NCBI RefSeq assembly: GCF_000143415.4
Contig: NW_003314298.1
Span: forward strand, 248,001-312,000
Source of the DNA: Selaginella moellendorffii
Taxonomy: Eukaryota; Plantae; Lycopodiophyta
Direction: 5' to 3'
DNA length: 64,000 bases
A model generated the notes under the pieces. That model saw nothing but the letters and a program-made list of their open reading frames with translations. It was not told where the DNA came from and searched no databases. This document shows positions 1 through 64,000 of the stretch, piece by piece; position 1 is the first letter of the stretch; every line of letters begins with the position of its first letter. A program made the translations under genes and the position numbers.

Positions 1-1060
1 CAAAGTAAACACGCCGCCACCTGAGGTGAAGTCGCCATCTCCAACGCTGACGGCCTCGAAAGCTCCAGGTGGAAGTACGCACAATGCTGAAGGGGAAGGG
101 GAAACAAAACAAGCAGGTGGCTCTATAGATGGAAGTGGTAAAGAAGAAATCCGCAGAAACATGGGTGAAGCCAAGTTTTTTTGCCTGCTATTCAGGAAAA
201 CCGACTTCCGACTGCAGGACCTCACTGCAAAAGATTTGCTTGAATTTGGAAAGGCTGGCGTGGGAATCATTTGCCGTGAAAATGAATGGGGCATAGACAT
301 CGTCATCGTTGGGTTCTTTGGTGACACGTTTAGCCTGGAGACGATGACACTCATTTTGGTGCAGGTGAAACACACAGAGAAGCTTGATGTTGATTTAGCA
401 TGTGCTAAATGCTCTCCGGAGTTTTCTCAGATGTTGAGTAGCAGTGCAGGGCCTCAAGGTTGGACTGGGTTGAAGGTGCCATACGCCAGTCTGGTTTTGA
501 ATGTGGCCCGTGTGCCTTCCAGCAGTGTTTGTTACAGAACTAGGAAACTTGTCACAGAAGCATTGCTGAAGAAGACGCCTGCAAATCAGTCCATGGCAAT
601 GGCTCTCCATGACGCTCATCTGGAATGCAAAGGCCTTCAGGAATGGACAAAAGGCTATGATGGGGATAGATCACACCCGGTATTCAAGTCATGGGAACGG
701 TATTTTGCTTCAGATGATCGTCTCCAACACATTGTGGTCATTCAAGGTACGTTTGTGCTGTTTCATTTTCAATCACTTGATGTTCTCTTTTGCACTCCAG
801 GTTTGGATGCATTCTCATCCAAGGACAAAGTGAAAGACCTGGTCGACATCTCTCTGGATGCTACTGCAGACATGAGGAAACTAGAACGAGTTCAGACGAA
901 GTATGCACATAGAATGTTTGGATGGGTTAAGAACACGGAAATGCGCAAGTGTTTGGCGCCAAAGCTCAGTGTGAAAAAGAGTAAGTAAAACAGAGAATTT
1001 TTTTGAGAAATAATCTGAAATTCCTTCTCCATTGCAGAGGTGCAGATGGAATTATCTTAG
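1..1060 (+). CDS. 3' part of a Crinkler-like NTPase + PD-(D/E)xK nuclease gene (copy A, cut by the window edge)
   Basis: Near-identical to 43671-44718. REase-like motif IICRENEWGIDIVI...ILVQVKH. Probable introns 747-800 (54 bp) and 981-1037; stop TAG at 1058-1060. Confidence 0.7.
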
Positions 1061-2237
1061 GTGGTGAGATTTAAGGACTTTGTAGATTCTAGAATCAAGA
1101 GCAAGTGCCAATATTTTAATTAATTTTTTTGCATGTGGTATGGTGTATTATCCAGGTTTCTGACGGTTTATGTTATAATGATAAAACAAATAATGATAAT
1201 TGATTAAAAATTTTACAATTTTAATTATAAAATTTTAATTATATATTAATTATATTTTGAAATGTGCATTAAAATTTTTAGGCAAAGCTTTGATTGAAAG
1301 TATAGAATATCATTCCAAGATGTAAAATAGTAAAGGTATTAGTAATATCCTTATAAGTTTCATTACTAGCAATGTCGAAAATTAACTCTTAAACTCAATT
1401 TTCTTTAAGAATGAGAGTATATAGATGAGTGAGTGTGGTGATGTGGTTGCCACTAAAGTATCATCAAGTTTATCATTGCACCAATTAGAGTTGTTATTAG
1501 TAATATATTATGGATTTAGTTTATGTAATATTGTATTTTAATTGTAACACTATTGAAATATAATTATTAAACAATAAAAAAAACTATAGTGACTATTATG
1601 AATTACAACTACAAAAGAAAATTTGAAAAAACTTTAGGATAAGCCACATTCTCAGCTACTGCTCACAAATTTCTCCTCAGTACACTTCATGTTAGTTTTT
1701 GTTTTTGTGAGCATACAAAAAAGGCCATTTCTGTTTTGGAGGTCTCACTTAGTATATTAATCATTTTCTTAATTATATTATCTAAAAAACATATACTTAG
1801 CTAATTAATTAGGATTAATTAAAGGAATATTCAAGCTTGATTCCCATTATACAGCAAATAATTAATATAAACTAAGAGTTTTTTACAAACAAAACCCACT
1901 CATGTGCAAAAAAGTAGATATACCAAAGATATGTTTATTAAAATGCGAGTACATTACTATATTTTCACCTCTTATGTCAAAATTTCTAGCTAATAAAACC
2001 GTGTTTCTTAATAGTACATATCATCATGTAAGTGGTAGAATTTATTGATATATGGAAAAACATCTTTGGATACATCTGATAGAGTAACATCTTTGACTCA
2101 ATTTCATATGATGTTTTTTCTATTATAGCATCCACAAAAGTGACTTTCTGTGCATCAGTATACACCAATAAAGTTCAAATTGAAAGCCACAGTCATGTAA
2201 AAATGGTAAGTTCGTTTAATTTTGTAGAAAACAATCC

Positions 2238-2850
2238 TTGCCAAAAATTCAATCAATTTCATATCTTGTGATCAAAGAGGTTTTGATAAGTAATAAAATT
2301 GCCAATCCTTTGCCTCCAACTTCTTCTCAAAAAACTCATACATGTAAAATCATTAGAACATTGGATAATCCTCAATATGATCACTCACATAAGAACTATA
2401 TCAAAGAAGACATTTGTTACGCTTTATAAGTTTCTTGAGTGTGTCTGCTAGAGTACATAATTCACCAGTATCTAGTTTGTTGGGGTCAAATGAACAAGGA
2501 TGCAAACATCCAAACTGTCTTAAACAGTAACATTTATCTGGTGTGTCGTTTAGAATGAAAACTTCAAACTCATTGATGTCTGGATGAAGTTTCATTGAGG
2601 TGAAGCAGGTAGAGTGCTCGATGTCGAGTACAGTCTGTCAAGAAGTGTCAGTGAAGCTGGTTGCTACAAGATCTCCATTTCTTCCATCTTGAGCTTGAAA
2701 TTTTTGAAAGATTTCTCTAGTATAATTTGACCAAGCTCATTGTAAATGTCTTCATCATGCATTTTATATCAAAATATGTTTGTTAGCACACCAAGCCTCC
2801 CCAAAGCATATTCAAGGTTAAAATCTCAAGAGCTTGTCCAAAGAGCCAAT
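2238..2850 (-). pseudogene. Decayed fragment, probably the downstream part of the ParB-like gene family seen at 44737-46482
   Basis: 2776-2850 is nearly identical to 44737-44803 (atgtttgttagcacaccaagcctccccaaagcata...). Broken minus-strand ORFs. Confidence 0.4.
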
Positions 2851-3074
2851 TGTGAGACACAAAATCCCTAGGCCCCAAAGTGGAGCCGGAAAGGATGCCA
2901 CGTGGTAGTGGCCGAAGTGAGAGCCAAATGAGCATAACACGTTTGGACTAAAAGCTCCGACTTGGAAGGTCGAGAGCGGGAGTGGAACTCTCAACAAAGT
3001 GCTTGAGGAGCAAGCACGAGGCAACTAATAAGCAAGGCTCCAAAAAGGGACCCAAAAAGGACCAATACATGACA

Positions 3075-3537
3075 CGTGGAAGTGTCCGAGATGGAGTCCG
3101 AGGTGGACCCGAGTTGGAGTCTGAGATGGACCCGAAGTGGAGTCCGAGATGGACCCGAAGTGGAGTCCGATATGGAGTCCGAAGTGGAGTCCGAGATGGA
3201 CCCGAAGTGGAGTCCGAGATGGAGTCCGAGATGGACCTGAAGTGGAGTCTGATATGGAGTCCAAGATGGAGTCCGAGATGGACCCAAAGTGGAGTCCAAG
3301 ATGGAGTCTGAGATGGAGTCCGAGATGGACCTGAGATGGAGTCCGAGATGGAGTCCGAGATGGAGTCCGAGATGGACCCGAGATGGAGTCCGAGATGGAG
3401 TCCGAGATGGACCCGAGATGGAGTCCGAGATGGAGTCCGAGATGGAACCGAGACCGAGGCCGAGACCGAGACCGAGACCGAGACCGAGTCCGAGTCCGAA
3501 ACCGGGACCGAGACCGAGTCCGAGTTCGAGCCCGAGT
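3075..3537. repeat. GC-rich 11-12 bp minisatellite (GGAGTCCGAGAT / GGACCCGAGAT) grading into (CCGAGA)n
   Basis: Directly visible tandem repeat; explains the many overlapping low-complexity ORFs here. Confidence 0.95.
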
Positions 3538-3539
3538 GA

Positions 3540-4980
3540 CCATCTGGAAAGTCGAAGAGAATGAAGTCCACAACTGGGAGCAAGGGCCTTTGTATCTTTC
3601 AGCACCAACAGTTGAACTGGCACCGTATATCCATGTTGATGTCGTCTTCCATGAAAGATGTCAACAATCTACTATAAGAGCCAATGAAGATACCCACAAT
3701 GCCTCGTTGTGTTATTGGGGACACATGACGGACCTATAAAAGAGCTAAGTGAATGAAAAAAGTAATAAATAGTATGCTACTGTCATATAGCGTGTTGTCA
3801 ATGAGAGTTCCTCCAACTCTTCTTCACAAGCATCTCGTCGAGCTGGAATGAAATTACTACCAACAGTCATTGCTGCAAAAAACATGTATTACCACCTTTA
3901 GTTTATAAAATTCACTTTTGCTTACCTCAAGGTCGACGTGATATTCTATGAACCACTTGATCATCGTTATTTACTGGTAGAACCTGATCCAAATCTTGGT
4001 TGTTTGATGGTTGAATTGGAGCTTGATCCTGGCTGTCTGGTGGTGGAACACGAACTTCATCTGGAGCTTCCTCATCTTTGTCTCCATCGTCACTTGCATT
4101 GCTATCGTTATTAGCATTGACAACTTCCTTGCGATCTAGTGTAGAGGTCTCCTTCCCTAGGAGCTCCAACTCCCAAGGGCATTCTATCTTCCGTGCCTTC
4201 GGAACTCTCGCAAACATTGTTGGGTACATTCCTCCATCCCTTACACCTTTTGCAACAAGTTGAGTGCAAACTGGTGCCTCAAATGGCATGCCTCTATATC
4301 GAAGATACCTGTAAACAATATATATTAAAAAACAGTCTAAGAAATCATATTATACTTGTAAGCTACACGTCACATGAAATAAGGTTGACCATGTTGGCAA
4401 TTATAAGTTGTCGTGCTTGTAGACTTCTTTGGCAGCCACCCCTCTTCGATCCCTTTCAATGACATGTTGATGTAGGTGTCGAAAGACATGAATGTGTTAT
4501 CTGGATCGTCACCAATGTGTGGTGCCAAGAACTTCTCACCTTCACTTATAGTTTGCGTGATGTAGACAACCCTTTTTATCATGTTCTCAAATAGTTCTGA
4601 CAGTCCTTTCTCTCTATTCATCAAACAGACATTGAGGAACTTCAGGGTCTCTATCTGTTGCTTATATAGAAGCTTTGATTTTGCAATATTGTAAATCATG
4701 TCATCTGGAGTTTTGTTCACTACAAAAGTAACATATGCATAATTGAGAAAAATGAAGTGTGATAAGAAACTTACATTCATGAGAAGAAATTTCAGCTATA
4801 GTTTCTAGCCACTCCTTCGGCTTGCGATTGTTTGCAATGCATACTAGTTTTTTCAACTTTGAAGACTTTGCATGCTGAATTTTGTGCTCAATTTGTACGA
4901 ACTCAGTAGAGAGCTCTTCCTAACTCTTCTCTGGATATGCAAGTTTGTAAGCATCTTGCTTGAGCTTCACCAAAGGCTTA
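3540..4980 (-). pseudogene. 3' exons of ParB-like gene #2, split from its 5' part by the Sola insertion; ends in an MTase motif-IV-like segment
   Basis: Peptides IKRVVYITQTISEGEKFLAPHIGDDP, GVRDGGMYPT...CPWELE and RGIVGIFIGSY...VVDFILFDFPDG align in order with the paralog at 24331-25709. In-frame stops present. Confidence 0.75.
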
Positions 4981-5030
4981 AAACCAAAACAATTAAAAGA
5001 AACATTTATAAAATAAAAGGGAAAGACATA

Positions 5031-5057
5031 AAGCTCTATTTCGTTAAAGTGGGATTT
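5031..5057 (+). repeat. Left terminal inverted repeat of the Sola-like element
   Basis: Reverse complement of 17331-17357; preceded by CATA. Confidence 0.92.
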
Positions 5058-5822
5058 ATTCAGTAAAATGGGACTAGGTACAAATTTTCAAGTATTTGAA
5101 AATGACGTGAAATTATATGTTTTTTGTCCAGGGGCTAGACATATCTGGGGCATGGTGACTAGCGTGGTGACTTTGTGTTCAGACTGAGTCCATCTGGTTG
5201 TATAATAAATCTCATTGTCAAGGTGAACAAGCCGAATCTGAAGCTAAAGAAGAGCGATGGCATGCGCACACACACTATTTGTTTGTTCATTGAGCGTGTG
5301 GTGAGCTTTCCAAGATGAACGTCATTCCTATCAGCCAGACATATAACTTAATGGTGAGAACATTTAGATATTATTCAATGTTATCTTTTTCTAACGAATC
5401 TAATTGTGAAGGTGTAGCAAGAGGCATTGCTAGTCTGGAGAAGTCATTTAACTCATTTGACCCTTAGTGTATTTTCATGAAACTAAATAACATTCATATT
5501 ATTAAGGAATTTCTCTAGTACCTTTTTTTTACGACATAGAGGCTTGCATTTCTTTCAAAGGTGATTTAGTAAAAGGCCTGAGGGCACATGCCATTCTATT
5601 TCTCAGACCGGTATTAAGATATACTAGTGCAAAGGGAAAAAGGTATTTGGTGATCAAGTAAATGGCATGAGGGCACACGCCATTATAAGCCTAAGCGCTA
5701 GTGGACACCTCCTTTATGGTGTCACGCCTCACGCCATCATGCCATGCCATCATGCCTCCTCTGATTCAGATTCGGATTGTTCACCTTGAAATAAAATACA
5801 TTAGAAACTTAGTAAAGGAATA

Positions 5823-8800
5823 TTAATGAATCTCACCTTGAACCCGGGTTATGAATGCTCTTGCTGCATCTCTTGCATGGTCTGGCAAGGTGATGGTGGC
5901 ACTCTGCTTCCGCATCCAACCATGCATAACATTATCCACCGATATGCTCATGCTGGGATCCTTTGGATTCAGCACCCATCTCTTTTCTAGGCAATCCTTC
6001 GTATATCCGAAACTTGGCTTGAACCACTCCACAGTTACATTGAAGGAGTTAGTTTCCGCGTCCTCCTTTGCATCAGTGATGCAGCGCCCCACCCATATCA
6101 TTTGTTTTTTATTACTGGGTCTGACAAGCACGACCATTCCTTTGCAGACCTGTACTGGATTGAATGCTGAATCCGGCTTCTTGTTCCTCGGCCCACAATA
6201 GTGATCCTCAACATCGTTATCTGTCACTGCATTTCCAGAGGACATTGTTCCGCTACTATCTGGTGCTCTGGGTTCTGGCCAAAAGGACTCTTCCAATTCT
6301 TCATATACAACCGGCCCATTTTGGATAGCAGATATAATCTTCTCCCAGTATTCGAGCAAAGGCTTGCACCTCTGAAAATAGGATTCTCCACCAAACACCA
6401 ACCCCCTCTTCCAGAAGGCAATATGCTGTCTAATCCCGGCCACTATACTTTCCTAGTCTTTGAGTCCATCCGGGTGCATCGGCCGTGGGGAACCCTGAGG
6501 AATCATAGGTTCCCCAGTTATGGGATCTCTCTTGAAGAGTTCAATGCCGTCCACTGGCAGCCACAGTGTGTCCCATTCTCTCATCTTGTACCTCATCACT
6601 GGAGCACCGTCACACATGCTGAAATGAAACTGAAGAGGCTTGGAGTGGCCAATCAGCGTTTCGGATCCTTCTCTGATGTAGCCTCTTACAAACCCCTTCA
6701 AGTCTGGAACCTCTGTCACAAGTGCAGCTTCAACAGTGCCTTTGATGCAATTTTGGAATTCATCGTAGAGTTGTGGGAGGGTGAGGACATTGGATCGCCG
6801 GAGGGACTCTGCCAGGTGACTGAACATGGCATCAACGTCTTCATGAGTGTGCCCAACCATGAGAAAGCCAAGTGTAACCGTTTCAAATATGCCTTTGGCA
6901 ACAGGCATCGCCAAGTACGCGAAGACGTACATGTTTTTGTTCTCACTGCCAGCATTGTCTGTTTGGAGCAGAAGATGGGGTGGAAGGCCACATTGGCCGC
7001 AAGAACTTCCTTGAGATTTTGCTTCGTTTGGATGAGGCTGTGCATTCACCGGGCGACCAGCCTCGTCGGAATGGCATGAGGCCTCACGTGATAACCCTAC
7101 AATCTGATGGCCAACATATTCACTGGGATGGCATGGGGCCCCACGCGATACTGCAAGCCTTTGCTCCTCCTCCAGCTGAACCCTGTATGGGGTTCGATCG
7201 ACAAGGGCCTTATGCAAGGGTTGGCCGTTCAGCTCAGTCTACGCACTTTGCAGAGACCTTAAGTGTTTTGCTAGGGACGCAATCATCATGTTTGCACCCC
7301 CGCCACCCCATAGAGGTACAAAGAAGTTCCCATAGTTCTGGGCACCATGCCCATGAGCGATTATGCCAAACAGAGACACAGGCAGCTGCATGAATGAAGA
7401 GATTGCCTTGGGGGCAGGATTGAGTCGAAGTAAGCATGTCTTTTTCTGGTCCATTTTGTCGTGGATGATGCAGAGGTAAGAGTCAGGTCTCTCCATGGAG
7501 AGAATCCTGTTATGATAATATGCAGTCCTGCAGCTTCTCTGCTCGATGTTGTGGTCGAGCCGCCTTCTAACCAACGTCTCTCGCTCTTGAGCGCTGCAAG
7601 AATTCTTCGACAAAGCCATTTTGATAGTAGTGCACTCGTCACACTTTGAAAAGCTGGAGTACTTTCCTATACTCATATCCCTGAACCTGTTACTCCACAA
7701 TCTACTAAATCTAGATTGGCTCAGCTTCCTGTAGCCATTACTCTGGAGTTCTCGATTCACATCTTCCAATATGGCCCCCTTGGTATACATGGAAGGGAGA
7801 ACTCGTTGGGTGTCTCGTGTTCCATCTTCCAAGAGGCGGGTTTTATGTGGTTGCTGCTCGCTACATGTCTCGACAAACCTCTTGAAGATTGCCTCTCCAT
7901 ATACAACATGACCCCTGGTTTTGTGCGTACCATCGTTCCCATGGACTACCTGTTGAACCCTTTGTTCCTCGAACTCAGTTTTGATTCTGTAGAATGTGCT
8001 TCGAGGGACTCCATAAATGATTCTCCATGCCTTCATGCAGACCAAACCCCTCTGGAAGACCATGCCCCCCACCTGATGTTCTGAAGCATCAACAGATGAC
8101 CGTAATGCCTCATACACAAAATTGCGAGCTGCCTTCCAGGACAATGTCTTGTATCTTGCTCTCTCCTCTTCAATAGCATCCCAATCAGCATGTTGACAGC
8201 ACCTCCTCTTGCAACAAGCAACTGTCGAGACCATTCGAACCTCCATCGCCATTTTCTGCCTTTTCGGTTCGTTGCTCAGATCCCTTTGGCTGCGCTTTAG
8301 GAAGGTGTACTTTCTTTTCCCATGAAGAGATATTCTGTCATCAGTTGTAGTGGTGTTTGATTGTGAATCCTTCACATTCTCAAACACTAAGTGCCTCAAT
8401 TTCCACCGCACAATGCTTCCAATAGTCAGAATGTTTTCTTCTGTGTCAACAACCTCTAAAATCGCAACTCCAATATCATCCCAGCCCAATTCTTGATTAG
8501 CAACTGCATCTCTTGGATCGACAACTGTGGCTAAGCCCTCAGCTACCACCTCCCCCTCGGGGTTGTTTAGAAACACCTTTGCCTGAATTCATGTAGCACG
8601 GTTCTTAAGATCCACGAAGGGAACATGCGTCGCACTTGCGCTGTCCCTAACATCTGCTTTCTTCTGCAGATTTTTCAAGGCAACAACAACATTTACCCCG
8701 ACGACCATCTCTCCTCATTCAATAGTGACCACATTTGCATCGAAGACAGTCTCTATTGATACAGCAGCATTGCCTTCCCCAAGCCTTTGACAGTGTATAA

Positions 8801-8891
8801 CAAAGTTCCGATCCATAGACACAAGGGTCCCTTTTGCAACTCTCTTCCCACCATTCAAAATGTAAACCTTTTCCCCAACCCTGAAGGCCAT
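5823..8891 (-). pseudogene. Sola1-like transposase, one reading frame interrupted by four in-frame stops
   Basis: ORFs 7239-8576, 6453-7217 and 5823-6443 share one frame with an ATG at 8891. Motifs IIHDKMDQKK, LQTDNAGSENKN, FLMVGHTHEDVDAMFS and Cys clusters (CCKRRC, KCDECT). Stops at 8715, 8589 (TGA) and 7239, 6453 (TAG). Confidence 0.85.
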
Positions 8892-10165
8892 TCTGAAAGT
8901 GCAGAAAAAAAGTTAAGACCATACAAAAAATGATTGGAGAATGGCCTAAATCATAACATACCAAATAGCATGAGGCCACATGCCATTATTCAAACATGCT
9001 ATTGACACCCACGTGAAATTTCGCATTCACAAAATTGGCATGAGGCCTCATGCCATCTTGATATACACACAGCTGCAGGCAAGTAAAAACATACATGACA
9101 ATACGCTAGCCATGAAATTGCAAGGGCCCAAGATGGCATGTGGCCTCATGCCATTTCTAAATGTGGTCCTAAGCCATTCCATGGTGAACATACCAGGAAG
9201 CACAAGTGCCGAATATCAAGAGGAAGCGGTAGCCACACCAAAGACAGTGCCACTCGCAACACTACAACTACTCGTAGCGCCGCTCGCAACACCGCAACTG
9301 CTCGTAGCGCCGCTCGCACAAACTGCCACTCGCATAAACTGCCGCTCGCAATGCCGCAACCGCTTGTAGACGCATAAACCACAGCTCACAACGCCGCTTA
9401 CACAAGCAGCGCTCACTGCGCTTAGCGGAACCAAGAACACGGTGCACAAAAATGATAGACCTGGGAATGAGTTCGAGAATTCAAAAATAACACACGCTTG
9501 AACGTCACATCAAATCCTATGACAAACCAGATCTTATGATTCCTTTGACAAATTTCAAACTGAGTAGCTTCTAGACTTTGCTGTCGGAGGTTGAACTTTG
9601 TCACATCATGTCCTTGCCTCGATCCAGCTGTGCCATGTCAGTGATTCGAACTTTGCCATGCCGTGTCAGCGATCCGCGCCAAGATTATTCGCCGTGTAAA
9701 GGAATAATTATGCTGTGTGTGTATGTCCATTTATGGCAATATAAGGCCACACGCCATTCAAAGAATAATGCTAGTCGAGCATTTTTTGGTGCATTTTTGG
9801 GTTCAAAATTGCATGAGCCCACACGCTATAAAGTTTACCTGTACCAAAAATAGAAACAGCTTTATTTACTTGGGAATTTAAGTGGTTGAGGCATTTTTAA
9901 ACTTACAAACACATGCCCTACTTACATTCCTTTGGTTGCTTAAAATTCAAAAATATTATAAACCTTTCTTTTTGCATTTTCAATGTTTTCAATTATGGTT
10001 TTTGATTTTCGCAGGACCAGCCTAGTAATCTATTTGCATCCCGTCATGTTTATAGCTAGCTTTCGTTTGTCCCCTTCGTTAGCCTGAGATACATCTGCTC
10101 GGCATCTGCCTCTTATAGCATTTGCCCAGAAAGGGCATCTTTCTTCACGCAGCATTTGCCACATG

Positions 10166-10191
10166 TTTAGGGTTTAGGGTTTAGGGTTTAG
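10166..10191 (+). repeat. Short interstitial plant telomeric repeat (TTTAGGG)3+
   Basis: tttagggtttagggtttagggtttag. Confidence 0.85.
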
Positions 10192-11304
10192 CAATTCAGT
10201 AGCTTGATAAACATGCAAATACAGAACTTGATGCAAAATCCTTTGATATGTCACAATGCCCCTAGGACCATAAACACATTTCAATAGAGAGGGTCCTTTC
10301 ATTTCATAACTCCTTATTTAGATCTTGGTGAAACCAGAGTTAGTGAAGTTGGTTTTTTGTGATCCCGCATCTGATTGTGATGTCCCTTTGCAGTGTCGAT
10401 GGAAAGGTCAATGCACACCAAACTGTAGAATCTTGGTGTAAAATCTAGTTGCGATCTAACGGTTAGATCTCCAGAAAACTCAAAACAATCTCGCGCGTGT
10501 CAAAATATTCTAGGAATATACTCCTATGTGCCCCTGAAAATGGCATGCGGCCCCACGCCATTCAAGAGATAACGCCAGATGACGCCAAGCATTTTTTGGT
10601 GCATTTTTTGGGATCAAAATTGCATGAGCCCACACGCTTGAACGTCACATCAAATCCTCTGACAATTTATTTAGCTGAACATCTGGCATTTTTGGAAATA
10701 CAAGATGCTTTGGAATATCCAATCATGCATGGTATAAATATAACGAGGGTATTAAATGATATCCCAATCATGATCTTTCTTTTGGATTTCGTGTGCATGC
10801 AGTCCGAGGAATGATGACGTTGCGGATTTCTTTTGGATTTCACGTGCATGCATGCGCGCGGCGATCCAGAAATTAATGGTGGCGCCCAAGTCCGAGGAAT
10901 GATGACGTGGCGGGATTACCAACCGTCGTGACATTTCGTGCGTGTAAGGTTAGGTTTTGCATTTTGCTTCGTACTCGCGCTCGCGATCACGCTCATATTC
11001 GCGCTCATCTACCTTCTCTACAGGTTTCTCGTGTGCATCGGCGTCCACTCGCGCTTGCATCACACTCGTGCTCGCATCGCGCTCATGTGCATCGGCGTCC
11101 ACTTCAAGACACACCCAGTTTGTAACTTTGCCGCCAACTCCGCCGCCCACTCCGCCACCCACACGCAGCCCACTTGGCGTCCCGGGAGATTTCAGCGCCA
11201 CTCTCCAACTGTAAGTGGCAGAGTAGCCTTGCTGCTACGATCCGCTGCACACACAGTGCATATTCGCCAGCGAGTCCGATTGTCACGCCTCCATTCGGCT
11301 TCAA

Positions 11305-14117
11305 ATGGTAAGTCTTTTAGGCCAAGTAGAAAATGGCATGAGGCCACATGCCATTCAGTAGCAACATTGGCATGCACCGATTGGGCTCTCGAGTGCAGTC
11401 CGGTTACAGATGGCGTGTAGCCTCACGCCATCTTAGGATGCAGCCTCAAGATATCTGATGCAGTGGTGAATGGTGTGTGGCCTCACGTTATTTCCAGCTG
11501 TTAGCTTTTCATCTGTCAGCTCTAATTGTTGTGCATTTCTGAACAGGTAAGGAATTGCGTTCTTCTTCCAGCCACTGTCAATGTGGATGCAGAGAAGGGG
11601 GAGGAGCTCACCAGTTGGACTTTCGGGATGGAAGGCGAGGATCTGAGGCTGTACAACACAGATGGTAGGAGAAAAGAATGCATGGGGATCCTCATCCAAG
11701 TGACAGACACTCCATGCAGTTCCATGCAAGAATATGGACTGGCACTTGTGGTAGAGACAGCGTCTGCCTTCAAGATCCACCTTGCACATCCTAACGGCTT
11801 CCCGGAGGGGGGCAGTGGCTATAAGGAATTCCTAGAGGGAGCTAGGGAGAGGTTGTCCAGGAGGCCCACAATTTCAAAGACGCTGCGGGTCTATGAAGAT
11901 CACATGGAATCCACGGACCTCACCTACGGCGATGTTCAAAAACTATATTCCAACATTGAGCCGTTGAGAGTGCCTCCAGTTCGCGAAGCGAAGGGGAAGG
12001 GGGTCGATCTGGAAACTACCCCGAAGCAGAAAAGGGTGGTCAAGCTCAAGCCGACGTCCGACTCTCCTCCAAAAAAGAAGCTACTCGGTGATGCCATTGC
12101 CTCGGGTTCGAACACTACACCCACCAAAAAGAAGAGCCGCAAAGAGCAGAAAGAGCAAGAAGAGGCAGCAAAAATCGTCGCAGATAATAGTACTTGTTAC
12201 TATTCCAACAAAGTATATACAATCGACGTGAGCCATATCGACATCCAAAGCAAATACAACCACAAGCTAGTATCTGATGAGTGGGTGGAGAAACTGAAGC
12301 AGAAGATGCTGGCAAGTCCAGTAACACCCGACATCGCAGACGTGATCCCCTACTACCGAACAATGAAGGGCGAGATGAGGTTTCTAGACTTGATCAATAG
12401 GAAGGTGTTGGACGATCAGAACATCCGGTTCTATGCCGTCTCCGGGCAGCATTCTAGCTTGGCGATGCAAGAGATAGTTGTGGATATTATGGTGGGCGAG
12501 GAGGTGAAGAAAGTCTTTAAAACAAGAGTTGTCCGCCTGATAAAAGGCAACTCGCCCCTCCGATCTATCATATACATCTCCCACACGCAGAATGTCAAGC
12601 AAGAAACGTGCTACAAATCGGGTCTGCACGAGACATTGGCACGAACACGGAAGCTCTGGGTTCAACTGAAGAAGCCACAAAAACCAGGACAAGGACGTGC
12701 ACTAGCAACTAGCGCCTGGCAGGTAAGCCTCGTTGCATGTGGCATAGCATGTGGCCTCATGCCATTTCCATTGCAGGAATTCTCGAGTCTTCTCTCGAAA
12801 ACACTGGGGGTCAATGACACACTCAGCATCCATAACATTCTACTCGCGACAAAAGTTGTTTTTGACAAATGGGTAGATGTGCTGAGGAGGTACCATAACG
12901 GGGAGTTACTAAACTCAATGGGTGTGGAGGACGGCCGGAAGCCCAATGATTTGAAGCTCAACGCCTTGCGTTTCTCGCGGTCTCTAGATGACGATGACCT
13001 TTTGATAGTGGCTAATGCTCTTCTACGTGGTGAGGTAGTCTTCAACAAGACCAAAATGACTCCCGGCCATATTGTGACATACGAGGACTTGTGCACGACT
13101 CTGAGAGCTCGTGCGCTATTGAAGGATTGGATCTTCGAGCAAGTGGCCGTGGAGACAGTGAGCATCGACACCACGCAAGAGATGATGGAAGCGCTAGATT
13201 TGTCAAATGAAGACATCGACGAGTACGTGAAGGGGGCCCCCAAGTTCATCGATCTGCTGCGGGATGCCACGAAAAGTAAAGCTGAGAAGTTGGATCAGTA
13301 TCCAAATTTCATTAAGAGTGATGTCGACCGCCGGCTTCAGAAACAGCTCGACCCCGCAGCAGAAGCCTATCGAGAACCTTACCGGGTATACTTGAATTCG
13401 GATGAGGATCAAAGGTGGAGGAGCATCGTTTCCCGCGGAGATGAGCAGGTCAAGAACATCTTTTGTGTGATGGACTTCACAAACGAGGAGATCACTCATG
13501 CAGACGAAGTTAGCTCCATCATTAACTTAATGGTGGGACTTGCGGAGGTGGAATCTTCAGTCCACTATATGATCTACGACTCCGAATCCTATCACAAGTT
13601 CTGGAAGGCCTTGAACGAGGTGAAGGCTTGGTTGAAAGGCAAGGAGATGCGGGAGATCCATGGGATAATGGCTAAGAAGAAGATACCGACGAATGTCCGC
13701 ATCTTCACACTCGCCCTTGTTATTGGTCCTGCAACAGAGTGGGACTGGAGTGACTTCCCAGCTTCGTTCGACCAGGCCGATCGAATTGATCTGAGGGAGG
13801 TCAATTTACTCGTGCCTGAGGAACTGAAGACGGCTATGGAGCTTTCGAATCCAAAGAAAGCTCCAGGTGCAGCATGGGAAATGCTCAACTGGGTTTTCAA
13901 CGCAATAGCGGGTGGGTCACCTACTTCCGACTCCAAGGGCAAATGCGTTGTCGAGTACAACTGCGGCGGACTATTCTTTCGAGCCGCACTACTCAAGGGT
14001 GTCCTGTGTGTTGCGATGACAAACTCCATTGAGGAGGTGACTTCAATGGAGCATATAATTACAGTTGCCAAAGAAAAACAGTATCTTCTCTGCAAACCTG
14101 GTGAGTACGCACTTTAA
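11305..14117 (+). CDS. ParB/Srx-like domain protein with a C-terminal degenerate beta-class DNA amino-methyltransferase-like region (ParB #1, transposon cargo)
   Basis: 863-aa ORF; ATG at 11305 plus intron 11308-11546 joins in frame; 54-bp in-frame intron at 12723-12776. ParB-like YNHKLVSDEWVEKLK...FYAVSGQHSSLAM. MTase-like NIFCVMDF, NPKKAP and GKCVVEYNCGG..RAALLKG. Confidence 0.7.
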
Positions 14118-14150
14118 GTTTAAATGTTATCTCACAAGCTCTGTATGCAG

Positions 14151-16014
14151 GAGCGTGGCCACCCCCAGATGATGAAACGACGTTAACAGCTACTATTGAA
14201 GATACCCATATTAGGCCGAGCTCACAACCTGCACAAGGTAAGGTCACGTGAGGCCTCACGCCATTTTGATTATAGATCGTTGTGAATATTCAGACACGAG
14301 GACTAAAAAGCGCATTGGTGGCACGTCGAAGAAGGACAAACAGACAAGCAATAGGAAAAAAGGAGGTACAAATTATATTTGCAATGGCGTGTGGTCTCAT
14401 GCCATTCCTTGCAGGAGACACTTCTTCAAAGGCAAAACAGGCAAGCACCAGCCAAGCTCAAACTGACAGTGGTCATTAAAAGCGAAAGCACGTTGGACAG
14501 TCGTCGGGATCAGAGGCGTTTGATTCGAAAAGGAAGAAGGGCAAGGAAAAGATGATAGGTAATGCCTCGCGGTTATGGCGTGTGTGCTCATGCCATTCAT
14601 TGCAGATCAAGGGCTGAGTGAAAGCAGGCAGTCACCACCTCCTGACTCAGATTCCTATGGCAGACTCCCCTTCCCCAATCTCAATGGAGAGGTACAATGG
14701 ATGAGGGATGCTTTTCAAGTCAGGGCCACGTTTTTCTCATCTCGTCGTCTTCAAAGGGTGCAAGAACATGCAGAAACCATGTTAAGACAGTCGGGTGAGG
14801 ATACGGTCCTAGGTCACGCACTAAAACAGGCTATGGATGTCTTGTATTTTGAGATGGAGACTCGGCCAGATGATTTTCCCAAGATGGTCCTGGAAGAACA
14901 AGCCATCCAGCCTGAGCAGCCTATGGAAGAAATGCAGGAGGGGGATGAGGAGCCAGAGAAAGATAATGAGCAAGAAGAGCAGAAGGACGAAGAGGAGGAC
15001 AAAGAAGAGGAGGACGAAGAAGAGGAGGATGAAGAGGACTTGGATGGTCCTCACAATGGTGACGATCACAATAACGACGACGACGATGATGACGACGATG
15101 GCCAGCCTGAGGTGGCCAAAGAGCAGCGGAGGAAGGTCATACAAGACAAACCATCAGGTAAATAATAGTACATCCATTCCTAACCTTTTACCATTTCTAA
15201 CATTGTCCATGTAGGTCGCAGAGCAAATGGTAAGTAGAGATTATTCAGTTGAATTTACAAACTCTAGCCTTTAGTGTCGAGGAAGGATAGTGCCAAGCAA
15301 GGGTCGAAACGTATGTCCAATCCTTCAGAATCAGCAGTGCGCCCAAGTGATATCGGTCCTAGTTCCTCAATAGCAGTTGATGGTAAATATAGTATAGTCG
15401 ATTCAATGTGCTAATGAGTTTGTTTTTAGTAGCACGGGAGGATACCATCTCAATCGAAGGGAGATATTTGGACATGCATATGGATCCGCCAGTGGACTCT
15501 ACTTGCCTGCAAGAGTCATCAGAGCTGGTGAAGGCTACTATCCATATCAACGCCAAGCAAGCTGACCACGCTCCACGTGATGCTGCCCATACCACTGAGT
15601 CAATCTTGTCCACATATCCAACTGACGGTGACCAGGCGCCATTGGACCCGCATGAGGCTACCCCAGCCGCCGAGCCGGTCGTATCCTCATTTCCAACGGA
15701 CTCAACGTGTGCCCAATCGTCTGACTACGCGCCGTTGGAACCTCCCTACACCGCCCCTGCTGCCTGTTCGGTCATGTCCACTTTGCCAACGGAGGCACTA
15801 GCTGAAATGGCGTGTGATCACACGCCATCGGAACCACCCCATGCCACTGTTGAGCCAGTTGTACCAGAGTCTACAGCTGAAATGGCATGTGCCCACACGC
15901 CATCGGATGTGATTGACCCCACATTGCAGAGGAGAGTATTTCCGCCCTTCATGTTTCCTCGACCAAAACCCTCTCAACGACCATCGGGAGCACCATTCGC
16001 TAATATTGTAGATG
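14151..16014 (+). CDS. Downstream low-complexity, acidic exons of the cargo gene (one in-frame TAA at 14477)
   Basis: Phase-1 GT-AG introns at 14101-14150, 14238-14293, 14366-14414 and 14559-14605 keep the frame into ORF 14575-15165 (poly-E/D). Junctions between 15158 and 15429 were not resolved. Confidence 0.5.
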
Positions 16015-16039
16015 GTAAAATTGACTTGTACCATTTTTT

Positions 16040-16915
16040 ATGCTGACGCATTTCATTTCAGAGTCATGGCGAAGGTACTGTATCGTTTTTGATCTGAACG
16101 GTGTCTTTTTCTCCCATGAGCATGGCTCGTCCTCGAATGTCATTGCACCCTCCAAAGCCTGCGGTCGCAAGTTGATCAAAAGAGACAGATTCACATTAAT
16201 CACACGGGAGAAACTGCAGGATCTAATAATGACCATGCGACACTTAAAACAGAGGGCCGGGTTGAATTTGCAATTGGGAGTTTGGACATCCATGATGCGC
16301 CACAATGCATTAACGTTGCTACAGATGATGCACGATCAGACGCGAGTAATATTACCATTTGACTTTCTCCTAACGCAGGAGGATTGCTTGACTATGGTCC
16401 ATGTGAGGGGTAGCAAGCCCATCTTCGTCAAGCTAGAGGCTGTAGTGATGAACCGGACTGCTAGCTCAAGTGAAATCCTCATCATCGATGACTCGCCGAT
16501 TAAAACTGCAGCGAACACGCACACATATGTAGTGCACCCCATCTCTTGCAGTATGGAGAAGAAACCGTATGTTCTGGGGGACCTTGCAAAACGGCTTGGA
16601 GCAATGGTGATAGAGAACCGGCCAGTCCAGGAGGTGGCTGCAGAAATCAACCAAATGGCAGATGGAACGGTATATCAGAAGCCATTTGATCGGACAGACA
16701 CCAGTCATCATTTATGGCATGTATATTGTCTAGCCAAGCACTATCCGCATCTCCATAATCTGCTCAACCAGATGGGTTCTTCGACCACTGAACATGAGCG
16801 TGGACGTATTAGAGAAGAGATGGCATTACTATTGGGTTTAAATCCTGATAGTGTGGAGAGTGATGAAATTCCAAGATTATTGTATAGGCGTTGGAGGCAA
16901 AAAATAACAGTCTGA
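16040..16915 (+). CDS. HAD-superfamily FCP1/NIF-like phosphatase domain (DLNG type); probably the last exon of the cargo gene
   Basis: IVFDLNGVF, GVWTSMM, FDFLLTQEDC, KPIFVKL, ILIIDDSPIK motifs. Intron 16015-16061 joins ORF 15408 in frame. Confidence 0.8.
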   Translation: MLTHFISESWRRYCIVFDLNGVFFSHEHGSSSNVIAPSKACGRKLIKRDRFTLITREKLQDLIMTMRHLKQRAGLNLQLGVWTSMMRHNALTLLQMMHDQTRVILPFDFLLTQEDCLTMVHVRGSKPIFVKLEAVVMNRTASSSEILIIDDSPIKTAANTHTYVVHPISCSMEKKPYVLGDLAKRLGAMVIENRPVQEVAAEINQMADGTVYQKPFDRTDTSHHLWHVYCLAKHYPHLHNLLNQMGSSTTEHERGRIREEMALLLGLNPDSVESDEIPRLLYRRWRQKITV

Positions 16916-17330
16916 GATGGCATGTATTTATTTAAAAATGTAACTTATTATGGCATGGGGTTCCATGCCATTGTATTAATATTAAAAGACAATTCTTTGA
17001 GAGGATTTGCATTATACTAGAAGTGTTATAGCATGTTATTGGAAGTCTACGAAGTTGTTTTATTAATAAGGGGAAAGTAAATATTGAATGGGGACTTGGG
17101 CTCCACCTAGACTCGGAGCAACTGAGCCAATATTAAAAGGATGGAAAGAAAATGGACGACGATGACAAGGAGAAGAGAGAGGTGAAGCAGTGGCAGGGGG
17201 AGGAGAAGTGATTGAGTAGACATTTCCTTATTTAAAATAAAATGGCATGTGCCTCAATGCAATTGAATTTTGTTATATTTATATACTATATAAAGGTTTG
17301 GAAACCTTATTTTACAAGTGGGATAATGAC

Positions 17331-17357
17331 AATTCCCACTTTAACGAAATAGAGCTT
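17331..17357 (-). repeat. Right terminal inverted repeat of the Sola-like element
   Basis: aattcccactttaacgaaatagagctt followed by CATA. Confidence 0.92.
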
Positions 17358-17361
17358 CATA

Positions 17362-18394
17362 CCTTACACCACACAATGAGCATAAAATTGATTGGGTTGT
17401 TGAACCAAGTTGTACCGTCATTTCGAGTGCGTGACTGCTAAATAAGTGTTGCAAGATTGTCTATGACATCGAGCAACTTCGATTTTTGGCAGACTTGAGT
17501 GAGGATGACATCTGCCAACATTATGGTGAAGGTTTTGTTTTTGAACAGCAAACTGCCCAAGCCTACATTTAAACACAACAAAACAAGTTAAAGTGGAGTT
17601 AAAGGTAAACTATAAAACTTACGCATTGATCTTTTGGCAGGCCAAGATAAGTCTGTTGACATCAAAAGGTCCCCTCGCGTAGACATGGCTGACTGGAACA
17701 TTGATATGGTAGACAGGATCATTGCAAAAATGATCGTCGATACACTTCATCCAAGCTCCATATCGGTGGTTACCATCAATAATTTGGAGCATTGTCCCCG
17801 CAAGCTATCGAGTCTCAGGATGTCTAATAAGCATGTTATCAAATTCTAGGGACTTCCTCCTCCAAATAGAATCCTAGCTGTCACAATCTCGGGTGTGACA
17901 ATAATGATCTCCATTGTTCCTGGCTTGCAAAAAGAGACTAAAAACATACCGATATTTGTTGCAAGGCCATTATGTTTGAACAAGCTGTATATATCCAGGT
18001 TGACATACTTGGATGCTATACGGACAAGGTTCGTCTGCTACAAATGGCAAAGTGGGATTTCTCTGATCAAGTCACAAGGGCCTGGCCACTTGAGTGTCTC
18101 AAGTGTTTGGTGAACTGCTTTTTCCCTTGTCCGCATAATAGTCTTTTGGAAGCGCTTGTCCACCACGTTGTCAGAAAAGTCTGCAACTCTTTCAGCTCCA
18201 GGCTGTTCCTTAGGTTCCCTATCATGAACACCACTAGATTGCCCAACTTCAGGGATTTGCGCTGGTGGTGGGCCAGTGAAGAGGTCGAGCTCAAGCTGGC
18301 CACCTCGGGCACTTTGGCTGCCCAGGGGGTTGAGGTTATTCAAATAACCTTGGCCCCTCGAGTGGCCAAACTGCCCGAGGTGGCCGGCCCGCAC
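17362..18394 (-). pseudogene. 5' exons of ParB-like gene #2 (intact GxxRxxA motif)
   Basis: 17751-17783 translates as IIDGNHRYGAW. VDKRFQKTIMRTREKAVHQTLETLKW matches the paralog at 26508-26912. Frameshifts and stops present. Confidence 0.75.
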
Positions 18395-18680
18395 TCCACC
18401 TCGGGCAGTTTGGCCACCCGAGGTCGAGGTTATTTGAATAACCTCAGCCCTTCGGGCAGCAAAACTGCCAGAGGTGGTTGGCCCACACTAGGCCTCGGGC
18501 AATTTGGCCACCCAAGGGGCCGAGGTTATTCAAATAACCTTGGCCTCTCTGCCAGCAAAACTGCCCGAGATGGCCAGCTCGGGCTCAACCTTGGGCAGTT
18601 TAGCCATCCGAGGGACTGAGGTTATTCAAATAACCTCGGCCCCTCAGCTAGCAAAACTGCCCGAGGTGGCTGGCCCTAAA
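18295..18680. repeat. Four ~95-bp units, each with the 20-bp palindrome GAGGTTATT-NN-AATAACCTC
   Basis: Palindromes start at 18332, 18426, 18522 and 18618; flanked by cctcgggcagtttggccacccgagg-type inverted motifs. Confidence 0.9.
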
Positions 18681-20239
18681 GAAGCAATCAAGAAAGAAGC
18701 AAGAAGAAAAAAATGGAAGTGGAAGCAATCAAATCAAAACTCACCCTCGGTAGCATCTTTCCTTCCCGATTTCTTAATCGTGCTAGATTTCTTGTCCGCT
18801 CAATCTCTCCCACTCGCACGCTCAATCTCTCCAGCTCACGCGCTCAATCTCTCCATCTTTTCCGCGCTCAATCACTCGATCTCCTTTGCACTCAATCCCT
18901 CGATCAATCCCTCGATCTCCTTTGCGCTCAATCTCTCGATCTCTCGCACGCTTTTTTTCTCTTTTGTGGGGATGAACAACCGCCGCTCCACTCACGGTGC
19001 GAACAGTAACCTAATCTTGGCAGCTACCCTAACCCTAATCCTGATGGCTGCCCTAACCCTAACCAGTCTCTCATCTTGGCCATTCATTCTGAATAACCTA
19101 AATCTACACTATCACAATATCTTTTGATCTTATTTTATCTTATCATTATTATTATATGTAAATTATGCTTCTTTATTTTGTATATTTTAATGATGATATA
19201 ACTAGCACCTATCAACATTTCTGTTATTAGAGATATGATATTGTATTTTACAAATTATCTAGAAAGGATGCATTCTCATCAATATTTTGTACATATTTTG
19301 GAATTGTTACAAGAACTTTAAAGAGTATAAATAAGGCACGTTAAATATGTTGTACAATATCGATCTATGAATGGATGAATCCTCATCCAGAAATTTATTT
19401 TGTGTTGTATTAGATCCTAAACAATAGGCACGTGCTTTAAATGTCATTGAGCAGTGTTCACAATTATGGATAAAACTTGAGTTGTACTACGAATCAAATC
19501 TGTCAGTGAAAAATAAGATTTGACAAGATTTATTATCAAGATTTATTATCATCTACCACTTAAAATTTGACAAATTGACATATCACACGTACTAACGTCA
19601 AATTGGATCTATTTTTTTGACACGCTATAGTAGAATGTCATTACTGGTATCATTATTAACTATCAAACTTCATGTGCTGAAAATCTTTCCTTGGATCTAT
19701 GTGTATACATGCATCAAACATCATAATAGATAATAATAATATTAATAATGTCACACTTGAACATGTTAAATTATCTATAGAATTTAAATTCATTTTGTAT
19801 GTTGTCTTCTTATTACTCTATTTAAATTTTAATTATGTTTCACTATGGATTTTTACAAGTAGCATAAAGAGAGAGAACTCCAAAACCTATTGAGAAGGAT
19901 GGAGAGGTTTCTTCTTCATTTTCAAGATCACCCACCTCTTTCATTCTCTCAGAGTATTGTTTTTGAAAGTTTTCTATATTGGTGTTTTGATCTTCGTCTT
20001 GGCTCTATTTCTTTAGAGACTGTGATTCGCAATGACACTGGTATAGTTGCATACTCAGAGTTTCTTCTTTCTGGTGTGGGCGAGGGTGGACAACAATGGG
20101 ATTTACAGAATTTCAAGTCGAAGGAGATTCGAGTGTTTGGATCTCCAGTCAAAATGCCAAAATACACTTCAACCAAAGTGAATGTGAAGTAAGAGTCAGT
20201 CATTATCCTCTCGTCCTCTTTTAGTTCAAGTGGAGAAGT

Positions 20240-23200
20240 CATGCTAGTGTTGGCACTGAATTCACTAGCTCCAACTCTAGCTTCAGCTCCAACTTCAGCA
20301 ATATTCAAAGCCGTTAGCAGTGCTTTCCAGTTTTCACGCCTCTCAATCGACGTGCACTTGTTTTTGTATAGGCTTGTTAATGAGCTTCCATCCTCCTACA
20401 ACAGCAACATTTTCTTCGAGCTACCACCTCTTGTCAGTAGTACAAGTTCCAAACGGAAGGGGATGGAAACCAAGTAAGATGTCCACAATTGGTGCAAGAT
20501 CAAAACCACACACTTCGAACATTTTGAAGGCATAGTATCTATAGTTCATTGTGGCGAGCATTTAAATTGTGTGGATGAAGCATGCAATCAAGACTGCTGT
20601 AGAAACTCTATATTTTTTGAAGGGTCCAATCAATCCTCCAGCCTGTGACACCATTGCTGTTGGATTCAAGTGTCGATTCTGCAAAAATGCTCCTCTATAT
20701 TATGCTATCTGCGAGGTTAAGGTGTACTACTTTCTTCCACAAGATGGAATGGCTGGAAGAGCTGTAGTGCATGTTGGCACACACATGCATCTAATGCAGG
20801 AAGGGATACAAAGGAGTTCTCTCAACCGTTTCAAAGATGCTATGCAGAAAGAGACTATGAGAAACTCATCTGCAACTCCGAAGTATATTCAGAAGACTGT
20901 CCTCAAGGATTTTATCACAAACACCTTACTCAATCCAGGTTGCCAAAAGACTCAACTAAACGAGGCTAGCTTGCAGGACTTACTATGAGGAGTACAACCT
21001 GCTACTAGCCTAAGGAGGTACATCCATTATATTTCATACGTTATAATAATAATTTTTTCTTATATTATATTGTTTAGGATAAAATCTTGGATATGTGAAT
21101 CTCGAGAGGGGAAGTTGCAATCAAAATTTGACTCCATCCTTGAATTGAAATGAACTTGTCCATACAAGTTCATCCATGAAAGTTTGTTTCCAGACCAAGT
21201 TGTGAATGAGCAAGAGAGCCCCTTCATCTTCAAAATATCTACCATGGGCCCTGCCTCTAGTGTAGATCTTGTCTCCCGAATGGACATGTTTGGGTCCAAT
21301 AACCTTGCAAATGCATGGGTACATTTTGACCATATAGAGCGCGTATCGGGTTGGACAACCATGGGAGCTCATGTGTATGATCCAAGGTAATTTTTATTTT
21401 TATTATATTGAAATTGTTATAATATTTGTGTTTTCATAGGCTATGCTGTAACTTAACAATTGTGATAGCAGAGTTTAAAGTACAAGATCAGACAGCACAA
21501 GAAATATTTTGGCTCTCCGATATTATCCTAAAGCAGATTGGTAATCCTGCAAACTTTCGTAGTTTCATGGTAGATGGGGCTGGTGCAAACTGGAATGGTG
21601 TCTGAACAGTTTTTGGGAATGGTCAGCCATTGGAAGGTCGTGAGAGGACTTGTGAGTTCCATTGGGCTCAAAGCTTAAACCAGCACTGCCACCTTATCAA
21701 GACAGAGTTTCAATCAATATTTAAGGAGTTGTGCAAACAATGGCAAGTTTCACCTTTTGAAAAAGAGCATGAGGCAAAAGCAAATGAGATTCGAATATGG
21801 TGGCGTGAAGATGGCCATATAGACGTAAATTGCCTACCACAACTTGAGTCATGGTTAGGGTGGTGGGAAGTTAGGATATTCTAGTGGGGACATCACTCTT
21901 TTCATATTGGTTTCTATTTTTTCTTCTCCTTTTATCACCTCTTAATATTGCCTTTTCCATTAGGATCAACCACTTGAGGACCTCGCATACACCCCAACTG
22001 TGAATCTCTCTGAAAGTAAGCACTGGAGTTAGCGTTCCTCTGAGGCAGGGAAAGGGAAGATAAGTCTATACAAAGCCTATCTATCAGATTTGATACGTGC
22101 TATAGAGCAATCTTCAAAAGCACTGGCATTCGAGGAAGGAAGATACATGGGAATAGGGCCTTCTATTAAGATGTTACATGATAGGATGAAGAGAAAATTA
22201 ACACCACCCGCCCGAACAGTGGCAACTGTAGTTGAGGAAGTGTTCCGTGGCACATTTATGGAGTACACTCCCCGAGCTTCTATTGGTGATATGAAGACTG
22301 TCCGCTCAAAGCGTCATTTTTCCTTTGCTAGGGAAGATGTTGGTACGGACCTTGGAGTGAAAAGCTCTCATAGGCCTGATGTCAAGTACCATTCTACTCC
22401 AAGACACCGCTCTCGGACTAAGCCACCTCAAGTGGCTGATGAAGAAAGTGCATTGCAACAGGTTGAAATTGCTTACCATAGTGTGGAGCCGAAGCAATGG
22501 GCAATCCGACACGTGCCAGCAAAATCGAATGTAAGGTGTGTGGGGATGCTTCCGAGGGGCAAGTGTTGGGCTTGGATTCGTGGTGATAAATCTGCTTTTG
22601 TTCCAGCCCCATGTTTCTATAGGGAACGAAAGCAAGTAGGATTTTCGAGATGGTGCTGGCTATATTGTTGCAACACCGACACCAACCATACGAAGAGGCT
22701 TGAAGACACTATAGTGACTAAACCTGATGCAGTACCTCAAGAATGTCCAGTTGCTAATAGGGTCGCACTCACCTCGGCTGAGATTGAAAACCTTGAGAAA
22801 TCTAGTTTCAATCTTGAGAGGAGAGTTGGAGATATGAGTGACAAAACCAGAACTATTCCTATAGAGATGCACAAGAGGCCAGCATGAAAAGGTAAGGCAG
22901 TTAAATTTATTAGTACCGTCTCCAAGCAGAAGTAAGGTAAAATAAATTTAGCTCAAACACTTGAGTGTGAGATTCTCTCTACGAAGTATATCATTACGCT
23001 TGCAAAGGAGTATATAGTCAAAACAAAAGGTGGAGAGTACACAATTGCCATTCATGACTTTCCTTTTTGCACATGTCTAGACTTTATGAAGCGCGAGGAA
23101 CATAGGAAGGTATATGCTCCTTGCAAACATATGTACTACATCTTCATCAACATCTTGCACCAGGATCCTAAAGTGGATATTCATATACACCAAGCAAGCT

Positions 23201-23240
23201 TTACTATTGCTGAGTTGCAGAAAACTTTTGGAGCTAATTA
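20240..23240 (+). pseudogene. Mutator/MULE-like transposase relic with C-terminal SWIM zinc finger
   Basis: HFDHIERVSGWTTMGAHVYD, FMVDGAGANW, RTCEFHWAQS (CxxH), and SWIM-like FCTCLDF...PCKHMYYIF at ~23065-23145. Several stops and short introns. Confidence 0.7.
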
Positions 23241-24330
23241 GATTTCTTCAACACTATCGATGTTTATTCTTTATCAATAAAATTTATTATACTTTATATA
23301 ATTAATAAAAATGTGCTTTTTCATTTCACTTTTCATTTTATATACTTCCGAGTGTTCTTGTCGCAATACTACTCATAGTACTCGTGTGTCTCCATTTCTG
23401 TCTTTACCATCTCAAAAAAGATTTCATGGTAGTCTTTCGGGTGCATGATGTTGTAGTGTGTCGTGAGAGCATATATACCATCATATTGATCATTGCCATT
23501 ATTTCCACCAAACGCTAGAAAATATATAGGGTATTTCTTGAAAGTGGCAGAATTGCACTCAATCAGTAAAAGGGCATTCTTTTTCACCCAATTTGTTGCA
23601 CCTTCTGTCATTGCATTTATCTCCAACTCATGATCACTATCCTCACTATCCTCTCTTTCATTCTCCTGTGTGGTTTGGTTATGTCGTGCAATGGGATAGT
23701 TATTGCATCTCCTAGCCCTTGAACCCTAGGAAGAAAGATTGTGAGAAGTAAAATTACCAACACTAAAACCCATAGACATTTGTGTGTATTTCCCTTTTTT
23801 CAAATGAAAGTGTGAATGAAGATTTCTAAATTTTAGATAGTATGCTATGACAAACCCCTCAAAAATGCATTCTAGAAAGAACCAAGTCCTTCTTTTATAT
23901 GCAATAAGCTTACATCAACGGTTATTTTTTTTCCTTTCAAACGGTTATATGGCTTTACATAGAATCTTATTTTAAATTTAATAATTTTTTAATTCTAACA
24001 AACCTGACATTTACTAGCTAGAAAGCAGAAAGTACAAATTTAAATAAGTTACAAGAATACTCTTTTTGCAAACATTTTATTTTATATTCTAACAAACGTC
24101 CCTATCATTGCATGTAGTAAATATTTAAATTATTAGAACAAGAAGTGTCCTTTAAAACATTTTTATCTATATAATATATAAAGAGTTATGAAATTATTAG
24201 GTTTGCCATAACCTTAAAATTTTAAAGTTTATAATACTAAATTACAATTGAAAATTGAGCTCAACTCGTGAACTCAACTCTTTAACTCGTGAGCTCAAGT
24301 ATGGTCCACGCCCCATCCTTCAAGTGGTCT

Positions 24331-26912
24331 TTAGTCACAGCTTAGGACATCACCATCAACGTTTGGAAAACCATCTAGCATGTCAAAGAACATGAAGTTT
24401 ATGCTCTCAAGCGGTCGCTTATGGATCTTCTGACAAAAGCACTCCCACTTTTGCCAGATAGCCATATTCTCAGCATCCTCTTTAAAAGATGCCATCAATG
24501 AACTGTAGGAGCTAATAAAGATCCTAACTTCACCACGAAATGCCATTGGAGAAACAAGGCAAATCTAGGGGGAGAAGACAAAGGTCAAATGTGAATTTAA
24601 GAAAAATTTACATACCAGTCATGTGGCATAAAAAATTTAGAAAAATTTACATAACCATCATGTGGCATGTGGTAGATGTAAGTTCCTCCAAGTCCTCTTC
24701 TTAGGCATCAAGACGAGTTGGAATGAAGTTACTCCCGACAATTTTTGCTGCAACCATTTTGAGGAATTAAGAATAGGAGAGACTTAAGAGAAATATACCT
24801 CAAGAAGTTCCTCAGTTGTGGGCACGTCTTGAACGATCATCATCACTATTGATTGATTCCTCCAGATGTGGATTTGCACACTTTTGTTGAGGTAGAACTT
24901 CTTATACATTCTGGTTCTCTTACTCCACTTCATCCCGAGGAATTTTTTGCAAGTTGTTCTGACAACCATCTTCATTCTCTTTGCCATTGGCACCAACAGT
25001 GTTGACATTCTCATGGCCATCATCTTCATCATCCGGCATGTCTTCATTATTGCCTCTTGTAGCCTCTCGGTAGGTTGGTGCATAATTTGGCATCTCTAAT
25101 TCCCAAGGACAAGCTCGCTTTATTGCTGTTAGAAATTTTGTTGTTGTCGGGTACATGCCTCCATCTCTTACACCATGCCTCAAGAGTCATTTGCATACTA
25201 GTGTTTCAAGAGGAATGCCTCTATTTTGGAAATACCTATAATAAAATATAAACAAATTGAATATGGTTAAGAAACTGTATGTTACTTAAAAGCCACTCAC
25301 TGTATAAAGGTTGCCCAAGTTGTTTATCAAATAGAGTCTTGCTTGTGGCCTTCTTTGGTAGCTAGTCCTCTCCGAGTTTTGTAAGCTCAGTGGTGACAAA
25401 GTCCTTGAATGGAAGTTGCTTAGGATCATCCCCTATGAAAGGTGTTAGAAACACCTCCCATTCATATATAATTTGTGAAATGTAGACAGTCCTCTTTATT
25501 ATAGTCTCCATCATATTGTCCAAACATTTTTCTCCATCTCTGAGTCTATTATTGAGGTCGTTCAGAATGTGTATCAGAATAGAGTCTTGCCCACTAAGAA
25601 ATAACTTTTGTGAGTAACCTTCAAGTAAACACAAACAATACTTACTTTCATGACAAGCAAACTCTGTTATAATATCAAACCACTCCTTTGGGCATTGAGG
25701 GTCAACCACACTAAGTAATTTCTTTACCTTTATTTTCTTTATGATGTTGATTTTCTTGTCAATTACAGTTAAATGCTCTGAGAGTTTTTGATCATTTTTA
25801 GCTTAATGCGACTATGCATATGCATCTTGCCTAACCTTCACCAATGGCTGAAGACATCACAAACATTCTATGACAAGAAGTATACTTGGAAGAACATACC
25901 TTACTCCACACGGCTGTCATAAAAGCCATTAAATTCTTGTACCATCTATTGGCAATTTGATGACCTCTTTAATGCCGAATAAGTGATGCTAAATTATCAC
26001 TATAGTGGCTGTAGACTTCATCCTCATCGAGATTGGCAAGAAATTGGATCTGCTCGATATCATATACTAGGCTTTTCTTTTGCACTACAAACTATCCCAA
26101 CCTGCAAAACACAAATTGTTAAAAGTGATTGAAGATGGAATATTGGTGTGATAGACAAGATCGTCTCAGAAGTATTCATTGATGCACTTCATCCACATAC
26201 ACCAGCGATGATTCCTATCGATAATGTAGAACATTTTCCCCACAAATTGTTGAGTCTCAAGATGTCTCATAAGCATGTTATCAAATTTGCAGGACTTCAT
26301 TTTCCAAATGTCATCCCAAACCCTCTCGATTTCTAGTGACATCGAGAGGGCATTTGTCATTCCTGGCTTGAAAACCGAAATAAGCAATATACCTATGTTT
26401 GTCTCGAGGCCATTCTATTTGTATAGACTATAGATATCCATGTTGACAAAGTGAGGTGAAGCAGACCAAACGATGCTTGTCTAAGTGAATTGACACAGTA
26501 AGATTTCTCAGATCATGTCTCCCGAGCCTTCCCACTTCAGAGACTCTAGAGTCATGTGAACGGCCTTCTCTTTGGTTCTCAAAACTGTCTTTTGGAAGTG
26601 CTTGTTTACGACGTGTTCAAGTAGCTCCACTTCTCTTTCAGCTTCAACTACACCTCCAATAGCACCATTATCAAATCTATCCCCCAGCTCAAGCCCAACA
26701 CCCCCGTCAGGCACACTTGGGGACTGCTCTGTAATGCAGCTAGTTTTTGCCATATTTTGTGAATATGTTAAGAGTAGTGGCATTTGAGGTTGTGGCAGCA
26801 ATGGCAGTGATGGCAACAGTTGCAATGGCGCTGGTGGTGGTGAGGTAATGGCAATGATGGCAATGGTGGTTGGTGGTAATGGTGGTGAAAGTAGTGTGGT
26901 AATGGCAGTCAA
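24331..26912 (-). pseudogene. ParB-like gene #3, uninterrupted paralog of #2
   Basis: FYIIDRNHRWCMWMKC (ORF 26166-26387); colinear peptide matches to #2; ends at SINFMFFDMLDG. Confidence 0.75.
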
Positions 26913-27599
26913 GGTGGTGGTGGCATTGATGGCGGTGGTGGCGGAAATGGGGGTGGATGTGGATTGGAGCTATCTGGTTGCGAAGATGGCAATGTAGACG
27001 GTAGAGTTGTTGCTATGGAAATCTCTATCTGAAGGTCAAATTGATTGTCATCCTAGATCTCGTCTTCCTCATGTCTTGTTCTCTTTGATCCAACATCTTT
27101 ATCCTTTTCTAGTTTATTTTGTTTTCATTTCTAAAAATAAGAAAAACTCATTATAAAATAAAAATGTATAAGAAGTAATTGCATGGTGGTCATCCACTGG
27201 TACACTAGCGTACCAGCTGAGGGAGGCAACACCCAAGCCCACTTGATGTCCAGGCTAACTCAGCCCACAGCCTAGCCGAGTGCCCCGGCTGGGCCACACA
27301 GCCCAGTTCGCCAGCGTACCAGTGCGGCCCACACCGAGTGCCTGGCCAAATTCCCAGCCGAGTGCTCAGGCCAGGCCACACATGCTATCCTGGCCCACAC
27401 AGGGCCACAGCCTGGCCGACTGCCCGCGCTGGTATGCCATGGCCGAGTTGCACTAAGTGCCCGGCCAAGTGCCTGGCCTAAGCACTTGGCGCGGGCCAAG
27501 CCACGTGGACGGGTTTGCTGGTGTACCAGCCCGCCCCACACTACCATGGCCAGCCCCCGCTGAGTTCCTGGCCGAGTGCCTGGCCAAGGCACTTGGCAA

Positions 27600-30500
27600 G
27601 GCCTAGGCCATGCAGGCAGGTTGTATGTATGTGTTGCACCTAAGACTTGGGATTTAGAGGGTCCCATGATCAAGTCTTGTGGTACCAAGGGATGTTAGGA
27701 ACCTGGAGGCTTGGTGTGCCTGGCTGCTTGTGCTTGCGGGGAGTGTAGCTGAACCTTAAGTCCAGTCTAACCCGGGGAGGGGGATTGGGAGAGATTTGGA
27801 AATCCGTGGATGGATGGCTAACGCTCCGTTGCTCGTGCAGTGAGTAGCTAAAACAAAGTAAGACCAAGTAGGAGCTGGTACCATAGGCGGGAACCTTGGC
27901 GAGGGAACTTAGCTAAAGATAAGGCAGTGTTAGTCGGATAAACGAGGTAAGCTAGCAAATTGGAAAGGAAAAATTTGTGGCTTACAATTTGGTATTGGAG
28001 CCTTTTCCTCAGTTCTAGCGAAGGCAAAGGCGGGGCATAATTTGGTATTGGAGCCTTTTCCTCAGTTCTAGCGAAGGATAGAGGCGGATTGCTGGGAGAT
28101 GGCAAAGGCGAGGTGTAAACGAACCAAGGCAAAGACAAAACCTCCATTAGAGCTGGAGCTCCTGGTCGAACAAGAGGCTATGGATGAGGAATCCTTGCAT
28201 GAGGAGGACTCTAGTGAGAAAATTTCCAAACAGGAGTCCGATGGTGAGGTTTGGTCGTCCAAGGCTCGATTGGATGTTCTAGAAGGACAATTGGCATAGA
28301 CCAATGTCCTACTGGAGACTCTCATACGCAAGCTAAAGCGTGACAAAAAGCAGAAAAAAAAAGCGAAAGACTGCGGATGCTGGCAGTGCAGAAGGTGTGG
28401 ACCCTTCGGTAGGGACTGAGGCAGAACCAAATAAAGTCGAACAGACTGAAGTGGAATTAGTCCCTCAAACAATTCCCAAGAACAAACCAAAGCCCCCACT
28501 GGTCTTCAAGGGAGTGAATGACTATAAGGTGGTGGAGGATTGCTTTTACGATATGGAGGACTACGTCCAAGCATTGCGGTTACCGAGCTCGGAGAAGGTC
28601 CCATGTGCAAAACCATACTTGGCAAACAATGCCAAGTCTTGGTGGAGAACAACAGAGGCTAACAAAGGACTGGTAGCCACTTGGGAAATGATGAAGGCAA
28701 AGATCTACGCGATATACATTCCTTCGAATGCTACTTTGCACCTAAAGGATGAGTTGAGTAGGCTAAAGTAGATCAGAAGCATTCAAGAGTATGTGATACT
28801 AGTCACAGATATGGGTGATATAGATGCATTCCATGCCTTTATATTAGGCTTGCAAACTTGGGCTCGCGGTGAGGTGATACGTTAGAACCTGACCAACTAC
28901 AAGGAAGTGTTAGATGTGGCTATCAAAGTGCATTTCAACGATAACCTGCGAAAAGGGAACACGATAGGGTCGGGGTCCACGTTTAGCAAAGGGGCCAAAC
29001 CAAGGGGAACATATAGCAAAGGGAAATTCAAGAAGAGTTTCTCTAAGAATGAGTCCTCGAGGTTCCGGAAAGGTAGATTTGGTGGCCAGCGAGTGAGTAT
29101 GTGGGGGAGTCAAGCAAAAAGAGACAAACTCATGGATTAAAAGGGCAAGTTGGCTAGCAACATGGGAAACAACATATGCTACAACTGCGGTGAAGTGGGA
29201 CACTTCTCTAGGGAATGTCCTTACCCAAAGAAGGCTAAAGCTAATATAGCCATTAAGTCGAGTGAAATCTAAACTGAGGTACGTGATCCAGTCCCTAACT
29301 CAAAGTTACTCATTACACGAGCAACTTTGGTAGAGAGTCGTTTGCGACATCTACTAGCCCTCTGAGCTTCCCTCGGAGGTAGCTTTGTTAAGATCGTTAT
29401 TGATACGGGTGCTTCAGATAATTTTGTGGCTACAGATATAGTCCGGCAAGTTGGACTAACGGTGCAGCAGCTAGGCAAACCATAGAGTTTGTTCAAAGTA
29501 GCCAAAGCACCGATGAGGTACTTCGACAAGCGAAAGTCGAAGTAGGGACATGGAAAGTAGACATTGATTTCATTCTGTTGGACATGGCAGGATTTGACAT
29601 AATCTTCGGGATGGATTGGTTCAATTGGTTCGACATAGACAAAGTAGGAACCTTGTGGTACTAGCGAATGCCCAAGGAAGAAGATCTAGCATGGAGGCCC
29701 AGGATCTAAAGGTAGGACAATGCAAGGCCAAAGATTCCTGCCTAAACCTGGTGTCCACGAGAGGACAACTCACTTAAGAAACCAAGGCAACATTTTTGTG
29801 CTTACTCTCGGTGAAGAGTGACATATACCATGCCAGAGGAGCTAGTCACTGTATAGGGCACCAGTGTTATTTGTGAAAAAGAAAGATGGATCTATAGACT
29901 ACCAATTGCTCAACAAGTATACAAAGAAGAACAAGTACCCTTTGCCAAAGATTGAGGACCTATTCGATAGGTTGGGAAAAGCAAAATACTTCTCGAGGAT
30001 TGACCTAAGGTCAGGATACTACCAGATCAGGTAGCAGAGGAAGATGTCGAGTAGACAACATGTCGAACAAGGTATGGGAGCTTGAGTTTCTGGTGATGCC
30101 CTTTGGGCTATGCAATGTGCCGGCAATATTTTCGGCGTTGATGAACCACATCTTTGTACCCTATTTGGATCACTTTGTGGTCATATATATTGATGACATC
30201 CTGATCTATAGCAAAATGCTAGAGGAGCATGCCGAACACTTGACAAAGGTGTTTGAGAAACTAAAGGAACACTAGCTGTATACTAAAGAGAGCAAATGTG
30301 ACTTTGCTCAACAAGAGGTAAAGTTTCTCGGGCATGTGGTAGGCAAGGACGGGCTCAAGGTGGACCCTGAGAAGGTCCAAGTGATCCAAGATTGGGAGCG
30401 ACCATTAAATGTACACAAGTTAAAGGCATTCTTGGGGTTATGCAACTACTACGGAAAGTTTATCAAAATTTATTCGAGAGTAGCCCTACCCTTAACGAAC

Positions 30501-32914
30501 CAAACAGGAAAAAGGAAGATGGTATGGACAGCGGAATGCGAAGCGGCATTTGTCCACCTCTAGGGGAAGTTGAGGAAGGCTCCCGTGTTGGCATTACCAG
30601 ACTTTGGTAAGGACTTTGAGGTAGAAACAAATGCTTCAGACTTTGCATTGGGTGCAATTTTGAAGCAAGACAACCATCCAGTAGCGTTCTTCTTGAAGAA
30701 GTTGGATAAGGCTCAATGGAAGTGGCCTACCCACGAGAAGGAATTGTTTACAGTGGTTAAGGCGCTCAAGGAGTGGCGACACTACCTTGGGAGACACTTC
30801 AAGGTTTACACGGACAATGTGGCAATGAAACACTTCTTGTCACAGCCCGACCTAAGAGGGAAACAGGGTCGGTGGGCTAATGCTATAACTAAGTTTGATT
30901 GCAATATTCTGTACAAGCCTGGGAAGAGCAACATCGTGGCGGATGCGCTAAGTCGAAAAGCGAGCTTGAAGTTGGTGATATCTAACGTGACAGCAACCTT
31001 TTGGGATGATATGTGGACAGCATATGAGAACGATGGTCTAGCACAGGAAGTGTTGTTGAGGAATCTAGAGGCACGAGAAGCTCACCAAAGAGGTGAACTG
31101 CCAACGGAAAAGAAAATGGGCTATGCGAAACACAATGGACTCATCTATTACAAGTAAACGAGGGTGTATGTTCCAGAAGGGAAACTAAGGAAGGTAGCCT
31201 TAGAAGAGTGTCATGACAGACCTTTTGCGGGACACGGTGGAATGCCCAAAATGATGGGCTTACTCAAGAGGAAGTACCACTGGCCAGATATGGCTAAGGA
31301 CATCAAAGACTATGTAAAGACATGTCCAACATGTCAGCAAGTCAAAGCCATGACTAAGGCTAATGGGGGTTTGTTACAAAACATCCCAATTCTAGATTAT
31401 CCATGGAAATGTCTTACGATGGACTTTATTATGGGACTCCCCCCAAGTGAGGGGTTTGATGCAATATTTGTGGTGGTGGACCGATTTTCAAAGATGGCAC
31501 ATTTCATACCCACCACAATGGAGGTGGATGCGGAAGGTGTGGCAAAGCTATTCTTCGAACAAGTGGTTCGAGTGTGGGTAAAGCCAGAGGAGATCATCTT
31601 AGATCGAGATAAGATCTTCACCAGCAGGTTCTGAAGAACTCTCCTGGAACAGTATTGCACCAAGTTGAAATTCAGCACATCTTATCACTCACAGACAGGT
31701 AATGGGGTATTAAGTCAAATTGGATGGCACTAACACTTCTTGACAGATAGACAAACAGAAAGGGTGAATAGGCAGTTGGAGGATTATTTGCAATGCTATG
31801 TCTCTGGAAATCAAATTGATTGGGTAAGTCATTTGGGACTTGTGGAAATGTGCTATAACAACTCACCACACTCAAGTATCAGGGTGAGTCCATGGGAAGT
31901 CATCAATGGGTGAGCTATTGAAGGTCCTGTGGAAGTTAGCGTGGCCGAGTACCATGAAGAGTTACCCGCAGTGGAGGCATTCACGGCGGAAAGACTCAAC
32001 ATTTGGAATCTAGTGAGGGATTCCTTGGAACGGGCCCAACAAAGGCAAATCAAACATGCGAACCAGAAGTGTCGAGACGTAGAGTTCCAACCTGGGGAGA
32101 AGGTGTGGCTAAACACCAAAAACATAAGGCTACCAAGTGGGATCAGCCGGAAGTTAATCCAAAGGTAAGATGCATGTATTCCTGGAAATGAATTGATCTT
32201 GAGTTCCTTAAACAGGTTCACGGGGCCTCATGAGATTGAGGCACGAATTGGTAAAGTGGCTTATCGCCTCTGACTTCCTTGAGAGATGGGGAAGATGCAC
32301 CAAGTGGTCCATGTGAACTTACTCAAGTTGTACTTTGAGGATCCACTTTGCAAAGACCAAGTGAGACCTTTACCTGAGGTTATCCAAAGGGAAGAGGAAT
32401 ACAAAGTGGAGGCCATCCTCAATGCGCGCAAAAGCAAGCGACAAGGACACGAGGTGAGAGAGTTCCATGTAAAGTGAAAAGGCTTTCCACACTACGAAAC
32501 AACGTGGGAACCGGAAGAGAACCTAGCAAATGCGCGAGATCTAATGGAGGAATTTCTGCAAAGCAGAACCCTATGTACTTATGCAAAGTTCAATTAAAAG
32601 CATCCATTTGTGAAGTTGAGCAATGGCATATGTTGGGACCTGAAGGCGCGCCGAAGGTAAGCTAATTAGCATGGGTTAGCTAGGTCAACCAAGTGTAGAG
32701 AACTATGCCCAACTTCTCATAAGGATGTCGAATCCGTAAACATATTCTACAGAGGTTGGGTTCAAGTCCCAACCCCCTAGTAAAGCAAGGCTGGGTTCAA
32801 GTCCCAACCCCATACTAGGGCGTGGTGGGGTGAGGGGTATAGGGACACCTATATTCCATTGTCATGGGCTCTTGGCCGGGGAGGCTAACTTAGGCACACT
32901 ACTAAGTGGGGGGA
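27600..32914 (+). mobile_element. Decayed Ty3/gypsy chromovirus LTR retrotransposon (gag, protease, RT, RNase H, integrase, chromodomain); left boundary approximate
   Basis: LTR end ...TTACA followed by PBS-like tggtattggagcc (~27990). CCHC knuckle [47 protein letters not shown]...CPTCQ, chromodomain EEEYKVEAIL...TWEPEENL, PPT agtgggggga (~32905). Many stops. Confidence 0.92.
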
Positions 32915-33248
32915 TGCCCCCGGAGACATAATCTACAAATCGTAGGATTAAAAAGAGACGTTCGATGTGGGCATTGAACTTCTCCTATGGGTGGTGGAGC
33001 GACCAAGCGGGACTCGTGGCAAAGGTTGGGATATAGAAGCACACATCCCTCCAATGTTTCACTCTCTCGTTTGCTAGGCCAGGCCAAATTGCTCTCACTC
33101 CGCCCGGTGAGGAAAAGAATCCATTTTACTCTTGAGTGAAAAGTACATAGTTTTTAAATTTACACCAAGTTTTTCAAACCCCTCAAGTAGTCCCGGATCA
33201 ATTTCGACATGAAGACCTCGATGAAGCCCCATTTACTCTGCCCCGTCT

Positions 33249-33345
33249 TTGTTGCGGATGACATCCCTGGCTTCATATGCCGCTAACGGTGGTTGTAGCC
33301 AGGCCTCGCAGGCTTTCGAGAAGATGGCATGGACGTGGTTTCAGG
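33249..33345 (+). pseudogene. PPR repeat fragment
   Basis: SLASYAANGGCSQASQAFEKMA resembles a PLS-class PPR motif. Confidence 0.35.
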
Positions 33346-33599
33346 CAAGTGTGTTACCATGGTGTTCTCCCAAACTTTTTAAAGCTTTATTTACATTGAG
33401 GAACCTCGCGACCAAGAGTGCAATCGCCCAACAATCCATCTCTCTCGCCTGGAGCAGCACATACAAGAGTATGGCACAAACACATCCCACCACGAGATTG
33501 GATCCCTGCGAGATGGCAATGCAGCAGAGCATCACAAACAAGTCCCTCCTACTAGTTTGATCCCGGCACGCCATCGCCTGCCCCGGAGAAGAGCAGCAA

Positions 33600-34769
33600 G
33601 ATCCCCAGCAGTCTCACTGGAAAAGCTGGGAGAATTCTCACCAGTGAGCTCCCCAAGAGAAGCCCCAGCACAAGCTTGCCATCGCCACCCCACTCGTGGC
33701 TCCGAAACAATACTGCCCGGCCAGTCCTCCAGCGCCATGGAAAACCAGGAGAGCTCCAAACCAGCAGCCCCCGAGACTTTGGTCGGAGTCACGGCGTCCT
33801 TCTTGGCTGGGAAGAGATCGCTCGAGAGCTTGCAAACCGCCACCACCGAGTTGAGGATGGTGAGAGGGAGCTGCAGGATGGCGGCTCTCACAAACCCCGT
33901 CTTCCAGTCGTGGGAAGAGATTCGAGCGATCTGTGGCGTGGCCGGGCCAAACTGGAGCTCCTTGAGAATGTGTGGCCTCCTCACGAACGCCAGGAGGATC
34001 CCGAGCACGAACACTGCCAAGGCAGTCGGGATCCTCTGGAAAAACGTCACGAGCTTTGACAATCTCGCTTGATGTTCTTCACGGTGCTCTTCATGATCAT
34101 CATGATGACGATCACCTTCACTGTTCGTCACAAAGTACTCGTAGCCCTCGCCGGATCCATTCACCAGCACGATAAATGCGAAGCAAATCACTGCGAGGAG
34201 AATTCCATCCAAGCCCAGCCATGGTCAATCACCCATTGCCTTGTCCCTAGAGAGATTTTGATCCTTCATCACGTACTTGACAGCCTTGACCGCGAAAGAG
34301 AGCCCATGCGCAAGCTGGATGCCACGAACCACCGGCAATGGCACGATCCAAGCCACGACCCGTGATCAAGCCCGTGATTCCAAGCACAAACACGATTGCA
34401 GACACAGTGATCCCCGCGGCCATGATCTCATCCACACTGAGATGCTTGGATTCGGTGAAGGCCACCGCCGCGATGGATTTCATGGGCTGGACAGGCATCG
34501 GCCCGCCAAAGAGCACGCTGGTGAGAATGTTGTAGATGCCCGTGGTGATGAGAGACGTACCAGGATCCATGCCATTGACGAGAGCTAGAGCCACGACGAT
34601 CGGGATGAATGGTGCCCAGGTCGCCCAGCGAGCCGCTGAGCTCCTGCCATGGCCGCCTGCACTGGAGATTGCCGCGCAGCCCTGTGCCATCACTGGGAGA
34701 ATCCACCGCTCCTCCCGCTCGCCCCTCTTCCTCCCACTGACCTCCAAGAACCCTAAATTTATATAGTCC
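33600..34769 (-). pseudogene. MOT1: Molybdate transporter (MOT1 family), frameshifted
   Basis: ELSGSLGDLGT / FIPIVVALALVNG (frameshift near 34611), PMPVQPMKSIAAVA, QLPLTILNSVVAVCKLSSDLFP; further frameshifts and a deleted C-terminus. Confidence 0.85.
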
Positions 34770-34986
34770 ATGGCTCTTGTACTTTACCTTGGAAATGAGC
34801 AAAGAATTTTCTCTTTAATCATACATGATGATCTGTTACCCTCTTTAATCACGAGGACACAGAATCTATACTCACTCTAGTTTCAAACAAAATTGCTACT
34901 ATTTGCTAGTAGAACATAGGCAAAAGAATTCCTAGAATCTACACTTAAAGCTTGTTCAAGCACACAACACCATGAGATCTTTGTCC

Positions 34987-35250
34987 TCAATTTCTAGACT
35001 TTGCTCCCAACAAGCACGTCCAATCCACTGAAACTGGCATGTAAGTCATGCTCCTCACAAGTTCCTGGACCTCTTCCATACACCCAGCTCGCCCCAAGCA
35101 ATCCACCATGCAGCAGTAAACTTGCCTCGATCCTTGGTAGTGGCGAGATGCCCTTCTTGGGCGTGCCAAGAACATAATGACTCACAAGTGGCAATTGCGT
35201 CGCTCCATGGAGTCAAACACTGCTCGCGCGCGCTGGATCTTGCCCAGCTT
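34987..35250 (-). pseudogene. PLS/E-class PPR gene fragment
   Basis: YCCMVDCLGRAGCMEEVQELVRSM...DWTCLLGA. Confidence 0.75.
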
Positions 35251-35781
35251 GCCATACCGAAGGATGACGAGATTGGAGAGGTAGCTGGGCGATCTCGATC
35301 CGGGAATGGGCATCGCTCGCCTGCGAGGAATTGGTCGCGGAAGTGATGAGATCCACACACTCGGACTTGGACAGCATCAGTTTCGCTCGACACCGAAGCT
35401 AGCCACTCACGAGATTAGAGAGAAGGGAGAGATTAGGGAAATTCTTGATGGCATCCTTCCAAAGTAGCGCTTCCCGGATCCCCTAGCTTGGTTTGTTCAT
35501 TCTAGTGAGTCAATGCATTGCAAAGAGCTTTTCCTAGCTGCCTTCAAACAGTTTCCTTAGGCACTATAGAAATTAAAAGTGTGTAATTTGTGAACCTTAA
35601 AGTGAAATAAAAATGACACTACACACTCATATAAATATGATAATTCAACTTATTCATTCATTGTTCATAGCTTTTTCAATGGCTCTCATGGCTTCAACGT
35701 GTGTGTGGCCAGAAGAGAGATGCTATAGTCTGAAAAAGCTAATCCTTATGTACAGTTTGAAAAGTTGGTCCCCACGTCCAT

Positions 35782-36195
35782 TTAGTTATTGATGACAACA
35801 ATGCTCATTAGCCAATCTTGCCTTATGTTCAATTTTGCCAACTCAAACTTGTTTTGTATATCTTTCAGGAAATCACAAACATAAGGTACCCGAACCAAAG
35901 CTAAATTCAAACTCACAGGAGATTTATGCTTATAGCCATACATCACCATAAAGAGAGTGTTATTGTGAACAAATTGAAGCAAAGGTAAATACTTCTCCCA
36001 TACTCTCTATCGAATCAAGTTTCTCACAAAAGATTTTAGCATATCTTCTAATAACTGATTCATGTGCTCTATTTGCCCATTAGGTTGTGGATTCTCACCA
36101 CTACTTATGCTTAGTTTAGTCTTTAGCTTCTCAAAAACTATCTGCCAAAACTTGGACATGAATTTGGGATCCTGATCATTATATTTAAGAAACAA
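35782..36195 (-). mobile_element. Ty3/gypsy integrase core fragment
   Basis: DQDPKFMSKFW...SSGENPQPNGQIEHMNQLLEDML; LPLLQFVHNN. Confidence 0.85.
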
Positions 36196-36309
36196 AGAGA
36201 AATTATTTTTGTTTATTACGATCTAGACAATGCAAAAGCTAAATCTAAACCAAAATCCTAAATCCAAGCACTCCCCAAGGACAATCAAAGTTGCCCCTCA
36301 TTTCCACCA

Positions 36310-36485
36310 ATGTGAGTGCATGAAATATAGAAAGGGAATATAGAAAATATGCATATCAATTAGCCCAAAAACCATAGCTTATATATAAAAGTGAGTGGTC
36401 CGGATTGAAACCAATCTAACGGTTACCAAAATCTCACTATGCTAATATTAGTATACGGCATTAGAGCTGTACACTTGGACCTCAT
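36310..36485 (-). mobile_element. LTR fragment, inverted copy of 39249-39425
   Basis: ctgtacacttggacctca and the adjacent ~170 bp are diverged reverse complements of tgaggtccaagtgtaca... Confidence 0.65.
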
Positions 36486-37819
36486 GGTTCTAAAATTGAT
36501 ATCAAATAAAATCAAAATTTTAAAAATTATAAATTCTAGCTATTATGTTATAAAAGATTTTTAGAACCAAGAAACTATAACTCCAAAAATCCTTAAGTTA
36601 ATGACATTTTGAAACTTAAATAAAAATTCCTAGTAAAGAAGACTAATTTGTAAAAACAACAAATATATGGTTTCTGTATAAACTCTATATATACTGTATT
36701 TTCATCTCTGTTATATACTATAGACAGTCTATACATATTTATAAAGTTAACACCAAAAACCAAGAAATATATTATCTTTAGTTCTAAATAATATGAAAAT
36801 TCAAAATTTAAAGAAAGCACAAAAACAAATTATTTGTTTAGCATTAAAAATGAGGCTAGTTGATAGCATTCGCAAGAGCTATTAATAAACTTTGACAGAA
36901 TTTCGAACCAAAGAAATGGCTATTTGTTCCAAACCCTGATCTAAGCTCTCATTATCAAAAACCATCCCCATGATTTGTAAGTGAAAATAAAGCCACTTGA
37001 CTAAGTACCTGCTGGAAGCCCTCACAAGTATCATTTGGCTGGAAGTTGTGCTTTGCATCCTTTGAACAACAATATCGAGAAAATGGGGATATATATTGCA
37101 AAAACAAAAACAGAGGAATTCTTAATTTATTCTTGGGGTACCCAAACACGTTCCCCGCCCATCCGCCCTTATTAAACCGATCTGTTGATGAAGCAGCCTC
37201 CAAATCATTGCACTACAAACAGGTTCTTCCAGTCCTTCATGCAAATCCACATACCGCCTCTGACTGACCACCGTACCATATATGCACGTCAAAATCGAAG
37301 AAGACATGAAGAAGTAACCTCAAGCCGCTACCAACAGATGGCTGAAGTTCACTTGTTTTCCTCCTCCGATGATAGCAACAAGCAGATTGCAATAACGAAG
37401 TGAAAACCATGTTGCATGTTAAGTACCTGTTCACCAAAAGAAACACGAGCTCGAAATCCGAAATGTCACAGCATCACGTCAAAGCCCAGGCTGTGTGCTA
37501 CAGGTTGAAAGCAGAAACAGTCCAATTCGCTGCGCCAATCAGAAGATAACGCTGAGCCCGTGAAGACATGTTCTCGCTGCAGGTGCCACCCAAACAAACT
37601 TGATGGCAGCAGCTGCATCCAACGGCAGAAGCGTACAAAAATGGTCACATATGCAAGACACAGATCTGCAGAAACCAAAACATGTCGAAATTTTCGAAAA
37701 CGTTGCTCGACCCAGAAGATATCCAGGAGACCGGGCACAGTACGCAGCTCGGCAGTAACATAACATAACTTCTGCACCAGGTGTCGAAATTGACCAAATA
37801 AAGGCACCCAGCGTGATGA

Positions 37820-38468
37820 AGAAGAAGGAGTTCCCAGGTAGGGCGAGCACATTCCCACCCAGAATGGGCGAGCCGGGCATTAGCCCGGCAAGCATGTTCT
37901 GGAGGGAACGTGTGAGCCCGTGCCTGAGAACGACACGTGGAAGAATGTTATTCAAGGATGAGAGGGTTCTCCAGAATTGGCAGCTGGTAGCCTAGTTCTC
38001 CAGAATGGCAGCTGGCAGCTAAGTTCTGGAGAACTTGGCAGTTGTCAACCACGTTCTCGCAGAGAACTTGACTCGATCCGACGGCTGCCAACGGTTGGAT
38101 CAAGTTAACGGGTGAGCCATAGCCCATTAAGAAGGAGTTCCTGGGTAGGGCGAGCACGTTCCCGCCCAGAACGGGCGAGCTGGGCATTAGCCCGGTGAGC
38201 ACGTTCTGGAGGAAACGTGCGAGCCCGTGCCTGGGAACGACCTTAACGAGCTGTGGTGAAACCATTAACAGACACATGGAAGAATGTTATTCGAGGATGA
38301 GAGGGTTCTCTAGAATTGGCAGCTGGTAGGCTAGTTCTCCAGAACCTGGCAGCTGGCAGCTAGGTTCTAGAGAACCTGGCAGTTGTCAGCCACATTCTCG
38401 CAGAGAACTTGACTCGATCCGACGGCTGCCAACAGTTGGATCAAGTTAACAAGTGAGCCACAGCCTGT
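37820..38468. repeat. Tandem duplication of a ~310-340 bp unit rich in short inverted repeats
   Basis: aagaaggagttcc... at ~37822 and ~38128; gaagaatgttattc...gtgagcca repeated. Confidence 0.85.
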
Positions 38469-38899
38469 TAAGAATCATGTCGATGCACACTCGCAAAGAA
38501 AATCCAACCACTCGCAACATGTGGTCGCCAAATTGAAGCAAAAGTATGAATAACCTCCCGAAAGCCGTTGGTGTGAGTGAGCAGAGTATACCTGCCATAT
38601 CCTCACAGCAGCATATCCTCACAGCAGCATATCCTCACGAATAAGGTCGCAAAAAGCACATAAACCATAAAAGGCTCCCTTGCTGCAGATGCCGCCTAAA
38701 AAAAGATGGCAACACAAAGGCTAAATCAGGACAAAAGATTATAGATGCTTTCCAGGTGAGGTCGAAAGAAATGAAAGTTTCATCATATCTATGAGAAAAA
38801 CGTGAGCCCATCCACTACACGCAGATCCACATAGGCAACACAATATCTCCTACATCCAATGTCGAAACTGACCAAGTGGGATAACAACAGTGCTACAAC

Positions 38900-39425
38900 T
38901 CCCATCATCGTCCACCTACGGAGTACAAAGTGGATGATTTGGTGTTAATCTGTTTTCCCCATCTTATGGTACGTGGTTTATCTAAAGGGCTCCTTGCTTA
39001 GTGGAAAGGACTATATCAGGTGTTGCGGCAAGTTGGACCGCAAGTTTATGAAGTTTGGCATAATGTCCAATAGGCCGATCCTCCAAAAATTGTGTATGTG
39101 CAGTGGTTGAAACGCTTTATACAAAGGGATTAGGAACAATTGATACCACCTATAGATCCATTAATGCCTCCTTCTGATGTTCCTCTAGATCCCAGCCCAT
39201 CTACAAGAGAACTTGATGGGCTTCCATTATTCCGAGAGGAGGGGATGATGTGAGGTCCAAGTGTACAATTACGATGTCATATACTAATATTAACATAATG
39301 GGATTTTGGTAGCTGTCAGATTAATTTCAATCTAGACCACTTGCTCTTGTATATAAATTAGGGTTTTTGGGGTAATTGATATGCACATTTTTTGTATTCC
39401 CTTTCCATATTCCATACACTCATAG
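38900..39425 (+). mobile_element. 3' end of a gypsy element (integrase C-terminus, PPT, partial 3' LTR)
   Basis: YKVDDLVLI...WKGLYQVLRQVGPQVYEV; PPT gagaggagggga followed by TG. Confidence 0.7.
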
Positions 39426-39609
39426 AATTAGTCTAAAGTTTGGTGTATAATGGATTTAGTTAATGTATGTAATATTTTTATCATTGAAAAAATTAGTAAG
39501 AGGTTATATAATCTATAGTTTTGTTGATGGATATAAAACCTTTTTATTAAAATGAAGCTAATAATTAATAATATCTTATAAAAATTACTTAATACTATTA
39601 TACCTAATG

Positions 39610-39674
39610 CTTATATATATATACATATATATACATATATACATATACATACATATATATATATATATACATAC

Positions 39675-39763
<89 letters not shown>

Positions 39764-40015
39764 NNNNNNNNNNNNNNNNNNNNNNNNNNNNNNNNNNNNN
39801 NNNNNNNNNNNNNNNNNNNNNNNNNNNNNNNNNNNNNNNNNNNNNNNNNNNNNNNNNNNNNNNNNNNNNNNNNNNNNNNNNNNNNNNNNNNNNNNNNNNN
39901 NNNNNNNNNNNNNNNNNNNNNNNNNNNNNNNNNNNNNNNNNNNTATATACATATACATACATATATATATGTACATATGTATATGTATATGTATATGTAT
40001 ATATATGTATGTATT
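39610..40015. repeat. (TA)n/(TACA) microsatellite spanning an assembly gap (N 39764-39943)
   Basis: Directly visible. Confidence 0.98.
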
Positions 40016-40346
40016 CAATTTTTTAGACTTATTAATGTATCTAAATAAAAAGCTTCTATGATACTTTGGACTTCCATAATAATAAAAAAAAGCAAAATTT
40101 CATTCTATCTATATAGCCACAACATTTATGTAATTTTTATTTAAAATATTTTTTTCATTCATTATTAAGTTTCTATACATATTTGTATATACATATTTAT
40201 ATATAATCTTTATAAGCATAAGCTCTGTTATTTTATTAGCTTTCACATAATAATCTATTGATCCGATGGCTGTCGTTGGTTGAACGGTGACGATTGTTTC
40301 AAAAGACCTAATGTAAGGGTTTTCACGGAGGGTTAAGTTCAAGCTA

Positions 40347-40789
40347 TGGACGCCTCTTCATCTAGAAAGCGTGGGCAAGAGCCGGATGAAGAGGGAGAGC
40401 AGGAGGAGAAAAAGCGACTTAAAAGACGTGAGCTTGCTCGTGTGATCGTCTGGGGGCGGCAGTTGGGGAAATTGCAGAACTTGAATACCAATTGTGGAAA
40501 GCCGGGGAGGATGCCGAACTAAAGGAGCAGCTAGCCTCAGAGAAAGTGCGGGCGAGGGGACTCGAGGTGGATAAGTTGAAACTGGAACGCGAGCTCTCTG
40601 AAATCCTCCAGCCGCCACCTGAATCCTTGAAAAGAGTGGAGGGTCAACATGTCTCTGGATTCTACTGCAGACATGAGGAAACTAGAAGAGGATCAAAAGA
40701 CGTATGCACGTAGAATGTTTGGATGGGTTAAGAACACGGCAATGTGCAAGTGTTTGGAGCCAAAGCTCAGTGTGAAAAAGAGTAAGTAA
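40347..40789 (+). pseudogene. Internally deleted copy C of the Crinkler-like gene
   Basis: 5' end matches 41632-41934, then jumps to sequence matching ~44502-44646. Upstream 40017-40346 duplicates 41304-41631. Confidence 0.85.
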
Positions 40790-41631
40790 AACTTCATAGT
40801 TTGTTCTGTCCACAATCAATCTGAGAATTTTTCTGAGGCAAAGCAGTGACCGCACCATCTCATTTCTTTGCCTACATTGCAGCTTTTGGTCACTTTGCAC
40901 TTTTGACTGTTCTAGAACGTCCTTATGTGTGTGGCCAGAAGAGAGATGCTACAGTCTGAGAAAGCTGGTTCTTATGTACAGTTTGAAAATCGGTCAGTTT
41001 CGACATCGGATGTAGGAGATATTGCGTGGCCTATGCGGATCTGCGCGCAGTGGATGGGCTCAGGGGAGCATCTGCATCTGCAGCAGGGGAGCCTTTTATG
41101 GTTTATGTGCTTTTTGCGACCTTATTCGTGAGGATATGCTGCTGTGAGGTCTCTAGGTTTCGTGTGTATACTCTGCTCACTCACACCAACGGCTTCTTCA
41201 TACTTTTGCTTCACCGCATGTTGCGAGTGGCTGGATTTTCTTCGCGCGTGTGCATCGACGTGATTCTTCTAAAGATATATTAGCTTAATAAAAAATAAAA
41301 CTCAGTTTTTTTAGACATATTAATGTATCGAAATAAATTAGCTTCTATGATACTTTGGATTTCCACAATGATAAATTCTATCTATATAGCCACAACATTT
41401 ATGTAATTTTTATTTAAAATATTTTTTTCATTCATTAATAAGTTTCTATACATATTTTTATATACATATTTATATAGAACTTTAACTCCATAATCTTTAT
41501 AAGTATAAGCTCTATTATTTTATTAGCATAATTTATTGATCCGACGGCTGTCGTTGGTTGAACGGTGACGATTGTTTCAAAAGACCTAATGTTAGGGTTT
41601 TTTAAGGTCTTTGTAGGGTTAAGTTCAAGCT

Positions 41632-44600
41632 ATGGACGCCTCTTCAGCTAGAAAGCGTGGGCGAGAGCCGAATGAAGAGGAAGAGCAGGAGGAGAAAAAG
41701 CGACTTAAAGTAGGTGAGATTGCTCGTGTGCAATTTCGTCTGCAGGAGGCACTTATGGAAATTGCACGCCTTAACTTGAAATCGTGGGAAGCCGGGGAGG
41801 ATGCCGAACTAAAGGAGCAGATAGCCTCAGAGAGAGTGCGGGCGAGTCAACTCCAGGAGGATGAGTGGAGACTGGAACGCGAGCTCTCTGAAATCCTCCA
41901 GCCGCCACCTGAATACTTGAAAAGAGTGGAGGGTATTGCCGAATCAGCATTTGCGCAGGAGTACCAAAGAGTTGGGGGATTAGACAACGTGGAGTTGTTG
42001 CGTGAGAAGCTGGAAGAAACAGGAGACATGTGGAAGACGGAGAAACTCATGATAGCACCTGTTGTCACGTTAGTTCAGTCGAGTGGCTGGGGAAAGTCGA
42101 GGACTACCTGCGAGCTTGCGAATTTAGGTGTGTTCGTCATCTACTGCTCATTCGCTTCATCTGGCACCGCGTACCCTCCAAGGTCTGCCTTTGCGGACTT
42201 CTTCTACACAAACGGTGTCAAATTGCTCAGCTCGGGTCCTACGCTTTTGTCGCAGAGCAGGTTCATGCTCTTCTGCATTGACTACTTTGTGTCATGCATC
42301 GAGGCTCTTCTGCAGCTGACTTCCGGGGAGGACCCCATGGATGCCAAGAAGTTCTTGAACGATCTCATGGTTGGGGAGAACTTTTGGGGACTGGTACAGG
42401 CGAAGATGGAGATAGGAAACGAAGCACGGGAGGAGTTTGCTAAGCGCCTTGACGTCGGCCTGAAAGAGAAGCCTGGTGAGAACACCAATATCTGGGGCAT
42501 CTGGGAAAGTAAGGTGTTTAAGAAGTAGAACACGCTTGAAGGTCTACTGAAGAATGTTCCAGCTCCTGCCAAAGGAAAACTGAAGGTCCTGTTTGTCATG
42601 GACGAAGCCCGATGGTTTGCTTCGCATGCTGATCCGACAACTGTTGCTGCATTTGTTCCTGCAAGGAGAGCTTCCAGGGTGTTGCCTGAAAGTGGAAGTG
42701 TGTCGGTGATGTTCACCGACACAGACGGGAGGCTAAACAATTTTGCGCCGCCCAATAAGGCATCCGGTTTACGGTTTAGTAGCGATCGAGTGGCTGCGGC
42801 GGGAATGCTAGTTGCACATCCAGCGTACTGCTTTTTCTTGGCAGACTTGCCATCGCACGAACAAACAGGTGACCTTCTGCTTGCTGAAGTTGAAGATCTG
42901 GGTCGTCTTTGCGGCTATGGTCGGCCACTGTGGCAAGCATTGGTGAAGGCTTCCGCAAGTGCAGGTGACGTGCTGCTTTTGGCTGCAGATAAGCTCCTGG
43001 GTGGCACTGGTTCGTTCAACAAGTTTTTGTTTGAAGGAGGAGGTCTATCAGATGAGGCTTCTCTGGCTACACTGGGCTGCAGAGTATGCATCAACATCAA
43101 TCCGCATGCCACAATTATCACTGATATGGTTGCAAGTCACCTACTTAGCGTGATGTCCATTTCTGATGACCGGACTCTTGTTTGGACGCATTGGGCTACG
43201 GAGCCACTGGTTGCAGCGGCTGCAGCACAGGTTTTGCGTGCACAAGGGAAGATTGGGAGGACAGGGTGGAAGGAGTGCTTGGAGGCACTTGTAACTGGGA
43301 TGAAGCGTGGATGGGTTGATCGAGGTTACAGGGGCGAGTTGGTTGCACGGGTGCTGCTACTACTTGCAGTGGATAGTCTAGGCAGAAATTCATGGAAGTG
43401 CTTTACTTTTGACGAGCTTTGCCATGGCTTAAGTGGGAAGTCGCTGTCCGATCTTATTAGAGAAGATAAGCAGAATTCAGCATCTCCAACCCCCAAAGCT
43501 CCAGGTGATGGAGAAGAAGTGCAGGTCGAAGTAAACATGCCGCCACCTCCGGCCTTGGCTTTGAAGCGTGGCACAAGGGGAAGCAAGGTTACAGTAAACA
43601 AAAAATTTCCGGGTCAGCCGCAGGTGGCTTCAGCGTCCCTGTCCAAAGCTCCAGGAGAAAAAGCGCAGGTCAAAGTAAACACACCGCCACCTGAGGTGAA
43701 GTCGCCATCTCCAACGCTGACGGCCTCGAAAGCTCCAGGTGGAAGTACGCACAATGCTGAAGGTGAAGGGGAAACAAAACAAGCAGATGGAAGTGGTAAA
43801 AAAGAAATCCACAGAAACATGGGTGCAGCCACGTTTTTTTGCTTGCTATTCAGGAAAACCGACTTCCGACTGCAGGACCTCACCGCAAAAGATTTGCTTG
43901 AATTTGGAAAGGCTGGCGTAGGAATCATTTGCCGTGAAAATGAATGGGGCATAGACATCGTCATCGTTGGGTTCTTTGGTGACACGTTTAGCCTGGAGAC
44001 GATGACACTCATTTTGGTGCAGGTGAAACACACAGAGAAACTTGATGTTGATTTAGCATGTGCTAAATGCTCTCCGGAGTTTTCTCAGATGTTGAGTAGC
44101 AGTGCAGGGCCTCAAGGTTGGACTGGGTTGAAGGTGCCATACGCCAGTCTGGTTTTGAATGTGGCCCATGTGCCTTCCAGCAGTGTTCGTTACAGAACTA
44201 GGAAACTTGTCACAGAAGCATTGCTGAAGAAGACGCCTGCAAATCAGTCCATGGCAATGGCTCTCCATGACGCTCATCCGGAATGCAAAGGCCTTCAGGG
44301 ATGGACAGAAGGCTATGATGGGGATAGATCACACCCGGTCTTCAAGTCATGGGAACGGTATTTTGCTTCAGATGATCGTCTCCAACACATTGTGGTCATT
44401 CAAGGTACGTTTGTGCTGTTTCATTTTCAATCACTTGATGTTATCTTTTGCTCTCCAGGTTTGGATGCATTCTCATCCAAGGACGAAGTGAAAGACCTGG
44501 TCGACATCTCTCTGGATTCTACTGCAGACATGAGGAAACTAGAACAAGTTCAGAAGACGTATGCACATAAAATGTTCGGATGGGTTAAGAACACGGAAAT

Positions 44601-44718
44601 GCGCAAGTGTTTGGAGCCAAAGCTCAGTGTGAAAAAGAGTAAGTAAAACTGAGAATTTTTTTGAGAAATAATCTGAAATTCTTTCTCCATTGCAGAGGTG
44701 CAGATGGAATTATCTTAG
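41632..44718 (+). pseudogene. Crinkler-like P-loop NTPase + PD-(D/E)xK (REase) protein, copy B, with one in-frame TAG
   Basis: ORFs 41632-42528 and 42598-44646 are in the same frame. Walker A VQSSGWGKSR, Walker B LFVMDEAR, GRPLW, GYRGELVARVLLL, GIDIVI...VQVK. Confidence 0.75.
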
Positions 44719-44736
44719 GTGGTGAGATTTAAGAGA

Positions 44737-46482
44737 TGTTTGTTAGCACACCAAGCCTCCCCAAAGCATACTCAAGGTCAAGAGCTTGTCCAAAGGGCCA
44801 ATGTCATACTGTACTGATCTGGCATATGCAATAGAAACTTTGTTGCACCTAGCTGGAGTAATAGCTTTTCTTTGTCCTTGTCCCTGAAGCTAATATAACG
44901 CTTAACTGTGAGAAGGTTATATATCTTAAATAGAGAAAGATATTTTTGTGGACAATATTTTTGTGTCATGCTAAGGGCAAAGACAAAAATGTTTACCTCA
45001 AATCCAGTTGATTCACTTCATCTGTGCTTTTTCTTGGCAAGTTTCCTGAGTCTCTCCTAGTGGTGGTGACTATGGACAAGCTTGTCATTGAGGCTACTCT
45101 TGTGCTGGTTCTTTGCCTTCGTGTTTGCAAGATTGGATATCTCAATGATGGTATCCTGTGGTGTTAATCCCTTCATGATTTAGAAGTATTGCATTGAGAA
45201 TTTTGCCTACATCTCCTTCGTGTATATTAGGTCAGAAGAGATCTCTTGCATTGCTTTTGTTAAGTGCTGCCTATAAATGACAATGAATTTGATTGTTGGA
45301 TTTTTTGTTGTTTCCTTGTCTATCCTTTTGACAAATGTCTAACCATCCTCGTCCATAGTGATTGGGATTGCATCACCTAGATCCACTAAGTTCTCCTATA
45401 CAAATCAGCTCCTTGAGGGTTTTCACCCATCGTGGACAAAGAGTGTAGTGATTGTAGTCTGTGTCAATGATGTACCGAGACACTGGGAGTTTCTAAATTG
45501 TTTGATTGTTGAAGTAGTAGTGCTTGTACCTCAACAAGGGTGTCCCATCTGTCCTGTCAACACTAGTCTTTTTTTTCACCCCCATTGTTGTAATTGTGCT
45601 GTTGTATTTCATCCTTTTTCTCCTCTCTTTGGAGTCTTCATTTCTACCATCTCTTGATTTATTTATTGCATGACACTTTTTCTTTTTGCTTTGTATGGAG
45701 GTTTTTGTCCCTGCACTATTGCTTACAACCTTGCTCCAAAGTTCACATCTAACCCTCTTTTGTGGTGGTTCATCATCATCTTCTTCTTTTTTTCATGATG
45801 AGGAAGGCCTCTTGTCTTGAATTTCATCACTACTCTTGTCACTTTCTGTCTCACTATTATCCTCTTCATTATCATTGTGTTGTACCTTATCTTTCGCTTA
45901 GATGTCATCATCTCTTTTGTCTTAATCGTCCTCACTCTCTTGATCATTAGACATTGATGTTAATGAGGATGTATTGCTTAAGGTATGTTTATCGTCAACA
46001 ACTTAATCTACCTTATGTCCATCATTTGGATTGTAGTTGGAGAGGTCATGGAATGGAGGCTCTGATTCTTCTATTTCTCTTTGATCAAAAAGTCTCTCAA
46101 TAAGAATCCTATTGTTGCAACAACAATGCCCTTAACAAGGTTAGTCTATCCTTGAGGGTTCCATAATCAGTGAAGGTTGTATGGATTCTTTTCTCTGTAG
46201 ACTGTATTGTAGTTGATGGAATAAACTCTGAGTCTTGAACAATATTTTTAATGAATGTCTTTTGAAGCTCTATAAATGGCCCTCCTTCTCTGTTCATGTC
46301 TTTGTCAGGAATCTCCTCTTTTTTTATCACAATCTAAACTATTGGACTATTTGGGTTGGTAAGATCCACCAACACTAGATCATTGTCTTGTATCTCCAAT
46401 GTCCACTTTTGTGGTAGTGTGGAGTTGTAGCCTCTTTTCACTCTGATGGACTCATGTAGAAGTGTTTTAGATTGTTGGGCCT
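44737..46482 (-). pseudogene. ParB-like gene #4, diverged homolog of ParB #1
   Basis: Manual translation: DYNHYTLCPRWVKTLKE / DLGDAIP / IKFIVIYRQHLTKAMQEI (45241-45295) / IMKGLTPQDTIIEIS aligns with #1 KYNHKLVSDEWVEKLKQ / DIADVIP / IRFYAVSGQHSSLAMQEI / LIKGNSPLRSIIYIS. Confidence 0.75.
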
Positions 46483-46544
46483 AGAAACACAAAAGAACTT
46501 ATTAGAATTACTTAAAATATTTTTGAAATGGGAGAGAATGGTTC

Positions 46545-49500
46545 TTAGTGTGAGGCCTCACGCTAAGTGAAAGGGGTAATGGGTAATTCTATAAGAGGTT
46601 AATAGCATGAAGCTTCAAGAATGGATGGGGTGTATGAAAGGGGTAGTGGAGGTAATTCTATAGGAGGTTATTAGTATAAGGCCTCACACTTAAGAATGGA
46701 TGGGGTGTGTTTGCCGATTCCTTGATTATTATAATCTTACTTGCCCATTCATCCTATGGACAGACATTTGAGCAAGATTACCATCAAAAAACAAGACAAA
46801 CCAAAATCCTTTTAGCACTTTAGCATGAGGCCTCACACTAATCCTTAAGCATGAGTCTAGTCACAACGTGTTGATGGAGGTTACTAGTATGAGGTCTCAC
46901 ACTTAGAATTGCTTGTGATATTTTTCCCAGTTTCTTGATGACAATCTTATTCACTTGTGCAATAAACATGCATGCAAAGGAGATTGCTATCGAGAAACTA
47001 GGCTAGAGGAGGTGGGTGGGCTTTTTTTCTTTACGTGAGGCCTCACGCTAAGGTTTTTGTATGAGGTTGGACACCATCTATTTGCAGATTGGATTAAAGT
47101 ATTATGGAAGGATGAAGTCATTTTCTTGGCATGAGGCTTTATGCTATTCATTTATATGCATTTGTTTCTAGGTGTCTAAGTGAGTAATCTTACTTGCCAA
47201 TTCATCTTTTAGGTAAATGTTTTAACAAGATTGCTCCCCAAACACTTGCAAGATTGGGGAAACAATTAGAAGGTTGTATATTTAGATGTTTGCTTAACAT
47301 GAGACCTCACGCTAAGATTTTACATGAGGTCGGACACCATACTTTTGTGGGTGGGCTTTAGGTGTGCTGATGCAATGAAGGCTTTTCTTGGTATGAGGCC
47401 TCATGCTAAAGGCTTCACTAAAAGACTTAGTGCAAGGCCTTAAGTTAAAACATTGGTGCGAGGCCTCATGCTAAGGATTTTTTTTTTTTTTGGTGCTTTT
47501 GCTTTGGCTTTAGCATGAGGCCTCAGGCTTAGATTTTTCCCAGCTATTAGTTTCAGGAAAGGTAACTGGCTTTAGTGCGAGGCCTCACGCTAGATTTTTT
47601 CTGGCTATTGTTTCAGTAAAGGTGACTAGCTTTAAAACAAGGCCTCACACTTAGACTTTTTCATGGCAATAAGAAAGGTGATTAACTTTAGCACAAGGCC
47701 TCACACTTAGACATTTCCATGGCTATCGGTTTCAGGAGAAGTGACTGGCTTTGGTGTGAGGCCACATGCTTATGTCCAAGATAATGGCCTTAGCATGAAG
47801 TTGCATGTTAAATTTTGGTTTGGCGCAGGAGCTATTAAATTAATGTGAGGCCTCATGCTAAGCCTTTGAGTTTGGGTTGGAAAAGTCCCACACCAAGCTT
47901 GGCTTTGCATGTGAAATGGAAGTTGTGGTGAGGGTTAGGGTTTCTGAGAGGGGAGAGGGGAAGAGGGAGAGAAGAAAGAATTCACAATCTTTTGTTCGTG
48001 CTACCTTGTTTGCTCCTATTGTTGAAACCCTAAAAAATGATAACCTTAACCTTAAATCTCTCATTGACACATATGGGAATATTTTGCACTTGAAAATTCT
48101 TAATGCGACATCACATGCTAAAGTGTTGAACATGCCTGATGAAAATATTTTGAGTTTTATAATATAATATGCTTTTTAGATGTAAAAGTTTTACAATGTT
48201 GCACAATATTTTTTAGTTGTTATAAATTTTTTATTCTTTATTTTATCTCAGAAAACATTGTTGTAGTTTCCTCTTATGTCTTTTATAAAATTGCTATAGC
48301 AATTTTACTCTTTTTTCTCTTGTTTATCCATTTTATCTCTTTTTCTTCCATTTGTCAGAAAAATATATCTTTTGAATTTTGCTCCTTGTGTGTTGTTTAA
48401 TTTGTCATAAAAGTATAACTTTTGGAGTTCCTTCTTTTTACTAAATTATTTCACTTGTCAATATTGTACAACTTTTGAATTTCCCTTGTTGTACCACATT
48501 ATTTGTTTGTTCTCACTTGTCAGTGTAGTATAATTTTTGAATTATCCTTTTTGGGCCATATTAATTATTTTAATTCAGTTGTCAAAATTATAGAACTTTT
48601 GAATTTCCCTCACTTTGGGCTTATTTAGTTTTTTCTATTATCTAAGGTAGGAGTTCAACAGTGCATATTTCAAGTGGCAAGGCTTTGGATGTGGATTTTG
48701 TGGGTGCAGAAAATCGACAGATTTTCGTATGGCACTCATCAAAGTGGTGATTTATGTGAGTTTGCACATTTATTTTTGCTATTAAAACTAAATAGACATT
48801 GGGCTTTAATTCAGATTTTTTGAAAGTTTTTTAGTTTGACTTGACTATGATATGACATTTCAGCCACATCAATATTATTTCGCAATGGTAAGCTTTAATT
48901 AAATACTTTTTCTTTTTATTTCTTGGTGTGTGGCTTCGCACTTAGCTTGGCTCGTTCTTTAGAATCTTTTTTTTCATGTTTACTTGATATTTTTTTTGTT
49001 TAGTATGTAACCTCGTGCTAAACTCTTTTTGGAGTTGTTTGATAAAATAAGTTTTTCTTAATATGTGGCCTCACCCCAAGCTCATTGCTTTTACAATTGT
49101 TATGGTAAAATGTTTTTTGCTTAGCGAGAGATTTTGTGTTAAGTTTTTTGGGAGTTAATCTGTGGAAACATTTTTTGCTTAGCGTGTGGCCTTACACTAT
49201 ATAGAGTAAATATGAGGAAATGTTTTTTGCTTAGCATATGGACTTGTGCTATGTTTTTTTTGAAGTCAATTTGTGAAATTACTTTTTGCTTCGCATGAGG
49301 CCTTGTACTAAGCTTTTTCTAAGCTCAATCTTTAAAAATGTTTTTAGCTTAGCATATGGCCTTGCATTAAGCTTTTTCTTAGGTCAGTCTTTAAAAATGT
49401 TTTTAGCTTAGCGTGTGCATTTGCACTAAGTTTTTTCTAAAGTCATACAATGAAAATATTTTCTACTAAACGTGTGGCATCATATTAAAATTTTTCTAGA

Positions 49501-49665
49501 GTCATTTTGTGAAAATATTTTTTCCTTAGCGTGTGCCTTGTGCCAAGCTCATTTTTGAGTTATTTTTTAAGCTTATTTTGTAGTCATTATTTTTAAATTG
49601 CACAATCTCTGTTTAAAATCTCTTTTATCCTTGTGATTAAACTTGTTTTTGTGGCCTCATATTAA
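46545..49665. repeat. Array of ~25 variant 22-bp palindromes, consensus TTAGCRTG-AGGCCT-CAYGCTAA, partly in ~59-60 bp tandem units
   Basis: Examples at 46545, 46820, 47294, 47388, 47453, 47510, 47572 and 47840; ~59-bp periodicity over much of 49180-49550. Confidence 0.85.
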
Positions 49666-52600
49666 GGTCAAATTACAATATGCATTTTACAAAATTTATT
49701 TTATATTTTTATTTTTTGTATATGATTTTTTTGTTCCTTAGTATTTGTATATTATGCTATATTATTTGAATTAGTTCTATATATGATTTAAATTTGATCT
49801 TGATTTTTCTTTTTTGTTTCAATTTTCTTGAAGGTAGTGTAGTCCATATACAAAATACCACACAATCTCTCATAAGTATTAGAAGGATTGAATCTCTCAA
49901 TGAATAACGTATTTGCTGTTGTGTTCCTTTAGGACATGGAAATGCTTTGATTTGTATACTTCAAGTCTATAATAGTAATGTCACTCCAATAAAGAGTAAG
50001 TTATTTATTGAAGTACTTTTTGTTTAAAGACAATATCAATTTAGGGAAGAAGGTTGTTCTTGTAGTTCTGATGATGAACATATTGGATCTCCAAGTTTTA
50101 CACATTATGATGCAATAAAAATAACCATAATTTTTGTTGTAGATATAAATAATTGATCTATCTGGTCTATTGCTATTGTGAAGTTAGTGGATAACAATCA
50201 AGTTATTATTGCTGACAAGTTGGTTATTGTTATTAATTTGAAGGATTTTTTGCACAATATAGCACTTGTTTGGGATTATCTTAGAATCTCAATATCTACT
50301 ATCCAACCTTCTAGCAATATTCTGCTAAGTTCTTTTGTCTATTGGAGATTGTTACATGTTATTTTTAAAAATATATTTATCCTTTAAGAATGACAACATC
50401 TCCAACTACCTTAAGAAATAAGAGGCAAAAATATAAATTCATCAAAAGATCCTAAAAAGCACAAAAATAAGATTGAGTTATATTTAACACAATAAGCACT
50501 ATAAATGCCAGAATGGTTTTAACAATTGACTGTTGTAGTTTAAAATGTTATCAATAAACTCATTGAGAAGTTGAGGAAAAAAACTAGAAACTTCTTTAAA
50601 TATTTAACTGAAAATAAAGGTGTAATTTTGTTTATGAAGTTTTGTCAGTAGCCATCTCTTATTAAAACATCTAAATTTCTCACTTGGTTTTCAACAAAGG
50701 AATTTTTTTTGAGAAAACTTGGTACACTATTCATGGCATCTCAAGGGTAACATTCTTTAGGAGGAAAATAAAATGGAGGAATGATTACTAAGATGCAATC
50801 CATAGAAATGAAGGAAGTCATAAAATATAGAAAAATATTATTCTTGCTGAAGTATTATTTAGGAGATTTATAAAGATGTGTAGTGAAAAAATATCATAAA
50901 AAACTAGAATGCTCACTGATGGGACTAAAGACACACAATATATGTACATTTAAGATGCAATTTTGATGAAGGTAAATGTAGAGTCAAAGCAACAGAAGAA
51001 AAAACCGATAAGTGCTTTAGCATTTAGCACATTATAGAATTACGTATTTCAAAATATTATAGTTTTTTAAAATGTGATACGTGCACAATTATTAAAATAT
51101 CTTAGCATCATTTATGACAAAATGGATAAAAAATATATATGTTCTATGATTAAATCTTGTTCCAAAGGCAACCTCAAAGGTGTTTTAATTATTAATTTCC
51201 CATGATTGCTCATGGCCATGAAATAGAAAATTATGGTCACTTCTTTATTCTATTATAGAGGGGTAGATTAAACTTTACCATTTCATCTCTATTCAAGTGT
51301 TTATATGATTTACAAAAGTCAAAAGTAGCAACAACGATTACACATCCCCTTCATCAAGTATTGTAAAACTCTTATGCATTTTAAATCCAATAAGAAATGG
51401 AGAAATGTCTTCCATTAAGTTATTAACTTTTAAGTTCTAATTATACTATTTTTCTAATTACTTATAATCTTCAAATGATATTTTTTAGGCTTTAATGCAA
51501 CTCTAACAAATAGTGATTCTGCTCAATTAATTTCTAATGAACAACCAAATTATATACTTATGCCAACCCACTTACTTCTTTAGATGGATAATGTTGGGAG
51601 TGACAACATGTAGCACACTTTATCTTTCTCCCCTTAAACCAACTAGAAAAAGGGTAATTGCTTGATGAAAAAGCCTTTAGTGGCTATTTTATCCCCATTT
51701 ATCCCCCAAAGTTCCAAGAATCCATGGTGACAGTATATCTAAATCTCATCCCATGATCACATGCGCTACACAACAAAAACATGTACTTTATAATAATGAC
51801 TATAACTTTTCTAGATAGTTTATATACTAAGTTTTAGTCTTGGGAATGAGGTTTATTTATTATGACACTGACAATACTCAGATTCTTTAAATGTCAGTCT
51901 TGGAAATGGGGCTTCATAATCAGCTTTCTTGTAAACATAAGAGCTTTTAGAATTTTAAATTATCGTGTATACACATGCTCTATCATTATGATGAATCCTA
52001 CTTTGCTACACATATATTCTTTTCTACACATGCCAAATGTCTAGGGAAATAAATTGCAAGGGAATATAAACCACATTATAGTGGTAGAGCACGTTGGCAC
52101 GCTACCATTCTCTCATGTGAGATTTCCTTTTAGTCTTGGAAATATAGATAAAGTTGATTCTTTGATGTGATATTACTTTTGAGTCTTTCGAAAGATTTTG
52201 ATTTCTTTTATCATTATTTGCAAACAATTCCCAAAAACTTTTAATGAGGATTCTATGTAAAATATACCTTGGTCTTATCATATGAGAGGATTGCGATATA
52301 GGCAAGCAATAGAGTTTTTAATATGAATTAATATGTAAATTACAAATGTCATGGAAAGTTTTATGGAGTAGATTTCTTAGTGCTTTCTGCTGTGCTGTTC
52401 ATTTCTTCATTTATCTTGCTCTGGACTGTTGTTTCAAAAATAACATGAGCATTTTTATCAATCGTGATAGTGGTCTCCACATTCCTAGATGGGTAATAAG
52501 GACCAAGAGTGTAATATGGAGATTGTGGTAGTGAAGTAAAATTAACATTCTCACATTCCTTTGCACTACAACTCTTACTCACAGATCTTGTATTTTCCTT

Positions 52601-53144
52601 ACTTCCCATCTTCTCAAGAACCCTAAAAAATCTTTTGAATGAAGGAATAGTATCTACAGCTGTAAAAGTATTCAAAATATTAAGTAGTCAAATCAAATAT
52701 GACAGCTGTAACAATTGTCATAATAAAATAATATAGTTTTATAAACGATAGGTTCTCATGAACTTTGTCTTTTTTAAACAATTCAATCTTATAGAAATTT
52801 TTAACTTAGATATTTACATATTTTAATATTTTAAAGTTTGCTAGAACCTTCATTTGTTCAATTTAGATCTCCTTTGTAATATTTCTTATTGACTATGTTG
52901 ACTTGAGTTGACTTGTGTTGAATTGAGCTCAACTCATGAGCTGAGCTCAACTCAAGTTTGGACCATCCCTATTGCTATGAATAAGCTTCACACCACTAAG
53001 CTTGTTTATTTCCTATTTCAGTCCTTGAAATTTTCAACCTTTTTGAAATTTCAAGTGATTATCATATCTTGTGCCTTGCACAGTGATGTCATTGAAGTTC
53101 ACATCTGGATATTTTCAAAGATTCTTGAATATTCTTAAGGCATC

Positions 53145-53207
53145 CTGGTATAAATAGAGGTTAAGTTAGACCACCTAGCTGATGAGTCCCAAAAATGATG
53201 AAATCAG
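53145..53207 (+). ncRNA. Degenerate type III hammerhead ribozyme motif
   Basis: CTGGTA ... CTGATGA GTC-ccaaaaat-GAT GAAA TCAG. Stems II and III pair with G-U wobbles; stem I is imperfect. Confidence 0.45.
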
Positions 53208-54379
53208 TTTTGGGTTGTCATGCCAATGTATTTCCTTTCCCTTTAGTGAATTTTTCATTAGAAATTTTCTCTAGTTTTTCCTCTTATCTCAGATTGCCAT
53301 AGCTGATCTCTAGCATTCTTGAGTTCCATTGGATCAAGCAATGTGGAGTGCTTTTGGCTAATCGCAATTCCAAAATCCTAGACACTTTCTAGCTCAAAAG
53401 CATCAAAGAGGCTTCACTTTGTTGCAAAAAGCATTCCCTAAATTGGCTCTTCCATTCTCCAATTCATTTTACTAATTCATTGTCTCTGTCAGATCAAGTT
53501 CCAGAATTACATGTCGCTGCTAGATCGCTGGATTGCCAAAAAATCAGATTGCAACGAGTATTGGATCATGGCCAGGAACGAAGAGAAAGTAGAAAGTGCC
53601 AAGCACTGTGGTGCACAGCCACCAGAACACCATGGGGGATGACGCTGCCAAACAGCACCGCCATTGTGCTATTGCACTAAGTGGTTTGTTTGGCACTAAC
53701 CCCAGAAAACTTGCTGCCACGCTGCCAATAATCCAAAAAAGACTCAATCTGAGCTGGATGGCCAAGAAAGGAGCCCTGCGTGTGCATGTCCTTGTCTTTT
53801 TAAGAGGTATGGTTTCTGATTTCTATTCCATAGCAGGGTATGTCCACGACAAAAGACCATCGGATCTCAATCTAGAGCCTCCACATGGAGTCTAGGGCTG
53901 CAAAGAACGGGTGTAACTTAGTCAAGGATCTCCTGCTCTCAAGCTTGACCATCTGGAGGCTTGAGAGTGGATTTCTTTCACGAGTTCCCTATGAAGAATT
54001 TATAGGTGTAACTCAGAGAAGGATCTTTTCTGCTGACCGTCTAGAGGCTTAAGAACAGATTTCTTTCACTAGCTCCCCATGAAGGATGCACAGCTGGACA
54101 GCCATTCAAACTGCTACTCCAAATTAAGTTTGATTGCTGTGATAGACTTCATCTTACGCTTTATTTTATGATGAAGAGGACGTTTCTAGGGCATCTGGGC
54201 CGCAGCCCCAAGTGCACGACCAGCAGCAGCTGTGAGTTCAGCAGCCTCAGCAGCAGGTCGAAGCAGAGCAGCAGCCTCCACTCGAGCCTAGTCCGGTCAC
54301 ACCTGAGCAAGAAGATGAAGCAATTACGCCATTTGATGACGGCTTCATTTTTCCAGGAGAAGTTCATTGGAGTGTTGTT

Positions 54380-55047
54380 AAAACGAATTTTCAGGTATTT
54401 GTGAGGTACAGCAGGATATTGACTGAGCTACAGAAGCAACAGCAGTGGGAGCTCAAGGAGTATGCAACTTGTCGGCCTTACAGACTCAGAACTGGTGACA
54501 AGGATACAAGAAGATCAACTTCAGGATAACTTTTCTTCCTGGACAGTGGACTTGTCAGCTGGAGCAGCAAGTGACAAGCAATCACGGCACTTTCATCCAC
54601 CGAGGCTGAATATATTGGTGCAACAACAACAGCTCAAGAAGCAAGGTGGCTTACAGATTTTCTGGAGCAGATTGGTGTTCCAGTGCAGCAGCCAGTGACT
54701 TTGTTTTGTGACAATCGAAGTGCAATCGAGTTGTCGAAAAATCCCACACCAAACACTTCAAGATAAGGGTACATTTTATTCGAGAGCAGGTTCTAGCGAA
54801 CAGAGTGCAGCTGAGATATGTTTTGACGAAGCAGATGACAGCAAACATTATGACAAAAGCTTTGAGCAAAGACAAGTTTCAACAACATTGTGAAGATATG
54901 AGCGGTATAGACTCTCACGGCTGAGTGGGAGTGTAGATAGCCAGCCTGGAGTCTAATCCAAGGTGGCAAGAGATTTCATATGGACGCTGAAATGAGCGGA
55001 CACAAGACTTGTATATATTTACATGGAGAAAATCGTTTAATTAGAAA
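54380..55047 (+). mobile_element. 3' end of a Ty1/copia element (RT end, RNase H, PPT, short LTR)
   Basis: LSSTEAEYIGA, TLFCDNRSAIELSKNP, HFIREQV, NIMTKAL; PPT tgagtgggag followed by TGTAG...CATCA. Confidence 0.85.
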
Positions 55048-56568
55048 ACTAACAATCAGCTTCATCAAGAAAATGCTCCGGAACACCCGCCAGTTCGCCA
55101 GGATCCGGGAGCCACCTTCTGCACTGCTCCATCCAGAATGCTGGCTGCAACACGGTTAGCCTCCGGTTCTTTGTAGCCGAGCTTGCTCAGGTACACTTCG
55201 GAGCCAGTAGACATGTATTGAGCTCTCACACAGTCGAGGATTGCCTCCACTGACAATGGTGAGAGAGCTAGAGCAAATGCGGTTCATTCGTCAAGGCGAG
55301 GATCGGCAGATCTCCAGCGCGTAGAAAATTGTCTGCAAAGTCGCAAAGCTGTTCCAGCCTGCGGGAGGAGTGTCCTGATCCTTATACCAAGCTTCCGGCG
55401 AAGTCACAAGGTCGGGAGGAGGCCAGTGCCTGGGACTCGTACTGGCAGCCTCCGCTGTAGCATCATGGAGCGCTTTGTTGAAGACTGCTATGTAGTCTCC
55501 GGCCTGACTTTGGTTTCTTTCCATAGAGTAGAACCGTGTTCGATTTGGCGTAAGGCATTCCGGTGTAGTGGCTGAGGTCGAAGCTAATCGAAAATCTGGA
55601 AGGGAACACAGTAACATGCTACATCTCGAGCAACGTCGAAAACGAAGTAGCTTGCCATTGCGAGATTGGTCTCGACAGAAGCTTCCAGCCAAGTATCAAC
55701 GAAGCAAGAGCTCTCTTGTTCTTGGTTGATGAAGGCTCGCCTCTAAGCCACAACAATTTTATAAATCTTCGCGAATTGGTGTTGTGGATGGCTTGATAGC
55801 TTGCGATGGCAAGCTTATGATGGCCTCGCTATGGTCTATCACTGCCAACCTTCTCTTCCAGCATCCACAACAATTTTATAAATCTTCGCGAATTGGTGCT
55901 GTCTAGAAGTTTCCCTAGGCATGATTGGCGCTAAGGAGCAGTCGCCAGCATAGTTCTCCAGACCGTCCGGATGAACTTCACGGGTGTGGAGTGCCTTGTT
56001 TTTTTGCAAAGACAAATACCATCACGCTCTTGTCCACCATTGTTCACAAAACAAAGTCGCTCTTTAAGAAAGTGATCGTCCTTTTTGTTATTCATCCATA
56101 AGGACAGCTGTGTTTGCAACGCGTACGTTACTTGTCTCGATTGCTTGTCTCGATTGTTTGGTTAATAGCATATCTCTATTGGCGGATTTCAGTGAAGGAT
56201 GCTTGACATGACGATCAGAGAGTTAGAAGTGTTGATTTCTAAAGAGCCAAGTATTCTCATTTCAAAAGGCGCAAAGACACTAAGTTCGAATGGAATCGAC
56301 GAAGCTTAGCCCGAATCTTCTTTTGAGTAAATTAATCTTTTAACCTCACTGCAAACATTGCGATTGCAATTTAGTATCGATCAAAAAGATGATGCGTAGA
56401 TACCTTTTATGCTTTTTGGTCTGTCCAGTGGCATCCTGGCACGTGGCAGAAATCTATTGAGTATAAACATGAAGCTCACGGCCAAGATTCTTTCGAAGTT
56501 CCATTGGTTGTGCTCTCCTTTTTTGCTGGATGCGCCACCGCCGCCGCCATCGCTGCGATCAGGCAACC

Positions 56569-58431
56569 ATGTCGCAGCTTCTCCCACTCATTTCCTTGGT
56601 CTTGCTCCTCCTGCCATCGCCACCAGGTAAGAAAGAATCCATATCTCTCTCTCCTCTGGCTAGCCTAGGTCACCAAGAAGATTGCTCTCGCAGTGCGTGG
56701 TCAATGGCTGGATCCAGAGAGCAAATACAGCGGGCATCAGACCGAGTACACTCGTCCCAACGCCGATCTGGACTTGCGGCTGGATGAGCCCGACATCGCC
56801 CCCAATCCGCTGGGCGGCCCCGAGCAAGTTTTCATCAGCCAGGCCGATCACACCGGCACCGCCTTCACTATCAGCTGGTCCAGCAACCGGAGCATGGGAT
56901 CTCGTGTGTTCTACTCGAATCAGCCCAGCTCCTACGACTTGTCCGCCACTGGCGGGTCTTCCTCTTACGCGGATTACACGTCTGGGAATCTCCATCACGT
57001 CACCATTTCCAATCTCACGGTAAGTTCTGGATGATCTTGGCGTGGTCTTTGTTTCCTCCTCGGATGATTATCATCGTCTCTTTTTGCAGTATAGCACTCG
57101 ATATTACTATCGGATAGGAGAGGGAGGTAGCGATGACCGCCATCTTGTCTTCGCGAGCGAGTTTGTCACTCCGCCTCCTCCAGGACCAGACTCTTCGATC
57201 AAGTTCGCCATCGTTGGTGAGTCTCGAAGATTTGGTTTTGATACTTTTTTTTCTTCTGAAAAATATGTCTGTTTTGTTTTGTAAGGTGATCTTGGGCAGA
57301 CTTACTCTTCGAATGTGACACTGAGCCACATCGAGCAGTCTGGCGCCCAGTATCTGCTAAACGTGGGTGATTTCTCCTACGCGGATGGCTATCAGCCGAG
57401 ATGGGATACCTGGGGGCGTTTCATGACGAGATACACGAGCAAAGTTCCAATGGTTTTCGCCTACGGCAACCATGAAATAGAATTCGACAACGCTGTTGTA
57501 AGTGATCTTTCAAGGGAATACTGTTTCTCAAGGGTTTTAACTTTGATCACCAGGACGCTGTCAAGCCACACGACGGTTTTCTGTCTCCAAATACACGATT
57601 CTCGGCACCCTGGCAATCTTGTGGTGCTGTCGCAGCTATTTACTACTCTCTCAACGTTGGGCCGGTTCACATCATCTCACTCAATTCCTACGTTGGGATA
57701 ACAAAGTACACGCCCCAGTATAACTGGCTTCTGGTTTGTTATAGCTTTCGTTTCAGAGTTTTCTTCGCGCAGTCCTGATGTTTGCTTGATATAATCAGTC
57801 CGACTTGGAGCATGTTGATCGATCTGTAACGCCATGGGTGATCATAATCACACACGTCCCTTGGTACAACACTTACAACGCGCACTACATGGAAGGTGAA
57901 GTTGTCAGATCAGCAGTGGAATATTTTGCCAGAAAGTACAGAGTGGATGCGATATTTTCTGGCCACGTCCACGCTTACGAACGATTTGTAAGTAGCATTT
58001 CTCTCGTTACTTGTACCGCTTAACTGACTGGATCCTTTTGTCTCTCGTAGAAACGTTTATACCTTTACGAGGAGGACGAGTGTGCTCCCGTCTACATTAC
58101 AATTGGCGATGGAGGCAACCGTGAAGGGCCTGCTGAAAGGTAAGTCTCACATAATTTGAGCTACACTAGACTAGTTTTCTTGTTTTGAAGGTTTCAAGTG
58201 ATTCCCAAGCCAGAGACGTCCGTTTACCGAGAGCCGAGTTTCGGATACGGAAGCTTGGAGATCATCAACAGTTCATTGGCACGGTGGCAATGGCACCGGA
58301 ACCAAGACAAGGGCGATGTGATCGCCGACTCTGTGTTGATCGAGAGCCTGGCAGGCATGAATTCGTGCCCGCTACCACCGCAACCATCTCAGCCGAGATA
58401 CGACGAACACGAGCTTCTCCAGAGCTACTAA
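56569..58431 (+). CDS. PAP: Purple acid phosphatase (multi-exon, signal peptide)
   Basis: GDLG, GDFSYADG, GNHE, HVPWY, GHVHAYER, YITIGDGGNREG and REPSFGYG motifs across GT-AG exons. Confidence 0.95.
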
Positions 58432-59299
58432 AGTGGCTCTAGCGCGAGGCTGTAAGTTTGTATCATTCATTGACGATAAAACATTGATATTCTTTCTGGA
58501 GATCGCAGTGGTGCAGCGTGATATGATCATGGTCTCCGTGTCTTCCACTGCTGCAGCCATCTCAGCTAAATCAATCTCCCAACAATTTTTAAGCTTGATC
58601 GCCACAGACTGTTAATTTTTGTATAGCATTCTTGTCATAGAGGGCGTGTTTGCTCGCGAAGCAGACATCTCATCATCGACTTTAGCGGGCCAGCCATGGC
58701 TCTTTGACAAAAAAAAAAAAAAAACCATGCCAAAAAATTCTTGATGGCTCCATGGACCTCTCGTGAGATTCTTCTCTTTTAGTCCTAGGTGTTCGCGGCA
58801 TATGCCCTTATTGTCACTCACATGGCTGGTAATTTGTCGTTTGCGTCGGGGTAAGTTTTGGCCACCCCGTACGGCTATCGTTTTGGGGGCAAGTTTTGGC
58901 CACGGCCCATCTCTCCGGGCGCCAAACCCGTACGGCTAGAGAAAGAGCAAGCAAGCGAAGGAAAAAAATCTCTCCTCTTCATGGCGCTTCCCTGCCAACC
59001 CTTGGAAGCGTGGGGATTGGGAGATTGGAGCGCGGAGCTCTAATGGCGCATCGCGACGGGTGGCTACAATGGAGGGTTTGTGCGCGGCCATAACGAGGTA
59101 GAAATTCCTAGAGCTTTTCCTTCACAGATTTCTCCTCACTCTGGCTTGTGAATTTCATCCATCCGTCCAAAATCGGGAATGGTTTTCTCTTGATCTCGTG
59201 GAACTGTACAGGGGAGATTGATCCATCCATCCAAGCTCTGGAAAAATTCCACGCGATTTGCTCTACCAAGCTACCGACGATTGGATCCAATCTCTCGCA

Positions 59300-61896
59300 A
59301 TGCAGCCAGCGACACTGGTGGCTCTCGCCGCCACCGTCGTCAACATGCTCCAAGGATGGGACACAGGAGCCATTGGAGGTAGCAAGAAAATAAAAACTTC
59401 TTTGTGATCTATGTGATCTAACCATGATCGGTTGGTACTTTTTTTCCTCTCTCGCAGGAGCTCTCTTGTATTTCAAGCCCGAGCTACATTTGAGCGCTAC
59501 CATGGAAGGCCTGGTGGTGGCCGCCAGCCTCGCGGGAGCATGGTGTAGCACACTTTGTGCTGGAGCAGCAGCCGATAGATATGGCAGGCAGAAAATTCTC
59601 TTCATCTCCTCCATCATCTTCGTGACGAGCTCGTGTATCATGGCCTGGACTCCAAACATCTACGTGCTCCTCCTGGCCAGGCTGCTGCTCGGTGCCGGGG
59701 TCGGACTGATCACCACCATCGCTCCCATGTACATTGCGGAGATTGCTCCCACCGAGAACCGTGGCCAGCTTCTCACGTTCCCGCAGCTCATGGGATCAAC
59801 CGGCCAGTTCCTTTCCTACGTTCTCGTCTTCCTCATGTCGCTAAGTCACCACCCGATGTGGAGATACATGCTGGGAATGCTCTTTGTCCCGGCTATGGTG
59901 AACTTCACTCTCGCGCTCTTCTACATACCCGAGTCTCCGAGATGGCTCGTGAGTAAAGGGCGGATGGTGGAAGCTAAGAAAGTGCTACAGAGGCTGCGGA
60001 ACACGAAAGACGTCACAGGTAGAAGATATCGGTGTTGTTTTGTGATGGTTGATTGATTTGTTTCTTGTCTTGCTTTCAGCCGAGCTTGCGCTTCTAGTAG
60101 AAGGTTTGAACATCGGTGAGACAACGCTGGAAGAATGGCAACTCAAGCCGGTGGAGCTCGGGGGGTCCACAGCGTCGTTGAAGCTTGGGAGCTTCCGGGG
60201 TAACTCCAAGATGATGCAGGAAGGGAACGTTTCGTGGATAGCTACGTCTGCAACCGGGGGTGGTGGTGGATTCCTCTCGCGGCGAGCGAGCATGGTTTCG
60301 TCGCTCAGGGATCCGGTGGTGACGCTGTTTGGAAGCATGCACAACAGCACGCACGACCACCTCCCTGTTGTTCCGGCGGTCTTTGGAACGTTTCGGAGCA
60401 CTCACGACCACCTCCCCGAGCCACAGTCTGAGCTCATGCACGACAACTGGGACCAAGACGAGGGACCGAAGACACCACAGGGGAATGGCTACCAGTCGGA
60501 CGATGGAATGGTCGGAAATCTGGACGAGAACCTGAGCACGCCGCTCTTGAACCCAGCCAGGAGCGGGAAGTTTGATGCGTCGCCGTGGTCCATCGCAGGA
60601 ACTCCTCGTGATCCGAGGCCGAGCCAGGGGAGTTTCGCGGACCACCACTATCACGACAACACGAGCAGGCAAAACATAAACTTCCCGAGAGGCAGCAAGG
60701 ACGCGAACGAGTCGAGCATGTATGGAAGGCAGAGTGCGTACAGCATAGCCGCGAGCGTCCCGGAATCCATAGCTAGCGTAGGCATTGGCGGGGGGTGGCA
60801 ACTTGCATGGCAGTGGACGGGAACCGAAGGCCAGGAAAACAATCCAGACGATCACGGACAGTTCAAGAGGGTGTTTTTGCTCCAGCACCAAGCCGATCAA
60901 CACCAACAGCAGCAGCATCCGCAGGGATTTTCGTCCATATCTTTGCCTCACGGAGAGGAAATAGAAGCTATCCAAGCGGCAGCACTGGTCACGCAGGCAT
61001 CGCAATACTCAAAACACATGGAGGACGAGCATCCGGTCGGTCCAGCAATGGTCCATCCCGCCGAGACCGCCGTCCAAGGCGTTGCATGGTCCGACTTGCT
61101 CGAGATTGGCGTCCGGAGAGCTCTCACTGTCGGCATTCTCTTGCAAGTCCTACAACAGGTACGTAAGTGTTTTCGATCCATCGCTGACGAGCGGGTTTCC
61201 TTTTCTTCCATTTCCAGTTCAGTGGCATCAACGCGGTTCAGGCTTTTGTACCACAGATCTTGTCACAGTCTGGTGCCTCGGCGTTACTTACCAGCCTCGG
61301 CCTCGGCACAAACTCGGCCTCCATCCTCGCCAGCACTTTCAGCTCGCTCTTGACGCTACCTTGTATCATCTTCGCGATGAAGATCATGGATCGAGCAGGA
61401 CGCAGGTAGCGTCAAGCTATTACATGCTTTGTTCTAGCTGATACAAACACTCTTTCTCTTGTACAGGCAATTGTTACTGGTGACTCTGCCAATTCTTTTA
61501 GTGGCTCTCATCACCATCGCCACCTCCAACTTACTGCTGTCGCAAGGCGTCGTCCAGGCCGCGGGATCCTTCGGTGGCGTGCTCATCTACATCTGCACAT
61601 TCGTGATGGGCTTCGGAGCCATCCCAAACATTATCTGCTCCGAGATCTTCCCGACCCGAGTCCGCGGCGTTTGCATCGGGCTGTGCCAGACGGCGTTTTG
61701 GACGTGCAACATCCTCATCACTAACTTGTTCCCCACGCTGCTCCAGGCCATCGGCGTGGGCGGTATCTTCGGCCTCTTCTCGCTCGTGGTGCTTTGCTCC
61801 TGGGTTTTTGTCTACCTTAAAGTCCCAGAGACCAAAGGCATGCCGCTCGAAGTTATATCCGAGTTCTTCGCCATGGCTTCCGTCAAGCAAGCTTAG
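59300..61896 (+). CDS. TST: Tonoplast monosaccharide transporter (TST/TMT/MSSP family, MFS with large central loop)
   Basis: NMLQGWD, ADRYGR, PMYIAEIAP..RG, PESPRWLVSKGRM, GIGGGWQLAW, PNIICSEIFPTRVRG, KVPETKGMPLEVI. Confidence 0.95.
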
Positions 61897-61989
61897 TTTC
61901 AGAATTCTGAAAAAGTAAAGTACTGGATTTCTTATTTCTCCATCCTCTCTTGCCTTTGAAATGAGAACGCAAAGCTCCTGTTTTATCAG

Positions 61990-62390
61990 TTCGAGGTATG
62001 GTTATGGCGATAAGTGGCCTTGCAGCCTACTCTAGTTCAAACACACACTAGCAACACTAAGCACTCATGTGTGCTGCAGTAGAGAGGATGATTCCAGATT
62101 TCTTCACCCGAAATCCAAGGAAAATCCCATAAAAGCTTTTAAAAGGCTAAGGGTTGGCAGAAGACACCACAGTGGAATGGCTAACGGTCGGACGGTGGAA
62201 TGGTCGGAAACATGGACGAGAACCCGCTGTTGAGAGGCATGTCGCTCTCGGTTATATCCGAGTTCTTCGCCAGGGCTTCCGTCAAGCAAGCTTAGTTTCA
62301 GAATGAAAATCAAAGTATCCGGCTTTCTTATCGCTCCATCCTCTTGCCTTTGAAAATGAGAAAGCAAAGCTCCTATTTTATCAGTTCAAG
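61990..62390 (+). pseudogene. Chimeric relic of a local duplication (FKBP 5' fragment plus pieces of the TST gene)
   Basis: 61990-62105 resembles 62385-62525; 62160-62233 resembles 60468-60550; 62235-62385 resembles 61835-61990. Confidence 0.75.
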
Positions 62391-62392
62391 GT

Positions 62393-63289
62393 ATGGCTAT
62401 GGCGGTAAGTGGCCTCCATTTTCGAGCAGTGGCAGTGGCAGCACACTCTAGTTCAAACACTAGCAACACTTGCAGCTCGAGAAGCACTCGTGTTTGCTGC
62501 AGTAGAGAGGATGGTTCCAGATTTCTTCGAAGAGAAGCAGCAGCAAGGGTGGTGCTTGCTACCATTTTCTGCAATTCAGCACCCTCGTTTTTGAGTTCTT
62601 GGGCTGTAGCTGCGGAGGAGGAGCCAAAGCTGACGGTTTTGGATTCAGGGCTTGGATTCTGTGACACAAGAGTTGGAGTGGGAAATCCTGTTGTCAATGG
62701 CAGCTATGTCAAGGTTGGTTTTCTTCTTCGTTCTTTCTTTCATTTTCTTGAGTAGTGAGCGCAGGTTCACTACACAGGCAAGCGTGAGGATGGAACTCAG
62801 TTTGAGAGCAGCTACACATTCAACAGGCCGCTTGAATTCAGACTTGGAGTTGGAGAGGTTTGATTCTACTGCTCCTTCCTTTTGAGAAAACTTCCTTTCT
62901 AGCTTTGACAACTTCAGGTGATTGATGGATGGGATCGAGGAATTCTTGGAGGAAATGGCATACCTCCCATGCAACCAGGTGGAGCACTCTCTCGAGTTTT
63001 TCCTGAGATCATACGTTTCCCTGTGACTTGTTTAGGTGGTAGGAGATTGTTGCAGATTCCAGCGAGCATGGCGTTCGGCGAGGAAGGCGTGGGGTGCAAG
63101 AAAGGAAAGCCGCTCCTGACGCTGCTTAAGAGCTACTTCAACCCCGGCAAGAGCTCCAATCCACCAGCAAAGCCCACTGCTCCAAGCTGCTTCATCCTTC
63201 CAAACGCAACTCTGTTTTTCGATGTGGAGCTGCTCGAGGCCTTCGAGCTCCCCAAGAGCAGCAAGGACGTGAAGAAGAAAAGGCGCTAA
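62393..63289 (+). CDS. FKBP-type peptidyl-prolyl isomerase, probably thylakoid lumen (FKBP13-like)
   Basis: Transit peptide with RR motif; VHYTGK..DGTQFESSY, VIDGWDRGILGG, GGRRLLQIP, PNATLFFDVEL; three introns. Confidence 0.9.
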
Positions 63290-63399
63290 AAACGAAAAGG
63301 TCTTGCTTTTCTTCTTCATATTCTTGCCGAGCACGAGGCAGGCTACGCGTCATTTGTTTGCTCGTGCCTTGCCACATCGTACTTTTGCCGGAGCTGCTT

Positions 63400-64000
63400 T
63401 GTTGGAATGTAGTCACCAGCGGAATCCATTCCAAAGAACAGGAAATAGATGTATGGATGATCCAAAGCTTCCTGAGAACCATATGTGAAAAAAACATATA
63501 AAAAGGGAGTTTTTCTTACCATGTCGGGTTCAGCAGGAGCTTCCAAGCTGTCCTCCGCAACTGCATCAAGTTTTACTTATCAAACTTCAGAAAAAACAAA
63601 AACAGGAACCGCACCATATGCTGCTTCCTGCTGAGGTTCGCTCTCAACATCGACAAGCACCTGTTGATCCGACATTCATAAGCTCATTTACTCGAGGCCT
63701 TGGAGGAGTGAAGGAGATTAACCTGGTAAAAGGGCTGGTTCTTTCGCTGATCGTAGACTCTGGCCCTGTCGCACCATTTCTCCGACTCACAGCACACTGG
63801 ATCCATTCCGCAAACAACTCCTCTATAACCTGTGCTTAACGAGCTCTCTCAGCCAAAACCAGAAAAAGTCAACAAAGACTCACCAAACAGCTTGTGCCGG
63901 ACCTTCTGGCCAAGACGAAATGCGTACTTCACATTCTGGTAAGCCAGAGCTCTTACGGATGCTGCTAGCGATTCTGACTGAACATGAAAGAATAGAAACG
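63400..64000 (-). CDS. 3' exons of an unidentified gene running in from beyond the window
   Basis: Minus-strand splice signals (cttacc at ~63516, ctcacc at ~63880) flank open frames; product not recognised. Confidence 0.35.

Follow-up and report, generated by a model that had tools for sequence, protein, structure and literature searches.

Bacterial ParB/parS and Noc/NBS systems use palindromes of 16–22 bp that occur in many copies, and their paralogs have related but different sites. Noc, ParB and KorB bind palindromes as dimers, and the canonical ParB carries an arginine-rich CTP-binding motif, GxxRxxA.

According to proposals in two algal genome papers of 2025, ParB-like accessory proteins bind the transposons that encode them; neither describes a test in its passages on these elements. 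The sections on Sola1-1_Ec32, a 21.5 kb element of the brown alga Ectocarpus with 282-bp terminal repeats, describe a transposase and, on the other strand, a ParB-like gene, a 4-bp target duplication with a bias towards a final A, AA...TT termini and an annotated N4C/N6A methyltransferase domain; they propose self-binding and make no mention of internal palindromes (PMC12477816). On red-algal Plavaka elements, which combine an EnSpm-type transposase with a 2OG-oxygenase domain, the ParB-like accessory gene PAG3 lies adjacent to inverted-repeat arrays and binding to its own element was proposed, while the main text on PAG3 reports no family-specific repeat variants (bioRxiv 10.1101/2025.02.11.637652). 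A function has been demonstrated for VANC, the accessory protein of VANDAL elements in Arabidopsis, whose family-specific motifs are described in non-coding regions and introns and spread with tandem repeats (PMC5735166). As far as these sources describe it, the layout is thus already published for algae, and VANC/VANDAL is a proven functional parallel. We found no paper joining ParB, Selaginella, transposon and eukaryotes; further literature searches yielded nothing relevant beyond the two algal papers, and the relevant passages of PMC4738411, PMC5751038, PMC9033089 and bioRxiv 2021.09.26.461848 hold nothing decisive.

Here we compare two DNA transposons, E1 and E2, within a window of 64,000 nucleotides from the land plant Selaginella moellendorffii. 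Like the PAG3 elements, both have palindrome arrays beside a ParB-like gene; unlike Sola1-1_Ec32, they represent two families with variant sites inside one genome. They also differ from VANDAL, a Mutator-like element with short non-palindromic motifs and a VANC protein of the DUF1985/DUF287 type; the E1 frames scanned gave no Pfam match to DUF1985/DUF287.

The near-intact element E1

E1 serves as the reference and has the following parts:

5031..17357, no strand: near-intact, high-copy element E1 with 23 palindromes, consensus ATGGCRTGWGGCCWCAYGCCAT
5826..8897, minus strand: E1 transposase, DUF7869 (Sola1-like; PF25273, E 1.6e-38)
11526..16915, plus strand: E1 accessory gene region (one gene or two), ParB/Srx-fold domain first

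The ends of E1 are perfect 24-bp terminal inverted repeats flanked by a 4-bp target duplication, CATA. The empty-site joint 5026>17358 was present in 2 of the 4 runs examined, and depth falls about 20-fold outside the element. The catalytic region of the transposase is DUF7869, which we take to be equivalent to Sola; its N-terminus has a sub-threshold match to Transposase_23. With its large size, the ParB-like gene opposite the transposase, the target duplication ending in A and AA...TT termini, E1 resembles Sola1-1_Ec32 (PMC12477816), from which it differs by its land-plant host, its length of 12.3 kb, its 24-bp repeats and a NIF/HAD domain. A preference for AWWT targets is described as a hallmark of Sola1 (PMC3845634); the single E1 insertion examined has CATA, not AWWT, although one site cannot show a preference. 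The DUF7869 transposase also sets E1 apart from the PAG3 elements.

In the accessory region the ParB/Srx fold is followed by a helical region, an acidic linker and a NIF/HAD-like domain (NIF E 2.2e-5). A degenerate methyltransferase-like domain is possible between the helical region and the linker. The atlas gave a lead of 0.80 to PF01555, and a profile comparison landed on motif I at E 0.61, no better than column-shuffled controls; Pfam, NCBIfam and PHROGs gave no methyltransferase match, and no DPPY/SPPY is visible.

E1 palindromes occur near both element ends and within transposase introns. None of the 23 falls in the six main coding blocks (6059 of 12327 bp), a count that omits an open frame, maybe exonic, holding two sites (15807, 15882). 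The sites 12744, 14384 and 14575 sit a few bases ahead of a 3' splice AG, and the E1 spacer contains a telobox-like run at about 10165-10190.

A predicted ParB-like fold

An alignment-based model of the E1 domain reaches pLDDT 76-95 over residues 11-140. It matches PadC with Z 9.5 (rmsd 3.4, 100 aligned) and KorB with Z 8.8, and its top Foldseek match is Noc (E 9e-4). The helical residues 145-331, in the place where ParB proteins have a helix-turn-helix DNA-binding domain, have mixed pLDDT and structural matches only with Z under 4, and sequence-profile searches of the PDB returned nothing relevant. According to this model E1 has a ParB/Sulfiredoxin N-terminal fold, which homology would extend to E2.

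E1 thus shares the ParB/Srx fold with the ParB/parS and Noc/NBS proteins. Unlike bacterial ParB, the E1/E2 family has no visible ParA and is encoded by a spliced eukaryotic gene on a transposon; the canonical arginine motif is also absent, and its place holds GQHS, GQHT or GAHS, with G93 and H95 invariant in 16 of 16 sequences. By language-model features the nearest clusters are fungal DUF3723 proteins (0.96-0.97), a lead only; the E1 protein has no Pfam match to PF12520, and we found no paper joining DUF3723 and ParB. Word-seeded homolog searches (lengths 474-1511, 546-2000 and 1102-3145 aa) found none, and neither locus scans of viral_contigs nor a metagenome locus scan with the ParB alignment gave a confirmed match.

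The dead element E2

Judged from its sequence, the interval 44737..49665 covers the promoter-side middle of a dead DNA transposon, with the ParB-fold accessory gene facing away from the transposase. The order is ParB-fold pseudogene (minus strand), 22-bp palindromes (27 clear and 2 degenerate) and transposase pseudogene:

44964..44974, minus strand: E2-type half-site in the intron following the ParB domain (a full E1 site, 12744, lies in the same intron of E1)
44997..45516, minus strand: E2 ParB/Srx-fold domain pseudogene, with a frameshift near 45.4 kb and in-frame stops
46283..46495, minus strand: probably an upstream exon of the ParB-like gene of E2, a marginal match (score 42, shuffle maximum 40)
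46545..48121, no strand: part 1 of the palindrome array of E2, with 18 sites of consensus (C)TTAGCRTGAGGCCTCAYGCTAA(G)
47510-47772: tandem in array part 1, five units of 56-62 bp
48923..49665, no strand: E2 palindrome array part 2, nine sites and two degenerate
From 49179: tandem in array part 2, six units of 59 bp
49812..51607, plus strand: transposase pseudogene of E2, in head-to-head orientation to the ParB-like gene

A first-pass annotation of this DNA had proposed that the ParB-like pseudogene is homologous to that of E1, quoting peptides that map to 45240-45293 (minus) and 12423-12476 (plus). The homology is well supported: aligning the E1 domain locally to the E2 frame yields a score of 124, where the highest of 200 shuffles reaches 46, tblastn gives E 3e-10, and the family profile has no matches in the window besides E1 and E2 (E2 i-E 6e-10). 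Within 117 aligned codons the E2 domain contains 4 stops. A 3' part of the gene was not found, and support was absent for the stretch at window positions 1076-2775 as that lost part.

The transposase pseudogene had been overlooked, and only half of the element had been described. Its tblastn matches have E 8e-27 and 8e-6, its pieces score 266, 96, 93 and 58 against shuffle maxima of 42-53, the last being marginal (53 vs 50), and it has 14 stops per 215 aligned codons. E1-like terminal repeats were sought for this single decayed copy of E2 and none were found.

The coding DNA of E1 and E2 is 44-50% identical, with 26-32% transversions. This divergence rules out E2 as a decayed E1 copy and marks the two as separate, old families, not the transposon subfamilies that had been assumed. 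The retention of a similar 16-bp palindrome core despite it points to selection on the sites.

The palindrome array, initially placed directly upstream of the ParB-like gene, is indeed upstream, but starts about 1 kb from the ParB-domain match and lies equally upstream of the transposase pseudogene. Its assignment to the gene's own element was upheld by the E1-like layout and by the half-site of E2 type that the orthologous intron contains. With the half-site matrix of E2 it scores 10.5 bits, with that of E1 0.0, and 20,000 shuffles of this intron give p 0.0066.

Two forms of one palindrome

The first-pass count of about 25 palindromes of 22 bp agrees with the 27 clear sites at 46545-49488, to which the degenerate sites 49526 and 49644 are added; each of 50 dinucleotide shuffles contained none. 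An AGGCCT centre, as had been described, applies in part, the E2 centre frequently being TGGCCT or degenerate (position 9 is A in 19/27 sites). E1 and E2 share a similar 16-bp core and their outer bases differ symmetrically. Position 1, the outermost base, is T in 49/54 E2 half-sites and A in 43/46 E1 half-sites, position 3 is A in 46/54 and G in 6/54 E2 half-sites (A in 6/46 of E1), and the flanking base switches from A (28/46) in E1 to C (31/54) in E2. The arm changes thus proved symmetric and family-wide, though not complete in every copy as had been claimed: both outer bases are changed in 22/27 E2 sites and one in 5/27, while the E1 form occurs in 0/27. Positions 1 and 22 alone classify 49/50 sites correctly in a leave-one-out test, the core positions 42/50. 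The family-specific sites are real.

Decay does not account for the variant at positions 1/22 and the flanking base. The changes at positions 1/22 and at the flanking base are transversions and hence not explained by methylation decay. G3>A/C20>T is a deamination-type change, though above the background frequency: core decay in E2 amounts to 29/135 for G>A and 31/135 for C>T, and the position 3/20 change (46/54) exceeds the most decayed single position (13/27) with p 2e-8 if sites are treated as independent. Seeding bias was ruled out by a scan seeded on the E1 core positions alone, in which position 1 was T in 38/42 E2 half-sites. A single tandem amplification cannot be the whole account of the E2 array, which has 17 flank classes; with one site per flank cluster, position 1 is still T in 31/34 E2 half-sites.

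The outer-base difference could nevertheless be tolerated drift by concerted evolution, with a binder that reads mainly the shared core, so that the families cross-recognise. The similar core would fit this, as would the 11/27 E2 sites that lie within two ~60 bp tandem sub-arrays and are not independent, and the overlap at position 3, where E1 tolerates A and E2 keeps G. A precedent is described for VANDAL21, whose motif units within tandem repeats diverge jointly (PMC5735166). Drift is, however, unlikely in our estimate: position 1 is held as tightly as the core positions, the flanking base switches too, and 17 E2 and 22 E1 flank classes show their family's own form without shared flanks.

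Candidate binders of the palindromes

We favour, at a probability of roughly 0.55, that the E2 palindromes are binding sites of their own family's ParB-fold protein, with an outer-base preference that would have come to differ from the neighbouring family's. This is supported by the common layout, the kept core, the family-specific outer bases and the absence of E1 sites from the main coding blocks. Weighing against it, the helical region gives no good structural match to a helix-turn-helix, GQHS stands in for the arginine motif, the core positions also differ somewhat between the families, partly through decay, and the two arms of a site do not co-vary beyond the consensus. A dimer may bind each palindrome with one subunit per arm, and the many spacer and intron sites could serve to load the protein onto the whole element. 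It might then mark and regulate its own family or counteract silencing there, as VANC does for VANDAL elements, while tandem amplification and turnover would spread each new site variant. The full orthogonality suggested earlier is improbable and a biased specificity more likely, since the 16-bp cores of E1 and E2 remain similar and some E1 sites reach 24-28 bits on the E2 matrix.

The transposase itself could be the binder, pairing ends or regulating its own family, with the ParB-like gene as a passenger. The E1/E2 pair cannot separate the two candidates because transposase and ParB-like gene diverged together. Seven further transposase loci (L001-L007) were examined. Arrays were found in two: L003 has 10 copies of another, third-type 22-bp palindrome, and L007 carries a different 16-bp palindrome, of which 33 copies form two apparently intronic arrays, one per gene side. 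These palindromes are unrelated to those of E1/E2. Within 1.9-4.3 kb each, L001, L002, L004 and L005 show no array, and L006 has two copies of one palindrome.

L007 also has a ParB-like gene (HHalign E 2.4e-5) in the head-to-head layout of E1 and E2, the gene and the transposase being on opposite strands in all three; these are the three elements that combine a ParB-like gene with a site, too few to show co-evolution in the phylogenetic sense. The plant ParB profile missed the L007 gene in the genome search, though pairwise profile alignment matched it, and ParB-like fragments elsewhere on the L007 contig are without arrays.

All four array-bearing elements have this transposase type, the E2 array is as near the transposase as the ParB-like gene, and E1 sites lie near both ends and in transposase introns, each of which would suit a binding transposase. 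A 2026 preprint also describes a transposase that activates its cognate copies in a sequence-specific manner (10.64898/2026.08.24.746577). Against this, the palindrome is by inspection unlike the E1 terminal repeat, and L001 and L002 have the transposase and no array in the sequence covered. The L001 transposase is 40% identical to that of E1, compared with 32-33% for E2 and L003, and the 4.3 kb of L001 hold no multi-copy palindrome, whereas the matching 4.2 kb of E1 have nine. On Plavaka elements, whose transposase is of another type, arrays are likewise found beside ParB-like genes (bioRxiv 10.1101/2025.02.11.637652). Because red-algal arrays lie beside PAG3 on another transposase superfamily, L001 shows no array in its 4.3 kb despite its closer transposase, and the closest folds (Noc, ParB, KorB) belong to dimeric palindrome binders, the ParB-like protein is favoured as binder, and we consider a binding transposase improbable.

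Use of the palindromes by the host or as RNA structure appears very improbable. Host transcription factors might recognise the GGCCCAC- and GCATG-like motifs in the palindromes, which we take to be TCP and B3 sites, or intronic hairpins might affect splicing. The three E1 sites close to a 3' splice AG (12744, 14384, 14575) and the telobox-like run in the E1 spacer would agree with such roles. However, the arms within a site show no co-variation beyond the consensus (p 0.40, 0.74), hence no sign of compensatory change, and many sites are intergenic or beyond gene ends. Two forms in one genome and the unrelated words of L003 and L007 rather suit a binder that travels with the element.

Implications

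Beyond binding by each family's own ParB-fold protein, we tentatively consider a diversifying, ParB/parS-like addressing system, although its full extent seems doubtful. Each family's protein would read its own palindrome, coat its own family alone and shield or regulate it; the E1/E2 difference would be a natural switch of specificity through a few symmetric base changes, L003 and L007 full recodings, and the whole a library of orthogonal DNA-loading proteins moving between transposase superfamilies. With a similar core and swapped outer bases in one land-plant genome, E1 and E2 offer a direct cross-binding comparison. Should binding be indifferent to the outer bases, the locus would represent ordinary motif turnover in a known element type. 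If the favoured reading is true, a fold of the bacterial segregation type would have found new use in self-recognition by individual transposon families. This would be another way to achieve what VANC does in Arabidopsis, and a possible source of orthogonal DNA-targeting proteins.

Two transposon families with one layout

The near-intact transposon E1 and the dead element E2 share one layout, inverted in E2, with accessory gene and transposase head-to-head and the palindromes between them. The window around them is eukaryotic DNA that contains host genes along with many transposons and whose introns are very short:

1–1075, 40019–40793 and 41307–44733: duplicated gene pieces with a P-loop motif, presumably Crinkler/STAND-like
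3900–5026 and 17400–23240: second system, into which E1 is inserted
5031–17357: E1
24900–27600: paralog of the IIDGNHR-motif gene of the second system
44737–49665: middle of E2 (ParB-fold pseudogene, palindrome array)
49.8–51.6 kb (+): E2 transposase pseudogene, overlooked in the first-pass annotation
56530–58430: purple acid phosphatase-like host gene with short introns, identified by motifs
59290–61900: sugar transporter host gene with short introns (Pfam Sugar_tr)

The ends of E1, which encodes a DUF7869 transposase, were fixed by placing contigs of four public runs on the element. The empty-site joint 5026 -> 17358 occurs in two of the four runs, depth outside E1 falls ∼20-fold, and the termini are perfect inverted repeats of 24 bp with CATA on the flanks. 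At 5027, immediately outside CATA, a contig from another insertion diverges from the reference, a hint of target preference in this family. Most of the differences between this copy and the bulk of its family are C>T or G>A, the pattern expected when a high-copy family is methylated. Since the coding DNA of E1 and E2 is only 44–50% identical, with 26–32% transversions, E2 represents a separate old family. It is cut at ∼44735 by a duplicated segment; 1–1075 and 43671–44733 are 96% identical, and 2776–2850 repeats 44736–44802, the cut end of E2.

Fold of the accessory protein

The peptides that had been quoted for a homology between the E2 pseudogene and the E1 ParB gene map to 45.2–45.3 kb (−) and 12.4–12.5 kb (+), respectively. 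This homology is real: the two domains align with a score of 124 against a shuffle maximum of 46 (200 shuffles), and a profile that combines the E1 domain with 15 related sequences matches the window twice, in E1 and in E2. The relatives that carry species names (three of ten clusters looked up) belong to Selaginella moellendorffii, Calypogeia fissa and Riccia sorocarpa, which points to a non-seed land plant, probably a lycophyte, as the source of the window. An alignment of 19 rows, built from 17 full-library matches with cluster members added and a repeat artefact and a short fragment left out, gave a model of the E1 N-terminal domain with pLDDT 76–95. The label 'ParB' is valid for the fold, because the model matches the ParB/Sulfiredoxin fold (PadC, Z 9.5; KorB, Z 8.8; archaeal ParB-N, Z 8.1; Noc and ParB by Foldseek). 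In this family GQHS occupies the place of the arginine motif of canonical ParB, and the system does not belong to canonical ParABS. No helix-turn-helix was demonstrated in the predicted E1 structure, and a methyltransferase likeness of the C-terminal part did not pass the profile test. A NIF/HAD phosphatase-like domain ends the E1 accessory region (16040–16915); in the relative P0015, NIF domain and ParB-like segment share one frame.

Variant palindromes of E1 and E2

Iterated matrices recovered the palindromes of the first-pass annotation: 23 E1 sites against a shuffle mean of 0.08, and 27 E2 sites against 0 in 50 shuffles. Two further degenerate sites follow in E2, the last ending at 49665. 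By half-site, position 1 is A in 43/46 (E1) and T in 49/54 (E2), position 3 is G in 34/46 and A in 46/54, and the flanking base is A in 28/46 and C in 31/54. Since these matrices were seeded with the earlier consensus, E2 was rescanned using a model of the inner 16 positions of E1 only; among 21 matches, T stands at position 1 in 38/42 half-sites. Two tandem sub-arrays comprise 11 of the E2 sites, and with one site per flank class T persists in 31/34 half-sites. The arm change had been described as symmetric in all copies: both outer bases are changed in 22/27 E2 sites and the E1 form is absent (0/27), but five of the 27 carry the change in one arm only.

In E1, the intron that follows the ParB domain contains a full E1 site; its E2 counterpart has an E2-type half-site (p 0.0066), which ties the variant palindrome to the ParB-like gene. 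Selection on the sites is best indicated by the similar 16-bp core kept across the E1–E2 distance. Drift of the sites under a binder reading this core is an unlikely alternative. E2 is heavily deaminated (G>A and C>T each ∼22% at core positions), and deamination could feed the change at position 3/20, but not the A-to-T change. No arm co-variation was found within single sites, which counts against binding by a ParB-fold dimer.

The E1 palindromes at 12744, 14384 and 14575 lie 8–10 bases ahead of the 3' splice AG of very short introns, and the reading frame stays open through the 54-bp intron at ∼12724–12777. Three telomere-like TTTAGGG units stand in the spacer between both E1 genes (∼10165–10190).

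Arrays at other loci

Seven loci with related transposases (L001–L007) were compared. In L003 an unrelated 22-bp palindrome occurs in 10 copies, both upstream of the transposase gene and within it; the contig is too short to reveal an accessory gene. The flank of this palindrome (L003 49–693) reads GG(G)CCYCACG, resembling the right half of the E1/E2 site, and L003 may use the same hexamer in opposite orientation. L007, recorded as a bacterial metagenome-assembled genome, is itself intron-rich eukaryotic DNA, in which a ParB-like gene stands head-to-head with a DUF7869 transposase and a 16-bp palindrome occurs 33 times in two apparently intronic arrays (8 + 25). This palindrome is invariant over a 12-bp core, and its TGTT...AACA-like ends are reminiscent of bacterial parS; the probable animal element (3116–13150) lies beside Helitron Rep/helicase frames. 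L006 holds one palindrome word in two copies only, and L001, L002, L004 and L005 show no array in the 1.9–4.3 kb examined per locus. The L001 transposase is closer to E1 than those of E2 or L003. Since L003 and L007 carry palindromes of their own, family-specific sites are general; three elements that combine a ParB-like gene with sites do not suffice for a tree-based test.

In the second system a MULE/SWIM-like transposase remnant (20.5–23.2 kb, +; SWIM match sub-threshold) stands head-to-head with the IIDGNHR-motif gene (−), and a GC-rich array between them (18289–18638) contains two kinds of 22-bp palindrome. The paralog of this gene, 67% identical to it in DNA sequence over 514 bp, has different degenerate palindromes upstream (27.2–27.6 kb), cut by an LTR retrotransposon. 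ParB likeness of the IIDGNHR-motif gene was not confirmed (HHalign E 0.16); were the gene ParB-like, the association of arrays with ParB would extend over more than one transposase type inside the window.

Proposed mechanism and relation to known systems

We propose, with a probability of about 0.55, that each palindrome is the binding site of a ParB-fold dimer, that the protein coats the element encoding it and that it serves as a regulator or anti-silencing factor specific to its family. Both proteins diverged together between E1 and E2, which counts against the ParB-fold protein as binder. The transposase as binder is somewhat less probable still than drift; a preprint reports cognate copies activated sequence-specifically by a transposase (10.64898/2026.08.24.746577). 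The ParB-fold protein is favoured because Plavaka arrays accompany ParB-like genes with a transposase type differing from that of E1/E2 (bioRxiv 10.1101/2025.02.11.637652), and a close transposase relative of E1 is without arrays in the DNA examined. Use of the palindromes by host factors or as RNA hairpins seems improbable. The first-pass view of orthogonal protein–site pairs is partly supported: the variant sites are family-specific, but full orthogonality is doubtful, since the E2 matrix gives good scores to some E1 sites.

E1 and E2 are probably Sola1-type. The Sola1 element of Ectocarpus is described with AA...TT ends, a 4-bp duplication whose last base is A, and a ParB + methyltransferase gene on the strand opposite the transposase (PMC12477816), and in Bostrychia inverted-repeat arrays adjoin the ParB-like PAG3, for which self-binding was proposed (bioRxiv 10.1101/2025.02.11.637652). 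The literature searched, which omits most subscription papers, describes neither this layout for a land plant nor, preprint supplements being outside its scope, variant palindromes between ParB-bearing families. Family-specific evolution of protein and motif is demonstrated for VANC proteins (PMC5735166). By analogy, we infer that E1 and E2 would work like a VANC-type self-recognition system, but one built on the ParB fold.
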